From NCBI GenBank assembly GCA_030619905.1, contig JAUXAO010000001.1:119051-183050 (forward strand): 64,000 nucleotides of DNA. Reading direction: 5' to 3'. The position numbers and the translations under genes are program-made. This document shows positions 1-64,000 of the stretch, one piece after another (the first letter of the stretch is position 1; each line of letters begins with the position of its first letter). Below the pieces are notes generated by a model. The model made no database searches and was not told where the DNA came from. It was given only the letters and a program-made list of their open reading frames with translations. This DNA comes from a bacterium. Its GTDB lineage: Bacteria > Patescibacteriota > Minisyncoccia > Minisyncoccales > CG1-02-41-26.

Positions 1-958
1 AAGGATTTGCAGCAAAAATAACACTGAAATGTAGATGGCAGCCGCTAAAACCAGCAGGAATAGTATGGCCAGTATAGCCAACATAGCCAATGATTTGGCC
101 TGGAAGAACTTTTTGGCCAGGACTTACAGCAATCTTTGATAGGTGGCCGTAATAAGTAATGACTCCGTTGGGATGAGAAACTCTGACAAAAATCCCACCT
201 CTTCTGGTATATCCTGTTTTTTGAATGGTACCACCAGCTGCTGCAAAAACCGGATCTCCACATTTTCCATTGGAAAAATCAATGGCATTTTGCCAATGAA
301 GACCCTGAGTAATACGGCAGGGAGAGGGAATAGGGCAAATGAAGAAGCTTGAGTCTAAAGGGACTCTTACGTATTCTATACTAGTAGTCTTAGGCATCTT
401 TCCATTAGGAATAATCAAGGTGTCAGCAGCATAAATCTTCCCTTGATCAGAGATTTCATTAAACTCAATAATATCTTCCAGATCAGCTTGATAAATCTCA
501 GCTATCTCGCCTAAGGTGTCTCTTTCTCTGACAATATGTAAGGTTCCGGAAACAGGCAAGATAATTAATTTCTGATCAATCTTAATTATTGATTTCTCAT
601 TTAAATTATTTGCCCAGAGTAAAGTATTTAAACTAATCTGAAAACTGGCAGCAATAGAGGAAAGAGTGTCTCCTGACTTTACAATATATTCTCTAATCTC
701 TTTTTCCTGTTCCATTCCCCAGCTTCCCAAGACTCTACCTGAAATATTAAAGGGCGGAGCAACTGCTTCAAGTCCATCCCCTTGAATCACATTTAAGTGA
801 AAAGAGGGAAGAGCTAAATTAGCCTCGGCCATTAAATATTGACTTTCATCTAGAATCTCTGCCTCAGAAGAAATATCAGCAGAAAAGGAATTCCTAAATT
901 TAGGATTGAGATTAAAAAGAGAAATTACTAAAACTAGAAAAAGGAAGGATAAAGTCAA
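1..958 (-). CDS. LysM-repeat / M23-family metallopeptidase (cell-wall hydrolase); C-terminus lies beyond the window edge
   Basis: My own minus-strand translation; the ORF is open at the window edge, so it is missing from the ORF track. It shows a TM segment (LTLSFLFLVLVISLF), two LysM-like repeats (YIVKSGDTLSSIAASFQISLNTLLWANNL; HIVRERDTLGEIAEIYQADLEDIIEFNEI) and an M23 core (GIFVRVSHPNGVITYYGHLSKIAVSPGQKV..GQIIGYVGYTGHT..GCHLHF). The start is uncertain: TTG at 958, in-frame ATT at 1033, first ATG only at 832. Confidence 0.8.
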   Translation of the reverse strand, partial: MTLSFLFLVLVISLFNLNPKFRNSFSADISSEAEILDESQYLMAEANLALPSFHLNVIQGDGLEAVAPPFNISGRVLGSWGMEQEKEIREYIVKSGDTLSSIAASFQISLNTLLWANNLNEKSIIKIDQKLIILPVSGTLHIVRERDTLGEIAEIYQADLEDIIEFNEISDQGKIYAADTLIIPNGKMPKTTSIEYVRVPLDSSFFICPIPSPCRITQGLHWQNAIDFSNGKCGDPVFAAAGGTIQKTGYTRRGGIFVRVSHPNGVITYYGHLSKIAVSPGQKVLPGQIIGYVGYTGHTIPAGFSGCHLHFSVIFAANP

Positions 959-1147
959 ATAAAAAAAAGGGGATTTTGGAGATCTCCTTAAAGACTCCTT
1001 GATAAGTTTTAAGATCTTAGAAATAAGTTTAATTCAGAATTAAAAGAAACTTTTTCTTCCTGTTTTCGAACTTGTTCCTATATTCTCTATTTTAAGGAAG
1101 AAAAGGAACATGTCAACCCCTTTTGGTTTTTATGTTATAATTTAAAA

Positions 1148-1978
1148 ATGAAATTAGATCTGCTTAGAAAATATAAGATTCATCCTAACAAGAGACTTGG
1201 ACAAAATTTCTTAATTTCAAAAACAATCCTGAGAGAAATCATTAAAGCAGCGAACCTTAAACCATCTGATATTATCTTGGAAATTGGTCCAGGGTTAGGA
1301 GTTCTTACCAAGGAGTTGGCTAAAAAAGTTAAAAAAGTTATTGCTATAGAAAAAGACAAAAAATTAACTGATATTTTAAAAAAGGAATTAGATAATGATA
1401 AAATTAAAAACATTCAAGTTATTAATCAAGATATCTTGAAATTTGAATCTTCAAGTTTTAATCTTAAGGAATCTTATAAACTCATTGCCAATCTGCCTTA
1501 TTATATTACAGGTCCGGTTATCAGAATGTTTTTAGAATCAACAAAGCCGCCCGAACTAATGGTTTTAATGGTCCAAAAAGAAGTAGGAAAAAGAATTTGT
1601 GCCCAGCCGCCAAAAATGTCCAAACTAGCTGTCTTTTCCCAATTTTACGGAAAGCCAGAAATTGTGAAATTTGTTTCTAAGAAATCTTTCCGGCCTCAAC
1701 CTAAAGTTGACAGTGTTATCCTTAGAATCGAGCCATTGGCTTTAACTGATAAAAGATTAATTAAAACTAATAGAAAACTGTTTTCTAAAATTGTCAGAGC
1801 TGGGTTTTCTCAGCCTAGAAAACAATTAATAAATAATTTTTCTAAATCTTTAGAGCTTTCTCGAGAAAAAGTTGAAAAATGGCTCAAAGAATATAAGATT
1901 CAACCAAATCAGAGAGCAGAAAGCTTAACTCTTGAAGATTGGATTGACCTTACTAATGGTTATTGTTCTTTATCTTAA
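1148..1978 (+). CDS. rsmA: 16S rRNA (adenine1518/1519-N6)-dimethyltransferase RsmA/KsgA
   Basis: LGQNFL motif, SAM-binding EIGPGLGVLT, NLPYYIT motif, typical length of 276 aa. An extended -10 (TGTTATAAT) lies just upstream. Confidence 0.93.
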   Translation: MKLDLLRKYKIHPNKRLGQNFLISKTILREIIKAANLKPSDIILEIGPGLGVLTKELAKKVKKVIAIEKDKKLTDILKKELDNDKIKNIQVINQDILKFESSSFNLKESYKLIANLPYYITGPVIRMFLESTKPPELMVLMVQKEVGKRICAQPPKMSKLAVFSQFYGKPEIVKFVSKKSFRPQPKVDSVILRIEPLALTDKRLIKTNRKLFSKIVRAGFSQPRKQLINNFSKSLELSREKVEKWLKEYKIQPNQRAESLTLEDWIDLTNGYCSLS

Positions 1979-2008
1979 ATTATTGTGATATAATAAAATA
2001 ATAAATTT

Positions 2009-3961
2009 ATGAAGAAAAAACAATTAACTTTTCTATTTCTGCTTTTCCTAACTCTAGGATTGATCTTACCTAATTATAATCTAACTTTAGGAAACGGAGA
2101 CTGGGTACAAAGTTATATAGAAAACCCGACTATGGGGTTTGAAGAAGGCGCTGACAGTTGGGCTAATAGATTTCTCAATCCTATAGCTAAAGGGGTTTTT
2201 TCCGCTCTTATCGGTGGAATTTTTATGATTCTAATCGCTATTACTAGCGCATTTCTAGGATTAGGTCAATTTCTCTTAAATTTAGTAACCAGTCCGACTT
2301 TTATAGATATTTCATTCACCGGTGCAGATAATCCTTTTGTAACTGAAGGCTGGAGAATAGTCAAAGACTTAACCAATGTATGTATTATTCTTGGATTAGT
2401 GGTTATTGCTTTGGCAACTATTTTAAGAATTAGTTCTTACCAAATGAAAAAGACTTTGCCTTTGTTTATAATCGTAGCTCTTTTAATTAACTTTACCCCG
2501 ATGCTCTGCGGACTTGTTATTGATGCTTCTAATATTATAATGAATCATTTTTTGAAAGGTGGCGCATTATTAACAGGGGGCTTTATTTCAAGAATTGAGG
2601 TAGAGGTCGGTAATTTATTCAATCTTAAAGACCCTGCAGAAACATTTGGCAGAGGAGCACTCTTTCTTGGATTTAATGTTTTTGGAGGGCTTATCTTCCT
2701 CCTTTTTGCTTGTCTTTTTCTTTTTAGATATGTTGCTCTTTGGATGCTTGTTATTCTTTCGCCGTTTGCCCTTTTCTGTCTTATTTTCCCGAATACCAAA
2801 AAAATGTGGGATATGTGGTTGAGCCAATTTATCCAATGGTGCTTTATTGGAATACCAGTCGCTTTTACTATTTACCTCGCCAATATAATAACCGTAGAAT
2901 TAATTGAGGGAGGTATGATAGAAGGTGTGAGTGGAGGCGCTGAAATATTAGGATATCTTGTTCCCCTTACCTTCCTCATTTTTGGTTTCTTTATGTCTCT
3001 TCAGATTGGAGCAGTAGGAGCAAGCACGGTCACCAATCTCGGCAAGTGGGCAGGAACTACAGGATTACCTAGATTAGGAGGAGGAATTGGAGCAGGAGCG
3101 ATAGGATTAACGAAAGGAATAAAAGAAGGAAAGGGAGTTTGGGGAAAAATCAAGGGAGCAGGAAGAGGGGCATTTACTGCTGAGGGCAGAGAAGAAGGAA
3201 AAGAAGTCGTAGATAGGGCCCTTGAAAGAATGCATGTTGTCAGACCAGGATTCTATATGGAAAGAAAACTAAAACGTGAGAAATTAGATGAGGAAGAAAA
3301 AAGAATGAAACCTCTCCCAAGTGATGAGCTTGAAAGAATTGCATTCGAAACACGAGCCATAACTCATAGAGATAAAAGAGCTAAAGCAATAGCTACTAAA
3401 TTATTGGGAGATAGAGGCGATTTTGCTGCCAAAGGAACCCCTGAAGAAGTTAAGAGAAAGGAACAAGAGGCAATTAATGTTGCTAAGAAAATGGGAGCAG
3501 ACTTATCAGGTCTTAGTAAGAGCAGACCTGAACTAACTCCTGAAGTCAATAGTGAAAAATTTCAAGAACAGTTACAAGCAGAAATAGAAGATTTCCAAAA
3601 GAAAAATCCAGGTTTTACTGTTACAGCGACTGTAATAGAAAAAAGAGAAAAAATTGTAAGACGAAATATGATTCGTGAACAGGTTGGAAAAATAAGTGCT
3701 AAGAACTTTACAGAAAAGGTATCATCTAATTCCCCTAAAAACCTAGATGTATTTTTAGGAATGACTGCAGCTCAAATAGAAAATGTGGGAACCTATGGAA
3801 GTGAAGAAAAAATAAAAGCGATTGAAGATACATATAAGAATAATGTAAAAGAAATTTCTGTCATATATAATAGGTTTAAAAGGGAAGGAAAGACTAGAGA
3901 AGCACAAAGATTAGCAGATCTAGTAAGAAAAATGGGGAAAGATCCAAATTTCTCAATATAA
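2009..3961 (+). CDS. Polytopic membrane protein, VirB6/TrbL-like T4SS channel candidate with a Gly-rich linker and long charged C-terminal tail
   Basis: Signal peptide, then about 8 hydrophobic helices over aa 60-345, a Gly-rich stretch (GLPRLGGGIGAGAIGLTKGIKEGKGVWGKIKGAGRG) and a roughly 250-aa K/E-rich tail. The architecture and the neighbouring pilin genes suggest VirB6/TrbL. No diagnostic catalytic motif, so the call is tentative. Confidence 0.45.
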   Translation: MKKKQLTFLFLLFLTLGLILPNYNLTLGNGDWVQSYIENPTMGFEEGADSWANRFLNPIAKGVFSALIGGIFMILIAITSAFLGLGQFLLNLVTSPTFIDISFTGADNPFVTEGWRIVKDLTNVCIILGLVVIALATILRISSYQMKKTLPLFIIVALLINFTPMLCGLVIDASNIIMNHFLKGGALLTGGFISRIEVEVGNLFNLKDPAETFGRGALFLGFNVFGGLIFLLFACLFLFRYVALWMLVILSPFALFCLIFPNTKKMWDMWLSQFIQWCFIGIPVAFTIYLANIITVELIEGGMIEGVSGGAEILGYLVPLTFLIFGFFMSLQIGAVGASTVTNLGKWAGTTGLPRLGGGIGAGAIGLTKGIKEGKGVWGKIKGAGRGAFTAEGREEGKEVVDRALERMHVVRPGFYMERKLKREKLDEEEKRMKPLPSDELERIAFETRAITHRDKRAKAIATKLLGDRGDFAAKGTPEEVKRKEQEAINVAKKMGADLSGLSKSRPELTPEVNSEKFQEQLQAEIEDFQKKNPGFTVTATVIEKREKIVRRNMIREQVGKISAKNFTEKVSSNSPKNLDVFLGMTAAQIENVGTYGSEEKIKAIEDTYKNNVKEISVIYNRFKREGKTREAQRLADLVRKMGKDPNFSI

Positions 3962-3983
3962 TTTATTCGAGATTAGAAAAAAA

Positions 3984-4361
3984 ATGAATCAAGAACGAAA
4001 CAAAAAACTAATATTTCCTGAATATACTTCTGAAATTATATCCAAACTTATGGAAAAGTATAAGATAGATGAGAGTATTGACCAAATTTTTGATAAGATG
4101 GAAATAGGAGAGGAAACTAAAGGTAGAAAAATAGCAAATCTACTCCGAGAAATTGTTCATGGAGGACTTTCTAAGAAAGACTTATCCCTGGAGATAGAAA
4201 AAAGATTAAATATTTCGGAAATAAAAGCAACGAATTTAGCTAAAGACCTCCAAGAAAAAATTTTACTTCCAATGGAAACTACTCCTCCAAAAATTACCCC
4301 TCAGATAAAAGAAGGGGTTAAAAAAAAGCCAAAAGATATTTACCGAGAACCTATCAAATAA
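3984..4361 (+). CDS. Hypothetical small protein (125 aa)
   Basis: Clean ORF that fills the gap between neighbouring genes and is followed by a strong terminator. No recognisable motif. Confidence 0.5.
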   Translation: MNQERNKKLIFPEYTSEIISKLMEKYKIDESIDQIFDKMEIGEETKGRKIANLLREIVHGGLSKKDLSLEIEKRLNISEIKATNLAKDLQEKILLPMETTPPKITPQIKEGVKKKPKDIYREPIK

Positions 4362-4365
4362 AAAA

Positions 4366-4396
4366 GGCTGGGAATATAAATATTCCTAGCCTTTTG
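4366..4396. terminator. Bidirectional rho-independent terminator between convergent genes
   Basis: 10-bp stem ggctgggaat / attcctagcc (one G-U pair), 6-nt loop, A-run upstream and T-run downstream. Confidence 0.75.
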
Positions 4397-4409
4397 TTTC
4401 ATCTACTCT

Positions 4410-5471
4410 TTATTTGGCATATTTTTTTGTATCTCTTTTGAACATCTCCTCTGCCTCTTTGCTTCTCTCCTCAGGAGTTTCGCTTTTTCCTTTTTCCTTT
4501 TCTCTTTTTCCTTTTTCCTTTTTTCTTTCTCCTTTTTCTACTTCTGGTATTCTTTTCGCAGCGGCAAAAATCTTAACAGCAGCATTTACTAAAGATTGTA
4601 GAAAATCACTTCCTTCGTTGGATTTTTCTCCTCCATCAACTACAATATGTGTCAAGGCCTTTCTTTCTGCTTCCTCTAATCGCAGATTCATTTTCTTACT
4701 ATAGTCCAGGAATTCTCTTTGCATTTCTTTGTTGTTATTAATTTCTTCTTGAATTTCCTTAACGCTTTTCCCTCTAACTTGAGCAAACGATTCGAGGACC
4801 ATTCCTACCCATTCCTTAGCTTGTCTTTCAGCAATAAAACTTGCCGCATCTAACTTCAATCTTTCCTGATCTACTTTTACCAAATATTCCTCTAATTCTT
4901 TAGGGAGTTCTATCTCTTTAATAGTTAGTTTCAAGTTCTTAGGATCAAAACCGGCTTTGACTAAAGCACCATCTGCAGCTTGGAATTTTTTTTCAGTTTC
5001 CTCTTTCACATCTTTAATTCTCTCGATAGATTCCATAGAGGCCATTTCAGCAAAAACTGCTCTTAGGGCACCAACTACCGAATCTTCGGTCCATCTCTTT
5101 AGCCCCTCTTCATCATAAGGAACATCTGACATTACTATTTCAATAAGATCCCCGAGATCCCCTTTCTTTTTAGCAACCTTTCTGGGTAAGTTTAAGTAAG
5201 CTACTGCGTCCACCATTAAAGCTTGGGCTCCGTATTTTACACCATTATATTCCTTTTTCCTGGTAATAACTTTTCTGGCTGGATAATCCAAATTAAACAT
5301 CTTCTTTGGTCTCTTTTCTAAACGACAAAAAAATAAAGGTACAAAATGAATCCCACTATCTCGAAAAGCAATCGGTTTCCCTAAAACTACTAATACTGCC
5401 ATCTCATTCGGCTGGAGAACTTTAATTGATCCAATTACATAGATCAGAATTAACGGAATAATCCAAATCAT
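4410..5471 (-). CDS. SPFH/band-7 (stomatin/prohibitin-like) membrane protein with a K/E-rich tail
   Basis: N-terminal TM helix followed by the typical SPFH entry (VLQPNEMAVLVVLGKPIAFRDSGIHFVP). Central coiled-coil and a C-terminal EKGERKKEKGKREKEKGK low-complexity tail. Confidence 0.7.
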   Translation of the reverse strand: MIWIIPLILIYVIGSIKVLQPNEMAVLVVLGKPIAFRDSGIHFVPLFFCRLEKRPKKMFNLDYPARKVITRKKEYNGVKYGAQALMVDAVAYLNLPRKVAKKKGDLGDLIEIVMSDVPYDEEGLKRWTEDSVVGALRAVFAEMASMESIERIKDVKEETEKKFQAADGALVKAGFDPKNLKLTIKEIELPKELEEYLVKVDQERLKLDAASFIAERQAKEWVGMVLESFAQVRGKSVKEIQEEINNNKEMQREFLDYSKKMNLRLEEAERKALTHIVVDGGEKSNEGSDFLQSLVNAAVKIFAAAKRIPEVEKGERKKEKGKREKEKGKSETPEERSKEAEEMFKRDTKKYAK

Positions 5472-5503
5472 TACTTTTACCTCCTATTTAGTTTTTAAAT
5501 ATT

Positions 5504-5523
5504 TCTCCGAATAAATTCGGAGA
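5504..5523. promoter_or_regulatory. Perfect palindrome in a divergent promoter region (candidate operator)
   Basis: tctccgaa-taaa-ttcggaga lies between the SPFH gene start (5471, minus) and the first pilin-fusion gene (5642, plus). A second palindrome gtcaa-a-ttgac is at 5584-5594. Confidence 0.3.
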
Positions 5524-5641
5524 CCAAGAATTGAAAATATCTATTTTCTTGGTATTTATATTTTAGCATAGTAGTCTATTTTTGTCAAATTGACTTTTTG
5601 ATTTTGTTTTAATTTGACTTGTGATAAAATATTAATAAGAT

Positions 5642-6913
5642 ATGAAGTTAAATAAATTAAAATTTTTATTTGTTTTAATTCTCATTCTATTTTCCTTTTC
5701 TCTTTTCAGTTTTTCTACTCTTGCTGCTGAAAAATTAGAGACCACATACCCAGAAATCGAAGGAGAAAAAGTAACCGAAGGAACCACTTTACCAGAATAT
5801 GTAAGTTATATCTTTAGGCTTTCTCTAATTATTGCCGCCGTAGCTGCTCTGGCAGCTTTGATCTATGGTGGATTTCGCTATTTAACTTCAGCTGGCTCGC
5901 CAGTAACTCAAAACGAGGCTAAAAACTGGCTTTTTGGTGGGATAATAGGCTTGATCCTCATTCTTTCTTCTTATCTAATCTTAAATACTATTAATCCTGA
6001 GCTGTTAAAATTAGAAATTCCAGGACTAGAAGAACAACAACTAGATACTTCATCTGATCCATCTTTCCCTGATGTTGAAAAAATAATTCATCAAGAAACT
6101 CCAATTGGAACTTTAGTAGAAAACCTTTTAGCTAAAAATATAGATTGCTATGACTATGATTCTGAAGGAAATATGACTGATCCCCCAGAAGGATGCGGCT
6201 GTTCCGCAAAAAGTCCAGGAAGCCAAGGAGGAGTGGAAATGATGGAAAACTGGGACCGACTAGATTGTATTAAGAAATTGGCTGAGGCAGTAAGGATAAA
6301 AGTAAAGAAACTTAAAGAATTAGCTGAAGCACTAAAAGCAGAAATTGATAAATGTACTTGTTCACGCTGCTCCTGCGGTTGCAGATGTCCCGATAATATT
6401 ACTAAAACATGTAATGGTTCTAACGATCCTTGTCCAACCAGGGAAAAAATAGACGAACTAAGAGAAGAGATTAAAGAACTAGTAACCGGAGAAGGAGTAT
6501 CTGATCCGAACTTTTTAAGTATCAGAGAAGGAATTAAAAGGTTAAAAAAGATGAAAGCAGAATTAGAAAAAGATTTGAATTACTTGAGAGAAGCAGAAGA
6601 TTTAATGAAATACAAATGTGAGTATGAAACAACCTTAAATTTAGTAAAGTTTTTTGACCTCAAGGAAGGGAGAGAAGATATTGATAAAGAAGAATTTGAG
6701 AATTTTGATATTAGGAAATATTGCATAGAATTCAACTGCATAGAATGGGAACATCCTGATGAATTAGAAAAAAGATTTTGCATTAAATATGAGTTAAACG
6801 AAAAAGGCCGATTATGTAAGGCAACAACAACAGAGGCAACAAAAGATGAGATAAAAGAATATTTTGTCTTTGACGGCGACCCGGCCACTTTTTATTGTTT
6901 ACTTGAAGAGTAA
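5642..6913 (+). CDS. T4SS pilin-like (VirB2/TrbC-type) N-terminal module fused to a cysteine-cluster ectodomain
   Basis: Signal peptide, then a two-helix pilin hairpin (YVSYIFRLSLIIAAVAALAALIYGGFRYLTSAGSP..AKNWLFGGIIGLILILSSYLILNTINPEL). About 290 more residues follow, including KCTCSRCSCGCRCPDNITKTCNGSNDPCP. Confidence 0.7.
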   Translation: MKLNKLKFLFVLILILFSFSLFSFSTLAAEKLETTYPEIEGEKVTEGTTLPEYVSYIFRLSLIIAAVAALAALIYGGFRYLTSAGSPVTQNEAKNWLFGGIIGLILILSSYLILNTINPELLKLEIPGLEEQQLDTSSDPSFPDVEKIIHQETPIGTLVENLLAKNIDCYDYDSEGNMTDPPEGCGCSAKSPGSQGGVEMMENWDRLDCIKKLAEAVRIKVKKLKELAEALKAEIDKCTCSRCSCGCRCPDNITKTCNGSNDPCPTREKIDELREEIKELVTGEGVSDPNFLSIREGIKRLKKMKAELEKDLNYLREAEDLMKYKCEYETTLNLVKFFDLKEGREDIDKEEFENFDIRKYCIEFNCIEWEHPDELEKRFCIKYELNEKGRLCKATTTEATKDEIKEYFVFDGDPATFYCLLEE

Positions 6914-6916
6914 TTT

Positions 6917-7909
6917 ATGAAAAAATTTATCTTTCTTAAATTCTGTTTTATTCTTACCATTATTGGACTGATTTTGATATCTCTTAATTTCTCATTTCCT
7001 AATCAAAAAAGGGGAATTTCAGCTCAAGGACTTTGGCAAGAGCCTGAAGAAAAATGTGTTATTGATGCTGTAATAGAAAATGGTTTTGAAATGGGGAAAG
7101 TACCAATCGGAGAAACAGTTGATTACTCTGAACTCTATATTGAAGAGATAATCTGTAATCTTAATGCCATAATTACAAATACTCAAAAGGCAGCCGATGC
7201 TGCTTACGACGAAGGTAGCAAAGATGATTTATATGACCTTCCTCCCCAATTTGTATGCGAAAATTGTAAACCAGCCTGCAATTGTGAAGAAGATGATGAA
7301 GGAGAATGCACTTCTTGTAGTTGTATTTGTAAGGATCCCTGTGGTCCTTTCGATAAAGTTGCTGCCAGGGTAAAAACAATTCAAAATGCTTACAAAAAAA
7401 TAGTTATTGCTAATAATAATATTGCCCATTTGGTTGATGTCGAAGGTAAAATTACTCTTTGCGCCTATTCGGGAATAGGTTTAGATTCTGTAACTGGTGA
7501 AATAGAAATTCCTGAACAATTGAACAGATGGAAAATTGTAAATGCCTTCACTAATTCAAGAAACAAATTAGAAAGATGTATTACAGGCTATGGACATGTT
7601 TTGGATTTTAAAATGACCAAGATAACACTCCTAAATTGCATGACTGCTCTGGACGAGATGGAAACGAAAGGAGGAATAGTGATTCTTCCTGGTTTCGAGT
7701 ATTTTGCTGCCACTAGTACTATGGAATATTTATGCTTTCAGGATCTTGCTCCAGTAGATAGTGATTATTGTTATGCTTATAATAGTGAATGTTTTTTAAC
7801 TGATAAGGAAAAAGAAACTTGCAGAAAAAACAAAGACTCTGTCGAATGCGAAGAAATAATAAAGGATTTAATGTACAATTTCTTTCGTTGTGAAGGAGTA
7901 ATAAAATAA
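6917..7909 (+). CDS. Secreted cysteine-cluster protein, paralogous to the ectodomain of the preceding gene
   Basis: N-terminal signal/anchor, PIGETVD motif, a helical segment, then CENCKPACNCEEDDEGECTSCSCICKDPCGP. Starts 4 nt after the upstream stop. Confidence 0.7.
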   Translation: MKKFIFLKFCFILTIIGLILISLNFSFPNQKRGISAQGLWQEPEEKCVIDAVIENGFEMGKVPIGETVDYSELYIEEIICNLNAIITNTQKAADAAYDEGSKDDLYDLPPQFVCENCKPACNCEEDDEGECTSCSCICKDPCGPFDKVAARVKTIQNAYKKIVIANNNIAHLVDVEGKITLCAYSGIGLDSVTGEIEIPEQLNRWKIVNAFTNSRNKLERCITGYGHVLDFKMTKITLLNCMTALDEMETKGGIVILPGFEYFAATSTMEYLCFQDLAPVDSDYCYAYNSECFLTDKEKETCRKNKDSVECEEIIKDLMYNFFRCEGVIK

Positions 7910-7929
7910 ATTTAATAAACAATTAATAT

Positions 7930-9234
7930 ATGAAATTAAATAAATTTAAACTCTTTTCCATTTTAATCCTCATCTTTTTCCTATTCTCCATGTTCAACTC
8001 CCTTATTTCTGCCGAGGAAAGAGGCCTGGAAGTTGAATATCCAGATGTAGAAGGAGGAATAACTACTTCAACTACTATTTCAGAATACGCAGCTTATATC
8101 TTTAGATTATCTATGATTATCGCTGCTATTCTTGCTTTTGCTGTTCTAATTTATGGCGGCTTTCGTTATTTGACTTCAGCTGGCAATCCTATAGCGATGA
8201 GCGATGCCAAAAGTTGGATTTTCGGAGGCATTATAGGTTTAGTTCTCCTCCTCTGCTCTTATATAATTTTAACAATTATTGAACCTGGTCTCGTTCAACC
8301 CGATGTTAAACCAATAGAACCTGTTGGTGGAATTTATTTGATATCTGAAAAAGGTGAAAAAAGAGATTTTTATTCTATTGACGTAATTTCTGAAATCCCT
8401 GAAAATTTTAATGCTGTCCAAATAGAGTTTATAAGCGATCCACCATTAGATGAGAAGTATGACGACCCCAATAAAGAAGAGTTGATTTCAATTTTTTATT
8501 ACAGTGAGACGAATAGGGAAGGAGAGATAGAAAAGGTTGAAAATAATAAAACTCCTGGCAGTTCTTCTCCTTCCAGTGCCCAAGGCTTTGAATTTACCCC
8601 AAGATCTCTATATTTTCTCTGGCAGAAACCGGGAGTTTACCTTTACGGAGAAGAGAATTTTAAAACTCCTCCTATCCCAATGGTTAATACAGCAAGTCAA
8701 AAAACCCTTAAAGATTTTAGTGATAAAGCAAGATCGATAGCATTCGTGGAGGAGAAAGACCTCCCTTGGGAAAAGAAAGGTTATACGGCTGTTCTTTTTG
8801 AAGATACTGATTATGAAGGAACGTGCGAACTTAAAGCGTATACGAACGAAAATATAGCCGATAGATTAAAAAATAAAGTTTCCTCAATCACTATTTCTCA
8901 AGGATTGCTGCCATACGGTGAGATAATATTTTACGATAAGATAAATTGCGAAGGGAAAGAACATTCTGTTAAACTTGAGGAAGGACTACTTGGAACGGGA
9001 ATTGGCATGTCTGTTTCTTTGGACAGTGAAGATACAGGGCTTGATCAATGTTTATCTTTGAAAATTAATGGTAATTTTTCGGTTCTTATGAACACTGAAA
9101 AAAATCTGGAGGGAAGGTGTATGCTTTTCAGCAAAGTAGGCTGTACTCCCACTTTTAAAGGAACTCATATTTATTCTGCTGACCCAGAAAGTTTCAGACC
9201 AAAAGCAGCCTATATCTTCCCAACTATAGAATAA
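7930..9234 (+). CDS. T4SS pilin-like N-terminal module fused to a beta-rich (beta-gamma-crystallin-like) ectodomain
   Basis: The N-terminal 125 aa align with ORFs 5642 and 9253 (ERGLEVEYPDVEGG..SEYAAYIFRLSMIIAAILAFAVLIYGGFRYLTSAGNP..). The C-terminal part carries Greek-key-like motifs (LFEDTDYEG..VSSITIS; IIFYDKINCEGKEH). Confidence 0.7.
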   Translation: MKLNKFKLFSILILIFFLFSMFNSLISAEERGLEVEYPDVEGGITTSTTISEYAAYIFRLSMIIAAILAFAVLIYGGFRYLTSAGNPIAMSDAKSWIFGGIIGLVLLLCSYIILTIIEPGLVQPDVKPIEPVGGIYLISEKGEKRDFYSIDVISEIPENFNAVQIEFISDPPLDEKYDDPNKEELISIFYYSETNREGEIEKVENNKTPGSSSPSSAQGFEFTPRSLYFLWQKPGVYLYGEENFKTPPIPMVNTASQKTLKDFSDKARSIAFVEEKDLPWEKKGYTAVLFEDTDYEGTCELKAYTNENIADRLKNKVSSITISQGLLPYGEIIFYDKINCEGKEHSVKLEEGLLGTGIGMSVSLDSEDTGLDQCLSLKINGNFSVLMNTEKNLEGRCMLFSKVGCTPTFKGTHIYSADPESFRPKAAYIFPTIE

Positions 9235-9252
9235 ATTTCCAAAACTAATTAA

Positions 9253-17266: not shown

Positions 17267-17707
17267 TTGGAAAAATATTATCAAGAACATAAAGAAAAAG
17301 CCTTGGAGGATAGAAAAAAATATCCTCAAAATAGTTATTACTGGGCAAATAGAGAAAAAATTTTGGCACATACAAGAAAATATCAACAACGCCCAGAAGT
17401 AAAAGAGCATCGTAATAAACGAAAACAAACCCTTAAAGGTAGATTTGAAACATATAAAAGTGGGGCTAAAAGAAGAAGAATTGAATGGAAATTAACCTTT
17501 GAAGAATTTAAAATTTTTTGGCAAAAACCTTGTTATTATTGTGGAAAGGAAATAGAAACTATTAGACTTGATAGAATAAATGCTCAGAGGGATTATTCTA
17601 TTGATAATATTATTCCTTGTTGCTCAGAATGTAATAAACTTAGAGGAAAAATATCTCAAGAAAAATTTATTAAAATGTGTAAAAAAATAGCCGACCATCT
17701 ATCTTGA
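17267..17707 (+). CDS. Free-standing HNH endonuclease
   Basis: CYYCGKEIE..LDRINAQRDYSIDNIIPCCSECNKLRG (Cys-pair / HNH-type motif with Asp-Arg-Ile-Asn and Asn). Basic, repetitive N-terminus. TTG start in the track. Confidence 0.75.
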   Translation: MEKYYQEHKEKALEDRKKYPQNSYYWANREKILAHTRKYQQRPEVKEHRNKRKQTLKGRFETYKSGAKRRRIEWKLTFEEFKIFWQKPCYYCGKEIETIRLDRINAQRDYSIDNIIPCCSECNKLRGKISQEKFIKMCKKIADHLS

Positions 17708-18082
17708 TTTATTTGGGCGGAGCTTTTTTTATTTTCCAACCAATATCTTCCTTGCCCGTATATAATCTGAATTCCTTAGGTTTTTTAAAAAAAGAGGGAT
17801 ATATTTAATAACGATTAATTTATTTCTTTTAACTTCGTTTTCATACAATCCCTGATAATCCAATAAGTCTTAGGAGCGACATTGAAGCGTTTGGTGAATT
17901 TAGTTGCTTTGGACATTTTCTTCTAAATATCTGTAGGTTCAACTAATAAATCTAAAAAATCTCTTTCTCTTAAAATGACTAGGGGGGGTAGAGCTGAAAT
18001 TGTTTTTCTTTCTGCCTCCCCACCATAGGAATTTTACCTTGGGAGCAGGGCTTTAAAGTTTAAATGTGTTATTATAAATAAT

Positions 18083-20212
18083 ATGGCCCAAAGAGTTTAC
18101 CGAAGAAAAATCTTTCAAAAAAAGAGAAAGAATATTATTATCAATCTCCTTAAAATATCAGGAGCTATTTTATTTGTTTTCCTATTTATTGCCGTCATTT
18201 TATTTATTCTCAATATTAGAGATCTACCAAGACCTGAAAAATTTACTGAAGGGATAATCCCACAATCAACAAAAATCTATGATCGAGAAGGAAAAGTGAT
18301 TCTATATGAAATTGCTGGTGAAGAAAAGAGAACTTTAGTCTCTTTAAGTGAGATTCCTGATTATTTGGAATTAGCAGTGATTGCAGCTGAAGACAAAAAT
18401 TTTTATGAACATCAGGGGTTAGACTTTACAGGAATTTTCCGTGCTATTTTAACCGACCTTAAATTAAGAAAACCTATTCACGGTGGTTCAACAATTACCC
18501 AACAATTAATCCGTTCATATTTCCTAACTACTAAAAAGACATTAGAGAGAAAAACTAGAGAGATCCTCTTAAGTTTAGAGCTTGAGAGACGCTATTCAAA
18601 AGATCAGATTCTAGGATGGTATTTAAACCTTATTCCTTTTGGTTCAAATCTTTATGGAGTCGAAGCAGCTTCCCAGGCATTTTTTGGGAAACGTGTCTCT
18701 GATATCTCCTTAGAAGAGGCAGCGATTATTGCTGCTATAATCAAAACTCCCTCTTATCTTTGGCCAGGCGGGACCCATTTAGACGAACTCTTAGGCAGAA
18801 AGGATTATGTCCTAGGAAGAATGAAGGAATTAAATTACATTAGCGAAGAGCAAGAAAAAGAGGCAAAAGAAAAGGAAATTAAGTTTACTCTTAAAATTAA
18901 TCCCATAGAGGCTCCTCATTTTGTAATATATGTTAAATCCTATCTTGAAGACAAATATGGAAGGGACTTTCTAAATAGAGCTGGTTTAAAAGTTTATACA
19001 ACCATAGATATTGATCTTCAAAAGAAAGCTGAAACCCTTATAGAAGAAGGAGTAGAAAATTTAAAAAAATACAATGTTCATAATGGGGCCTTAGTTAGTA
19101 TTGATCCTAAAACTGGTGAAATCTTAGCAATGGTTGGCTCTAAAGATTGGCATGGAGAGTCCGAAGAATGCTCCCCAGAGACAAATATGTGCAAATTTGA
19201 CCCTAAAGTAAATGTTACCCTTAGTTCACGCCAGCCAGGATCTGCTTTTAAACCTTTCGCTTATGCAAAAGCGCTTCAAAAAGGCTTCACCCCTAAAACA
19301 CTCATTTGGGATTTAGCCACTGAATTTGACCCAAATTGTTCTCCAGAATGTAACCAGACTTATGGTAAATATGATTCAAAATGCTACCACCCAAGAAACT
19401 ATGATAATAAATTTATAGGGTTAATAGACATAAGAACCGCTTTAGCTCAATCTAGAAATCTTCCTTCAGTTAAAGTTTTGTATCTAGCCGGGCTTGAAGA
19501 GACATTAGGATTAGCAAAAAGCCTTGGTATTACTACATTGGAAAACGGAAGAGTTTATGGTTTGTCCTTGGTATTAGGAGGAGGAGAAGTAAGGCTTTTA
19601 GAAATGACTAAGGCTTACTCAGTCTTTGCTAATGATGGAATAAAAGTACCTTTAAACTTTATTAAAAAAATAGAAGATGGAGATGGAAATATTATTGAGG
19701 AAATAAAAAAAGGCGAATCAAGAATTTTACCTTCTCAGATTACCAGACAGATAAATGATATTCTATCTGATAATGAAGCCCGTGCTGCTGTGTTTGGATG
19801 GAATTCTGCTTTGTATTTTAAGGATTATGATGTCGCAGTTAAAACCGGAACTACCCAATTCTTTAATGATGCTTGGGCAATCGGTTATACTCCATCAATA
19901 GCAACTGGGGTTTGGATAGGTAATAATGATAACTCTTCTATGACAAAACCAGGAGTGGTATTATCGGGTCCAATCTGGCATAATTTTATGCTTGAAGCCC
20001 TGAAAAATTATCCTAAAGAAGAGTTTAAAAAACCAGAAGAGATCACAACTGGAAAGCTTGTATTAGACGGTGAGATATTAGAAGAACCTCATTCCATTCT
20101 TTATTATGTTGAAAAAAAAGATCCTCAAGGAGAAATCCCTGAAGACCCATCAACCGACTTACAATATTTAAACTGGGAATACTCAGTAAATAAATACTTT
20201 GATTCTTTTTAA
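18083..20212 (+). CDS. Class A penicillin-binding protein (PBP1A-type transglycosylase/transpeptidase)
   Basis: Glycosyltransferase motifs AAEDKNFYEHQG and GGSTITQQL. Transpeptidase motifs SAFKPF (SxxK), SRN and KTGTT. N-terminal TM anchor. Confidence 0.93.
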   Translation: MAQRVYRRKIFQKKRKNIIINLLKISGAILFVFLFIAVILFILNIRDLPRPEKFTEGIIPQSTKIYDREGKVILYEIAGEEKRTLVSLSEIPDYLELAVIAAEDKNFYEHQGLDFTGIFRAILTDLKLRKPIHGGSTITQQLIRSYFLTTKKTLERKTREILLSLELERRYSKDQILGWYLNLIPFGSNLYGVEAASQAFFGKRVSDISLEEAAIIAAIIKTPSYLWPGGTHLDELLGRKDYVLGRMKELNYISEEQEKEAKEKEIKFTLKINPIEAPHFVIYVKSYLEDKYGRDFLNRAGLKVYTTIDIDLQKKAETLIEEGVENLKKYNVHNGALVSIDPKTGEILAMVGSKDWHGESEECSPETNMCKFDPKVNVTLSSRQPGSAFKPFAYAKALQKGFTPKTLIWDLATEFDPNCSPECNQTYGKYDSKCYHPRNYDNKFIGLIDIRTALAQSRNLPSVKVLYLAGLEETLGLAKSLGITTLENGRVYGLSLVLGGGEVRLLEMTKAYSVFANDGIKVPLNFIKKIEDGDGNIIEEIKKGESRILPSQITRQINDILSDNEARAAVFGWNSALYFKDYDVAVKTGTTQFFNDAWAIGYTPSIATGVWIGNNDNSSMTKPGVVLSGPIWHNFMLEALKNYPKEEFKKPEEITTGKLVLDGEILEEPHSILYYVEKKDPQGEIPEDPSTDLQYLNWEYSVNKYFDSF

Positions 20213-21333
20213 CTCAATTTTATTGGCATTGATACGTAAATATAACTTTCATCTCCAACTGGTTTTAAAACACCAGGACCGTCTTCACCATTCAGTTCAA
20301 AAATAACTTCTGAACTTTTAATATTCTGTAATCCTGAAATAAGGAATCTATAATTAAAGGAAATCTCAATTGGTTCTCCTTTTATTTTTATTGGAAGGTA
20401 AGATTCATTTTTTCCTATTTCAGGACTTTCAGAGTATATTTTTAATTGATTATCCTTGGATTGGACAACTAATTTAACCTCTGAGATTTTACCACCAAAT
20501 AATCCTGCTTGTTTTAATTGATTTTGAAAATCATCTTTTTTAACTATAATCTGTGTCTTGTATTTCTTAGGAATAATCTCCTGATATTTAGGATATTCTC
20601 CTTCGATTAAACGAGAAAGAACCTGAACACGAGAATGAGATGTTTCTTCGTTTATATTCTCAAATAAAATTTGATTGGGGGAGAAGTAGATTATAGTATG
20701 ACCGTCTTTTTGACTTAAAATATTTATCAATTCTCTGATCGCATCTTGAGGAAGAATAAAAGAAACTTCCTTTTTTATTTCTTCTTTTAAAGTAATAGTT
20801 TTTTCAGCTAAACGAAAACTATCAGTTCCAACAACCTTTAATAGGTCTTTTTTAAAAGAAAAATAAATACCAGATATTTCAGGTCTTATCTGAGATATTG
20901 AAGGAATCTCAATAATTTGACTAAGAGCTTCTAAGAGTTTTTGGTTGGAAATTTTAACTATTTCTTCTTTTTCCATCTTCGGTATTATTGGAAACTCCTC
21001 AGGATCCATACCTTGAATCTGAGTTGCCTGATTTTTAGTTTCTAATATTAAATTTTTATCCTGGCTCCTTAATTCTATTTTTTCTTCTTTTAAAAGATTA
21101 ATTAAACTTGAGAAGAAAGTAGCTGGAACTGCAATTTTTCCCTCTTCTTTTATTTTAGCTAATACCCACCAACTAATACTTGTTTCTAAATTGGTAGTAT
21201 CAAGACGTAAAAAATTACCCTCACAAGATAATAAAACATTACTAAGAGCAGGTAAGGTTAAATTTTTCTTTGCTATTTTTTCAACAACCTCTAGTCCGTT
21301 TTTTAAATTGTTTTTTAAAATTTCAATTTTCAT
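20209..21333 (-). CDS. dnaN: DNA polymerase III beta sliding clamp
   Basis: 374 aa, three-domain clamp length, directly downstream of dnaA. N-terminal MKIEILKNNLKNGL and internal SFRLAEK pattern. Confidence 0.9.
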   Translation of the reverse strand: MKIEILKNNLKNGLEVVEKIAKKNLTLPALSNVLLSCEGNFLRLDTTNLETSISWWVLAKIKEEGKIAVPATFFSSLINLLKEEKIELRSQDKNLILETKNQATQIQGMDPEEFPIIPKMEKEEIVKISNQKLLEALSQIIEIPSISQIRPEISGIYFSFKKDLLKVVGTDSFRLAEKTITLKEEIKKEVSFILPQDAIRELINILSQKDGHTIIYFSPNQILFENINEETSHSRVQVLSRLIEGEYPKYQEIIPKKYKTQIIVKKDDFQNQLKQAGLFGGKISEVKLVVQSKDNQLKIYSESPEIGKNESYLPIKIKGEPIEISFNYRFLISGLQNIKSSEVIFELNGEDGPGVLKPVGDESYIYVSMPIKLS

Positions 21334-21551
21334 AATATTAATCTATATTAATTTATATTAAATTATTGTTGTTATTAGGATAATGATTTTGGGGAGAAAA
21401 AGACCTTTTTACTTATAAATTAAAGTAAAATTTGTTTTTAGATATGTTAAATAACTGTTTAAAAATGTCTTAATGGTAATAGGATAAGTTTTTAATAAAA
21501 TTAGTTAGGGATAATAATTCACGATTAGTCAACAGTTTTTTCACAGTTTTT
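21334..21551. other. AT-rich dnaA-dnaN spacer, candidate oriC segment
   Basis: 218 nt non-coding and very AT-rich. Three GGATAA-core near-DnaA-boxes (ttaggataa 21375-21383, ataggataa 21479-21487, tagggataa 21506-21514), each 2-3 mismatches from TGTGGATAA. Confidence 0.35.
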
Positions 21552-22919
21552 CTACAGACTTTCACTATAGATTCTTTGGCGGATTAAACCCATTTCATTT
21601 ATTAAACTCTCATTATTTTCTAATTCCTTAGATATTTTTTCACAAGCGTAAATAGCTGTAGTATGATCTTTACCACCGAATTTTCTTCCAATTGAGGGGT
21701 AAGATTCTTTCAATTCAAATCTTAATAGATACATTGCAATTTGACGCGGCCTGACAATTTCCTTTCTCCTCGTTAAGGCTAGAAGGTCTCCTCCTTTTAA
21801 GTCATAAAATTGAGCTACAGCTTGAACTATTTTTTTATAAGTGGTAGATCTAGCGGGAAAGTTAATTAAGTTGGATAAAAGCTTTTTAACAACATCAATA
21901 TCAGGAGATTTATTATTTAATTTTTTAAAAATTAATAATCTATTTAAAGCTCCTTCTAGCTCTCTAATATTTCGTTGGATATTTGAAACAATATACTCTA
22001 AAACGTCGGAATGTAATTCAATTCCCTTTTCTTCACATTTTGCTTTTAGTATTGCCATTCGAGTCTCAAAATCAGGAAGACTTATATCTGCAATCATTCC
22101 TCCTTCAAACCTTGATCTTAATCTTTCCTCTAACGCCGGAATAGCTTTTGGAGGCTTATCAGAAGAAAGAATTATTTGCTTGTTTGCTTCACGTAATGTA
22201 TTAAAGATGTGGAAAAACTCTTCCTGTGTTTTTTCTTTTCCAGCTAGAAATTGAGCATCGTCCATAATTAAAACATCTATCTCTCTGAGTTTTGTTTTTA
22301 AGTTTTCGATTTCATGTTCTCTAATTGCCCTCACTATTTCTGAAGTAAATCTTTCAGCAGGAACATATTTAACATTCTTTTTAGGAAAGTTTTCAACGAT
22401 CCGATTGCCAATAGCTTCTAGAAGATGAGTTTTTCCTAATCCTACTCCTCCATAAATAAATAAAGGATTATAAACTAGGCCGGGATTGTCTGAAATTGCC
22501 CAGGCAGCTGCATGAGCTAGTTCATTAAAAGAGCCGATTACAAAATTATCAAATCTATAGATAGGATTAAGGTTAGTCTCTTGGTCTATTTTAAATTCAT
22601 TAAAGCTGAGTTGATTTATCTCGAGTTCTTCCCGTTTTTTAGAAATAGACTTACTTTTGGTTCTTGAGGGTTTTTCTAGTTGAACAGTATAGTTTATTAT
22701 TTTAATACCATTATCTAAATTACGGAGTATTTTTAAAATAGTATTGTGATATTTACTGGAAAGCCATTCTTTAGAAAAGGAATTAGGAACAGAGACTATA
22801 ATTTCCCCGTCTTTCTTTGAAAGGATTTTAGTATTTCGGAACCAAGTGGCAAAATTGGCTCGAGATACACCAAATTGTATTTGGGCAAGAACAGCTTGCC
22901 AGAGTTCTTCCTTATCCAT
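21552..22919 (-). CDS. dnaA: Chromosomal replication initiator DnaA
   Basis: Walker A GGVGLGKTHLL, Walker B LIMDDAQFL, C-terminal DNA-binding signature GGKDHTTAIYACEKI. Confidence 0.97.
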   Translation of the reverse strand: MDKEELWQAVLAQIQFGVSRANFATWFRNTKILSKKDGEIIVSVPNSFSKEWLSSKYHNTILKILRNLDNGIKIINYTVQLEKPSRTKSKSISKKREELEINQLSFNEFKIDQETNLNPIYRFDNFVIGSFNELAHAAAWAISDNPGLVYNPLFIYGGVGLGKTHLLEAIGNRIVENFPKKNVKYVPAERFTSEIVRAIREHEIENLKTKLREIDVLIMDDAQFLAGKEKTQEEFFHIFNTLREANKQIILSSDKPPKAIPALEERLRSRFEGGMIADISLPDFETRMAILKAKCEEKGIELHSDVLEYIVSNIQRNIRELEGALNRLLIFKKLNNKSPDIDVVKKLLSNLINFPARSTTYKKIVQAVAQFYDLKGGDLLALTRRKEIVRPRQIAMYLLRFELKESYPSIGRKFGGKDHTTAIYACEKISKELENNESLINEMGLIRQRIYSESL

Positions 22920-23017
22920 AAAGCGATGATAAAGGGTTATATATTATTATCTTTCTATTTTTAGAATATAGCAAATGTCTCTAAAAATCAACCGAAAACA
23001 CATCCTTGTTAATAAGT

Positions 23018-23026
23018 TGTGGATAA
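23018..23026. promoter_or_regulatory. Perfect DnaA box (TGTGGATAA = TTATCCACA) in the dnaA/rpmH divergent spacer
   Basis: Exact 9-mer consensus read directly from the sequence, 99 nt upstream of the dnaA start and 52 nt upstream of rpmH. Confidence 0.6.
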
Positions 23027-23077
23027 ACTGTGAAGCCCAAGTTTGACTGAAAAATTATTTTTTGCTAATCTTTTAAT

Positions 23078-23212
23078 ATGTCTATAACTTATCAACCTAA
23101 AAAAAGGAAGAGAAAAAAGACGCATGGTTTTAGAACAAGAAGCAGGACAAAAGGAGGAACAAGGATTTTAGCTAGAAGGAGAGGAAAGGGAAGAAAGAGA
23201 ATAACGGTGTAG
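23078..23212 (+). CDS. rpmH: 50S ribosomal protein L34
   Basis: My own translation: [44 protein letters not shown] (44 aa, below the ORF-track cutoff). Canonical position upstream of rnpA. Confidence 0.95.
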
Positions 23213-23248
23213 GTTATTTCTTAATTTTTAATTTTATTATTCATTATT

Positions 23249-23593
23249 GTGTTAGCTAAGAAGTATTGCCTTAAAAGAAAAAAAGATTTTCAAAAAGTGA
23301 GTCAGAGAGGTAAGAAAATAGAAATAGACTTTTTGGTTCTAAAATTCTTACGAAACTCTCTTGATGTAACAAGAATTGGCTTTGTTGTTAGCCAGAAAGT
23401 TTCTAAAAAAGCATTTTTAAGAAACAAAATAAAACGAAGATTAAGAGAAATAATAAAGATTGATTTGTCTAATCTAGAGCCAGGATACGACTTGATTTTT
23501 TTTACTAAAAAGGAAATTATAGAGAAGGATTTTTTGGAGATAAAGAATGTAGTTGAACAAATTCTGGGAAAAGCAAAACTAACACATAAATAG
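23249..23593 (+). CDS. rnpA: RNase P protein component
   Basis: 114 aa and basic. Shows the conserved rpmH-rnpA-yidD-yidC synteny and an RNR-like KIKRRLREI motif. GTG start. Confidence 0.8.
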   Translation: MLAKKYCLKRKKDFQKVSQRGKKIEIDFLVLKFLRNSLDVTRIGFVVSQKVSKKAFLRNKIKRRLREIIKIDLSNLEPGYDLIFFTKKEIIEKDFLEIKNVVEQILGKAKLTHK

Positions 23594-23606
23594 ATAATTT
23601 ATAATT

Positions 23607-23816
23607 ATGCTTAGAAAAATATTTTTAAAGATAATAAAAGTATATCAAAAGTTTATTTCGCCTCTTTTAGGTGGAAGTTGTCGATTTTATCCTTCTTGTT
23701 CTGAATATAGTTATAAGACAATTGAAAAGTACGGGGCTTTAAAGGGAGGAGCTCTTTCTTTCTGGAGAATATTGAGATGTAACCCTTGGAACAAAGGAGG
23801 AATAGATTTACCATGA
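23607..23816 (+). CDS. yidD: Membrane protein insertion efficiency factor YidD
   Basis: [19 protein letters not shown] and [13 protein letters not shown] signatures; 69 aa. Confidence 0.93.
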
Positions 23817-23823
23817 AACTATT

Positions 23824-24537
23824 ATGAATATTTTAATTCTCGTTTTTAATACAGTATTATATCAGCCGCTATTAAATGGTTTGATTTTACTCTACGAATA
23901 TATTCCTGGTCATGATCTTGGAGTAGCTGTTATTGCTATTACTCTGATTATGCGCCTTTTACTCTATCCTTCTTCTATTCGTGGTGTTAGATCACAGAAA
24001 GCATTAGCTGATTTACAACCAAAGATCCAAGAAATCCAAAAAGAATATAAGGACGATAAAAATAAGCAAACAAAATTATTAATGGAACTTTATCAGAAGG
24101 AAAAGATTAACCCTTTTGCTGGTTGTTTACCTCTTCTTCTCCAACTCCCTATTTTAATTGCTCTCTATCAGGTTTTTTTAAGAGGACTTCAGCCAGAATC
24201 TCTAACTCAATCTCTTTATAGTTTTGTTCCTCATCCAGGTATAATAAGCTTTAGTTTTTTAGGATTAATTAATCTTGCAGAGTCTAACATATTTTTAGCT
24301 TTCTTAGCTGGCCTTTTTCAGTTTTATCAATTAAAGATTTCAACTGCCCAGAAAGGAAATATTAAAAAAGAAGCTACTGGCTTTTCAAAGATGATGCAGC
24401 AGCAGATGCTTTATTTTTTCCCAATCTTTACAGTCTTTATTATCTGGAAACTAGGCTCAGTTATTGGTCTTTATTGGATAGTCTCTATATTGTTTTCAAT
24501 CGGGGAACAATATATAGTTAGAAAAAGACATGCTTAA
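23824..24537 (+). CDS. yidC: Membrane protein insertase YidC (short form)
   Basis: Five-TM short YidC/Oxa1 layout with the conserved KINPFAGCLPLLLQLPILIALY segment; synteny. Confidence 0.88.
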   Translation: MNILILVFNTVLYQPLLNGLILLYEYIPGHDLGVAVIAITLIMRLLLYPSSIRGVRSQKALADLQPKIQEIQKEYKDDKNKQTKLLMELYQKEKINPFAGCLPLLLQLPILIALYQVFLRGLQPESLTQSLYSFVPHPGIISFSFLGLINLAESNIFLAFLAGLFQFYQLKISTAQKGNIKKEATGFSKMMQQQMLYFFPIFTVFIIWKLGSVIGLYWIVSILFSIGEQYIVRKRHA

Positions 24538-24991
24538 TAAAAAAGATTTAGAAAAAATTAAAAAGGAAACAGAAAGATTTTTTGAAAAAATGAATTTTGG
24601 GATAGAGATTGGAATAAAAGAAAATGAAGAAAATATTGTTTCTGTAAGTTTAAAAATCGAAGAACCTCAGATATTAATAGGCAAAGATGGTCAGACCCTC
24701 ATGGATATTCAGCATCTTTTAAAGAGGATTCTAAGAAAAGACCTGGAACAAGTTTTTATTGATTTTGACATTAACGAATACAAGAAGAAAAAAAGGGAAT
24801 ATTTGAAAGAGTTAGCCCAAAGTTCAGCTGATGAGGTCGTTCTTGCTAAAAAAGAAAAGACCCTCAATCCAATGTCTTCTTATGAAAGAAGAATAATTCA
24901 CATTGAATTGTTGGGTCGGAATGATGTAAAAACAGAAAGTATTGGTGAGGAAATGGAAAGAAGGGTGGTAATAAAACCTTTAAAAGATTAA
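24530..24991 (+). CDS. jag: Jag-family RNA-binding protein (KH + R3H domains)
   Basis: KH-like IGKDGQTLMDIQHLL and R3H SYERRIIHIEL. Overlaps the yidC stop, with canonical yidC-jag synteny. Confidence 0.82.
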   Translation: MLNKKDLEKIKKETERFFEKMNFGIEIGIKENEENIVSVSLKIEEPQILIGKDGQTLMDIQHLLKRILRKDLEQVFIDFDINEYKKKKREYLKELAQSSADEVVLAKKEKTLNPMSSYERRIIHIELLGRNDVKTESIGEEMERRVVIKPLKD

Positions 24992-25845
24992 CGACAACAG
25001 AAATAATTAATAGAACTGTCGCAGATACACTCTAGGCACTCGGTATTTATTTCTGTTGTTTTTTTATTCTCTTCACAAACACTTTTACATTCCTCGATTT
25101 TTTCTGAAGGAAACTGGTCATTTTGGTCAAAGATATCTCTACACCGGATTGTTTTAGTCTCTGTATTCTTTGCACAGTTATTAAACTCTGTTCTTGCTTG
25201 ATCTATCTTTTCTCTAATCTCTTCAGTATTATTTTCGTACAGATTGTTTATTTCTTGAAATGAATGATCTATCTTTTCAAAAGCATCATTAACTAACTGA
25301 TTTGGGAATTCTAGGTCAGGGCAGATTTTTCCTTTGCAGGTTTTTTCAACACATTTTGCTACACAAAATGGTTCACACGAACAACATCCATTATCTGATT
25401 CATCGCCACAATCACAAGAACAATTAGAGGAACAATCTTCACTGCTACATATACATTCTTCACAAGGGCAGGTACCACTCGGTTCGCATTTGAAGTCTGC
25501 GTAACAACTTGTATCAACACAGACTGGTTGGCAATGATCTAAATTGCATTTTTGAGCTGCGGTTACCATTTCCTGGGCAGCTTCTATTTGATCTGGGATA
25601 GTATGGTAGATAGTTTCTAATTCTATATAAATATCATTTAATAAATCAGAAGATTTATCTACAGATTCGCCAATAGGAATTTTTGTGTCACAGGTTAGAA
25701 TTTGATTCTGGGCAGAAATCTTTTCTTGCTGACTGAACAAATTAAAAGTCAGACAAACCAAAATTAATCCTAGAACAAGAATAATAGTTTTAAAATTAAG
25801 TTTTAAAAGTTTGTTCATTTTTATTTTTTTTGGGTTAAATTTCAT
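24988..25845 (-). CDS. Secreted/anchored cysteine-cluster protein (about 31 Cys in 285 aa)
   Basis: N-terminal TM/signal, PIGESVD motif, helical segment, then CQPVCVDTSCYADFKCEPSGTCPCEECICSSEDCSSNCSCDCGDESDNGCCSCEPFCVAKCVEKTCKGKICPD. Last gene of the minus-strand T4SS-like operon. Confidence 0.7.
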   Translation of the reverse strand: MKFNPKKIKMNKLLKLNFKTIILVLGLILVCLTFNLFSQQEKISAQNQILTCDTKIPIGESVDKSSDLLNDIYIELETIYHTIPDQIEAAQEMVTAAQKCNLDHCQPVCVDTSCYADFKCEPSGTCPCEECICSSEDCSSNCSCDCGDESDNGCCSCEPFCVAKCVEKTCKGKICPDLEFPNQLVNDAFEKIDHSFQEINNLYENNTEEIREKIDQARTEFNNCAKNTETKTIRCRDIFDQNDQFPSEKIEECKSVCEENKKTTEINTECLECICDSSINYFCCR

Positions 25846-25847
25846 TT

Positions 25848-26810
25848 TTATTTATCTATACATCTATAATATAATTCCTCTATTGCTTCTTCGATTTCTT
25901 CAATTTTTTCCATAATTTTCTGGATGTCTGCTTGAGAACATTGGCTAAGGATAGAGCATTCTTTTGCTAAACAACCGCAGGACAATTCTTCGCAAAGTGA
26001 TTTTTCGCTACACTGACATTTATCAGTTAGATTTTTCAGGTCCTGGCTTAATTCCTTTAATCTCTTCGATTCTGTAATTATTATTCTTATCCTATCTTTA
26101 AATTTAGTGCTCTCTTTATCGTATTCTTTCTGAAGGATATTTTGAACTTCATTACCTGCTTTTTCAATCCGAAGATAATATTTTCCTATCAGTTCATTGC
26201 CCAAGTAAAGATCTGGACAAGCCCTAAATAAACCATTGTTATTGTAAAAATCTGTGTAGTCACTTTTACAAGGAAGAGATCCCACAGGATAAGATGTTTG
26301 ATATTTGCTACAGTGGCCAATGCAGTCAGGTTGGCATTCATAGCCAGGACATTTTTCGCAATCGCACTCGGCTGAGAGAACTGAACAATCTTCACCTGAA
26401 CAAGTGGCTATAGGACATCCTCCGTTACAATGAAAATCTTTTGCATAACAGCTAGCGTCTATGCATTGAGTCTGGCATTTATCTGGGTTACAGCCTTTGT
26501 CGGGATCTTGAATTAACTCTATTATCTTCTCAAGAGTGTTGATTTGATATGAGGCAAAATTGTAAATAGTCTTAACCTCCCAACAAGCCTCAAATAATTT
26601 ATCTTCTTTATCGGTTCTTTTTAAATCAGGAATTGTTAATTGGCAAATTTGAGGATATGGAATCCTTAACTCGTCTCCAGCATTTTCAGTAGTATAAGCT
26701 CTTGTAGAAGTAATTGGAGAAAGGATATTAAATTTAACAATTAGAAAGACTGCTGACAAAATAATTCCCAGAAGAATTAATATTTTTAAAAAAGATATTT
26801 TTTTATCCAT
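25848..26810 (-). CDS. Secreted/anchored cysteine-cluster protein, paralog of 24988..25845
   Basis: TM anchor, CQTQCIDASCYAKDFHCNGGCPIATCSGEDCSVLSAECDCEKCPGYECQPDCIGHC, and a second module LKNLTDKCQCSEKSLCEELSCGCLAKECSILSQC followed by an acidic helix. Confidence 0.7.
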   Translation of the reverse strand: MDKKISFLKILILLGIILSAVFLIVKFNILSPITSTRAYTTENAGDELRIPYPQICQLTIPDLKRTDKEDKLFEACWEVKTIYNFASYQINTLEKIIELIQDPDKGCNPDKCQTQCIDASCYAKDFHCNGGCPIATCSGEDCSVLSAECDCEKCPGYECQPDCIGHCSKYQTSYPVGSLPCKSDYTDFYNNNGLFRACPDLYLGNELIGKYYLRIEKAGNEVQNILQKEYDKESTKFKDRIRIIITESKRLKELSQDLKNLTDKCQCSEKSLCEELSCGCLAKECSILSQCSQADIQKIMEKIEEIEEAIEELYYRCIDK

Positions 26811-26816
26811 TTTTTG

Positions 26817-28793
26817 TTATTCAAAGTTTTTTAATTCGTCTAAACTCTTTAAACTATGAAGAGAGTTCAGGTGCAATCCTTCTTCTATTATTTTTGACAT
26901 TACAGAAGTAACGATTTCTTCTAAATCTTCTGCGACTTTCCCGGCTAACTCTTTTGAGGTTAAATCAGTTATTTTCTCTCCAATATTCCAAGCTATTTTT
27001 TTAGAAGCTTTATTTGATATTATTTCAACTATTTTTTCAGTTCTGTCTTTCAAAATAAGGAAAAAATTCTCAGATAGAGTCTTCTCAATTTTTTCTTGGA
27101 GAACTTCTTCTAGAAGAATGGTAGAAAATTGATTAATTTGTTCTGAAGATAATTTACCTTGGAGTTTTCCATTTAAAACAACGAATAATTCTTCCTTGAT
27201 TTTATTTTCTATCCTGTCTGACAATCTTTTTTCATCTGAAGAAACAAATCCAAGGGTTTGAGGCATATTCTCGGTCAGGAATCCTTTTAAACTGATATCT
27301 AAAGTATCTGTTAGAGTTAGAGATAAGGCCTGAAACATTTTATCAGGAAGAAAATTGGTCAAAGTAGGATTGATAGTATTAAGAGCTTGCTCAGGAATAG
27401 AATCATCTGATTGAATATAGAATAGCTTATCAAGGAAAGTAGCATAAACTAAATCCATTAAATCACCTGGTAAGACTTCTCCAACACTGAAAGATAAAGT
27501 ATTTCTTAGGTTATCTGGCAGCAAATCTGCTAAATTCTCTGAGAGTGAATTGCTTATCTCAAATGGTAACAGGTTGATATCAGATAAAATAGTGAAAACT
27601 TCTTCTTTTATCTCGATAAAGAAAAGGTCGCTCAATTCATTTGGCAGTTCATCAATTAAAATAGTCTCTATCTGCTCAACTGAATTAATTGGAATATTAA
27701 CTCTTGTTCCTGTTTCTCCTTTTAGCTCTTCTATGATAACGGTTGCAATCTCCTGCCCAAGAATATTAGCTATTGCCTTAGAAATCTCATCAGTAATTTG
27801 AGGCGTAGCTTCTTCAACAGATTCTTGTATAATATTATCCATTTTATCTGCAGAAGGGATTAAATCTTCGAAGTCTAGCCCGGAAAGCACCTCCTTGGTA
27901 TTTTCCCTCATGATTATATTGAGATCTTCTGGGCATTGATTGGCAATAATTAGGAATGGTTCAAGGCGTGATGACCGTCTAATTACTTGTTCATTTTCAT
28001 CATCTCCTTTGTCAAAATAAATAGAGGTAGGATCCATAGCTGCACCCTGATCTATTTTTATAGTTGGTTCAGGCCAGGTGGAGAAAGTAGTTATTGCTAA
28101 CTTCTGTTTGTAAATATTTTCAATCAAATCTTTCTTTTTGAAAAAACTCTCATAATCAATAGCTTCTGAAGGTAGATTTACCATCATTTCCACCTTTTTC
28201 AATTTTACATAATCACTAAGTAAAGAAAGTTGAGCTACTAGTATTTCTTTTTGTTGAATCTTAAGATCAGCCATTGACTTCTCAATTTCAGCGATTTTTT
28301 TATCAATACCTTCTAAGTCACAATCTCGTTCAGGGCAGGCCACGGATAAGTTGCAGCTAGAGATTTCTATTGGGCAACCCAAAGATTTTGAGCAGGTGTT
28401 TATTGACGGACAGCCTGTTGCTTGGCAACAGCATCCATCTTCACAATTAATATCCTGACAAGCTGATTTTCCGCAGAGGCAATTATTGGTAAGTTCTTTT
28501 AATTCTTGAGAGAGATTTTTTAACTCTTCTGATTTATTTCTCACTCTTTCAACTTTCTTGATAATATTTTCAAGTTTTTCCTGGGCTTTTTCATTCAAAG
28601 TAATTTCTTCAACTATCTTTCCTATTGATGTCTGAAAAAAAACAAAGTCCCTTTCTTCAGAAGGAACTTCATCTTCTTCCTGTGGCTGAATAACGGTTGG
28701 TTTATTAATAATTTTTTCTAATATTAAATAAAAAGAAAGGACGACCAAGAGTCCTAAAAAAATATAAAGAATTTGTTTTTTTGTTTTTGTCAT
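26817..28793 (-). CDS. Large anchored protein: coiled coil, a cysteine cluster, and an acidic Leu-rich repeat region
   Basis: N-terminal TM, SIGKIVEE motif, LKELTNNCLCGKSACQDINCEDGCCCQATGCPSINTCSKSLGCPIEISSCNLSVACPERDCD. This is followed by about 450 aa with recurring LPxxL/acidic motifs (ELPNELSDLF, LLPDNLRNTL, NFLPDKMFQAL). Confidence 0.7.
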   Translation of the reverse strand: MTKTKKQILYIFLGLLVVLSFYLILEKIINKPTVIQPQEEDEVPSEERDFVFFQTSIGKIVEEITLNEKAQEKLENIIKKVERVRNKSEELKNLSQELKELTNNCLCGKSACQDINCEDGCCCQATGCPSINTCSKSLGCPIEISSCNLSVACPERDCDLEGIDKKIAEIEKSMADLKIQQKEILVAQLSLLSDYVKLKKVEMMVNLPSEAIDYESFFKKKDLIENIYKQKLAITTFSTWPEPTIKIDQGAAMDPTSIYFDKGDDENEQVIRRSSRLEPFLIIANQCPEDLNIIMRENTKEVLSGLDFEDLIPSADKMDNIIQESVEEATPQITDEISKAIANILGQEIATVIIEELKGETGTRVNIPINSVEQIETILIDELPNELSDLFFIEIKEEVFTILSDINLLPFEISNSLSENLADLLPDNLRNTLSFSVGEVLPGDLMDLVYATFLDKLFYIQSDDSIPEQALNTINPTLTNFLPDKMFQALSLTLTDTLDISLKGFLTENMPQTLGFVSSDEKRLSDRIENKIKEELFVVLNGKLQGKLSSEQINQFSTILLEEVLQEKIEKTLSENFFLILKDRTEKIVEIISNKASKKIAWNIGEKITDLTSKELAGKVAEDLEEIVTSVMSKIIEEGLHLNSLHSLKSLDELKNFE

Positions 28794-28819
28794 TATAACT
28801 AGATTGCCAATTGTCTTTC

Positions 28820-29191
28820 TTAATCAGATGCTAGTTCGAATAGCACCGCTGCTATCCATAAAGGAGCAAAGCTAGAAACAACAGGAATCATTTCAAAAAT
28901 CATGCATGCAGGTTTCAACCATTTAAACTTCTTTGCAAATTTTACTGCTTTTTTTATTCCAGCAGCTGTTTTTCCAGGAACAGTTATTTTCTTTGACCTA
29001 GTATACATCCAGAGACCGATGAAAATCAGAGCAATGATGTCCAGAATAACTGAGAGGATTTGTCCAGCAACCGGTATAAGTTCAACAAAAAATTCTCCGG
29101 CATCAATAAAAACAGCGAAACTTATCATCATAACCGCTTCCGGGGTTAATAGTTTTTGTATCAGTCCTGTTGATTCTGCTTCTTGGGCCAT
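28820..29191 (-). CDS. Small three-helix membrane protein in the T4SS-like operon
   Basis: 123 aa with hydrophobic segments (AVMMISFAVFI, ILSVILDIIALIFIGLWMY, VVSSFAPLWIAAVLF) and a basic loop KKAVKFAKKFKW. The gap to virB4 is 1 nt. Confidence 0.6.
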   Translation of the reverse strand: MAQEAESTGLIQKLLTPEAVMMISFAVFIDAGEFFVELIPVAGQILSVILDIIALIFIGLWMYTRSKKITVPGKTAAGIKKAVKFAKKFKWLKPACMIFEMIPVVSSFAPLWIAAVLFELASD

Positions 29192-29192
29192 T

Positions 29193-30977
29193 TTATGATA
29201 TTATTTTTTTGGCTTTTTTTATAGCTAGTACTTGTTCAGGTGAGGTTGTAATTATTTGGTCTTCAGTGTAAGAGGCAGTGATTTTAATAGCAATATGTTT
29301 CTGTCCAGCAAAGAAGACTCCTTCACCCACAGATGATTCAAGCAAAAGATATTTTTCTTGGTCAGTTAAATTAAAGGTTTTTTGGACATCATTCACAATA
29401 GCCGGGCTCTGTTTCATTAGAAGCTGTAAAGACGAATTAGTAATAATCGGCTGTCCGTAAGAGGATTTCATAAAATCGGAGACATCTTGAGTGATTGTGG
29501 ATACCCCTAGCCAGTATTTTCTTGCTCTTTTACAAATACCATATAGAAATGAAGCGCCGTCCTCAGATTGCATTATCCACCAGGCCTCATCGACAACTAA
29601 AATTCTTTTTTTCAGAGAAGAACGGACTATATTCCAGATATATCTTAAAATTATGAACATTGCTATTGGCCTTAATTCTTCCTCCATATCTCTTATCCCA
29701 AAAACCACAAACTTGTTTTCCATAGAAATATTTGAAGGCTGGTTAAAGAAATCAGCATAACTGCCTTTGGTAAATTTTCTTACTCTTTCGACTAAGGATT
29801 CTGTTCCTTTCATACTTTCTAGAACAGCTTCAAAATCAGAAAGTAAAGGAATATTTTTTTGCCAATTTAGAGGATCGCTTTCCGGAGTAATATCTTTAGC
29901 AGCGTAGGTTTCAGTTAATGCCTGGTCAATAATAGCGTCTTCTCTTGGAGTTAATCCTCCTAACATGATTCTTAAAAGTCCGACTAAGTTTATAACATTT
30001 GATTTTAAAACATTTGCTGGTTTTTCATCCTCCCTGGGTATAGGCAGATCAAAAGGGTTGATGTGATCAGGAGATGTTAAAGAGATTTTGAAGTAAGAAC
30101 CTCCAACTGCATCGGACAAAAACTTGTATTCATTTTCCGGATCAATTATTATTGTATCTACTCCTTGCATCAAATATCTTAAGATTTCCAGTTTAACAGC
30201 ATAAGATTTACCACTACCGGCTTTTCCAAAGGTTACCATGTTTGCGTTTTCCAGAGTAAATCTATCAAATAAAACTAGAGAATTGTTATGCATATTTATT
30301 CCATAGAGAATGCCTTCGTTGGCGCTGAGATCAGAAGAAATAAAAGGAAATGTGCTTGATAAGGGAGCCGTGTTCATTGTGGTATGGACTGCAAGTTTGT
30401 CTAAACCATATGGGCTGCAGCTGACAAAACCTTCTTTTTGACGGAAAAGAGCTGGTCTTATATAAATTAGACGAGCTTCAAAAATTGATCGGAGTACAGT
30501 TTCAATTTTTCTCAATTCTTTTTGGGCATTAGCATAAACTGTAATATAAAGACCAAACTTAAAAATTCTCTCTCTAGCTGTTTGGAGGCTGTCTCTTAGG
30601 GTCTCTATATCTTGATAGGCAGTTTCTAAAATAGGATCGCGAATTAATCCTTTTTCTTGCCTTTCCATCATTTCTGCCTGGACTTCAGTTATCTTCTTTC
30701 GTAGTTTTTTCAGTACTGTTTCAGATCTTACTGGATGGATATGAAAGGAAATATCCATAGGGTATTGGAGATTTATCACCGGAGAAAGCCAGCCGGTTGA
30801 AAGATATCTTGGATAAGAGAAAATAAAAAAAGATTTAGAAAAACGCTCCCCCAGTCTTAAAAAATTTTGTCTTGCCTCAACTGAAGAAGGAGCAATAATA
30901 TCCTCGAGATTAATGAGGCTAGGTTCTAATCCTGTTTCTCCAATTTCTTCTTTTTTCTTTAAAAAAGGCAGCTTCAT
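29193..30977 (-). CDS. virB4: VirB4/TraC-type type IV secretion ATPase
   Basis: Walker A TFGKAGSGKSY, Walker B RILVVDEAWW, downstream RARKYWLGVSTITQDVSDF and NSSLQLLMKQ motifs. N-terminal VirB4-type domain (FSYPRYLSTGWLSPV). Confidence 0.88.
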   Translation of the reverse strand: MKLPFLKKKEEIGETGLEPSLINLEDIIAPSSVEARQNFLRLGERFSKSFFIFSYPRYLSTGWLSPVINLQYPMDISFHIHPVRSETVLKKLRKKITEVQAEMMERQEKGLIRDPILETAYQDIETLRDSLQTARERIFKFGLYITVYANAQKELRKIETVLRSIFEARLIYIRPALFRQKEGFVSCSPYGLDKLAVHTTMNTAPLSSTFPFISSDLSANEGILYGINMHNNSLVLFDRFTLENANMVTFGKAGSGKSYAVKLEILRYLMQGVDTIIIDPENEYKFLSDAVGGSYFKISLTSPDHINPFDLPIPREDEKPANVLKSNVINLVGLLRIMLGGLTPREDAIIDQALTETYAAKDITPESDPLNWQKNIPLLSDFEAVLESMKGTESLVERVRKFTKGSYADFFNQPSNISMENKFVVFGIRDMEEELRPIAMFIILRYIWNIVRSSLKKRILVVDEAWWIMQSEDGASFLYGICKRARKYWLGVSTITQDVSDFMKSSYGQPIITNSSLQLLMKQSPAIVNDVQKTFNLTDQEKYLLLESSVGEGVFFAGQKHIAIKITASYTEDQIITTSPEQVLAIKKAKKIIS

Positions 30978-30982
30978 ATTGT

Positions 30983-31630
30983 TTATTTAATGAGTTCAGG
31001 TAAAATTTCCGGATAGTAACCTACTTCAGCTTCTTTTGGATGGTGCCAGCTCCAAAAAAGCTCAATTAATTCAGGTGTTGTTAAAGGAATAGCCGATAAT
31101 CCGCATCTTCTCAGGCCAATAGCTACAAATTCCATTCTTTGCCAGAGCTGACTTCGGCAACGTTTAAAGTTCTCTTCATTAATAGCTGGTAATTCTGACT
31201 TATGGAGAAATCCTTTAATCAAACTTTTGCTGGTATCTTTTACTTCTCCCAGGGAGTAAGGGATAACCACGAAGAAAATTTTCCTCATAATTGTTTCCTC
31301 TTCAACCAAACTTTCGATAAACTTTCTATATTCAGTTGTCTGAATTTTTAAAAGCTCATTTTTCTGTTCTTTTTCCAATTCTCTTAATTTATCAAAATAA
31401 CCGGTAATATTAGTTCTACGAGATTGAATAATGATTTGGCAGGAGAAATCCAAAGAATTCAAAAAAGATTGGAATTGATAAGTGATAGCTGTTTGTTCTT
31501 CTTCTGATTTTAAGGCGAAATTTAGAGATGAGACCATTAAAACACTTCTAAAAGTCCTATTTTTTAAGACAATAGTCCCGTTTCTAATTTCACTAAATTG
31601 CAAAAATTGTTGAGTTGATAAACCAGCCAT
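30983..31630 (-). CDS. T4SS-associated protein resembling the N-terminal domain of Gram-positive VirB4/TraC ATPases (no NTPase motifs)
   Basis: IRNGTIVLKNRTFRSVLMVSSLNFALKSEEEQTAITYQFQSFLNSLDFSCQIIIQSRR matches the pattern at the start of Firmicute VirB4-like proteins. No Walker motifs. Sits between the prgI-like and virB4 genes. Confidence 0.4.
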   Translation of the reverse strand: MAGLSTQQFLQFSEIRNGTIVLKNRTFRSVLMVSSLNFALKSEEEQTAITYQFQSFLNSLDFSCQIIIQSRRTNITGYFDKLRELEKEQKNELLKIQTTEYRKFIESLVEEETIMRKIFFVVIPYSLGEVKDTSKSLIKGFLHKSELPAINEENFKRCRSQLWQRMEFVAIGLRRCGLSAIPLTTPELIELFWSWHHPKEAEVGYYPEILPELIK

Positions 31631-31635
31631 AACTT

Positions 31636-32070
31636 TTAATAATTTCCTCTAATTCTTGAATGTAGTTCTCTCAGGCTACTTTTAGGAGAAACCTTCAGAG
31701 AGATTTCTTTTTCTTTTTTCTCCTTCTTTTTGGGCATAATTTTAATTGGTTTTAAACTTTCTTTTTTTTGCCAAAGATACATCTTTGAAGAAAAAGTAAA
31801 TCCAAATGATTGACCAATTACTTCAGGTAATGGTACTCCTTCAATCTTTACAAAAGCCAAGCTAGCAGCTAAGGCCACCAAAAGGATAAGGCAGATTAAA
31901 AAAATATGAAATGGGGCAACAAAGTGGATGTAAGCCAAAATTAAAGCGGCTATTCCAAAATAAAGAAATTGTTTAAAGATTAATGGGCCAATAATTAGTG
32001 GTTCTCTTTCTAAGAATTTTGGTACCTTAAATTGCATATATTTTATTTTATCATATTTTATTATAAACAA
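31636..32070 (-). CDS. PrgI-family (VirB3-like) T4SS membrane protein
   Basis: FKVPKFLEREPLIIGPLIFKQFLYFGIAALILAY followed by a second TM helix. Size and position immediately upstream of VirB4 are typical of PrgI/VirB3. Confidence 0.6.
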   Translation of the reverse strand: MFIIKYDKIKYMQFKVPKFLEREPLIIGPLIFKQFLYFGIAALILAYIHFVAPFHIFLICLILLVALAASLAFVKIEGVPLPEVIGQSFGFTFSSKMYLWQKKESLKPIKIMPKKKEKKEKEISLKVSPKSSLRELHSRIRGNY

Positions 32071-32168
32071 GAATAGTAGTCATATAAAATCTAGAATATA
32101 GAGTTTATGAAAAAAGCAAAAAGTGGATTAGACTTGTCTCTAATCAGAACTCAGGTTAAGATAGAATA

Positions 32169-32552
32169 ATGAAAAAGATATTAATTATTGAGGATGAGAA
32201 AATTCTAGTTGAAATGTACAAAAGCAAGCTTGAAGCGAATAACTTTGAAGTCATTTCAGCTTTTTCTTCAGAAGAAGGCATTAGGATATTAAGAAAAGAA
32301 AAACCAGACCTGGTTATTTTAGATATTTTACTACCCAAAGAAAACGGTATTACTTTTTTAGAAAAGATTGAGAAGATAAAAATTATACCTGGTGTGCGGA
32401 TAATTGTTTTTTCAAATTATGACGATCCAGAAACGAGAAAGAAAGCATTCAAATTAGGGGTAGAGGACTATTTAATTAAAACTCAGTTTACCCCTCGGGA
32501 ATTTTTAGAAAAAGTTAAAGAATATTTTAAAAAAAAGCCAAGAGTAAAATGA
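32169..32552 (+). CDS. Stand-alone response-regulator receiver domain
   Basis: IIEDE acidic pocket, phospho-acceptor context LVILDILLP, FSN, and DYLIKT lysine; 127 aa with no output domain. Confidence 0.88.
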   Translation: MKKILIIEDEKILVEMYKSKLEANNFEVISAFSSEEGIRILRKEKPDLVILDILLPKENGITFLEKIEKIKIIPGVRIIVFSNYDDPETRKKAFKLGVEDYLIKTQFTPREFLEKVKEYFKKKPRVK

Positions 32553-33526
32553 ATCAAAAGAAACGTTTTCTCATTATTGATGCTAATGCTTTAATTCATC
32601 GTGCTTATCATGCCTTACCGCCCCTGAGGAACAGGAAAGGAGAATTGATTAATGCCATCTATGGATTTTGTTCGATTTTTTTTAAAGTTCTGAAGGAATT
32701 AGAGCCAGATTTCATTATTGCTGCTTTTGATTTACCATTTCCTACTTTTCGGCATAAAAAATTCAAAGGATACAAAATTAAAAGACCAAAGACTCCAGAG
32801 GAATTATCTCAACAGATCCTTAAAGTAAAAGATCTTCTAAAAGAATTTGACATCCCAGTTCTTGAAAAACAAGGATTCGAAGCAGACGATATTATTGGAA
32901 CAGTTTCTCGATTGGTTTTGAAAAAAGAGACAAAGTCACAAATAGAAAATATTATTCTAACTGGAGATGCTGACCTTTTCCAATTAGTGAGCCCAGACAC
33001 TAAAGTCTATTTTTTAAAAAAAGGAATTAAAAATACTGTTCTTTATAATAAAGAGCTCGTCAAAGAAAGATATCAAGGACTAGATCCAGAAGAATTAGTT
33101 GATTTTAAGGCTCTAAAAGGTGATCCTTCAGATAATATTCCCGGTGTTCCCGGAATCGGAGAGAAAACAGCTATGGAATTAATTAAAAGATTTGGAAGTC
33201 TAGAAAACTTGTATTCTGCCCTGGATCAAGAGCCAACATCAAAAACAAACTCAATTGATTTAAATCAGCGCATCCGAGATTTACTTCAAGAACACAAAGA
33301 AAAAGCCTTTTTTAGCAGAAGTTTAGTCCAAATAGAAAGAAATGTTCCGATTGATTTTAACTTAGAGAAATGCCAATGGGAAGATGGCGATAGAGAAAAG
33401 GTGATACAATCTATAAAAGAACTAGGATTTCGAAGTTTAATTAAACGCCTGCCTAATTTTAAAAAGTCAGAACAAAATGATAATATAAAAGAAGAAAAGG
33501 TCGATTGTCAAAGAAAATTATTCTAA
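32549..33526 (+). CDS. Stand-alone 5'-3' exonuclease / flap endonuclease (Pol I N-terminal domain type)
   Basis: LIIDANALIHRAYHA, EADDIIGT, GDADLFQLV, and H3TH GVPGIGEKTA motifs. Its start overlaps the receiver gene stop (ATGA). Confidence 0.9.
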   Translation: MNQKKRFLIIDANALIHRAYHALPPLRNRKGELINAIYGFCSIFFKVLKELEPDFIIAAFDLPFPTFRHKKFKGYKIKRPKTPEELSQQILKVKDLLKEFDIPVLEKQGFEADDIIGTVSRLVLKKETKSQIENIILTGDADLFQLVSPDTKVYFLKKGIKNTVLYNKELVKERYQGLDPEELVDFKALKGDPSDNIPGVPGIGEKTAMELIKRFGSLENLYSALDQEPTSKTNSIDLNQRIRDLLQEHKEKAFFSRSLVQIERNVPIDFNLEKCQWEDGDREKVIQSIKELGFRSLIKRLPNFKKSEQNDNIKEEKVDCQRKLF

Positions 33527-33540
33527 GACTGTAAAATAAT

Positions 33541-34680
33541 ATGCAAAAAAAAGTTTTAATTTTATTAATCGGACTAACCATAGCGTTGTCAATAATATTG
33601 ATATTCCTAATTAGATATTCACCAGAAGTTGGTCGACAATATGAAGAAATCAGCAGCATTACAATGGTCACAGATGTTGGTGGACTAGGAGATAAATCCT
33701 TTAATGATGCTGGTTGGAATGGAGTTCAGATGGCTAGTAAAGGGTTGGGTATAAAAGCAAATGTTATCCAAAAAATGGAAGAAGAAGATCTTGTGACCAA
33801 TGTTTCACGAGCAGCCGAGGCTTCTGACATAGTGGTTGGCATGGGGTTTATGATAAAAGATGCGATAGCTATAAATGCTTCTTTGTACCCTGATACATAT
33901 TTCATATTGATTGATGAAGATGCGGGTGATTTCCCAAACGTAGCTTCTTATCTTTTCTATTCATGTCAGAGTGGTTATTTAGCTGGAATAATTGCTGCTT
34001 CTGTTTCAGAAACTGGGAAAATCGGCGTAGTAAAAGGGATGGATGTTTCTTCTGTTTTAACTTATGTTGCTGGATTTAAAGCAGGAGCTAAGACCTGGAA
34101 TGAATTTAAAGGAGAAAAGGTTGAAGTTTTAACTAAAACAGCAGGCACTTTTATTGATTCAGCAAAAGGCAGAGCATTAACTAAATCGCTAATTGACGAA
34201 GGTGTTGATATAATATTTGATGTAGCTGGAGCTACTGGGATAGGGGTATATGAGGTTGTTCAGGAGTCTAATAGAGCAGAGGGGATAACTGAGGAGGAAA
34301 TAAGAACAGGTTTAAAAAGACCTAAATATTTTGCTGTTGGTGTAGATGTAGACCATGATGAGATGTATCCAGGAGAAGTTTTAGTTAGCGCTTTAAAGAG
34401 AATGTCAGAGACAATATATAGTGCTGTTGAAGACATTACTAAAAACGGTTTTAAAGGAGGTCTGCATTTAGTTGATTTTAAAGACGGGTTTACTGGAATC
34501 AGTGATATGAAATATACTAAACAGTATGTTCCAGAGCAGGCTTTGAAATTAGTTGAAAAGGCAGAAGAGTTAATGATGAACAGAGACGAGAGATTACTTA
34601 TTCCTTCAGGCCTAACAGACGTTGATGAATATCTAGATAGTTTCGAGGTTCCAGAAGAATTGTTAAAAATAATTAATTAA
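33541..34680 (+). CDS. BMP/PnrA/Med-family periplasmic-type substrate-binding protein, TM-anchored
   Basis: VTDVGGLGDKSFNDAGWNG signature plus GYLAGIIAA. N-terminal TM anchor with no lipobox Cys. No ABC permease or ATPase genes nearby. Confidence 0.8.
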   Translation: MQKKVLILLIGLTIALSIILIFLIRYSPEVGRQYEEISSITMVTDVGGLGDKSFNDAGWNGVQMASKGLGIKANVIQKMEEEDLVTNVSRAAEASDIVVGMGFMIKDAIAINASLYPDTYFILIDEDAGDFPNVASYLFYSCQSGYLAGIIAASVSETGKIGVVKGMDVSSVLTYVAGFKAGAKTWNEFKGEKVEVLTKTAGTFIDSAKGRALTKSLIDEGVDIIFDVAGATGIGVYEVVQESNRAEGITEEEIRTGLKRPKYFAVGVDVDHDEMYPGEVLVSALKRMSETIYSAVEDITKNGFKGGLHLVDFKDGFTGISDMKYTKQYVPEQALKLVEKAEELMMNRDERLLIPSGLTDVDEYLDSFEVPEELLKIIN

Positions 34681-34695
34681 GTTCTAAGAAGAAAA

Positions 34696-35970
34696 ATGAA
34701 GATATTCCTTAGAGAAAAATTTTTTATTGCTTTTTTCATATTAGTTTTGGCTCCTTTAGTGACGGTCAGTCTTTTCTCTTATTTAAATACTCGTAAATTT
34801 CTAATGGAAAGCATTAAAGATTATAATAAGCTTCTTATCCAGAGTATGATTGTGGGGGTAGAAGATGTAGTCTTAAATTACAAAAATTTATCCCAGTCCA
34901 CTCTCAATAACGTCGGCTTTTTTGAAACAATTGAAGAGAAAAAAGAATTCCTTTTAGAAAATAAAAAAAAGTATCCTTATAATATAAAATTTTTATCTGT
35001 TCTGGACAAATCAGGTAAAGAAATAGTCCGCAGCGATGGCCGTTCTTTAGAAGACAAAAGTGATAAGCCGGAATTTTATCAAATTAAGGAAAAGAAAAAA
35101 GATTATTATGTTGCTTGGTTAAATTTTAATCCTGTAGTCGGAATATCTACAGTTATTATTTCCGTACCTCTTTTTGAAGAAAATGAATTTCAAGGAGCTT
35201 TAATCTCAGAAGTATTCCTCTCTGATATTTGGAGCAAAATGGTAGTCGGCTATACTTCACCTAAAGACAATATTTATCTCTTGACTCAAAAAGGAGAACC
35301 AGTGGCAGAAATTCTTGCTGCTTCAAAAGATTTTCGTTCAGACGACCTTAAAGAAATTGCTCAAGGATTGGCTGAGGAAAAAAAGATTGTTATTCAAGAA
35401 ATAGATACGGAATCCGGACAGATGTTGTTTATTGCCGATTTTCTTCCTATGTTTGACTGGGAATTGGTAGTTTTTAGGCAAGTATCAGAAATTTATGAAC
35501 CAGCTTCAATCTTGGCAAGTAATCTAATACTCATTACACTTGTTACTTTAATCTTTATTTTTATGGTTTCCGTATTTTTTTCTCGATTGATTGTTAATCC
35601 CATTAAAAAGCTTCAAGGAGGGGTTGAGATCATCAGAAGAGGGAAACTAGGTTATCGAGTGGACATTCGAACCAATGATGAAATTGAGGAATTAGGAAAA
35701 GCATTCAATAGAATGGCGGAGGAATTGAGTAGATATCACTCTGCTTTAGAAGAGTCTAAAATAGTTTTACAGATAAAAGTAAAAGCAAGAACCAGAGAAT
35801 TAGAAGAGTTATCTAAAAGTTTAGAGGATAAAGTCAAAGAAAGAACAAGAGAACTAGAAGAGAGATTGAGTGAATTAGAAAAATTTCATAAATTAACTGT
35901 GGGAAGGGAATTAAAAATGATGGAGTTAAAAAAAGAATTAGAAGAGTTAAAAAGAAAAAATAAAGGTTAA
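34696..35970 (+). CDS. Membrane sensor: Cache-like ectodomain, TM, HAMP and coiled coil, with no catalytic output domain
   Basis: Two TM helices flank a roughly 250-aa ectodomain. HAMP (IVNPIKKLQGGVEIIRRGKLGYRVDIRTNDEIEELGKAFNRMAEEL). The protein ends in the coiled coil KVKERTRELEERLSELEKFHKLTVGRELKMMELKKELEELK. Confidence 0.75.
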   Translation: MKIFLREKFFIAFFILVLAPLVTVSLFSYLNTRKFLMESIKDYNKLLIQSMIVGVEDVVLNYKNLSQSTLNNVGFFETIEEKKEFLLENKKKYPYNIKFLSVLDKSGKEIVRSDGRSLEDKSDKPEFYQIKEKKKDYYVAWLNFNPVVGISTVIISVPLFEENEFQGALISEVFLSDIWSKMVVGYTSPKDNIYLLTQKGEPVAEILAASKDFRSDDLKEIAQGLAEEKKIVIQEIDTESGQMLFIADFLPMFDWELVVFRQVSEIYEPASILASNLILITLVTLIFIFMVSVFFSRLIVNPIKKLQGGVEIIRRGKLGYRVDIRTNDEIEELGKAFNRMAEELSRYHSALEESKIVLQIKVKARTRELEELSKSLEDKVKERTRELEERLSELEKFHKLTVGRELKMMELKKELEELKRKNKG

Positions 35971-36019
35971 AAAGTCGAAAAAAATATTTATAACTTGAGG
36001 TGATTACAAATTCATAATT

Positions 36020-36628
36020 ATGATTGAGAAGACCTCCTTAATGGAAGAAAAGAAAAAAATATTTCAACTTGCTAAAGGATATGTAAGAGCAACAACACTC
36101 CAAGGTCATTTTAATTATATTCGAGAAAAAGAAGGGAAAGAAGGAGTAAAAAAAGTTCAGGAAAAATTAAAAGAATTAGGATGTTATACAGAACCCTGGG
36201 AATTAGATCCTTTAGCCTGGATACCTTTAGCCAAAGTAGATTTTGTTATTCTCGTTGCTAAAGATGTATTTAATTGGACAGAGGAAGTTATTTTTGAGAT
36301 GGGAAATTCTGCTCCTAAATATTCATTTATTGCAAAGATCTTAATGAAAACCTTTCTCTCTCTTAAAAGAACATTTCAGGAAAGTTCTAAATATTGGAAA
36401 AAGCACTATACAAGTGGCGAACTGATACCCTATAAGATTGACAAAAAAGAGAAATATCTCGTCCTTCGCCTTAAACATTCCTGCCATCCTCTTTTATGTA
36501 TTTTCTATAAGGGTTATTTTTTAAGAATTACTCAGTATGTAATTGAGAGCAAGGAAATAACCATTAAAGAGACTAAATGTATGTCTAAGGGTGCTTCTTA
36601 TCATGAGTTTGTAATCAGCTGGAAGTAA
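36020..36628 (+). CDS. Stand-alone V4R/H-NOX-like small-ligand sensor domain protein (tentative)
   Basis: The C-terminus CIFYKGYFLRITQYV..ITIKETKCMSKGASYHEFVISW follows the V4R-type pattern C.F..G......E..C...G...C.F, with the last Cys replaced by His. Paralog of the next gene. Confidence 0.4.
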   Translation: MIEKTSLMEEKKKIFQLAKGYVRATTLQGHFNYIREKEGKEGVKKVQEKLKELGCYTEPWELDPLAWIPLAKVDFVILVAKDVFNWTEEVIFEMGNSAPKYSFIAKILMKTFLSLKRTFQESSKYWKKHYTSGELIPYKIDKKEKYLVLRLKHSCHPLLCIFYKGYFLRITQYVIESKEITIKETKCMSKGASYHEFVISWK

Positions 36629-36642
36629 TTAATTTTAAATAT

Positions 36643-37230
36643 ATGTTGATGGTTTCGAAACAAGACATTGAAAAAACAAAAAGAATGGAAGGAGAAATAA
36701 TTGGCTCTTCCTTAAAAGCGGACCGGGAATTTATTATAGAAAAGAAAGGCAGAGAAGGATTAAGAAAAGTAGAAAAAGAAATGGAAAAATTAGGTTATGC
36801 TTTAAAGTATGAAGAGATAGATAAATATAAATGGTATCCTGTTCAGCAAGATTTTCTTTCTCTCCTGTTAGCCCAGAAGATTTTTAACTGGAGTGATGAA
36901 ACAATACGAGAATGGGGTCGTTGGGGAGCTAAAACTAATTTTATTATTAAATTAATGGCAAGATTGGTTAGTAAAAAAACAATAGCCAGTTTCGCTTCTA
37001 AATCCTGGAGAAAATATTATACCAGAGGAACAATGGAATATAAATTAGATGATGAAAAGAGAGTTGGCACTGCAATAATAAAAGATTTTACTATTTATCC
37101 GGTTCATCTTCATTATTTAGAGGGATATTTTTATCAAATACTGTCTCTTGTAGAACCCTCCCCGAACTTGAAAGTGAAAGGAGTTGAAACTAAAGATTCT
37201 AATGTTCACCGATTTGAAGTAACTTGGTAA
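36643..37230 (+). CDS. Paralog of 36020..36628 (V4R/H-NOX-like sensor domain, tentative)
   Basis: Collinear with the preceding ORF (EGLRKVEKEMEKLGY, FNWSDETIREWG, WRKYYTRGTMEY, HYLEGYFYQIL, HRFEVTW). Confidence 0.4.
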   Translation: MLMVSKQDIEKTKRMEGEIIGSSLKADREFIIEKKGREGLRKVEKEMEKLGYALKYEEIDKYKWYPVQQDFLSLLLAQKIFNWSDETIREWGRWGAKTNFIIKLMARLVSKKTIASFASKSWRKYYTRGTMEYKLDDEKRVGTAIIKDFTIYPVHLHYLEGYFYQILSLVEPSPNLKVKGVETKDSNVHRFEVTW

Positions 37231-37273
37231 ATTATACGAGAAATTAGTAAACCTTGAAGTAAAATCTATAATT

Positions 37274-37864
37274 ATGAATGATAGAGGAAAAACAGAAAAT
37301 TTGCTTAAAATGGCTGTAGAAGATTTGAAGGACATTGAAATATATGTCCAAGAATATTCTACTTTTTTGCCTTTGGCAGTTTGTACTATTAATCCTCTGG
37401 GGATAATCCTTAACAGTAATCAGGCTTTCCAAAAGTTAACCGGTTATAAGGAAATAGAAGCGATAGGAAAAAAGATGAAGGATTTGTTTTTGAATAAAGA
37501 AAATTTCAAAGATTTAATTAAAGAAAAGACTCTTAAGGGGAAATCGAGCCTAACTCGAAAAATGACTCTCTTAACTAAAGAGGAGAAGAAGATGCCTGTC
37601 AGTATGGCGATTTCTATCAGAAGGGACGAAGAAGATAATTTTATAGGACATTTTATAGCCCTTTCTGATATCACTGCTTTTGAAGACCTGAGAAAAAATT
37701 TAGAAAAAAAAGTAAAAGAAAGAACAAAACAACTCCAGGAGAGAGTTGATGAATTAGAGAAATTTAGGAGATTAACCGAAGGGAGAGAGCTGAAAATGGT
37801 TGAATTAAAAGAAGAAATCAAAAAATTAAAAGAAGAATTAGAAAAACAAAAAGGTCGAAAATAA
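37274..37864 (+). CDS. Cytoplasmic PAS-domain protein ending in the same coiled-coil motif as the HAMP sensor
   Basis: PAS-like core (LPLAVCTINPLGIILNSNQAFQKLTGYKEIEAIGKKMKDLF..). C-terminus KVKERTKQLQERVDELEKFRRLTEGRELKMVELKEEIKKLK. Confidence 0.7.
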   Translation: MNDRGKTENLLKMAVEDLKDIEIYVQEYSTFLPLAVCTINPLGIILNSNQAFQKLTGYKEIEAIGKKMKDLFLNKENFKDLIKEKTLKGKSSLTRKMTLLTKEEKKMPVSMAISIRRDEEDNFIGHFIALSDITAFEDLRKNLEKKVKERTKQLQERVDELEKFRRLTEGRELKMVELKEEIKKLKEELEKQKGRK

Positions 37865-37998
37865 AATTAATAGAAGCAGATAAACGCGGATAAACGCAGA
37901 AAATATTGGGGATAAATTATTGTGTAAAGAAATTACCTATGAAATCAGTGGAGCGTGCTTCTGCGTCATTATCAGCGCAAATCCGCTTCTACAAACAT

Positions 37999-39180
37999 AT
38001 GATTAAAGCAGGAGTAGGAAGAAGTAATGATCCTGATGCCACAAAAGCTGGAGCTGAGGCGGCCAGAATGGCCCTAAAAGAAACTGGTGGCAAAGCCAAT
38101 TTGATTGTTGTTTTCTCAACAGTTGCTTATGATCAGAAAAAAATGCTTGACGGAGTAAGAACGATTTCTAAAGAGATTCCTTTGGTTGGTTGCAGTACTT
38201 CCGGAGAAATTACTACCGAAGGCCCAGTAGCAAAACACGTAGCGGTAACGGCTTTGAGTTCAGATAAGATTGAATGGACAGTAGGAGTTGGAAAAGGTAC
38301 TGATAAAGATTCTTTCCAAGCTGGGAAAGAAGCAGCCCAAGAAGTAAAAAATAAAGCCAAAGAAGAACTTTCTTTGTTCGTAATGTTGTTAGATGGTTTG
38401 TCTGAAAATGGAGCAGCAGCGGTTAGGGGAGTGCAGGCAGTTTTGGGAGAACAATTTCCTATTATGGGAGGTTCAGCCGGAGATGATTTTTTGTTCAAGA
38501 AAACATATGAGTATTATAATGGAGAGATTCTGGAAAATAGTGTAATAGGAATAGGTCTTTCTGGAAAATTCTCCTTTGGGGTAGGAGTACGACACGGCTG
38601 GGAACCAATTGGTCTTCCAATGAAAGTGACTAAAGCTGAAGGGGCAGTTTTAAAAGAACTTGATAATCAACCGGCGCTGAAGATTTACGAGGATTATTTT
38701 GGGAAGAAAGCTGAAGAGTTAACTAAAGAACCAATTGCTCGAATGGCTTACACTTATCCTTTAGGAATGAGTGTTGAAGGAAGTTCCGAGCTTTTAATTA
38801 GAGATGTGATTATAGCTAACGAAAAAGGAGAAATTACTTGTGCAGCTGAAATTCCTCAAGGTTCAGAGATTCGGCTAATGTTGGGAGATACAGAAAAAGC
38901 TATTCAGGCCGCCAAAGAAGCAGCTGAGGGGGCTCTTTCTCAACTTAAAGGATCTAGACCAAAGGTAATTTTTGTCTTCAATTGTATGGCTCGAAACAAA
39001 CTTTTAGGAGCAAGGATTGGAGAAGAAATTGTGGCTATTCAGAATGTTCTGGGCAAGGAGGTTCCTTTGGTCGGTTTTTATACTTATGGAGAGCAAGCTC
39101 CTTTGGGTGGAGTAATCGGACCAGAATGTCGCTCAGTTTTTCATAACGAGACCATGACTTTAGTGGTATTGGGAGAGTAG
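37999..39180 (+). CDS. FIST-domain signal-transduction protein (FIST_N + FIST_C)
   Basis: AEAARMALKETGGKANLIVVFSTVAYDQKKMLDGV..PLVGCSTSGEI and the C-terminal FNCMARNKLLG..VGFYTYGEQAP. The ORF track extends to TTG 37906 (ATG also at 37939). I prefer ATG 37999 (MIKAGVGRSNDPDAT) because the upstream part overlaps a GC-rich repeat element. Confidence 0.8.
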   Translation: MIKAGVGRSNDPDATKAGAEAARMALKETGGKANLIVVFSTVAYDQKKMLDGVRTISKEIPLVGCSTSGEITTEGPVAKHVAVTALSSDKIEWTVGVGKGTDKDSFQAGKEAAQEVKNKAKEELSLFVMLLDGLSENGAAAVRGVQAVLGEQFPIMGGSAGDDFLFKKTYEYYNGEILENSVIGIGLSGKFSFGVGVRHGWEPIGLPMKVTKAEGAVLKELDNQPALKIYEDYFGKKAEELTKEPIARMAYTYPLGMSVEGSSELLIRDVIIANEKGEITCAAEIPQGSEIRLMLGDTEKAIQAAKEAAEGALSQLKGSRPKVIFVFNCMARNKLLGARIGEEIVAIQNVLGKEVPLVGFYTYGEQAPLGGVIGPECRSVFHNETMTLVVLGE

Positions 39181-39213
39181 AAAAAATTAAAAATTAAAGT
39201 TTAAAAATTAAAA

Positions 39214-39229
39214 TTAGCTAATTAGCTAA
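39214..39229. promoter_or_regulatory. Perfect 16-nt palindrome upstream of the histidine-kinase gene (candidate operator)
   Basis: ttagctaa-ttagctaa, read directly; 19 nt upstream of the ATG at 39248. Confidence 0.25.
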
Positions 39230-39247
39230 AAGATTTTTGGTTTTTGA

Positions 39248-40507
39248 ATGAAAAAAAATTCTATTAAAAAAATTAAAGAAGTGGGAACTTTGGAAGAATT
39301 GGATCGGATTGCCAAAATGTTGGTAAGGCGAGATTTTGAGTTGTCAGAAATTCGAGAAAAAAGAGATGCGGAATTGAAAGAATTAGAGAAGAGAAATAAA
39401 GAAATTACAGGATCAAGAATTGCTTTAATGAATATTCTTGAGGATGTAGAAAAAGCGAAAGAAAAATCTGAAGAAGAAAGAGACAAGACTTTGGCAATTT
39501 TTGATAACTTTCCTGAAGGGCTTTTGTTTCTTGATAAAGAAAATAGAATTTCCTCAGCCAACCCAGATATTAAAGATCTTTTTGGATTGGATCCTGAGAA
39601 AATAATTGGGAAGAGAATAGATGAGTTAGGAAAATCTTCATTAGCTCCCTTTATAGATATTTTAAAAGAAAGTCCTAAAGGGATTTATAGGAAAGAATTA
39701 AAATTAAAAGAAAATTTAATTTTGGAAATATCAGCTATTCCAGTAATGAAGGTTGAAGAAAAAATTGGAACATTAATTATTTTACGAGATGTAACTCGGG
39801 AAAAAATCATAGAACGATTAAAGACTGAATTTGTTTCTATTGTTGCCCATCAACTGAGAACTCCTCTCTCAGCAGTAAAATGGACATTGAAAATGATCCT
39901 AGACGGAGATTTGGGAGAGGTTTCAAAGGAACAGAGAGAGTTTCTTAATAAGACATACATAAGTAACGAAAGAATGATTCGCCTGATTAATGATCTCTTA
40001 AATATCACCAGAATTGAAGAAGGAAGATTTCTCTATAATGTCCAAAAACAAAGTATAATAGAGGTAGCTGAAAGAGTAATCGCTTCTTCTAGAGAAGAGG
40101 CTCAAAGAAGGGGAATCCGTTTTGAATTCAAAAAACCGAGAAAGAAAATACCCGAAGTAAAGATTGATTCGGAAAAGATTTCTCTTGTTTTTCAGAATCT
40201 ACTTGATAATGCTATCCATTACACGAAAACCGGCGGCCATGTTAAAGTTTCTATTGACTATTTAAAAGATGAAGAAAAAATAATAATTTCAGTTAAAGAT
40301 ACAGGAATTGGTATTCTTAAAGACCAGCAAAAAAGAGTATTCTCAAGATTCTTCAGAGGAGCGAATGCAATTAAGACAGAGACTGAAGGAACAGGTCTCG
40401 GGCTTTTTATTGCCAAGAATATAGTTGAGGCTCACAATGGTAAAATCTGGTTTGAGTCCAGAAAAAACAAAGGAAGTACTTTTCATTTTAGCCTTCCGAC
40501 TTCCTAA
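39248..40507 (+). CDS. Cytoplasmic sensor histidine kinase (coiled coil - PAS - HisKA - HATPase_c)
   Basis: H-box FVSIVAHQLRTPLSAV, N-box FQNLLDNAIHYT, G1 VKDTGIGI, G2 GTGLGLFIAKNIV. No TM segment. N-terminal ALMNILEDVEKAKE coiled coil. Confidence 0.92.
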   Translation: MKKNSIKKIKEVGTLEELDRIAKMLVRRDFELSEIREKRDAELKELEKRNKEITGSRIALMNILEDVEKAKEKSEEERDKTLAIFDNFPEGLLFLDKENRISSANPDIKDLFGLDPEKIIGKRIDELGKSSLAPFIDILKESPKGIYRKELKLKENLILEISAIPVMKVEEKIGTLIILRDVTREKIIERLKTEFVSIVAHQLRTPLSAVKWTLKMILDGDLGEVSKEQREFLNKTYISNERMIRLINDLLNITRIEEGRFLYNVQKQSIIEVAERVIASSREEAQRRGIRFEFKKPRKKIPEVKIDSEKISLVFQNLLDNAIHYTKTGGHVKVSIDYLKDEEKIIISVKDTGIGILKDQQKRVFSRFFRGANAIKTETEGTGLGLFIAKNIVEAHNGKIWFESRKNKGSTFHFSLPTS

Positions 40508-40561
40508 AGAAAACTTGATGAATCTTTAAAAAAGTTTTAAGATATATTAAAGTAATTAAAA

Positions 40562-41101
40562 ATGGAAAGAATAATTCAAGAATTACAAAAGGATTTACGA
40601 AATATTATAGAAGAGAAAAAGCCTAGGGCTTTAAGGAAAAAGATCGGAGATTTGGTTGATCTTCGGGCATTGAGAATCATTAATTTTTCTTTACAATGGG
40701 CTTCAGCAGGTTATAAATCTGCTTTGAGATTCGCTGGGATGAAATTTGGCAGGAGACTAGGAGAAATGTCTTCGAGCAGAGAACTTTCCTCAGTTTTAAA
40801 AGAGATTAAAAAGATAGTGGAAGAGTTAAAGGAGGGTGAGGTAAAATTCCAGATTATAGAAAAGAAAAGCATAGCCCAGTTTAAGGTCTACAATTCTTCT
40901 TTGACAAATTCTGTGCCGAATATTTCTCAAAATCTTTGTCTATTCAGAGAAGGGTTTATTGAGGGTTATCTGGTAGGGATAATTGCTGTCAGAGGTTTGC
41001 TTCAAGTATTTTTTAAGAATATTAATAGGGTTGAAGTTAAAGAAACAAAATGTCAGGGAAAGGGAGATAAATTTTGTCAGTTTACTATTGTTTTAAAGTA
41101 A
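40562..41101 (+). CDS. V4R (4-vinyl-reductase-type) domain protein
   Basis: The C-terminal signature LCLFREGFIEGYL..VEVKETKCQGKGDKFCQFTIV matches the V4R pattern. Confidence 0.6.
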   Translation: MERIIQELQKDLRNIIEEKKPRALRKKIGDLVDLRALRIINFSLQWASAGYKSALRFAGMKFGRRLGEMSSSRELSSVLKEIKKIVEELKEGEVKFQIIEKKSIAQFKVYNSSLTNSVPNISQNLCLFREGFIEGYLVGIIAVRGLLQVFFKNINRVEVKETKCQGKGDKFCQFTIVLK

Positions 41102-41138
41102 AATATGTTAAAATAAATAAAATAAGAAATAAAATACT

Positions 41139-41507
41139 ATGCCTAAAAAAATTTTAATTATTGAAGACGAAGAACTTTTATGCAATTTATTAAAAAGAAA
41201 ACTAAATGAAGAAGGTTATCAAACTTCAGTTGCCAAGGACGGAGTTGAAGGAATGAAAATGATAAAAGAAATAAAACCCGACCTTATCTTGCTTGATATT
41301 GTAATGCCTAATAAAAATGGTTTTGAAGTAATGGATGAAATGCAGACTGATGAGAAATTAAAACATATTCCTATCATCGTAATTTCAAATTCTGGTCAGC
41401 CAGTTGAAATTGATAAAGCCAAAGAACTAGGAGCTAAAGACTGGCTAATTAAAACTGAATTTGATCCACAAGAAGTAATTGAAAAAGTCAAAAAACAAAT
41501 AGGTTAA
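41139..41507 (+). CDS. Stand-alone response-regulator receiver domain
   Basis: IIEDEE, LILLDIVMP phospho-acceptor context, ISN, DWLIKT; 122 aa. Confidence 0.9.
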   Translation: MPKKILIIEDEELLCNLLKRKLNEEGYQTSVAKDGVEGMKMIKEIKPDLILLDIVMPNKNGFEVMDEMQTDEKLKHIPIIVISNSGQPVEIDKAKELGAKDWLIKTEFDPQEVIEKVKKQIG

Positions 41508-41557
41508 AAGTGATGTCAATTATGAATCTAAATTAACATATTTGCATCATATAATTT

Positions 41558-41923
41558 ATGGCTAAAATATTAATCATTGAGGATGATAAGTTCTTAAGAG
41601 AACTAATGGTGAGAAAACTCAGTCAGGAAAATTTTAATGTTCTGGAAGCAGTCGATGGTGAAGAAGGAATTAAAAAAATGAAAGAAATAGTTCCTGATTT
41701 ACTTCTACTTGATTTGATTTTGCCGGGAATTGATGGATTTGAGGTTTTATCAAAGATAAAAGAAGATCCAGCAACAGCTTCTGTCCCGGTAGTCATTCTT
41801 TCAAATCTTGGCCAGAGAGAAGATGTAGAGCGAGGATTGAAGCTCGGGGCGGTAGATTATTTGGTTAAAGCTCACTTTACCCCGAATGAGATTATCGAAA
41901 AAGTTAAAACAAACCTGAAGTAG
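41558..41923 (+). CDS. Stand-alone response-regulator receiver domain
   Basis: IIEDDK, LLLLDLILP, LSN, DYLVKA; 121 aa. Confidence 0.9.
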   Translation: MAKILIIEDDKFLRELMVRKLSQENFNVLEAVDGEEGIKKMKEIVPDLLLLDLILPGIDGFEVLSKIKEDPATASVPVVILSNLGQREDVERGLKLGAVDYLVKAHFTPNEIIEKVKTNLK

Positions 41924-41999
41924 AAACTCCACTCTCTATCTGTTAATTGATATTATGAACCTTTTGTAATATTCTTTGATTTGGAGAGAGGAGTTTTTT
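41924..41999 (+). terminator. Long hairpin plus T-run at the end of the sensory operon
   Basis: aaactccactctct (41924-41937) pairs with ggagagaggagttt (41983-41996) over 12-13 bp with one mismatch. About 45-nt loop, then tttttt. Confidence 0.4.
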
Positions 42000-42016
42000 A
42001 ATCAGATAAATACATT

Positions 42017-42973
42017 ATGATAATTTTTCTTTACGGTAAAGATACATATAGATTGCAACAAAAACTGCAAGAAATTGAAGCTCAATACAAAGAAGTCCAC
42101 AAAAGTGGACTGAATTTAGAAAAAATAGATGTTCTTCAAATAGAATTTGAAGAATTTGCTGATAAGTTGTTTCAGCATTCAATGTTTATTAAAAAGAAAT
42201 TATTTTTCTTAGAAAATTTATTTTCTAGCCAAAAATTCAAAGAAAAATTCTTAGAAAAAATTAAAGAGATTACGAAATCTCAAGATCTTATCGTTGTTTT
42301 TGAAAAAAAGGAATTACCTAAAAGAGACAAGCTTTTTCTTAATCTAAAAAAGTACGGAAAATCTCAGGAATTTGAACATTTAAAAGGAAAAGTACTGGAA
42401 GATTGGGTAAAAAATGAATTTCAAAAAGAGAAGATAAAAGTTTCTGAGCAAGCCATGAATCTCCTTCTGGAATTTATTGGTAATGATTTATGGCAGCTTT
42501 CAAATGAAATTAAAAAATTAGTTTGTCTTAAAAAACCTCTTAAAGCGAGTGATTTGATTGAAGAAGTAAAAAGCGAAGATGTTGAAACCTTAATCAAGCC
42601 AAAACTTGAAGCGAATATTTTTAAAATAATTGATGCTTTATCTCAGAAAAATAAGAAGAAAGCTCTTAGGTTAATTCAGGAGAGCTTACTTAAAGAGAAT
42701 AAACCCCTGGCTATTTTAAACATGATAAATTTTCAGTTTAGAGGTCTTCTAATCGCTAAAACTTTAATGGAAGAAGGCAAGACTTTAAACGACTTTTTGA
42801 AATTAAATATTCTTAAACCTTACCCAACAAGAAAATGTTGGTATGCAAGTACAGAATTTAGTTTAAATCAATTAAAAAAGATCTACCAAAAGATTTTTGA
42901 GGCAGATCTAAGTATAAAAACAGGGAAGATCCAACCAGAAGAAGGACTTAAGATGTTAGTTGCAGGAATATAA
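42017..42973 (+). CDS. holA: DNA polymerase III delta subunit
   Basis: 318 aa. N-terminal IFLYGKDTYRLQQKLQEI pattern and a helical C-terminal domain typical of short HolA. Assigned by overall pattern rather than a sharp motif. Confidence 0.65.
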   Translation: MIIFLYGKDTYRLQQKLQEIEAQYKEVHKSGLNLEKIDVLQIEFEEFADKLFQHSMFIKKKLFFLENLFSSQKFKEKFLEKIKEITKSQDLIVVFEKKELPKRDKLFLNLKKYGKSQEFEHLKGKVLEDWVKNEFQKEKIKVSEQAMNLLLEFIGNDLWQLSNEIKKLVCLKKPLKASDLIEEVKSEDVETLIKPKLEANIFKIIDALSQKNKKKALRLIQESLLKENKPLAILNMINFQFRGLLIAKTLMEEGKTLNDFLKLNILKPYPTRKCWYASTEFSLNQLKKIYQKIFEADLSIKTGKIQPEEGLKMLVAGI

Positions 42974-42981
42974 CAGGAACC

Positions 42982-43248
42982 CTATTTTATTTGTTTCATA
43001 ATGGCCTTGGTAACCCTAGATTTTTTTCTGCTTGCTGTATTTTTTTTGATTACCTTAGTTTTAGCTGCTTTATCCAAACTTTTATATATCTCAGGTAAAA
43101 GTTTTTTTGCCTCTTTGACCTTATTCTGAGAAATTAATTTTTTAACCTCTTTCATGAGGTCTTTTATTTTCCTTTTTCTTTTGACATTCCTTACTGCCCT
43201 TCTTTTGTTTTGCCGGAGAGCTTTTTTGGCTGATTTAGTAATTGGCAT
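42982..43248 (-). CDS. rpsT: 30S ribosomal protein S20
   Basis: MPITKSAKKALRQNKRRAVRN start; 88 aa, basic and helical. Confidence 0.92.
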   Translation of the reverse strand: MPITKSAKKALRQNKRRAVRNVKRKRKIKDLMKEVKKLISQNKVKEAKKLLPEIYKSLDKAAKTKVIKKNTASRKKSRVTKAIMKQIK

Positions 43249-43316
43249 ATGATTAGAGTTATATTATCATAAAGATTACTTTTTGGCAACGATTATTATT
43301 GTGATATACTAAAAAA

Positions 43317-44573
43317 ATGAAAATAAAAAAAATCATTCCTTCTTTTTTATTAAGTTGGTATCATCTCTCTTTAGCTTTTTTAGGTGCTTTGATTTATGGC
43401 TTTCCATCGAAAAAACTGAAAGTCATTGGAATTACTGGAACTAAAGGTAAATCAACAGTGGTAGAATTGACAAGAGTGATTTTAGAGGAAGCTGGCTATA
43501 AAGTGGCTTCTCTTTCTTCAATTAAATTCAGAATAGATAAAAAAGAATGGCCAAACAAACTGAAAATGACAATGCCTGGCCGATTTAAGATCCAAGGATT
43601 TTTAAGAAAAGCAGTAAAAGCTGGTTGTCAGTATGCTATTTTAGAGGTAACTTCAGAGGGGATTTTGCAGCATCGTCAAAGATTTATTGATTTTAATGTT
43701 GCTCTTTTTACCAATTTAAGCCCAGAGCACATTGAGAGACATGGCTCTTTTGAAAAATATCGTCAGGCCAAAGGAAAGTTTTTTAAACAATGCAAAAAGA
43801 ATCATATTATTAATTTAGATGATAAAAGTGCTGAGTATTTTTTAGGATTTAAAGCAACTAGAAGATGGAAATATGGACTGAGAATTTCCAATTCCAATTC
43901 AATAATTGCTGAAAACCCTCAAACCTTAAATGATAGGATAAAATTTTCCATCAAAAATACCGGATTCAATCTATCCTTATCAGGCGAATTCAATATTTAC
44001 AACTCTTTGGCAGCAGTTTGTATTGGTCTTTCCCAGGGGATTGATCTGGAAATTTCTAAAAAAGCATTAGAAAAAGTTAAAGGGATTCCAGGTAGAATGG
44101 AAACAGTAATAGAAAAACCGTTTAAAGTTATTGTTGACTATGCACATACTCCTGACAGCTTGGAAAAAGTTTATCAAACAGTCTCGAGTTTCCAACTTCC
44201 AACTTCTAATCTTATATGTGTTTTAGGTTCTTGCGGAGGAGGAAGAGATAAATGGAAAAGACCGGAAATGGGAAAAATTGCAGCAAAATATTGCGACAAA
44301 ATTATTTTGACCAATGAAGATCCATATGATGAAGATCCACTTCAAATTATTAATGGGATTGGACAAGGAATTCATAGCATAGAATATATTTACAAGATTT
44401 TAGATAGACGAAAAGCTATAAAAAAGGCATTTGAATTGGCAAAAGAAAGTGATGTAGTTATTATTACTGGAAAGGGATGTGAGCCTTGGATGTGTTTGGC
44501 TAATGGTAAAAAGATACCATGGGACGACCGGAAAATAGTCAAAGAAGAATATAATCTAAGAAAGCAGTTTTAA
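43317..44573 (+). CDS. Mur ligase family protein (MurE-like UDP-MurNAc-peptide synthetase)
   Basis: P-loop ITGTKGKST, EVTSEG, and DYAHTPDSLEKV motifs, with an N-terminal hydrophobic segment. Substrate specificity cannot be read from the sequence. Confidence 0.8.
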   Translation: MKIKKIIPSFLLSWYHLSLAFLGALIYGFPSKKLKVIGITGTKGKSTVVELTRVILEEAGYKVASLSSIKFRIDKKEWPNKLKMTMPGRFKIQGFLRKAVKAGCQYAILEVTSEGILQHRQRFIDFNVALFTNLSPEHIERHGSFEKYRQAKGKFFKQCKKNHIINLDDKSAEYFLGFKATRRWKYGLRISNSNSIIAENPQTLNDRIKFSIKNTGFNLSLSGEFNIYNSLAAVCIGLSQGIDLEISKKALEKVKGIPGRMETVIEKPFKVIVDYAHTPDSLEKVYQTVSSFQLPTSNLICVLGSCGGGRDKWKRPEMGKIAAKYCDKIILTNEDPYDEDPLQIINGIGQGIHSIEYIYKILDRRKAIKKAFELAKESDVVIITGKGCEPWMCLANGKKIPWDDRKIVKEEYNLRKQF

Positions 44574-44606
44574 ATAATTCTTTTTTGTTATATAATTTAA
44601 CCAAAT

Positions 44607-45008
44607 ATGTCTAAAAAGATTTTATTGATTGAAGATGATTCCTGTATGATTGATATTTATGAAACAGTTTTGAAAAAAGCTGGTTTTGAGGTTGAGACAT
44701 TAAAATATGGTCATCAAGCTCAAAAAAGGCTGAAGCAGATAAAAGAAGGGAAAAAAGAAAAACCTGATTTAGTTCTTCTAGATCTTGTCTTACCGGATAT
44801 TAATGGGATAGAGATCTTAAAACAAAGCAGAGCAGAAAAAGGAATAGCGGATATTCCTTTTTTTATTTTAACAAATTATACTGATCCTGATTTAGAAAAG
44901 ATAAGTAGGAAACTCAGGGTGGAAAAATATATTCTCAAAACTGATTTTGTTCCTTCCCAGCTAGTTAAAGAGATAAAAGATTGGTTTAAGAAATCTAAAA
45001 AAACTTAG
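44607..45008 (+). CDS. Stand-alone response-regulator receiver domain
   Basis: LIEDD, LVLLDLVLP, LTN, KYILKT; 133 aa. Confidence 0.88.
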   Translation: MSKKILLIEDDSCMIDIYETVLKKAGFEVETLKYGHQAQKRLKQIKEGKKEKPDLVLLDLVLPDINGIEILKQSRAEKGIADIPFFILTNYTDPDLEKISRKLRVEKYILKTDFVPSQLVKEIKDWFKKSKKT

Positions 45009-45097
45009 TTTGTTTTATAAAACAAATTTTAAAGTAGAAGTTTTTGTAGTAGGAACAAAAGCTTTTTTTGATACATCAACTCTGATAAAATAAAAGT

Positions 45098-46534
45098 ATG
45101 ATATCTAAAAGAGATTTCAAAAAATTATCAGAATATTTATGGGAAGTGCCCAAAAGTTTCAGACTGGATATGCAAGTTCCAGCTCGGATTTATGCTTCGG
45201 AAAAAATACTTCAAGCTGTAGAAGAGAGAGCTTTGAATCAGTTAGTAAATATCACTACCCTGCCTGGCATTACGAAATATGCCATAGGAATGCCTGATAT
45301 TCACTCGGGCTATGGTCCACCGATTGGCGGAGTAGGAGCAATGAGATTGTCTGAGGGGATCATTTCTCCCGGTTTTGTAGGATATGATGAAAATTGCGGA
45401 GTCAGATTATTGAAGTCAGAATGCACTGACAAAGAAATTGAAACCCATTTAGATAAATTGGCTAGCGAAATCCAAAAAGAAGTGCCATCTGGTTTAGGAA
45501 AAGGAAGGCAGATAAAATTAAGCATTGAGCAAATTGACAAAATTTTAGAAAAAGGAGTTCCGGAATTAGTGAGTCAAGGATACGGAGAGGAGGAAGATAT
45601 TGAAAATTGCGAAGAAGGAGGAAAAATGCCAGAAGCAGATGCTTCTTGTGTTTCCCAAAGAGCAAGAATGAGGGGGAGAGACCAGGTAGGGACCTTGGGT
45701 AGTGGAAATCATTTTTGTGAACTGCAAAAAGTAGAAGAAATTTATGAGGAAAAAGTAGCTGAAGCTTTTGGATTATTTAAAAATCAGGTTGTGATTATGA
45801 TCCATACAGGCTCAAGAGGTCTCGGCCATCAAAATTGTACAGATTATTTAAAAGTAACAGCCCAGGCTCTAATAAAATACAAAATTGAACTTCCTGACCG
45901 AGAATTAGCCTGTGTTCCTTTTAATTCTTTGGAAGGACAAAGATTTTTTAAAGCAATGTCCGCTGCTTGTAATTTTGCCTGGTCGAATAGACATATGATA
46001 ACTTTTTATGTAAGAAAATCTTGGAAATCAGTTTTAGGAAAAGGAAATTTGAAGCTACTTTATGATGTTGCTCATAATATTGCTAAGATTGAAGAACATG
46101 AAGTTGACGGCCAAAGAATAAAATTGATTGTCCATCGTAAAGGGGCGACAAGAGCCTTTCCTGTAGGTCATCCAGATGTCCCTCAAAAATATAGAGAAGT
46201 TGGTCAGCCTGTTCTGATTCCAGGCACAATGGGTACTGCTTCTTATGTTTGCGTAGGAACAGAGAAGTCAAAAGAAGCATGGTATACAGTAAATCACGGG
46301 GCTGGGCGTACTATGTCACGGCATGCGGCAATGAGGACGGTTAGAGGGGAAGAGGTGGTTAGAAGATTAAAAGAAAAAGGAATTTTAGTTAAATGTCGGT
46401 CAATACGAGGCATTGCTGAAGAAGCGCCGATGGCTTACAAAAATATTGAAGATATCGTTGAGGTCGTACATAATGCTGGTCTCTCAAAAAAAGTCGCTAA
46501 ACTTGTTCCTTTAGCCGTAATAAAAGGAGAATAA
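45098..46534 (+). CDS. rtcB: RNA 3'-phosphate ligase RtcB
   Basis: GYDENCGVR, GSGNHFCE, HTGSRGLGHQ, HNIA, NHGAGR motifs; 478 aa. Confidence 0.96.
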   Translation: MISKRDFKKLSEYLWEVPKSFRLDMQVPARIYASEKILQAVEERALNQLVNITTLPGITKYAIGMPDIHSGYGPPIGGVGAMRLSEGIISPGFVGYDENCGVRLLKSECTDKEIETHLDKLASEIQKEVPSGLGKGRQIKLSIEQIDKILEKGVPELVSQGYGEEEDIENCEEGGKMPEADASCVSQRARMRGRDQVGTLGSGNHFCELQKVEEIYEEKVAEAFGLFKNQVVIMIHTGSRGLGHQNCTDYLKVTAQALIKYKIELPDRELACVPFNSLEGQRFFKAMSAACNFAWSNRHMITFYVRKSWKSVLGKGNLKLLYDVAHNIAKIEEHEVDGQRIKLIVHRKGATRAFPVGHPDVPQKYREVGQPVLIPGTMGTASYVCVGTEKSKEAWYTVNHGAGRTMSRHAAMRTVRGEEVVRRLKEKGILVKCRSIRGIAEEAPMAYKNIEDIVEVVHNAGLSKKVAKLVPLAVIKGE

Positions 46535-46619
46535 AATATACTTTCATAATTACTCATTAAAAACCGCCTGTTTTTTATAGGCAGTTTTTATTTTTAAACT
46601 GTTTTAGCTAGAATATCAA

Positions 46620-48212
46620 CTAAATCTTTTTAATCATATAAGTATCTTTCAATTTATACTTTAATTTTCGATAATATACACGAACTCCTATTCCGGAAAT
46701 CACAGCCACTTTATTTATTTTAAATTCTTCTTTAGCAATTTTTTCCGCTTCCTTTATTAATTTCTTGCCCAAGCCTTTATGCTGAATTGATAGAGATTTT
46801 CCGTCTACCGGCGTCATTTGACCGTAAGTATGAACCTCTCTGATAATAACACTCTTTTTTAAAACCGGAAGGATATAACCGGAGGGAAAGCGGAGGCGTA
46901 AAAGAGCATAAAGTTTCTTTCTTTTTCTGTTCTCAAAACTCAAAAATATTTCTTTTCCGTTGGAAGCCTGATAATCTTCCCGAAAAAGATAAATTTTCTC
47001 ATCGGGTTTGTAATCTTCCCTGACTTCCCTACATCTTATACATTTACATTTTAATCCTTTTTCTTTCATTTTCTCCTGAACTACCTCTCTTAGGTTTGAT
47101 ATCTTAACTCCACCAGCAATGATATCTTTTGAAGGGATATCTCTGATAACTCTTTGGATTCTGCACCAGAATGGAATTTCTTTTTTAATTTCAGTTAAAA
47201 GTTTAATCAATTTTTTTTCAGAATAAGGTTTAAACTTATTTTTTTTGTACAATCTATGTAAAGGTGCTTCTTTGACTAAAGCTAAAGGATAAATTTTTAA
47301 GAGGTCAGGTTGAAAATCAGGGTTGGAAAAAAGCTCTTTAAACATTCTTATATCTCTTTTGAAATTAGAACCCGGTAAATTCGGCATTATTTGGTAAGAA
47401 ACTTTAAATCCAGCATCCTTCAAGAGTTGTGTTGCTTTTATAGTCGCCTTAATATTATGCCCTCTTTTGTTTAGTTTTAAAACATCATCATAAATACTTT
47501 GAACTCCTAATTCTACTCTGGTTATTCCAAGTTTTCTCATTCTTTTAATTTCTTTAAGATCTATATAATCAGGTCTTGTTTCCACAGTAATCCCAATGAT
47601 CCGACACTTTGCCTTTTCATTCTTTTTTTGAAGTTCTTTTAAGTTTTTTGTTTTGATTTTTGAGTTTGATATATATTCATTCACTGTTTTAAAACATTTT
47701 TTTATAAACCAAGTTTGATACTGCTTTGGATAATAACTCCAGGTGCCTCCGATTATTCTTAATTCAATTTTATCTATTGGGTGACCGGTCTTTTCTAAAC
47801 TTTTTAATCTAGTTTGAACTTGAAGGTAAGGATTGAAATTAGTTAAAATTGCTCTTTGAACAGCTGGTTCCCCTTTCAAATAACTTTTTGGAATGCCTTT
47901 TTGACTTGGGCAGTAAATACACTTTCCCGGACATGGATATGGCTTTGTTAAAACCGAGATATTGACAATTCCTGAAAGAGAGCGGATAGGTCTAGTCCGA
48001 AGGAGTCTTTTTAAAAGTTTGTTTTGGATTAGAGTTCTTTCTTCAACCAATTTATGATAAACTTTAAGTAGTTCTACATTGCTTGGACAGAGAATTCCAT
48101 ATTTTTTTGCCATCTTTCTTTTAAAACAATCCAAATCTTCCCGATTTATAGTTCGACTCTTGATTAATTCGTAAATAATTGATTCGATTATTTTTATCCG
48201 TGGCATTCTCAT
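46620..48212 (-). CDS. elp3: Elp3-family radical-SAM / GNAT enzyme (tRNA U34 cm5 modification type)
   Basis: Radical-SAM Cys motif PCPGKCIYCP, TIM-barrel core (RIIGGTW, RVELGVQS), and a C-terminal GNAT with HKGLGKKLIKEAEKIA; 530 aa. Confidence 0.9.
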   Translation of the reverse strand: MRMPRIKIIESIIYELIKSRTINREDLDCFKRKMAKKYGILCPSNVELLKVYHKLVEERTLIQNKLLKRLLRTRPIRSLSGIVNISVLTKPYPCPGKCIYCPSQKGIPKSYLKGEPAVQRAILTNFNPYLQVQTRLKSLEKTGHPIDKIELRIIGGTWSYYPKQYQTWFIKKCFKTVNEYISNSKIKTKNLKELQKKNEKAKCRIIGITVETRPDYIDLKEIKRMRKLGITRVELGVQSIYDDVLKLNKRGHNIKATIKATQLLKDAGFKVSYQIMPNLPGSNFKRDIRMFKELFSNPDFQPDLLKIYPLALVKEAPLHRLYKKNKFKPYSEKKLIKLLTEIKKEIPFWCRIQRVIRDIPSKDIIAGGVKISNLREVVQEKMKEKGLKCKCIRCREVREDYKPDEKIYLFREDYQASNGKEIFLSFENRKRKKLYALLRLRFPSGYILPVLKKSVIIREVHTYGQMTPVDGKSLSIQHKGLGKKLIKEAEKIAKEEFKINKVAVISGIGVRVYYRKLKYKLKDTYMIKKI

Positions 48213-48234
48213 ATTATTCGTAGATTGATATTAT

Positions 48235-48921
48235 ATGAAGCAGAAATACGCCGAACAGTTATTAAAAAAAACCAAAGAGGGATATGATAAGATTGCCGAG
48301 GAGTTTTCAACAACCAGAGAAGAAGTTTGGGAGGAAATGAATTTTCTTTTTGATGATTATGTAATACCAGGCGATAAGATTTTAGATTTGGGTTGCGGCA
48401 ATGGCCGTTTTTTTGAACTTTTAGAAGACAAAGATGTTAATTACATTGGGGTCGATTTTTCCGAAAAGTTGATTGAGATTGCGAAAAAGAAATATCCAAA
48501 AGTGAAATTTCAAGTAGCTGATGCTTTAGACTTACCTTTTCCTAATAATTATTTTGATAAAATCTACAGTATTGCTGTTTTACATCACATTCCTTCAAAA
48601 GAACTCCGGCTGCAGTTTTTAAAAGAAGCTCGAAGAGTTTTGAAACCAGATGGTTTTTTAATTTTAACAGCTTGGAAGCTAAAATCCAAGAAAGACTGGA
48701 ACTTGTTTTTAAAATACACAATCCTGAAATTAATTGGTAAATTAGAGCGAGGAGATGTTTTTCAACCTTGGGGTAAAAAAACGGAGAGGTACTTTCATCT
48801 TTTTTCTGAAGAAGAATTGATGGATTTAGCAAAAGAAGTCAAGTTTAAGATTATAAAAGAAGGAATTGTAACAAATGAAAAAGGAAACCGCAGAAATATT
48901 TATTTAGTAGTTGAGAAGTGA
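48235..48921 (+). CDS. Class I SAM-dependent methyltransferase, Trm9/ALKBH8-MT-like
   Basis: Motif I ILDLGCGNGRF, then SIAVLHHIPSKELRLQFLKEARRVLKPDGFLILTAW and DVFQPWGKKTERYFHLFSEEEL, which resemble Trm9 signature regions. Divergent from elp3. Confidence 0.65.
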   Translation: MKQKYAEQLLKKTKEGYDKIAEEFSTTREEVWEEMNFLFDDYVIPGDKILDLGCGNGRFFELLEDKDVNYIGVDFSEKLIEIAKKKYPKVKFQVADALDLPFPNNYFDKIYSIAVLHHIPSKELRLQFLKEARRVLKPDGFLILTAWKLKSKKDWNLFLKYTILKLIGKLERGDVFQPWGKKTERYFHLFSEEELMDLAKEVKFKIIKEGIVTNEKGNRRNIYLVVEK

Positions 48922-48933
48922 GCAAATAATTTG

Positions 48934-49005
48934 GCCCTTGTAGTTCAACGGACAGAACATAGTCCTCCGGAGACTGAGATGGAAGTTCGATTCTTCCCAG
49001 GGGCA
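48934..49005 (+). tRNA. tRNA-Arg (anticodon CCG)
   Basis: Manual cloverleaf: acceptor GCCCTTG/CAGGGGC, D-arm GTTC-AACGGACA-GAAC, anticodon arm TAGTC-CTCCGGA-GACTG, T-arm GGAAG-TTCGATT-CTTCC, discriminator A. CCA is not encoded. Confidence 0.88.
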
Positions 49006-49039
49006 TCCAAAACAAATATTATAAAATTATTATATTTTT

Positions 49040-50842
49040 ATGTGTGGAATAGTTGGTTACATAGGTAAAAGAGAAGCTTTTCCAATCTTATTATCAGGAC
49101 TAAAACGGCTTTTGTACAGAGGATATGACAGCTATGGTTTTGCTTTGATAAACAATGGAAAAGAGATAGTTTGTTTTAAAAAACCAGGGAAATTAGATAA
49201 CTGGGAATCAAGATTATTAAAGATGAAATTTGAAGGGAAGATTGGCATCGCTCATAGTCGCTGGTCAACGCATGGAGAACCGTCTGAACTCAATGCTCAT
49301 CCCCACTGGGACTGTCAGAAAAATATCTACTTGGTTCATAATGGAATAATTGAAAATTACCAAACTTTGAAAAGTATTTTAGAGAAAGAAGGGCATAAAA
49401 TAATTTCTGAGACGGACACAGAAATTATAGTCCATCTGATAGAAAAGTTTTATAAAGGCAATCTCGAAAGAGCAGTGATGGAAGCATTAAAACTTTTAGA
49501 AGGAGCATATGGTCTAGCTGTAGTTCATAAAAATCAAAATAGGATCATAGCAGCTAGAAAAGGTTCACCTTTGATCATAGGTATTGGCAAAGGAGAGATG
49601 TTTGTAGCTTCTGATGCAGCCGCAATTTTGAAACATACGAAGAAAGTTGTTTATCTAAAAGATGGAGAAGTAGCCAATATTACTGCAAACAAATTCCGGG
49701 TTAGAAATTTAGACGGGAAAAAAGTTGAGAAAGAAGTTGAAGAGATTAAATGGACTCTGGGCCAGATAGAAAAAAAAGGATTTAAACATTTTATGCTCAA
49801 AGAGATATTTGAACAACCGGAGTCATTGGAAAATGCTCTCCGGGGGCGGCTCAAGCAGTCTAAGATAAAATTATCTTTAGATATTGATATAAATTCCATC
49901 AAGAGAATTATCGTAGTATCTTGTGGAACAAGTTGGCATTCAGCTCTTATTACTAAACATTTAATAGAAGGTTTTACTAGAATTCCTGTCGAAGTGGATT
50001 ATGCCTCGGAGTTTAGATATAGAAGACCAGTGGTAAAAAAAGGAGATTTGGTGGTTGGAATCTCTCAATCAGGAGAGACTGCTGATACTCTCGGGGCGAT
50101 GAGAGAAGCAAAGGCAAGAGGAGCTAAGACATTAGGGATAATAAATGTAGTTGGTTCAACTATTTCTAGAGAAGTGGATTCAGGTATATTTTTACATGCT
50201 GGTCCGGAGATAGGAGTGGCTTCTACCAAGGCCTTTACTTCTCAATTGATGACCTTGTCTCTTTTGGCTTTATATATTCAGCAGGAGAGAGGGAACAAGG
50301 TAAACAGGGAGATTTTAAGAGAATTAAAGAATATTCCTTCAAAAGTTGAAAAGATTCTTGAAAATACTAGAGCTATAAAAAAAATAGCCAAAAAATTCAA
50401 AGACAGCAAGGGGTTTCTTTATTTGGGAAGAGGAGTCAATTTCCCAATTGCCTTAGAAGGTGCTTTAAAATTGAAAGAAATTTCTTATATCCATGCCGAA
50501 GGATATCCTGCTGGTGAAATGAAACACGGTCCTATTGCTTTGATTGACAAAAATATGCCGGTTCTATTCTTAGCCACTAAAAGTTGTACATATGATAAAA
50601 TCATGAGCAATATTCAGGAAATTAAAGCCAGGAAAGGGAAGGTGATTGCTGTGGTCAATAGAAATGATAAAAGAATTAGGAAAATTGCTGATTATATTAT
50701 TGAAGTTCCTAAGACAGAGGAATATTTGTCCCCGATATTAAATACCATTTCCTTGCAACTTTTGGCTTACCACATTGCTGATTTGAGAGGGATAGACCCA
50801 GATTACCCGAGGCACCTAGCCAAAAGCGTAACATGCGAGTAA
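49040..50842 (+). CDS. glmS: Glutamine--fructose-6-phosphate aminotransferase
   Basis: MCGIVGY N-terminal nucleophile, two SIS domains (SQSGETADT), and a C-terminal AKSVTCE; 600 aa. Confidence 0.97.
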   Translation: MCGIVGYIGKREAFPILLSGLKRLLYRGYDSYGFALINNGKEIVCFKKPGKLDNWESRLLKMKFEGKIGIAHSRWSTHGEPSELNAHPHWDCQKNIYLVHNGIIENYQTLKSILEKEGHKIISETDTEIIVHLIEKFYKGNLERAVMEALKLLEGAYGLAVVHKNQNRIIAARKGSPLIIGIGKGEMFVASDAAAILKHTKKVVYLKDGEVANITANKFRVRNLDGKKVEKEVEEIKWTLGQIEKKGFKHFMLKEIFEQPESLENALRGRLKQSKIKLSLDIDINSIKRIIVVSCGTSWHSALITKHLIEGFTRIPVEVDYASEFRYRRPVVKKGDLVVGISQSGETADTLGAMREAKARGAKTLGIINVVGSTISREVDSGIFLHAGPEIGVASTKAFTSQLMTLSLLALYIQQERGNKVNREILRELKNIPSKVEKILENTRAIKKIAKKFKDSKGFLYLGRGVNFPIALEGALKLKEISYIHAEGYPAGEMKHGPIALIDKNMPVLFLATKSCTYDKIMSNIQEIKARKGKVIAVVNRNDKRIRKIADYIIEVPKTEEYLSPILNTISLQLLAYHIADLRGIDPDYPRHLAKSVTCE

Positions 50843-50868
50843 AACGAACCTAATCTTATTAACATTTT

Positions 50869-52347
50869 ATGGAAATTAAATTTATTGCGGGCATCAAAAA
50901 AGGCAATGCAAAAGGTACCGGTTTTTTCTATATCCCTGAAGAGAGATCAACTCTATTAAGTCTAGGCGTAAGAGTGAATGTAAAGTTGCTCAATAGTCTC
51001 TATTTCTTCGCTAAAGTAATAAAGTATGGTAATAGATTAGGTATATATGTGCCCAAACGCCCTATGGAGGAAAACAATCTATTAGATAAAAATGTTAAGA
51101 TTCAGATAAATGAGATCGATGGATTTTATTCAAAAATGTGTTCCGATGGCAGGATATATCTTCCTCAAGATATCGTCAAAAAACAAAAAATTGAGCGAAA
51201 CGAGATTATTTTAATCAGGGGAATAAAAAATGATAAAGTTATTAGGAAAAAATATTCTAAAGTACAAATTACTAATAGAGAGAAGAGACATCAGATGGAG
51301 TATACTTGTGTTTTTGACAAGAAATTTTATGGTAAAAATCTTATATTCAAAGTTGAAAATAAAACACCAAAAAATTGGAAGCCAAAGTTCAACATAAATA
51401 TAATAGATACCTCTTTAGAAAAAATGCATTATGGATTTATTGACAGAAATTTATCAATCGCTTTTTACGGAAGTAAAATTCCAGTAATTGTGAGTAATAA
51501 GTTTAAATATTCTGATATAGCATTTTATTTAGGAGCATATTTCTCAGACGGGACGAAAATAGGAAATAGTTGGGCAATTTGTGCTTCTACTTTTAAACAA
51601 GCAAAATATTATTGGGAAATACACAATTTGTTAATTAAAGATTCAAAACCAGAATTTACAATCTCTTATACAAATATTTATAATGTTGGTTATGATGAAA
51701 TTATAGAAAGGTTAACCAATAAATGGGCAGATAAAACCGGTATTAAAATACAAAAATTTAGGATAAGAAAAACAACTGGGACGATTCTTACTAAATGGAA
51801 TAAATATGGAACTTTAATTATTAGGGAATCTAGACAAATTTTATTAGATTTTTATAATAGTTTATTAAAATCTCTAATAAGAGAAATTTTATCAAAGAGA
51901 AATAAAAGATTAGCTTTTGACTTTATTTGTGGTGTGATGGAAGGAGATGGAGGTATACCCTCTAAAACACACGGACATATATTGATTCATACCAATAAAG
52001 AAGAAGCTTATATTTTAGGATCCATTTTAAGAGTGGCGGATATAAAATTTAAATTAGGTAAAAATGGTGAAAATAAATATTTTTTAAGGATTGGTTCGCT
52101 TGAAGTATTAAGGAATTTCCACCTCTTAAAAGATAAAATTTTTGAGTTATATCCTAGACGAAGAAAAGACTTCTTTGAACGATTTAAAAAGGTGGGAGCA
52201 GTAAAGTTCTTAGGTGGGAATCACCAATCTACTAATTGGGTAAAAGCCTGGCTCAGAGAAAATGGTTTTGCTGATAGAAATTATAAGATTACAGAAAAAG
52301 GTTTGAGGATACATTATTATATCCAAAATTATGTTACAACAAGATAA
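50869..52347 (+). CDS. Free-standing LAGLIDADG endonuclease-family protein with N-terminal AbrB/SpoVT-like segments
   Basis: LAGLIDADG motifs FYLGAYFSDGTK and FICGVMEGDGGI. N-terminal GNRLGIYVPKRPMEEN and DGRIYLPQDIVKKQKIERNEIILI resemble looped-hinge-helix DNA binders. Confidence 0.75.
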   Translation: MEIKFIAGIKKGNAKGTGFFYIPEERSTLLSLGVRVNVKLLNSLYFFAKVIKYGNRLGIYVPKRPMEENNLLDKNVKIQINEIDGFYSKMCSDGRIYLPQDIVKKQKIERNEIILIRGIKNDKVIRKKYSKVQITNREKRHQMEYTCVFDKKFYGKNLIFKVENKTPKNWKPKFNINIIDTSLEKMHYGFIDRNLSIAFYGSKIPVIVSNKFKYSDIAFYLGAYFSDGTKIGNSWAICASTFKQAKYYWEIHNLLIKDSKPEFTISYTNIYNVGYDEIIERLTNKWADKTGIKIQKFRIRKTTGTILTKWNKYGTLIIRESRQILLDFYNSLLKSLIREILSKRNKRLAFDFICGVMEGDGGIPSKTHGHILIHTNKEEAYILGSILRVADIKFKLGKNGENKYFLRIGSLEVLRNFHLLKDKIFELYPRRRKDFFERFKKVGAVKFLGGNHQSTNWVKAWLRENGFADRNYKITEKGLRIHYYIQNYVTTR

Positions 52348-52351
52348 AGCA

Positions 52352-52684
52352 ATGGAAATTAAAATTAATAAAATTTCAGGTAATGGTTTTAAATTCCTGA
52401 TCTTAGAAAAAGATAAGGAAGTTGGCATAGCCCGCCTTTATGTTTTAAAAAACGATTTTCATCCAGAACCTTTTGGTTTTATTGAGTACGTTCATATTAA
52501 GGAAGAATGTCGAGGTAAAGGATATGGCAGTAAGCTCGTGAATCTTTTAATTGAAAAGGCAAAAGAGAATAAATGTTATAAATTAATTTGTACCAGCCGT
52601 TTTACCAGACCAGAGGTTCATAATTTCTATAAGAAATTAGGTTTTAATAAATATGGTTATGAGTTTAGGATAGATTTTAAATAA
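52352..52684 (+). CDS. GNAT-family N-acetyltransferase
   Basis: Acetyl-CoA motif ECRGKGYGSKLVNLLIEKAKE and C-terminal FYKKLGF. I prefer ATG 52352 (MEIKINK) over the track start 52331, which overlaps the upstream gene. Confidence 0.8.
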   Translation: MEIKINKISGNGFKFLILEKDKEVGIARLYVLKNDFHPEPFGFIEYVHIKEECRGKGYGSKLVNLLIEKAKENKCYKLICTSRFTRPEVHNFYKKLGFNKYGYEFRIDFK

Positions 52685-52702
52685 ATATGCTATAATTAAA
52701 AT

Positions 52703-53269
52703 ATGAGAAATAAAACAAAATACAAAATAGTAGTTTCTGGGGCGGCAGATGTTGCTCATTGCTGTCCAGACATAAAGGAATTATCCAAGGAAATCGGCAG
52801 AGAGATTGTCAGGCAGGGTTGCGTTCTTCTTACAGGGGCTACTACTGGTGCTCCATATTTTTCTGCCCAAGGCTGCAAAGAAGAGGGAGGAATGAGTATC
52901 GGCTTTTCCCCAGCTAATAGCGAAAAAGAGCATCTAAAAGTATATCATCTTCCGACTGATCAGTTTGATCTAATTATCTACACGGGCTTTGATTATGTAG
53001 GGAGGAATTTAATACTGACTAAGGCGGCTGACGGAGTAATCATTGTTTGCGGCAGAACAGGAACCTTAAATGAATTTACGGTTGCTTTTGAAAGTAAAAT
53101 GCCCATAGGGGTTTTAAAAGGTTCTGGAGGGACAGCTGATCTGATAGACGAAGTTTTAAAAAGAGGGTACCGGCCCAAGAAGAAAATTGTTTCTGATACT
53201 AATCCTAAAAAATTAGTCCAAAAATTAATTTCTTTAATAGAAAAAGAAAAAAAGTCGAATAACAAATAA
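52703..53269 (+). CDS. LOG/TIGR00725-like Rossmann-fold protein
   Basis: KIVVSGAADV..LLTGATTGAPYFSAQG..GGMSIGFSP..GGTADLI pattern typical of the LOG/lysine-decarboxylase-like family. Confidence 0.55.
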   Translation: MRNKTKYKIVVSGAADVAHCCPDIKELSKEIGREIVRQGCVLLTGATTGAPYFSAQGCKEEGGMSIGFSPANSEKEHLKVYHLPTDQFDLIIYTGFDYVGRNLILTKAADGVIIVCGRTGTLNEFTVAFESKMPIGVLKGSGGTADLIDEVLKRGYRPKKKIVSDTNPKKLVQKLISLIEKEKKSNNK

Positions 53270-53300
53270 TTAATTATTAATAAATCAATTATTAATTAAT

Positions 53301-53564
53301 ATGCCGGAAATAGAGGAAGGAAAATTAATCGGCAAAGTTACTCATTATTTTGATAAAATTAAGGTAGCAATTATTGAACTAGATGGGCCTTTAAACGTTG
53401 GAGACAAGATCAGGATTATCGGAGGGGAATCAACCGACTTTGATCAGATTGTAGAATCAATGGAAATTGAACACGAGAAGATTAAAAAAGGAAAAAAAGG
53501 AGATTCAGTTGGTGTTGAAACAAAAGAAAAAGTTAGAGAAGGGTATAAAGTTTATAAAATATAA
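53301..53564 (+). CDS. Small beta-barrel protein (EF-Tu domain-2-like fold family, function unknown)
   Basis: GKVTHYFDKIKVAIIEL..LNVGDKIRIIG..KGDSVGVE pattern; 87 aa. Confidence 0.45.
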   Translation: MPEIEEGKLIGKVTHYFDKIKVAIIELDGPLNVGDKIRIIGGESTDFDQIVESMEIEHEKIKKGKKGDSVGVETKEKVREGYKVYKI

Positions 53565-53591
53565 AAAGGATAAAATTATCTAAGCTAAGCA

Positions 53592-54722
53592 ATGAGAAAA
53601 AATTTCATTTTAGCTGTTGCTTCTTTGATTGGAACGATAATAGGAGCCGGGGTTTTCGGGATACCTTATGTAATGGCCAAGAGCGGAATTTTATTCTGCC
53701 TTTTTTATTTTCTAATTTTAGGAGCAACTGTTCTTCTTCTTCATCTCTTTTTCGGAGAGGTTGTTTTAAGAACCAAACAAAAACATCGCTTAGTTGGTTA
53801 TACAGAAAAATATCTAGGTAAAAAAGCTAAAGCCTTAGCAGCTTTTTCAACAATATTCGGAACAATCGGAGCTCTTTTAATATATATTATCCTTGGTGGT
53901 CATTTTTTAAAACTTATTTTTCCTTTTTCTTTGTCTTCATTTCAATTGAGTTTGTTCTTGTGGATAATTTTATCTTTCTTTATCTTTCTGGGAATGAAAT
54001 CAATTGCTTGGGTCCAACTTCTAATGAATGCCGGTTTTTTGGGAGCAGTTCTTTTAATCTTTTTTTACAGTTTTCCTAAAATTGATATTGGAAACTTTAT
54101 TCTAGCTGATTCAAAGTATATTTTTCTTCCTTATGGAGTAATCCTTTTTAGTTTAGTTGGTTGGAATGCTATTCCGGAAATCGAAACAATTTTAGTAAAG
54201 AAAAAGAATCTTAAAAAAGTGATTTTCTGGGCCATAGCTATATCCCTTTCTTTCTATTTCCTATTTGGCTTATTTGTCAGCGGTCTAACAGGACAAAATA
54301 CTACTCCAGAAGCATTTGAAGGGCTTATTCCTATTTTGGGACAGAAAATTATAATTCTGGGAGGAATTTTTGGTCTTTTTGCCATTTCCACTTCTTTTTT
54401 GATTTTAGGGAATTATCTTAAAAATACTTTGATTTTTGATTATCGTTTCCCTTATCTGTTTGCTTTTTTTATAGCTACATTTAGTCCCTTACTTTTGTTT
54501 TTAAGCGGAGTTAGAGAGTTTATTTGGGTTATTGCTTTTGTGGGCACTTTTATAGGTTTGATTGAGGGAACAATAATTATTCTGGTTTATAAAAAAGCGA
54601 AAAAACAAGGAGATAAAATGCCGGGGTATAATTTGAAAATTCCTCGATATATTCCTTATTTTATAATGATAGTTTTAGTTTTAGGGGCAATAGCCCAAAC
54701 TATTTATTATCTTATCTCATAA
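53592..54722 (+). CDS. Amino-acid permease (aromatic/neutral amino-acid transporter family)
   Basis: About 11 TM helices; N-terminal ASLIGTIIGAGVFGIPYVMAKSG motif. Confidence 0.65.
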   Translation: MRKNFILAVASLIGTIIGAGVFGIPYVMAKSGILFCLFYFLILGATVLLLHLFFGEVVLRTKQKHRLVGYTEKYLGKKAKALAAFSTIFGTIGALLIYIILGGHFLKLIFPFSLSSFQLSLFLWIILSFFIFLGMKSIAWVQLLMNAGFLGAVLLIFFYSFPKIDIGNFILADSKYIFLPYGVILFSLVGWNAIPEIETILVKKKNLKKVIFWAIAISLSFYFLFGLFVSGLTGQNTTPEAFEGLIPILGQKIIILGGIFGLFAISTSFLILGNYLKNTLIFDYRFPYLFAFFIATFSPLLLFLSGVREFIWVIAFVGTFIGLIEGTIIILVYKKAKKQGDKMPGYNLKIPRYIPYFIMIVLVLGAIAQTIYYLIS

Positions 54723-54725
54723 AGT

Positions 54726-55988
54726 ATGAAATTTATTGCTGATTTCCATATTCATTCAAAATATTCAAGAGCTACCTCTCCTAATATGGATTTAGAACAC
54801 CTTGATAAAGTAGCAAGAATCAAAGGGATCGAGGTTCTTGGAACAGGAGATTTTACTCATCCTGAGTGGTTCGACAATTTAAAGGAAAAACTTGAACCAG
54901 CTGAACCTGGATTATTCAGGATCAAAAATCAGGAATCAAAAGTAAAGAATAACGAGACAAGGTTTATTTTAACTTCAGAGATTAGTTGTATCTATCCAAA
55001 AAAGAACAAGGTCAGGAAAATCCATGTTCTAATTTTCGCCCCTGATTTTCAAACGGTTGAGAAAATAAACACCCAGCTTGGTTGGATAGGAAATTTGAAA
55101 GCTGATGGTAGACCCATATTAGGACTTGATGCTAAAGAATTAGCAAAAATTGTTCTAAATATCTCTGAGGACTGTTTAATTGTTCCTGCCCATTTAATGA
55201 CTCCTTGGTTTAGTTTATTTGGTTCAAAATCTGGCTTTGATTCTTTAGAAGAATGTTTTGAGGATTATTCAAAATATATTTTTGCTGGTGAAACAGGACT
55301 CTCTGCAAATCCAGTAATGCTTTGGCGGATGCCTGATGGTCGGAAAATTACTCTAATATCAAATTCGGATGCTCATTCTCCTCAGAAAATAGGTAGGGAA
55401 GCAAATGTTTTTGATACCGGACTGAGCTATTTAGCAATAACCGATGTAATAAAATCAAAAGATCCTCAGAAATTTCTTTACACTATTGAATTTTTTCCTG
55501 AAGAAGGTAAATATCATTATGATGGTCATAGGAATTGCGAAATCAGTTGTTCACTAGAGGAGACAAAAAAATATAATGGAATTTGTCCTGTTTGTGGTAA
55601 ACCTATGACCATAGGAGTTCTAAGCAGAGTAGAAGAATTAGCTGACCGACCTGAGGGATTTAAACCAGAAAATGCTATTCCTTTTAAAAGTTTAATTCCT
55701 TTAGAAGAGATAATTGCCGAGATATTAGGAGTTGGAGTGGGGACAAAGGGAGTAGAAAAAGAATACAAAGACCTGATTAAGAAATTTGGTTCAGAACTTG
55801 GTATCTTGCTTAATGTCTCTATTTCTGATTTGAAATCGGGAACTTTACCAGAAATTAGCGAGGCTATTTTAAGGGTAAGAGAGGGAAAGGTACATGTTGA
55901 ACCGGGTTATGATGGATTCTATGGAAAAATCAGAATATTTTCTGAAGGAGAAAAGAAAAAAGTCTCCGGTCAGAAAACTTTACTTTAA
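54726..55988 (+). CDS. Endonuclease Q (PHP-domain, deaminated-base/AP-site endonuclease family)
   Basis: FIADFHIHSKYSRATS..KGIEVLGTGDFTHPEW N-terminus, PHP histidines, and Zn-finger CPVCGKPMTIGVLSRVEELA. Confidence 0.8.
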   Translation: MKFIADFHIHSKYSRATSPNMDLEHLDKVARIKGIEVLGTGDFTHPEWFDNLKEKLEPAEPGLFRIKNQESKVKNNETRFILTSEISCIYPKKNKVRKIHVLIFAPDFQTVEKINTQLGWIGNLKADGRPILGLDAKELAKIVLNISEDCLIVPAHLMTPWFSLFGSKSGFDSLEECFEDYSKYIFAGETGLSANPVMLWRMPDGRKITLISNSDAHSPQKIGREANVFDTGLSYLAITDVIKSKDPQKFLYTIEFFPEEGKYHYDGHRNCEISCSLEETKKYNGICPVCGKPMTIGVLSRVEELADRPEGFKPENAIPFKSLIPLEEIIAEILGVGVGTKGVEKEYKDLIKKFGSELGILLNVSISDLKSGTLPEISEAILRVREGKVHVEPGYDGFYGKIRIFSEGEKKKVSGQKTLL

Positions 55989-55994
55989 TCTTAA

Positions 55995-56747
55995 ATGAAA
56001 AGAGAAGGAAAGTTATTAATTGGAACCTCAGGATGGGCATACAATCATTGGGAAGATATATTTTATCCCGAAGAGTTAAATGATAAGGATAGACTTAAAT
56101 ATTTTTCAAAATATTTTAAAACTGCTGAAATAAATTACTCTTTTTATCGTTTACCTCGGCCGGAAATTTACCAAAAATGGTATCAGGAAACTCCGGCTGA
56201 TTTTATTTTTAGCGTCAAAGCCAGCCGCTTTACCACCCATATTAAAAGATTAAAGAATATAGAGAAGCCCTGGAAGATGTTTTTAGAAAATACCCTAAAT
56301 CTAAAAGAAAAATTAGGACCAGTTCTTTTTCAATTTCCTCCAAATTTTAAAGCAACCGAAGAGAATATTAAAAGATTAAATGATTCTCTGAAGTTAATTA
56401 ACCGCTACAAACTGAAATATGCTTTCGAATTTCGTCATCAGTCTTGGTACAATAAAGAAACCTATAATCTCCTGAAAAGATATAATATTGCTTGGGTAAT
56501 AGCTGATTCTCCAGCTTACCCGAAAGCCGAAGTAATCACTTCTAATTTTGTCTACATTAGGATGCATGGCTCAAAAATTTTGTTTTCTTCAAAATATACA
56601 AAAAAAGAGCTTCGAGATTTAAGTCAAAAAATCAGAAAGTGGCAAGGACAAGGTTTGGATATTTATTGTTATTTTAACAATGATGCCTATGGTTTTGCTG
56701 TCGAAAATGCCAAAGAACTCTTGAAACTTTGCAAGGACTTGACATAA
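55995..56747 (+). CDS. DUF72 (YecE-like) family protein
   Basis: IGTSGWAYNHWEDIFYP start and FEFRHQSWY motif. Confidence 0.85.
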   Translation: MKREGKLLIGTSGWAYNHWEDIFYPEELNDKDRLKYFSKYFKTAEINYSFYRLPRPEIYQKWYQETPADFIFSVKASRFTTHIKRLKNIEKPWKMFLENTLNLKEKLGPVLFQFPPNFKATEENIKRLNDSLKLINRYKLKYAFEFRHQSWYNKETYNLLKRYNIAWVIADSPAYPKAEVITSNFVYIRMHGSKILFSSKYTKKELRDLSQKIRKWQGQGLDIYCYFNNDAYGFAVENAKELLKLCKDLT

Positions 56748-56817
56748 ATTGTACCTTTGATACGCTAAAAGTGTCTAAAATTTAAAGGTCAAGAAACTTA
56801 GAATTTAATTAAAAAAT

Positions 56818-57696
56818 ATGAAAAAAGTAATTTTAGGAATTTTAGTCGCTATAATGGTTTTGTCTCTCTCTGGTGTGGCTGGAGCAGGAAAGTTAATTCC
56901 AGTGGCAGACCAAGCAAATGAAAAAGCAAAAACAGACAACTCTCCGGCAATAGAAAAAACAGGAGATTATTTGGTTTTGACACCGCCTGGATTAGAAAAA
57001 GTTGTTTTTATTCACTATAAGAAAGGTTACGGAGGATTTTGTGACAATGACGGAGTTTGCGAGAAAGATCTCGGGGAGAATCCAAGTTGTGCAGATTGCA
57101 AGAAGGACAAAGACGAGCCAGAAGAACCTACAACAGCATGTTATGCCTTTTTGGGAAAATGGATAGAATGGAAAGAGTGGCCGGTGAATTATGTTATAGA
57201 CCCAGATAATCCAGATGGACTAGCGGAAGACTTTGTGACTAATGCCATATTTTTAGGGGCAGAAGAATGGGACTCATATACAGGTGCAGAGCTCTTTGGA
57301 ACTTATTCCATAGATTACAGTTCAAGTTGGGATAGCGATGCTCCTGATGGTAGGAATGAGTTGTTATTCGGAGATTACCCAAAAGATGGGGTAATAGCCG
57401 TAGCAATAATATGGGGATATTTTACAGGACCACCTAGCTCAAGAGGAATTGTTGAATTTGATGTATTATTCGATACTGACTTTACTTGGGGAGATGGTGC
57501 CCTAAATCCAGCAGTAATGGATTTACAAAATATAGCTACCCATGAGATTGGGCATGGTGTTGGTTTAGCTGACTTATATAATACAGTTTGTTTAGACGAA
57601 ACAATGTACGGTTACTCTAATTATGGTGATACAAAGAAAAGAGATTTAAATACTGGGGATATTACGGGAATTCAAGAATTATACGGCGGATTTTAA
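56818..57696 (+). CDS. Secreted metzincin metalloprotease (matrixin/snapalysin-like)
   Basis: Signal peptide. Zinc motif HEIGHGVGLAD (HExxHxxGxxD, Asp as third ligand as in snapalysin-type enzymes), followed by Met-turn candidate ETMYGY. Cys-containing pro-region CDNDGVCEKDLGENPSCADC. Confidence 0.8.
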   Translation: MKKVILGILVAIMVLSLSGVAGAGKLIPVADQANEKAKTDNSPAIEKTGDYLVLTPPGLEKVVFIHYKKGYGGFCDNDGVCEKDLGENPSCADCKKDKDEPEEPTTACYAFLGKWIEWKEWPVNYVIDPDNPDGLAEDFVTNAIFLGAEEWDSYTGAELFGTYSIDYSSSWDSDAPDGRNELLFGDYPKDGVIAVAIIWGYFTGPPSSRGIVEFDVLFDTDFTWGDGALNPAVMDLQNIATHEIGHGVGLADLYNTVCLDETMYGYSNYGDTKKRDLNTGDITGIQELYGGF

Positions 57697-57789
57697 TTCT
57701 TGAATATAGAATAATTTAAGCATAAACTAAGACAAAATCTCTCAAACTGAGGGGTTTTGTTTTGGAAGAAAGGGATATAAAATAAGAAT

Positions 57790-58695
57790 ATGATGAAACT
57801 GAGAGGGTCTATTCAGACTCCAATATTAATAATAGTTATTATATCTTTTTTCATCGCTTCAGTAATTATAATTTTATATAGGTCTGAAAAGATAGAACAA
57901 AAATCTGGGATTCAAGTGGAAACAAGAACAGAAATCAATTGGCAGTGGGTTGACAATCAAAAGAAATTATATGAATTAGACTCGAGAGAAATTAATTCGA
58001 TTCTACAAAAACTCAGGGAACGATTTGTGGAAGAAGAAAGATTGAAGGTTCTGGCTACTTTGCGACTTGGCACACCCTATCAGCTCGGTTGCTTAGGCGA
58101 AGAGTCAGGGAGGGATAAGGACCCTCTCTTTAGGTTGGATGTCACTGACTGCACTGCCTTTATCCTAACTAATATTGCTTTACTTCACTCCAAAGATTTG
58201 GAAGAAGCCCAAGAAATGATGAAATCTTTGAATTATCGAACGAACAGAGACATAACCTTTGAGAACAGGCTTCATTTTACCATTGATCGTAATATGACCT
58301 CTCCATATTTTCGCGATATTACTGAAGAAATTGTAGGTATGGATAAAGTGATAGCAATAAATATAATTCTGAATAAAATTAAGGAAGATGACAACCGTTT
58401 AATAGATATTAATTGGGAAAAAGAGATGACTCTGAAATATATACCCAACAGATATATTACTAAAGACCTTATTGATAAATTACCTAAATCTGTCGGTATT
58501 GCTTTTATCAGGGAAGAAGATGCCCAAATAGGGCTGAATGTAGCCCATGAAGGATTCTTGTTTGATAATCAACTATTCTTACATGCTAGCTCAATAGAGG
58601 AAAAAGTCGTGGCCATAAACTTTTGGGATTATTATTTTACTGGAGATGATTATACTCCCAGATTTGACGGTGTAATATTCTTTGAAATAAGATAG
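57790..58695 (+). CDS. TM-anchored DUF1460-like (cysteine-peptidase/amidase-like fold) protein, tentative
   Basis: N-terminal TM; FRLDVTDCTAFILTNIAL (candidate catalytic Cys) and NVAHEGFLF (candidate His). Confidence 0.35.
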   Translation: MMKLRGSIQTPILIIVIISFFIASVIIILYRSEKIEQKSGIQVETRTEINWQWVDNQKKLYELDSREINSILQKLRERFVEEERLKVLATLRLGTPYQLGCLGEESGRDKDPLFRLDVTDCTAFILTNIALLHSKDLEEAQEMMKSLNYRTNRDITFENRLHFTIDRNMTSPYFRDITEEIVGMDKVIAINIILNKIKEDDNRLIDINWEKEMTLKYIPNRYITKDLIDKLPKSVGIAFIREEDAQIGLNVAHEGFLFDNQLFLHASSIEEKVVAINFWDYYFTGDDYTPRFDGVIFFEIR

Positions 58696-58700
58696 ATTAT

Positions 58701-58733
58701 TCACCTTTTAGATTTATAAAAAGGTGATTTTTT
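58701..58733 (+). terminator. Rho-independent terminator
   Basis: Perfect 9-bp stem tcacctttt / aaaaggtga, 8-nt loop, then a T7 run. Confidence 0.8.
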
Positions 58734-58753
58734 TGTTATAATACACTTATAAA

Positions 58754-59776
58754 ATGAAAAAGATTTTAAAATTTCTAATTGCTTTTACTATCGGTCTTTT
58801 TGTTTTCTTGTTGGTGATGAAAATAGTCGGTTGGAATAAGATAAGTGAAGCAATTATTCTATTTTCGGGTTTTGAAGGATTAATTATTATTCTTTTGACT
58901 TTTATTGCTGCCATGATAGGTGTTTTTAAGTGGAAATTAATTTTACAATCTCAAGGTTTAAATATCCCTACTGGAGAATTAGGAAAATTATGGTTGGCAG
59001 GTTTTTCTATAAGTTATCTTACTCCTGTTAGTCTTTTGGGAGGTGAGGCATTTCAAGTCTATTTTTTGAGAAAGAAATTTAATCTTAGCTGGGAAAAAAG
59101 TGCCGCTTCGGTTATCATTAGGAGGATTTTGGGAGGGACATTTTTTCTTATCTTTTTAGTGGCTGGGATTTCAGCCTTTTGTTTCTATGGCTATTTTCCT
59201 TCAAAAATGATGATTTGGTTTGTTCTCTTGGTAACCGGAGGATTACTCGGCTTACTTTCATTTTTTTATTTTAGGGTTCTAAATAGAAAAAGTCTTTTAA
59301 AATGGCTTTTGAAATTTCTCAACATTAAAGAAGAAAAGATTGCAGATAATAAAAACGGCAAAATAATACTTGGTGTAGAGAAAGAAGTAATACGTTTTTT
59401 CTCACTAAAAAACAGGGCTTTTTGGAAAAGTCTGGGTTTGAGTTTTCTGAGATATTTTCTACTTTTCTTCAGAGCTACTCTTTTAATTTTCTTCTTAGGT
59501 GAAGGAATTGAAGTCTTAAAAGTTTTAGCTGTTTATGGTTTTGCTAATTTTGCTTTAATTTTCCCCTTACCAGCTGCCCTGGGGAGCATGGAAGCAGCTT
59601 GTGCTTTTAGTTTTAATGCTTTAAGAATTGGAGCGGGCCAAGGGGTAATTTTCGCTATGAGTTGGCGCGCCGCGGATCTATTTCTTTGTCTATTCGGACT
59701 TATCTTCGGAATTAAGTTCGGCTTGAATTTAGCTGAAAGAAAATTATTAGATTTCATCGATAAACTGAAAAAATAA
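58754..59776 (+). CDS. Flippase-like / lysylphosphatidylglycerol-synthase TM-region family membrane protein
   Basis: Eight predicted TM helices with no soluble domain. The pattern resembles the UPF0104 family. Confidence 0.5.
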   Translation: MKKILKFLIAFTIGLFVFLLVMKIVGWNKISEAIILFSGFEGLIIILLTFIAAMIGVFKWKLILQSQGLNIPTGELGKLWLAGFSISYLTPVSLLGGEAFQVYFLRKKFNLSWEKSAASVIIRRILGGTFFLIFLVAGISAFCFYGYFPSKMMIWFVLLVTGGLLGLLSFFYFRVLNRKSLLKWLLKFLNIKEEKIADNKNGKIILGVEKEVIRFFSLKNRAFWKSLGLSFLRYFLLFFRATLLIFFLGEGIEVLKVLAVYGFANFALIFPLPAALGSMEAACAFSFNALRIGAGQGVIFAMSWRAADLFLCLFGLIFGIKFGLNLAERKLLDFIDKLKK

Positions 59777-59787
59777 TTCGTAGGGAT

Positions 59788-61509
59788 ATGAAGAATCAGG
59801 AAATTGCCAAAATATTCTATGAAATAGCTGATTATTTAGAGATGGAGGAAGTGCAGTTTAAACCATATGCTTATCAAAAGGTAGCTTTGGCTTTGGAAAA
59901 TTTAGAAGAGGATATTGGAGAGATTTATGAAAAAGGAGGGGAAAAAGCTATCGAGGAAATTCCCGGAGTTGGGAAAAATATCGGGGCAAAGATAGTTGAG
60001 TATTTAAAAACAGGAAAAATAAAGTATTACCAAGACTATAAGAAAAAATATCCTGTTAATATGGAAGAATTGACTTCGGTTGAAGGGCTGGGTCCTAAAA
60101 TGGTAAGAGATTTGTATGGGACTTTAAAGATTAAAAATTTAAAGGAATTAGAGAAAGCAGCCCGAGGAGGTAAAATCAGAAGTCTACCGAATTTTGGACA
60201 AAAAACAGAAAAGAATATTTTAGAAGGAATTAAATTCTTAAAAAGAACTGAAGGAAGGTTTCTTTTGGGAGATATTTTTCCTCAGGTTAAAAAGATTGAA
60301 TCTGATTTAAGGAGTTTAAAGGAAGTTGAAGAGGTTAGTATTTGCGGCTCAGTTAGGAGAATGAAAGAGACAATTGGAGATGTTGATTTCTTGGTAGTAA
60401 CAAAAAGTCCAGAAAAAGTGATGGACTTTTTTTGTTCCCAGCCAGATATTATCAAAATCTGGAGCAAAGGTTTAACAAAATCTTCCATAAGATTAAAGCA
60501 AGGATTTGACGTGGATTTACGGGTAGTACCTCAAAGGTCTTATGGAAGTGCTTTACAATACTTTACTGGTTCTAAAGAACATAATATTCACTTAAGAAAA
60601 ATCGCTATTAATAAAGGTTTTAAACTTAATGAGTATGGACTTTTCCGCGGCTTAAAAATAATAACAGGAAGGACCGAAGAAGGAATTTATAAGGCCCTAG
60701 GAATGAACTGCCCTCCTCCAGAACTAAGAGAGAATCGAGGAGAAATTGAATCTGCTCTTAGGAACAAGTTACCTGTATTGATCCAATTAGCAGATATAAA
60801 GGGGGATTTACACTGTCATTCAAATTGGAACGGAGGGAGCAATTCGATTTTAGAAATGGCTAAAGCGGCAATGAGTTTGGGTTATGAATATCTTGGTATT
60901 TCAGACCATACTAAATTTTTGAGAATAGAACATGGATTAAACGAACGACAGTTAGTCCAACAACGAAAAGAGATAGACAGATTAAATAAAAAGTTTCAGG
61001 CTTCAGGTTCTAAGTTTCGAGTTCTACATAGTGCCGAAACAAATATTCTGACAGATGGTTCAATTGATATAGAGGATAAAACCTTAAAAAAACTGGATTA
61101 TGCAATTGCCGGTGTTCATTCAAGTTTCAAAATGCCAAAAGAAAAAATGACTGAACGAATTATCAAAGCAATGAAAAATCCCTATATTAGAATTATTTCC
61201 CACCCCACTGGTAGAATTTTAAAGAGACGAGATGAATATCAAATTGATATTGACAAAATTTTAAAAGCAGCAAAAGAAACAAAAACTATTTTAGAAGTTA
61301 ATTCTTTTCCTGAAAGATTAGATTTGGATGATGTTAATATAAAGAAAGCAATTGAATTTGGGGTAAAGCTAGTTATTAATACCGATTCCCATCACAAAGA
61401 CCATCTAAAATATATGGAGTACGGAGTTTACCAAGCCAGAAGGGGATGGGCGGAACCATTCGATGTTATCAATACCCATTCTATTAAAAAATTACAAGAT
61501 TTTTTTTAA
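59788..61509 (+). CDS. polX: Family X DNA polymerase with a C-terminal PHP domain
   Basis: HhH motifs (IPGVGKNIGAKI, VEGLGPKMV), nucleotidyltransferase GSVRRMKETIGDVDFLV, and PHP GDLHCHSNWNGG..DHT..HP..DSH. Confidence 0.93.
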   Translation: MKNQEIAKIFYEIADYLEMEEVQFKPYAYQKVALALENLEEDIGEIYEKGGEKAIEEIPGVGKNIGAKIVEYLKTGKIKYYQDYKKKYPVNMEELTSVEGLGPKMVRDLYGTLKIKNLKELEKAARGGKIRSLPNFGQKTEKNILEGIKFLKRTEGRFLLGDIFPQVKKIESDLRSLKEVEEVSICGSVRRMKETIGDVDFLVVTKSPEKVMDFFCSQPDIIKIWSKGLTKSSIRLKQGFDVDLRVVPQRSYGSALQYFTGSKEHNIHLRKIAINKGFKLNEYGLFRGLKIITGRTEEGIYKALGMNCPPPELRENRGEIESALRNKLPVLIQLADIKGDLHCHSNWNGGSNSILEMAKAAMSLGYEYLGISDHTKFLRIEHGLNERQLVQQRKEIDRLNKKFQASGSKFRVLHSAETNILTDGSIDIEDKTLKKLDYAIAGVHSSFKMPKEKMTERIIKAMKNPYIRIISHPTGRILKRRDEYQIDIDKILKAAKETKTILEVNSFPERLDLDDVNIKKAIEFGVKLVINTDSHHKDHLKYMEYGVYQARRGWAEPFDVINTHSIKKLQDFF

Positions 61510-61550
61510 AAACACATCATCCGATATTAAATATTTCCATCTTCTAAACA

Positions 61551-61578
61551 AAAACACGACTAACCAATCGTGTTTTTT
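61551..61578. terminator. Bidirectional rho-independent terminator between polX and the convergent HTH gene
   Basis: aaaacacga / tcgtgtttt 9-bp stem with 8-nt loop, flanked by an A-run and a T-run. Confidence 0.7.
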
Positions 61579-61612
61579 CTTGTCTCTTATCTCTTGTTGC
61601 TTGTCTCTTATG

Positions 61613-61828
61613 TTATCCTAAAAAGATTTTTCCTCCTGACTCTCTTCTGGATTCAATTTTACGTAAAAAAAGTTCAACCTCTTCTAGTTTATAGATCCGA
61701 TAATTGTTTATAGGGTTGCGATATGCTTTTAGTTTTCCTTTTTTATCCCAATTTCGCAAAGTTAGTGGAGTAACTCCTAAAATCTTCGCTACTTCTTTGA
61801 TTGTCAAATATTTTTTCGAGATTTTCAT
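61613..61828 (-). CDS. Small excisionase/MerR-type helix-turn-helix protein
   Basis: YLTIKEVAKILGVTPLTLRNWDKKGKLKAYR..YRIYKLEEVE; 71 aa. Confidence 0.8.
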   Translation of the reverse strand: MKISKKYLTIKEVAKILGVTPLTLRNWDKKGKLKAYRNPINNYRIYKLEEVELFLRKIESRRESGGKIFLG

Positions 61829-61872
61829 ATTTTTTTACTCTTTATCTTATTAATGTTTTGTAGCTTTTATTA

Positions 61873-61961
61873 ATTTTATTCTTTTTTAAATAACTTGTCA
61901 ATCCTGCTTCTTAATTTTCCACAGGTTTTCTCTTGACAAATATATCCCGATAGCCGATAAT
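61873..61961. promoter_or_regulatory. Divergent promoter pair
   Basis: Minus strand: TTGACA (61901-61896), N17, TAAAAT (61878-61873). Plus strand: TTGACA (61933-61938), N17, GATAAT (61956-61961). The plus -10 ends 7 nt before the ATG at 61969, so that mRNA may be leaderless. Confidence 0.55.
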
Positions 61962-61968
61962 TTAGATA

Positions 61969-62400
61969 ATGATGAATAATAAATTAAATTATATTTCTTT
62001 AAAAGAAGCAGCAAATTATTCTGGTTATTCCCAAGAGTATTTGAGTTTGCGGGCGAGACAAAGGAAATTAAAGGCAATCAAAATTGCCAGAAACTGGGTA
62101 ACAACCAAAGAATGGATTAATGAATATTTTAAAAAAGTTGTCAAGGTTAAAAGGATTGGTAGAGTTAAAAATGGAAGAAAAATACATAAATCATATTTTG
62201 TCGTTCTTATTTGTTTAATAGTTTTTATCCTTAGTTGTGTCAGTGTAATCCTAACTTCTTCTTATTTTCAATCAGGGCCAAATTCGATTATCAGCATTAT
62301 TGCAGAAAATATAAAAGAACTGAATATCAAAGAAAATATTCTATTAGGGACAAGAATTATTGGGGATTGGTTTCTTAGTTTAAATTTTATTCAATTTTGA
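61969..62400 (+). CDS. Membrane-tethered excisionase-type HTH protein
   Basis: N-terminal YISLKEAANYSGYSQEYLSLRARQRKLKAIKIARNWVTTKEW, then a TM helix YFVVLICLIVFILSCVSVILT. Confidence 0.7.
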   Translation: MMNNKLNYISLKEAANYSGYSQEYLSLRARQRKLKAIKIARNWVTTKEWINEYFKKVVKVKRIGRVKNGRKIHKSYFVVLICLIVFILSCVSVILTSSYFQSGPNSIISIIAENIKELNIKENILLGTRIIGDWFLSLNFIQF

Positions 62401-62431
62401 TAGGTAATAATTAGGAAAAATAATATTTTGA

Positions 62432-62463
62432 CCTTGGAATTTGATAATTTCCAAGGTTTTTTT
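62432..62463 (+). terminator. Rho-independent terminator
   Basis: ccttggaa / ttccaagg 8-bp stem, 9-nt loop, then a T7 run. Confidence 0.75.
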
Positions 62464-62651
62464 ATGTATCGGTTATTAGTACATTTATTAATGTTTTATA
62501 ATCTTTTAATCTAATCTTATCTTTATTGAAGGAACTCCATTGTAAATGGAGACATTTTATTAAAAATAGAGACAAATTTTATATTTTTTTATTCATCTCT
62601 ATTATTTTTGTGTATCCTCTTTAAGGAAAAAGTTATCCACAGTTTAAGGTA

Positions 62652-62682
62652 TTGACTTAAATGATTAGAAATATGTTATAAT
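62652..62682 (+). promoter_or_regulatory. Promoter with an extended -10 (TTGACT ... TGtTATAAT)
   Basis: TTGACT at 62652-62657 and TGTTATAAT at 62674-62682. The 19-nt spacer is long, but the extended -10 would compensate. Confidence 0.45.
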
Positions 62683-62748
62683 GTTGGAATCGGGAAAAAC
62701 ATAGGGAATTTAAGCAATCTCGACCCTCGAGAATTCGATATTATAGCT

Positions 62749-64000
62749 ATGGAGGGCAAAAAAGAACAATTTATTTCTCTTAAAAAAGCAGCCGAGGTCT
62801 CAGGTTACTCCCCTGATTATCTTGGCTATTTGATTCGGACAAAGAAAATAAAGGGAAAAAAGATTTACAATAACATTTCTTGGCAAACCACTCTGGAAGA
62901 AATAATCAAATACTCTAAAAAGATTAAGAAAAATCTTAATATTCAAACTCCTTATTTTTCGAAAAAGAAATACATCTCCTTAAAGAAAGCAGCCAAGCTT
63001 TCAGGATACTCTTCTGATTATCTTGGTGATTTAATAAGAAAAGAAAAGATAAAAGGGAAAAAGATTTATTCCGGGATTTGTTGGTTGACTAGCGAAGAGG
63101 CTATTAAAAAACATCAGGAAAAGAAAACCCGTGTTCAAGGCCAGAAGGAGATTACCTTCAATTTTTCTCCTTACCTTAATCTAATTATTCCTCAGAGAGG
63201 TAATAGAATTTTTGGCTTTAGCTGGCGTCTAGCTGTAGCTACTTTTGTTATTTTATTTCTGATTACAGGATCTACTCCAGTAAAATTTCTCCAGAGTTCA
63301 ATCGGAACTATTTTTGCCGAAGAGGAAAAAGTAATTAATTTTTATTCAGCGGTTTCTACTGGCGATTGGCAAAACACAGAAAATGTTCAAAGTTTACCAG
63401 AAGTAGAATCTTTAGGAACCATAGATTCATTCTCTAAATCAAACTCAGCAGTTTATGAAGGAGGAGCTTTAGTCCTTATAGCCGAGAATTTTCAACCAAA
63501 TTCCGATACTAACTTAGATGAAAAACAAATAGAATCTGCCAAGATAAAAATTTCTTTTGCCATTAAAGAAAAAGAACCAGATATTTTAATTCAGCAACAA
63601 GAGACAAGCGACCAGCAACAAGAGACAGGCAATGGGGAAATTGGTCTTTGGAATAAGATTAAAAATTTCTTCAGAGCTTCAGTAATCAGGACAGTTAATT
63701 TAGTTAAAGCTTCCTTAATTAAAATAGTTTCTATAGTTAGAGCTGAAGATAGTATTCCGCCAATAGACACTAATATTGAGCTAATGAACACTAACGGAGA
63801 AGAGACGGGAGGCGAGGGGCAAGAGACAAGCGAAACAGAAGAAACAGAAGAAACGGAAGAAATAGAAGAAATAGAAGAAGAACCTGAGGAAGAGGAATTT
63901 GAGGAAGGAGAACAGGAAGAGGAAGAAACTGAGGAAACTGAAGAAACTGAGGAAGCTGGGCAAGAGGCAAGTGACCAGCAACAAGAGACAAGCGACGAGG
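62749..64000 (+). CDS. Large membrane-anchored protein with two N-terminal tandem HTH repeats and acidic repeat regions; continues beyond the window
   Basis: My own translation from ATG 62749; open to the window end, so absent from the track. Two 67-aa-spaced repeats ISLKKAA(E/K)(V/L)SGYS(P/S)DYLG.LIR..KIKGKKIY, a TM helix WRLAVATFVILFLITG, an ectodomain, then QQQETSD and E/T-rich repeats. Confidence 0.8.
   Translation, partial: MEGKKEQFISLKKAAEVSGYSPDYLGYLIRTKKIKGKKIYNNISWQTTLEEIIKYSKKIKKNLNIQTPYFSKKKYISLKKAAKLSGYSSDYLGDLIRKEKIKGKKIYSGICWLTSEEAIKKHQEKKTRVQGQKEITFNFSPYLNLIIPQRGNRIFGFSWRLAVATFVILFLITGSTPVKFLQSSIGTIFAEEEKVINFYSAVSTGDWQNTENVQSLPEVESLGTIDSFSKSNSAVYEGGALVLIAENFQPNSDTNLDEKQIESAKIKISFAIKEKEPDILIQQQETSDQQQETGNGEIGLWNKIKNFFRASVIRTVNLVKASLIKIVSIVRAEDSIPPIDTNIELMNTNGEETGGEGQETSETEETEETEEIEEIEEEPEEEEFEEGEQEEEETEETEETEEAGQEASDQQQETSDE
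63592..63633 (+). repeat. 21-nt tandem coding repeat (cagcaacaagagacaagcgac x2); a third copy is at 63976..63996
   Basis: Read directly from the sequence; encodes QQQETSD/QQQETGN. E/T-rich 9-nt periodic repeats (gaaacagaa type) lie at about 63830-63960. Confidence 0.8.

Follow-up and report, generated by a model that had tools for sequence, protein, structure and literature searches.

How do sensor proteins without any output domain reach a histidine kinase? This question is raised by a locus in the 64,000-nucleotide stretch of bacterial DNA analysed here (the window), in which two such sensors end in the same helix and a soluble kinase is encoded downstream on the same strand. Most work on the passage of signals from sensor to kinase has used proteins of one chain, whose coiled-coil linker cannot be separated from the rest. 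A sequence-only reading of this DNA had proposed a split sensor kinase, with input modules docking to a separately encoded kinase through intermolecular coiled coils. Following the analysis described below, we regard it as rather probable that this locus codes for a sensor histidine kinase split over several polypeptides, in which the C-terminal helices of the sensors (motif A) would dock on an N-terminal helix of the kinase (motif B).

The features of the locus are listed in Table 1. Sensor 1 has two hydrophobic segments, a dCache_1 domain at residues 38-259 (9e-09, under the gathering score) and, after the second transmembrane segment, a HAMP domain at residues 294-345 (PF00672; 5.9e-14, 52.6 bits against a cut-off of 25), which identifies it as a HAMP receptor; a long helix follows. 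Sensor 2 combines a PAS domain at residues 32-135 (Pfam PAS_9, 3e-12) with a long helix. Pfam and NCBIfam scans found no output domain in either protein. The kinase matches HATPase_c (4.8e-31), HisKA (1e-16) and PAS_9 (9.7e-09), and with HisKA and HATPase_c both above their gathering scores it is a sensor histidine kinase of the HisKA class. Its residues H201, N321, D351, G353, G355 and G385 are invariant in an alignment of 65 kinases.

Table 1. Features of the sensor-kinase locus, in nucleotide positions of the window.
Feature	Position	Strand	Description
Bmp/PnrA-type substrate-binding lipoprotein	33541-34680	+	Pfam Bmp 7.3e-51; directly 5' of sensor 1
Membrane sensor 1	34696-35970	+	424 aa; TM, dCache_1, TM, HAMP, two ERT-type signalling-helix units, motif A
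Motif A module of sensor 1	35830-35967	+	KVKERTRELEERLSELEKFHKLTVGRELKMMELKKELEELKRKNKG; ERT 35839, GRELKMMELK 35902-35931, stop 35968
Two tandem V4R-like proteins	36020-36628, 36643-37230	+	~200 aa; weak Pfam V4R 1.3e-4
Cytoplasmic sensor 2	37274-37864	+	196 aa; N-terminal helix, PAS, ERT signalling helix, motif A
Motif A module of sensor 2	37709-37861	+	KVKERTKQLQERVDELEKFRRLTEGRELKMVELKEEIKKLKEELEKQKGRK; GRELKMVELK 37781-37810
FIST_N + FIST_C protein	37906-39180	+	Pfam FIST 7.1e-49 (PF08495), FIST_C 2.3e-35 (PF10442)
Soluble histidine kinase	39248-40507	+	N-terminal helix with motif B, PAS, HisKA, HATPase_c
N-terminal helix of the kinase	39290-39505 (aa 15-86)	+	degenerate ERT (KRN, aa 47-49) and motif B
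V4R-domain protein	40562-41101	+	Pfam V4R 1.9e-10; directly 3' of kinase
Response regulator 1, single-domain	41139-41507	+	Pfam Response_reg 5.6e-25
Response regulator 2, single-domain	41558-41923	+	receiver assigned by reading its sequence

Several neighbouring genes recur with the sensors and the kinase. The Bmp/PnrA-type lipoprotein is a probable partner that brings ligand to the Cache domain of sensor 1, and the gene pair of Bmp and Cache-HAMP-A sensor is kept in L070, L103, L140 and L151. The two V4R-like genes sit between both sensors, and related loci have homologues of them in their variable cassette. The FIST gene lies between sensor 2 and the kinase, as it does in many related loci, and ends 67 nt before the kinase start; its product has no A tail and, from its domain matches, is predicted to be a stand-alone sensor of the NosP-type fold. 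The V4R gene that follows the kinase is kept in L083, L089, L098, L101 and L107. Both single-domain response regulators are likely phospho-acceptors of the kinase, and almost every patescibacterial locus has homologues of the two, 60-88% identical, 3' of its B kinase. A promoter and terminator scan gave counts near those of shuffled controls, with a single plus-strand terminator-like site between 32169 and 42973 (at 37367, inside the PAS ORF), and is compatible with one operon.

The first part of the answer concerns the ends of the sensors. When the two are compared by BLASTP their C-termini alone align, with 27 of 40 residues identical and 35 of 40 positive (E 1e-13), so that the earlier claim of a common terminal helix holds. 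The tail common to both reads KVKERT..L.ER..ELEKF..LT.GRELKM.ELK, and across the six frames of the window its G-R-E-L-K-M-x-E-L-K core has exactly two copies. More widely, the consensus of motif A is ELE[KR]F.[KR]L[TA]VGRELKM[IV]ELK.EI..LK. Since a 51-position profile of the tail matches 14,023 representative proteins at E<=1e-3 (1,213 at E<=1e-10), the similarity can be taken to exceed chance or composition by far, and the motif to be other than a generic coiled coil; a tblastn search of plasmids with the A tail gave no match. Among 115 distinct A tails the positions -21, -20 and -19 of the ERT signature hold E in 64, R in 49 and T in 55%, and tails from outside Patescibacteria carry Q-R-T/R variants. 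The A tail also gives 16-23 bits against the NosR-family response regulator linker NF053512, far under the cut-off of 400, and the match is confined to the patescibacterial type of tail, the Acidobacteria type giving none; for these two reasons it is read as generic S-helix similarity, and NF053512 was rejected as an identity for motif A.

The sequence-only reading had also taken the GRELKM.ELK-type helix for a linker inside multi-domain kinases, and on this point it was not supported. All 89 genome copies are C-terminal, 11-47 residues before the stop codon, in output-less proteins of the PAS, GAF or Cache-HAMP kind, and none of 134 relaxed-motif copies is internal or lies in an ORF with kinase motifs. 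In the profile search the motif is C-terminal in ~144 of the best 150 representatives, and the few internal copies that were read come from proteins, not kinases, in which two sensor modules, each ending in A, are fused in tandem. In a set of 75 A proteins the frequent families are PAS, HAMP, Cache and GAF, and the 25 commonest include no kinase, cyclase or MCP family.

The second part concerns the head of the kinase. Motif B has the consensus [ST][RQ].A[LIV][LM]N[IL]LED, and the kinase holds the only copy of LMNILED (39425-39445) in a real ORF of the window. ALMNILED occupies residues 60-67, with its Asn 13 residues past the arginine of KRN, and RIALMNILEDVEKAKE spans residues 58-73 (39419-39466). 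The motif forms a 21-residue unit of three heptads, repeated up to six times in other lineages. Each of the 65 B proteins tested is a histidine kinase with HATPase_c (56 with HisKA, nine with HisKA_2/HWE); a PAS domain is present in 22 of them, and many short B kinases consist of B repeats, DHp and CA and nothing else. Searching a database with the B profile by itself gave just four N-terminal fragments. Single-sequence AlphaFold2 models, of low overall confidence (mean pLDDT ~54-55), show residues 15-86 of the kinase (pLDDT 74-93) and residues 133-193 of sensor 2 each as a single helix.

The two motifs are tied together by gene order. A B protein is encoded 3' of the A gene on the same strand in 68 of 78 A-seeded genome loci, and B appears in one of 1,434 opposite-strand ORFs. 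The gap is at most 156 nt in 53 loci, and 24 loci have 4-nt overlaps (ATGA). Overall the gap extends from -11 to 4,026 nt, and in some loci, among them that of the window, it contains whole genes. Approached from the kinase side, 31 of 42 B-seeded metagenome loci have an A ORF 5' of B, with none downstream and none antisense, and roughly a quarter of the B kinases have no A gene within ~5 kb upstream. The first kinase after A carries B in 57 of 64 loci, against three of 37 other kinases there (Fisher 1.4e-16); B thus marks the partner kinase of A rather than kinases generally. This pairing is seen in Patescibacteria, Acidobacteriota, Desulfobacterota/Geobacter, Myxococcota, Bdellovibrionota, Planctomycetota, Nitrospirota, Gamma- and Betaproteobacteria and several archaeal orders, and holds with unrelated sensor domains. 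The window shows the same arrangement: its output-less sensors end in A, and the kinase downstream on the same strand carries B in its N-terminal helix.

Three other explanations may be considered. Long C-terminal helices of short PAS/LOV proteins serve as dimerisation elements, and A might likewise be a mere homodimerisation or stability cap, with Leu, Ile and Met on the a/d positions of its last three heptads, while the sensors act by PAS-PAS contacts or elsewhere and the A-B neighbourhood reflects shared operon ancestry. We consider this quite unlikely: ancestry alone is a poor account of a pairing that spans many phyla and unrelated sensor domains, many partner kinases lack a PAS domain with which contact could be made, and the off-core invariant residues of A, together with Arg on three d positions, are unfavourable for a simple zipper. 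Alternatively, A and B could each bind a common third component (a scaffold, a localisation factor or a response regulator) without touching one another, as might be suspected from the single-domain response regulators 3' of the kinase in nearly all loci and from the V4R-like and FIST proteins encoded between A and B in Patescibacteria. V4R and FIST genes are variably present, however, and outside Patescibacteria the genes for A and B adjoin or overlap and no third gene is conserved between them, which makes a third component very unlikely. Finally, the 24 ATGA overlaps could suggest that both genes are made as one polypeptide by read-through or frameshifting, so that no split exists. Such recoding is hardly credible, given that the overlap places B in a different frame, that the other gaps may contain whole genes and that no fused protein was found among 8,000 scored candidates; moreover, no conserved slippery site is evident, since the residues right before the stop codon of A proteins are variable.

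The search for fused homologues, which the sequence-only reading had suggested, gave a divided answer. No chain in which A is followed by B was found among the 8,000 candidates scored with a joined A-B profile, or by regular-expression scan; the profile, for which 30 A tails were linked to their B heads, had 1,076 matches, the best of which spans the A half alone. A-then-B fusions are absent or rare. Single-chain counterparts of the split system do exist, with the architecture Cache-HAMP-ERT helix-B-PAS-HisKA (L008, L019) or PAS-ERT helix-B-PAS-HisKA (L001, L006), in which the sensor leads through an ERT signalling helix directly to B in a fixed heptad phase. As A and B were never seen fused, the classical Rosetta-stone argument covers sensor and kinase and not A and B themselves. 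With both motifs terminal, their genes paired and single-chain sensor-ERT-B kinases in existence, the split sensor kinase is well supported genetically; direct contact of A with B, its geometry and the direction of regulation are inferred. One qualification comes from the self-sensored B kinases of L001 and L006, which still follow an A-sensor and show that end-to-end docking cannot be general.

The heptad register indicates which residues might make the contact. If ERT is set on positions c, d and e (PMC1592074), B has its invariant N, E and D on the surface, at c, f and g respectively. Its asparagine follows the ERT arginine at an offset of 13 in 20 cases and of 20 in 15 cases, each being 6 modulo 7, and in 55 of 73 tails the Gly of A lies at +20 from the ERT arginine, in the same phase as the B Asn. 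The invariant residues of A are likewise off-core (G on c, E on e, K on g, E on c, K on e). Because they sit on surface positions, the invariant residues point to a putative binding face rather than a plain homodimer zipper. Mutual information between A and B in 111 pairs gave strong covariation signals that are dominated by phylogeny (clade structure, with a poor clade split) and are given no weight here.

The A tail could also bind another surface of the kinase (DHp, catalytic domain or PAS) in the manner of Sda/KipI or FixT, with B being a lineage-specific stalk or spacer. It would fit this proposal that B repeats (1-6) and A-sensors (1-3) do not correspond in number, that two Thermoplasmatales loci couple an A-sensor to a membrane kinase without B, and that A has the ...ELExF junction and the spacing of signalling-helix-to-DHp junctions (23 columns, P 0.01). 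Yet A is essentially invariant whether the partner DHp is HisKA or HisKA_2/HWE, so that the constant partner element is B, the only one as constant as A itself; PAS is present in only a third or so of the partners (22/65), and the invariant residues of B are on surface heptad positions. Past the Phe, A has no profile similarity to DHp helix 1. For the same reason we rejected the idea that A is a truncated, His-less DHp helix 1, to which the ERT-13-Phe spacing and a Gly at the His position had led: the hhalign alignment ends at the Phe with a probability of 4%. Overall, binding to another surface is unlikely.

The input modules (membrane Cache-HAMP and cytoplasmic PAS) and the catalytic module (soluble PAS-HisKA-HATPase) are separate polypeptides, and each sensor ends in an ERT-type signalling helix extended by the motif A tail. 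In the docking explanation that we favour, this tail would be a C-terminal docking domain, and B would be the N-terminal docking domain of the kinase. Dimeric A helices would pack on the coiled coil of a B dimer, the likely product being a parallel four-helix bundle (A2B2), and a conformational change in the signalling helix of the sensor would pass non-covalently to the kinase stalk and then to PAS/DHp. This relay would set autophosphorylation and the phosphorylation of both downstream single-domain response regulators.

Whether A and B serve two-component signalling throughout bacteria and archaea as a portable plug and socket, such that any A-sensor docks any B-kinase, is a more tentative matter, which we hold to be possible but doubtful. 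If so, several interchangeable sensors could be wired to one kinase, and the Cache-HAMP and PAS sensors described here would compete or cooperate on one B site. Tandem B arrays might then be stalks that offer several docks or tune length. Evolution could exchange sensor cassettes with the kinase untouched, as is suggested by the hypervariable cassette inside the conserved patescibacterial locus; Patescibacteria, with few regulators, retain one conserved kinase locus with a fast-changing set of plug-in sensors. The proposed split connector itself would also explain thousands of output-less 'PAS domain S-box' or HAMP proteins and 'sensor-less' kinases in annotations, and would offer a ready-made orthogonal connector for many-to-one biosensors. 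A natural split linker with two conserved, separately encoded halves would, if real, be a tractable model of coiled-coil signalling.

The A/B pair is described by no Pfam or NCBIfam family, nor in the literature searched, and a profile search of the PDB for A or B returned designed coiled coils alone (E ~0.5). The pairing of A with B across bacteria and archaea points to a plug-and-socket, so far undescribed, through which sensors made as separate proteins would control a single kinase. Its relation to known systems can be set out as follows. HAMP domains are parallel four-helix bundles that relay signals between sensor and kinase, with two connector-joined helices in one chain. In the A2B2 bundle proposed here, two polypeptides would together form a relay of the HAMP kind; a genuine HAMP lies upstream of A in sensor 1, and neither A nor B matches the HAMP profile. 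The docking domains of polyketide and non-ribosomal peptide synthetases (PKS/NRPS) join dimeric proteins from consecutive genes non-covalently, through an upstream C-terminal helix and a downstream N-terminal coiled coil, and A and B would correspond to these two elements. In the case of DEBS2/DEBS3, PKS docking domains reportedly form a four-helix bundle, a result attributed to Broadhurst et al. in 2003. The synthetase domains have no sequence relation to A or B and belong to other biology; the putative A/B complex would, beyond positioning a carrier domain, transmit a conformational signal.

The S-helix is a heptad helix of ~40 residues with an ERT signature in its central heptad, which links two domains within one chain, a sensor or receiver domain upstream and an output domain downstream (PMC1592074). 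This signature and its heptads are present in the first half of the A module and in the helix that precedes B (KVKERT in both window sensors), and the ERT-(13)-Phe spacing of A equals that of S-helix-to-DHp junctions. In contrast to the S-helix, the A helix ends its protein with no domain after it, and adds a distinct, more conserved 25-residue tail, F..LTVGRELKM.ELK.EI..LK, outside the S-helix description. Split histidine kinases also distribute the functions of one kinase over two polypeptides, as is proposed here, but those in the literature are cut between DHp and catalytic or CheA-like modules (PMC3591291; Hik36-Hik43, PMC7656254), whereas the kinase core of the window is intact, with phospho-acceptor and ATP-binding modules in the same ORF, and the split falls between input and transmitter. 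In H-NOX/HnoK and NosP/NahK, a stand-alone sensor controls a neighbouring kinase of the same operon in trans (PMC11784011, PMC12570481, PMC8738867). The window resembles these systems in that sensors and kinase are separate gene products and in that a gene of the NosP fold, with FIST_N and FIST_C, lies directly 5' of the kinase, although its product scores 113 bits against the NosP equivalog NF041558, under the cut-off of 450. H-NOX and NosP sensors are globular single domains without a dedicated conserved docking helix, whereas here Cache-HAMP, PAS, GAF and multi-PAS sensors share one terminal motif and the kinases carry a matching one.

The interval 34696-37864 comprises four co-directional genes, two of which encode sensors in which neither Pfam nor NCBIfam detects an output domain. 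These sensors align at their C-termini only (27/40 identities, E 1e-13; BLASTP of sensor 1 against sensor 2), bearing out the sequence-only reading that both end in the same helix, here called motif A, whose core GRELKMxELK occurs exactly twice in a six-frame translation of the 64-kb window. In single-sequence AlphaFold2 models, whose globular parts are poorly modelled, the PAS protein is predicted to have one unbroken helix at residues 133-193, and the histidine kinase one at residues 15-86 (pLDDT 74-93 for the kinase helix). This kinase helix carries an ALMNILED-type motif, motif B, and residues 58-73 read RIALMNILEDVEKAKE. At 35770-35860 the Cache-HAMP sensor has two tandem units of the ERT type, the signature of the signalling helix or S-helix (VKARTRELEEL...VKERTRELEE), with arginines 18 residues apart, a 4-residue stutter relative to heptads; the duplication is also present in many patescibacterial HAMP-A tails. 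The FIST protein has a NosP type of fold, yet reaches 113 bits against a NosP equivalog cut-off of 450, a score too low to take NO sensing for granted. Rfam and ARAGORN detect a single RNA gene in the 64-kb window, a tRNA.

Features of the window and of compared genome or metagenome loci (L numbers)
Feature	Position	Length	Description
Single-domain response regulator (REC) gene	32169-32552		4-nt overlap (32549-32552) with exonuclease gene
5'-3' exonuclease gene	32549-33526
Bmp/PnrA substrate-binding lipoprotein gene	33541-34680		directly upstream of Cache-HAMP sensor
Sensor 1	34696-35970	424 aa	TM, dCache_1, TM, HAMP, long helix
Two V4R-like ORFs	36020-36628, 36643-37230	~200 aa each	between sensors 1 and 2; weak Pfam V4R match
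Sensor 2	37274-37864	196 aa	PAS + long helix
FIST_N/FIST_C protein	37906-39180		directly 5' of kinase gene
Histidine kinase	39248-40507		PAS-HisKA-HATPase_c
V4R-like paralogue	40562-41101	~200 aa	weak Pfam V4R match
Two single-domain receivers	starts 41139 and 41558
tRNA-Arg(CCG)	48934-49005		Rfam + ARAGORN
Tandem-B-repeat kinases, examples	L020:8153-9205, L016:8216-9196, L012:8126-9817, L063:549-1706
Single-chain kinase	L008		Cache-HAMP-...EKRTRELNLKIEELRKSRTALINILED...-PAS-HisKA
Single-chain kinase	L019		HAMP version
Single-chain kinases	L001, L006		PAS-...ARTKDLENSRTALLNMLED...-PAS-HisKA

A profile of 51 positions of the tail, searched among 1.84 billion cluster representatives, matched 14,023 proteins at E<=1e-3 and 1,213 at E<=1e-10, and of the 150 best, about 144 matched at the very C-terminus. 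When one genome per GTDB species was scanned, there were at least 600 pattern matches, from which 80 loci were kept; the loci listed come from bacteria (Patescibacteria, Acidobacteriota, Geobacter, Anaeromyxobacter, Bdellovibrio, Planctomycetota, Nitrospirota, Elusimicrobia, Simiduia and Duganella) and archaea (Methanotrichaceae, Methanosarcinales, Thermoplasmatales, Woesearchaeota and Iainarchaeum). Contrary to the earlier suggestion that the GRELKM.ELK helix is a linker inside multi-domain kinases, the core lay 11-47 residues from the stop codon in 89/89 copies among the matches listed for the kept loci, and the 134 copies picked up by a relaxed pattern in 160 loci included neither an internal copy nor one in an ORF bearing kinase motifs. 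Carrier proteins range from ~110 to 1,152 aa; PAS (44), HAMP (16), Cache and GAF are frequent in 75 of them, and the 25 commonest Pfam families of this set include no kinase, cyclase, phosphodiesterase or MCP family. Judged by these matches, motif A is a specific, widespread, C-terminal module. Some A tails run on into ...LG.PP.Y, and rare internal copies (representatives P0119, P0143, P0015 and P0016) look like head-to-tail fusions of two A-ended sensor modules rather than like kinases.

In the same loci, among the matches listed, the gene after the A-sensor usually encodes [A][LIV][LM]N[IL]LED near its N-terminus. A B ORF lay downstream on the same strand in 68 of the 78 A-seeded genome loci (again among the matches listed), L011, with the variant ALMNILND, being a 69th; only 1 of 1,434 opposite-strand ORFs in the A-seeded loci listed carried motif B. 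Among the A-to-B gaps in these loci, 53 were of at most 156 nt and 24 were 4-nt ATGA overlaps. Recoding of the A and B genes into one chain is ruled out by reading frames and gaps. B is present in the kinase that comes first after A in 57/64 loci, against 3/37 for other kinases of the same loci (Fisher 1.4e-16), and most of the seven apparent exceptions stem from HWE-type kinases being missed by the motif filter; across these neighbourhoods B is thus the mark of a partner kinase rather than of kinases in general. All 65 B proteins tested contain HATPase_c, with HisKA in 56 and HisKA_2/HWE in nine. A might instead bind the phospho-acceptor and catalytic domains (DHp/CA) or the PAS domain of the kinase; against this, it does not change between two DHp families, nor with the presence or absence of PAS in the kinase. 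Outside Patescibacteria, B is a 21-residue (three-heptad) unit, E.TQRA.LNILEDF..EK..L, present in 1-6 tandem copies at the N-terminus and followed by ...ANRELEAFSYSVSHDLR; these otherwise sensor-less kinases have nothing besides B repeats, DHp and CA.

The reciprocal metagenome scan was seeded with B. Where the sequence upstream exceeded 3 kb (42 loci), one or more A-ended ORFs preceded B in 31 loci, and none lay downstream or antisense of B in any of the 42. Genetic coupling of the A and B genes is shown, and comparative genomics strongly supports the split sensor-kinase system proposed from the sequence alone. Three observations weaken the main model, in which A docks on B: the B repeat number does not follow that of A-sensors; about 26% of B kinases in B-seeded loci have no A gene within ~5 kb upstream; and in two Thermoplasmatales MAGs (L031:6195-10087, L065:6183-9961), an exception to A/B pairing, the gene for a TM-Cache-HAMP-A sensor shares 4 nt with that for a B-less multi-pass membrane PAS kinase.

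The heptad register can be set from the S-helix, in which ERT occupies positions c, d and e (PMC1592074). In A tails the GRE arginine follows the ERT arginine by 21 residues in 55/73, giving G=c, R=d, E=e, K=g, M=a, L=d and K=e, with arginine at three d positions, which does not suit a plain zipper. Where a kinase has an ERT of its own, the ERT arginine precedes the B asparagine by 13 (20 cases) or 20 residues (15 cases), both 6 mod 7, and the window kinase has KRN at the ERT position, offset 13. In the resulting register (L=a, N=c, I=d, L=e, E=f, D=g), N, E and D, which are invariant in B, face outwards from a B homodimer, as residues of a binding face should. The glycine of A shares its phase with the N of B and, in half of the fused cases, its offset as well. 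A might be a dimerisation cap only; against this stand its invariant residues at surface positions and the A-B pairing across unrelated sensors and phyla.

A joined profile, made from each A tail and its partner's B head, was scored on 8,000 word-sharing candidates; its best matches (~85 bits) covered the A half only. The fused homologues that the sequence-only reading had proposed to seek exist in one form, with the order sensor, ERT helix, B, kinase (L008, L019, L001 and L006), and no chain with both A and B was found among the 8,000. As Rosetta-stone evidence, the single-chain proteins show sensors and a kinase of the types present in the window working as one unit. At the level of the chains compared, A is shown to be used only when the sensor-kinase chain is broken.

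BLAST of the window proteins against all fetched loci revealed a conserved frame in Patescibacteria (32169-42973 in the window) of REC, 5'-3' exonuclease, cassette, B kinase, (V4R), REC, REC and holA; between genomes (L001-L160) only the cassette changes, with 0-4 A-sensors, 0-4 V4R-like genes and 0-2 FIST genes per locus. L103 has the window's gene order, at 73-86% identity. The REC-exonuclease pair recurs in L086, L087 and L151, and related loci have up to four V4R-like genes in tandem (L014:2309-4740). A third factor might bridge A and B, but no conserved third gene is present outside Patescibacteria in the loci listed. The Bmp/PnrA gene lies directly upstream of the orthologous Cache-HAMP-A sensor in L070, L103, L140 and L151, an arrangement suggestive of sensing through a binding protein, as in LuxP/LuxQ or TorT/TorS.

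We consider it very probable that A-sensors and B kinases are functional partners, and lean towards direct docking of A on B; the contact, its geometry and the sign of regulation are what we infer. Sensors and kinase would each be dimeric with long helical ends, and the A helices would pack against the N/E/D face that the B coiled coil exposes, in the simplest form as a parallel A2B2 bundle, restoring the sensor-to-transmitter helix, which runs uninterrupted in single-chain relatives; the 4-nt overlaps would favour assembly by coupling translation. In the window, two sensors could engage the soluble kinase, the PAS protein and the membrane Cache-HAMP protein, the latter probably fed by the Bmp/PnrA binding protein next to it, with output to the two receivers at 41139 and 41558. 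Lacking an A tail, the FIST and V4R proteins would act via other surfaces, as NosP acts on NahK.

Neither A nor B is covered by a Pfam-A or NCBIfam model, and in isolation the modules give sub-threshold coiled-coil noise only; no family is common to all members of the A (75) or B (65) set, no PDB chain matches either motif, and neither the motif strings nor such a sensor-kinase pair was found in the literature searched. We read the pair as a probable non-covalent coupling of sensor and kinase through a dedicated, conserved two-part helical connector. Among the closest concepts, the S-helix shares its ERT half with A but differs in architecture, and stand-alone H-NOX or NosP sensors (PMC11784011) follow the same logic but lack a common docking motif. 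The proposed A/B geometry resembles that of HAMP, and the principle is like that of PKS docking domains.

Follow-up and report, generated by a model that had tools for sequence, protein, structure and literature searches.

A divergently transcribed Elp3-methyltransferase gene pair in Patescibacteria: a candidate wobble-uridine modification module of archaeal/eukaryotic type

The chemistry of the wobble uridine (U34) of tRNAs is a textbook divide: bacteria use MnmE/MnmG to make cmnm5U and mnm5U, whereas archaea and eukaryotes use Elp3, with or without Trm9, to make cm5U, mcm5U or ncm5U. Both routes target C5 of U34 and serve the same decoding role; however, MnmE and MnmG (which work with MnmC) are a GTPase and an FAD/folate enzyme, unrelated to Elp3 and Trm9, and they use other chemistry. 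Among bacteria the MnmE/MnmG system is otherwise nearly universal. To our knowledge, the bacterial Elp3s studied so far are isolated cases, and the Dehalococcoides enzyme is said to be a rare example. Trm9 of eukaryotes and of Haloferax requires Trm112.

The closest described counterparts of the two proteins considered here are Elp3 of Methanocaldococcus infernus (MinElp3, PDB 6IA8), Elp3 of D. mccartyi (DmcElp3, PDB 5L7J) and the methyltransferase domain of Trm9/ALKBH8, known from Y. lipolytica Trm9-Trm112 (PDB 5CM2) and from S. cerevisiae Trm9. No Trm9 partner is described for D. mccartyi in the literature that we examined. In Sulfolobus solfataricus the genes of Elp3 and Trm9 are clustered (PMC2584109). 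In Haloferax volcanii, Trm9-Trm112 forms mcm5U both in vitro and in the cell, where the U34 chemistry goes beyond plain mcm5U (PMC6144793). Searches of the accessible literature that paired Elp3 or the MnmE/MnmG system with this radiation (Patescibacteria, Parcubacteria, CPR) returned no paper on a bacterial Trm9 or on Elp3 in CPR. The locus described below resembles the Sulfolobus cluster in that a prokaryotic Elp3 gene and the gene of a Trm9 homologue lie side by side; it differs in that the hosts are bacteria and the genes form a head-to-head divergent pair conserved across many CPR lineages.

The locus and its Elp3 gene

The window, i.e. the whole stretch of 64,000 nt that we analysed, comes from a bacterial host: it encodes DnaA, DnaN, PBP1A and a Mur ligase. 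Its GC content is ~33%, and its closest relatives are Nealsonbacteria and Paceibacteria. The features of the locus are listed in Table 1. The preliminary description of this DNA had reported divergent genes for Elp3 and a methyltransferase separated by 22 nt, and the ORF list agrees; both methyltransferase peptides quoted in it are also present, AVLHHIPSKELRLQFLKEARRVLKPDG at residues 114-140 of the translation and DVFQPWGKKTERYFHLF at residues 174-190.

Table 1. Coordinates of the features of the Elp3-methyltransferase locus in the window
Feature	Position	Strand	Description
Elp3	46620..48212	-	530 aa; radical-SAM + GNAT/KAT, tRNA uridine-34 carboxymethylating family; basic N-terminal extension
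Divergent intergenic spacer, start codon to start codon	48213..48234		22 nt
Trm9-family class I SAM-dependent methyltransferase	48235..48921	+	228 aa; predicted tRNA (carboxymethyluridine34-5-O)-methyltransferase
tRNA-Arg(CCG)	48934..49005	+	ARAGORN; Rfam RF00005, 61.4 bits

The Elp3 of the window has all the motifs of a full-length enzyme of archaeal/eukaryotic type, an assignment that sequence comparison makes solid. The NCBIfam model TIGR01211 matches it with 583.8 bits (cut-off 350) over residues 13-530, corresponding to model positions 3-522 of 522, and Pfam finds Radical_SAM (65.3 bits) and Radical_SAM_C; a full-length Elp3 in a bacterium is just what had been claimed initially. The cysteine triad of the radical-SAM [4Fe-4S] cluster (C94-x3-C98-x2-C101, with CPGKCIYC at 94) is kept in 75 of 76 related Elp3s. 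The SAM-binding GGT motif (GGTW at 155) is found in 69 of the same set, and the acetyl-CoA-binding motif Q/R-x-x-G-x-G of the KAT/GNAT domain in 74; in the window protein the latter reads QHKGLG at 477 and lies opposite QHMGYG of MinElp3. The Cys-rich linker is represented by CKCIRCRE at 389.

MinElp3 is the best solved relative (1.5e-145, 488.8 bits). Like the window protein it is a single polypeptide of about 520-530 aa combining the radical-SAM and KAT domains, with a basic N-terminal extension; residues 20-529 of the window Elp3 align with it, with every motif in place (Fe-S, SAM, Cys-rich linker, acetyl-CoA). Differences are found in the Fe-S motif (Cx4Cx2C in MinElp3 versus Cx3Cx2C in the window protein), in the bacterial host and in the paired Trm9-family gene. 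DmcElp3, likewise a bacterial Elp3 acting without other Elongator subunits, matches at 1e-110 (373.5 bits) but lacks the N-terminal extension of ~75 residues. The window protein, which has it, is clearly closer by score to the archaeal enzyme; its alignment starts at residue 76 with DmcElp3 versus residue 20 with MinElp3. Residues 1-75 of the window Elp3 are basic (19 K/R versus 8 D/E). The extension missing from DmcElp3 raises tRNA affinity (PMC6367351). Given the family membership and the intact motifs, formation of cm5U34 on tRNA is the predicted activity of the window Elp3.

The initial view that bacterial Elp3 is rare has to be corrected for this lineage. One limited scan returned 78 Elp3 loci without an archaeal label, nearly all of them Patescibacteria-like; in the Patescibacteria/CPR radiation Elp3 is common.

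Pairing of the two genes across genomes

Starting from Elp3, the methyltransferase gene is adjacent and divergent in 46 of 75 loci, and seven more loci have it within 6 kb; about 30% of related Elp3 loci have no methyltransferase gene within this distance. Starting from the methyltransferase, an adjacent and divergent Elp3 gene is present in 24 of 25 loci, as compared with an Elp3 gene nearby in one of 51 control loci of generic methyltransferases. The synteny in other genomes on which the preliminary description depended is therefore seen from both sides. The single control (L157) was judged to be a coincidence: it is a high-GC, probably haloarchaeal contig, and its methyltransferase, which presumably resembles the trans-aconitate (Tam) type, has no HH motif. 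All-against-all clustering of the ORFs around Elp3 placed the methyltransferase in 50 loci, while the next real gene family reached 22. Dozens of species-level genomes and metagenome contigs show the same pairing, which puts it far beyond chance.

The gap between the two genes in relatives (extrapolated) is equally short, with a median of about -10 to -17 nt. With a spacer of 22 nt between the start codons, any promoters in the window locus must overlap coding regions; a scan for promoters and terminators over positions 46400-49200 gave no excess over shuffled sequence (9 consensus promoter sites versus 9.3 expected), and we therefore assign no promoter. The conserved back-to-back arrangement with its spacer of ~20 nt probably couples the expression of both genes.

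In one related locus (L098) the Elp3 gene is followed, after 2 nt and in the same orientation, by a gene of the 2-thiouridylase MnmA; this neighbour connects the cluster with U34. The pair is also present in a genome of the order Minisyncoccales (L018). Minisyncoccus archaeiphilus is a cultured member of this order (PMC12281837), and it may supply test material.

The methyltransferase and the Trm9 family

Our comparisons support the placement of the window methyltransferase in the Trm9 family. The placement was made by HMM discrimination with controls; a distance tree was judged unreliable for methyltransferases as short and divergent as these. An HMM of fungal Trm9 matches the protein with 103.1 bits (E 1.4e-31, HMM positions 18-220 of 235) and matches it alone among the ORFs of the window. 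For 79 relatives the median scores are 86 and 92 bits; the 51 generic Methyltransf_11 controls reach 38 bits at most, and their median is 22. The reverse test, with an HMM of the CPR methyltransferases, gave a median of 123.5 for fungal Trm9 versus 75 for generic controls. The protein thus groups with Trm9, as had been proposed, and apart from UbiE and from generic enzymes of class I.

Structure-based searches point in the same direction. The best PDB match of the family profile is Y. lipolytica Trm9 (5cm2_Z, 5.1e-19, profile positions 25-215 aligned to chain positions 2-185). The AF2 model of the window protein has a pLDDT of 93 and a Rossmann-like strand order; in a Foldseek search of this model against PDB, Trm9 ranks second (E 4.3e-18, TM 0.66/0.81). 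The first rank is taken by 3sm3, an uncharacterised Methanosarcina methyltransferase, which we rejected as a Trm9 because neither HH nor RY-x-H is found in its alignment.

The window protein has motif I (LDLGCGNG) and shares with the Trm9/ALKBH8 methyltransferase domain the class I fold, the N-terminal FS-x-TR-xxx-W, the HH after strand 4, W147, PW and the RY(Y/F)H strand. Nine SAM-binding or active-site residues could be mapped (window residue = S. cerevisiae Trm9 residue): R28 = R29, D74 = D72, H117 = H115, H118 = H116, W147 = W145, W179 = W168, R185 = R241, F187 = Y243 and N221 = N271. Eight are identical, and Y243 is replaced conservatively by Phe. Mutation of R29, H116, W145, W168, R241, Y243 or N271 impairs the activity of yeast Trm9 (PMC4678810). 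All eight yeast activity residues from that study are retained, or exchanged conservatively, both in the window protein and across most of the family. In 74 relatives the position of R29 is occupied by R in 73, that of H116 by H in 68, that of W145 by W in all 74, that of W168 by W in 61 and F in 10, that of R241 by R in 56, that of Y243 by Y in 32 and F in 24, and that of N271 by N in 64; D74 (D72 of yeast) is invariant (74/74). The positions of Q149 and D270, which are dispensable in yeast, vary in the family. Apart from the Tyr to Phe replacement, the window protein differs from the Trm9s of Y. lipolytica and S. cerevisiae in overall identity (only ~26%) and from 5CM2 in a loop insertion of ~7 residues before the N271 equivalent; nothing in the chain corresponds to its residues 152-170.

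Predicted pathway, alternatives and neighbouring genes

We consider it likely that the two genes form a U34 modification module in Patescibacteria (CPR) that works like the Elongator-Trm9 pathway of archaea and eukaryotes, making first cm5U34 and then mcm5U34. The preliminary description had read the locus in this way, and the Trm9 HMM score, the conserved residues and the near-obligate linkage lend support to it at the sequence level. A stand-alone Elp3 would bind the anticodon stem-loop, aided by its basic N-terminal extension, and its [4Fe-4S] cluster would cleave SAM to produce a 5'-deoxyadenosyl radical. An acetyl unit from acetyl-CoA bound in the KAT domain would then be transferred to C5 of U34, yielding cm5U34. 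With SAM as the donor, the divergently encoded methyltransferase would turn the carboxyl group into its methyl ester, so that mcm5U34 is formed; this step is predicted from Trm9-family membership, the conserved catalytic residues and the near-obligate gene linkage. In the most speculative step, MnmA encoded elsewhere could add s2 on tRNAs of the Lys/Glu/Gln type to give mcm5s2U34. Given the complex U34 chemistry of Haloferax (PMC6144793), the final product in CPR could differ.

As many related genomes have kept the pair, the CPR group probably uses the archaeal/eukaryotic U34 chemistry. How this chemistry would relate to MnmE/MnmG is a separate question. As stated in the preliminary description, the window shows neither MnmE nor MnmG: Pfam scans of 35 of the larger ORFs and six-frame motif scans did not detect them, and the same searches of the window found no MnmA. 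Motifs of MnmE/MnmG were likewise absent from ~1.07 Mb of related loci, a result of little weight, as the sample amounts to about one genome-equivalent around a single locus. These results argue only weakly against a pair that acts alongside a normal MnmE/MnmG system, e.g. by serving just some of the tRNAs, without replacing it. The one, indirect, hint of such coexistence is the MnmA gene beside Elp3 in L098: MnmA belongs to the bacterial s2U34 route, and its presence there shows that these genomes combine U34 enzymes of bacterial and archaeal type. We give coexistence a chance somewhat short of even. The more far-reaching claim, that a large part of Patescibacteria/CPR builds xm5U34 by an archaeal-type Elp3-Trm9 route instead of MnmE/MnmG, is rather doubtful and we make it tentatively. 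If it were true, bacteria would for the first time be among the organisms with mcm5(s2)U, and the pair would point to either an ancient transfer from archaea as a unit or a retained pre-LUCA pathway lost in other bacteria. The conserved CPR pair leads in any case to a specific and testable prediction, that of mcm5U in bacteria; it would correct the routine labels 'UbiE / class I methyltransferase' on hundreds of CPR proteins and would add a character of the translation apparatus to the archaea-like traits of CPR.

A methyltransferase that is coupled to Elp3 and yet does not form mcm5U, by acting on another atom or another xm5U34 intermediate or by leading to a different final nucleoside, is improbable in our estimate, although several observations fit it. 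Phe187 of the window protein takes the place of Tyr243, and a minority of the family has other residues at the positions of R241 and H115/H116. No Trm112 partner, with which the eukaryotic enzyme is paired in 5CM2, was seen in the window: a motif scan and inspection of 20 small intergenic ORFs found no Trm112-like zinc-knuckle ORF there, and the motif was also absent from the 1.07 Mb of related loci, a sample biased to one locus. In Haloferax volcanii, deletion of Trm9 does not cause cm5U to accumulate, and unidentified U34 derivatives exist (PMC6144793). Against this reading, the window protein and most relatives keep R29, H116, R241, N271 and W145, which have been proposed to hold the carboxylate of cm5U and the uracil ring in place, and the match to the Trm9 HMM is nearly full length.

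Methyl-ester formation on cm5U34 thus is the function that we prefer for the methyltransferase, and it has also to be weighed against a generic or UbiE-like activity on a small molecule or a protein. Pfam assigns no specific family (Methyltransf_11 with 93.5 bits, Methyltransf_25 and Methyltransf_31, together with a partial Ubie_methyltran match over profile positions 5-156 of 233), several JGI records label homologues 'UbiE', and in the whole-protein profile search of PDB the lead of Trm9 over generic methyltransferases is narrow (71.9 versus 70.1 bits). When the C-terminal half, the part specific to Trm9, is searched alone, Trm9 is on top with 1.5e-6 and the next match has 3.8e-4, an E-value ~250-fold worse. 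The NCBIfam models of UbiE/MenG all stay below their cut-offs (TIGR01934, 69.4 bits versus 158.35; variants of PRK00216, 36-67 bits versus 216-378), and two JGI homologues are already labelled TRM9. With the strong discrimination by the Trm9 HMM, the conserved Trm9-specific catalytic residues and the contrast in Elp3 linkage between this family and the generic controls, it is very improbable that the protein is such a generic or UbiE-like enzyme placed next to Elp3 by a mere coincidence of a compact genome.

Two neighbours of the pair in the window were considered as further members and rejected. The convergent neighbour RtcB, as a member of a tRNA cluster, does not recur beside Elp3 in 80 related loci. 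The tRNA-Arg(CCG) gene, the single tRNA gene found in the window by ARAGORN and Rfam, does follow the methyltransferase directly, as first described, starting 12 nt past the stop codon; as a substrate of Elp3 it fails, because it has C34 and not U34. Its position is kept in about 10 close relatives only (including L001, L002, L003, L006, L008, L013, L015, L023 and L029), and more distant relatives have no tRNA-Arg(CCG) gene behind the methyltransferase. The tRNA is probably a bystander rather than a functional part of the module.

In two loci (L017 and L027) the partner gene of Elp3 is instead that of a DUF7411 PP-loop ATPase, which might carry out a different downstream step, e.g. thiolation or amidation.

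The Elp3/methyltransferase locus

The Elp3 and methyltransferase ORFs lie head to head with start codons 22 nt apart, and a tRNA-Arg(CCG) gene, the sole tRNA gene of the 64-kb window detected by ARAGORN and Rfam, begins 12 nt beyond the stop codon of the methyltransferase. The ORF list and both tRNA searches thus reproduce to the base the divergent pair, gap and following tRNA of the preliminary description; both methyltransferase peptides cited there are present in the translation. The short divergent spacer is kept in relatives (extrapolated gap median about −10 to −17 nt). A consensus promoter scan at the locus performed no better than on shuffled sequence. On the other side of Elp3 an RtcB gene is convergent with it, 85 nt from the Elp3 stop codon; RtcB is probably outside the module, since it did not recur beside Elp3 among 80 related loci.

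Coordinates of features in the window
Feature	Position	Strand	Remarks
Homing-endonuclease-like ORF, free-standing (possible)	14256-15596	plus	HTH domains and weak LAGLIDADG_3 match
Class A penicillin-binding protein	18083-20212		
DnaN	20209-21333	minus	
DnaA	21552-22919	minus	
RtcB RNA ligase	45098-46534	plus	Pfam, 549.7 bits
Elp3 ORF	46620..48212	minus	530 aa; ORF list
Methyltransferase ORF	48235..48921	plus	228 aa; ORF list
tRNA-Arg(CCG)	48934..49005	plus	ARAGORN and Rfam
Homing-endonuclease-like ORF, free-standing (possible)	50869-52347	plus	492 aa; LAGLIDADG-like motifs, by eye

Elp3 matches the NCBIfam model TIGR01211 end to end (583.8 bits; cut-off 350). Its top match among solved structures is the archaeal Methanocaldococcus infernus Elp3 (MinElp3; 488.8 bits, alignment starting at residue 20); Dehalococcoides mccartyi Elp3 (DmcElp3) scored 373.5 bits in an alignment that starts only at residue 76, and the mouse, human and yeast proteins ∼350–369 bits. 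The protein carries the radical-SAM triad C94-x3-C98-x2-C101, a GGTW motif, CKCIRCRE as Cys-rich linker and QHKGLG as acetyl-CoA motif, and these motifs are kept in 69–75 of 76 relatives. An N-terminal extension, absent from DmcElp3, gives MinElp3 its high tRNA affinity (PMC6367351); the basic first 75 residues of the window protein (19 K/R) correspond to this extension and set the protein apart from DmcElp3. The model match, structure ranking, intact motifs and basic N-terminus together point to a full-length Elp3 of archaeal/eukaryotic type, apparently functional.

Family assignment of the methyltransferase

Pfam and NCBIfam models identified the methyltransferase only as a generic class I enzyme, and none of the NCBIfam UbiE/MenG models matched it at cut-off. 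The best single-stretch match in a phmmer search of solved structures was Yarrowia lipolytica Trm9 (5cm2_Z; methyltransferase residues 49–209). A family profile of 43 sequences placed the same chain top overall (5.1e-19; profile positions 25–215 aligned to chain positions 2–185), with generic enzymes close behind. For the C-terminal half of the protein (residues 102–228), which leaves out the greater part of the shared Rossmann core, a separate search ranked Trm9 first with 1.5e-6 versus 3.8e-4 for the second match.

An HMM made from 120 fungal Trm9 sequences, collected with the Yarrowia protein, scored 103.1 bits against the window methyltransferase (E 1.4e-31; HMM positions 18–220 of 235) and gave medians of 86 and 92 bits for 79 relatives. 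For 51 generic Methyltransf_11 proteins of a metagenome scan, retrieved via the common LDLGCG core and used as controls, the median was 22 and the maximum 38 bits, with coverage of the core only; other ORFs of the window had zero matches. In the reverse test, the HMM of the Patescibacteria (CPR) sequences scored a median of 123.5 bits for fungal Trm9 versus 75 for the generic set.

The activity of S. cerevisiae Trm9 (ScTrm9) requires residues R29, D72, H116, W145, W168, R241, Y243 and N271; H24, K31, Q149 and D270 are dispensable, and the effect of H115 is mild (Letoquart et al., PMC4678810). Joint alignment gave R28, D74, H117/H118, W147, W179, R185, F187 and N221 as window equivalents of the required residues. 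These positions are conserved in 56–74 of 74 relatives (with Y or F at the Y243 position), and the positions of dispensable Q149 and D270 vary freely; as read from the alignment, conservation follows functional importance in ScTrm9.

With an AlphaFold2 model (pLDDT 93), Foldseek ranked Trm9 second in the PDB (4.3e-18), after 3sm3, an uncharacterised Methanosarcina protein without the HH and RY-x-H motifs. Two JGI records of homologues are named TRM9; others are named UbiE. Judged by its sequence, the window methyltransferase is a Trm9-family enzyme; its initial reading as Trm9-like agrees with the HMM scores and the UbiE/MenG result.

Linkage of the pair in related genomes

Scanning a single genome from each GTDB species produced 80 Elp3 loci, of which 78 lack an archaeal label and are nearly all Patescibacteria-like; bacterial Elp3 homologs, described at first as rare, are therefore common in CPR. 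Where the upstream flank of Elp3 measured 750 nt or more (75 loci), the methyltransferase was divergent and directly adjacent in 46 and within 6 kb in 7 more. Adjacent pairs carry the labels Nealsonbacteria, Paceibacterota, Minisyncoccales, Moranbacteria, Kuenenbacteria, Magasanikbacteria and Peribacteria; no methyltransferase was found near Elp3 in Falkowbacteria loci and several others. From the methyltransferase side, the metagenome scan that supplied the generic controls yielded 27 full-length relatives (40–65% identity), and Elp3 was divergent and adjacent in 24 of the 25 with enough flank, versus one of the 51 generic controls with Elp3 within 4 kb. The adjacency in that control (L157), a high-GC, probably haloarchaeal contig whose methyltransferase lacks the HH motif, was judged a coincidence. 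In all-against-all ORF clustering the methyltransferase was by far the commonest conserved Elp3 neighbour (50 loci versus 22 for the next real family). The pair is thus syntenic in other genomes, counted from either gene.

The same divergent pair (Elp3 55% and Trm9-like protein 49% identical to those of the window) occurs in L033 (DAOLWP010000002.1), labelled ‘Candidatus Pacearchaeota archaeon’, either a mis-binned CPR contig or a DPANN-CPR transfer. At L014:5328-5887, adjoining an intact Elp3, tblastn matched the Trm9-like gene in two pieces (query 52–124 and 126–227) where the only ORF left has 90 aa; the gene seems to be decaying. Full-length methyltransferase relatives with no Elp3 nearby were found at L104:1034-1870, L108:3992-4693 and L109:3968-4735. 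The first, with an NH in place of HH (first His lost) and without the RY-x-H arginine, may be a paralogue that has taken on a new role; the last, which retains both FS-x-TR and HH, belongs to an organism of 57% GC and extends the family beyond low-GC CPR.

The tRNA-Arg(CCG) gene directly 3′ of the Trm9-like gene is shared by the window and about 10 of its closest relatives (L001, L002, L003, L006, L008, L013, L015, L023, L029), sometimes accompanied by tRNA-Ser(CGA), and is absent there in more distant relatives. This tRNA cannot be a substrate of the pair because its position 34 is C; it is a bystander, probably placed by lineage-level synteny or co-transcription. A SLOG/EF-Tu-domain-2-like gene pair lies directly behind the tRNA in L002; in the window the possible homing-endonuclease-like ORF at 50869-52347 (YLGAYFSDGTK and FICGVMEGDGG by eye; no Pfam family), GlmS and a GNAT gene stand between the tRNA and this gene pair.

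Predicted modification pathway and host

Family membership and intact motifs suggest that Elp3 would form cm5U34 via radical-SAM and acetyl-CoA chemistry; the place of the methyltransferase in the Trm9 family, its conserved catalytic residues and its linkage suggest that it would then esterify cm5U34 to mcm5U34. We consider this two-step model probable, the final nucleoside being a prediction. Speculatively, MnmA might add s2 on some tRNAs. In one metagenome contig only (L098), a gene for MnmA 2-thiouridylase with all three tRNA_Me_trans domains (1342-2424, minus) shares its strand with Elp3 (2426-4000) and is located 2 nt downstream of it; the Trm9-like gene diverges from Elp3 on the opposite flank. 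The resulting cluster of three genes suggests mcm5s2U, and MnmA beside Elp3, a single instance, ties the cluster to U34.

Two Parcubacteria loci without a Trm9-like gene have a PP-loop ATPase just upstream of and divergent from Elp3 (L017:5362-5964 and L027:4776-5402, both minus). It belongs to Pfam DUF7411 (238–243 bits) with an N-terminal SGGKDS motif; purely as conjecture, it might be an alternative downstream enzyme for U34 side-chain thiolation or amidation. Eukaryotic and Haloferax Trm9 depend on Trm112; none was seen in the window or in related loci. MnmE and MnmG are absent from the window, as first noted, and from ∼1.07 Mb of related loci, which is only weak evidence for the conditional idea of the preliminary description that the pair replaces the MnmE/MnmG pathway.

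Eukaryotes and archaea are known to have the cm5U/mcm5U chemistry and both the Elp3 and the Trm9 family. Clustered Elp3 and Trm9 genes have been described in Sulfolobus (PMC2584109), an archaeal parallel to the bacterial pair of the window, and Haloferax Trm9-Trm112 produces mcm5U (PMC6144793). In 2019 the bacterial Elp3 of Dehalococcoides was termed ‘a rare example’ (PMC6367351), and in 2026 another paper referred to ‘numerous bacteria’ (PMC13315578). No paper in the library searched linked Elp3 or Trm9 to Patescibacteria/CPR. Two points appear to be new: the occurrence of a Trm9 orthologue in bacteria, and how widely and how tightly the two genes are paired in the CPR radiation.

The host is a Patescibacteria (CPR) bacterium, not an archaeon. 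Besides the replication and penicillin-binding proteins of the table, the window codes for Mur ligase, KsgA, ribosomal proteins L34 and S20, YidD, type IV pilin-like proteins, and T2SSE and TraG/VirB4-like ATPases; its G+C is ∼33% throughout, and the nearest relatives of Elp3 and the methyltransferase are labelled Nealsonbacteria, Paceibacterales/Paceibacterota, Minisyncoccales or Parcubacteria. Region 20209-23816, where DnaN and DnaA are encoded by the minus strand and rpmH (L34) and yidD by the plus strand, resembles the classic surroundings of a replication origin; the cumulative GC skew makes no turn there. Three tandem T4SS_pilin-like proteins (∼420–430 aa each) with a T2SSE-type ATPase downstream (12050-13345) occupy 5642-13345, and a TraG/VirB4-like P-loop ATPase (29193-30977, in region 26817-30977) is on the opposite strand. 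Type IV pilus and secretion machinery has been described in Patescibacteria, and these genes fit it.
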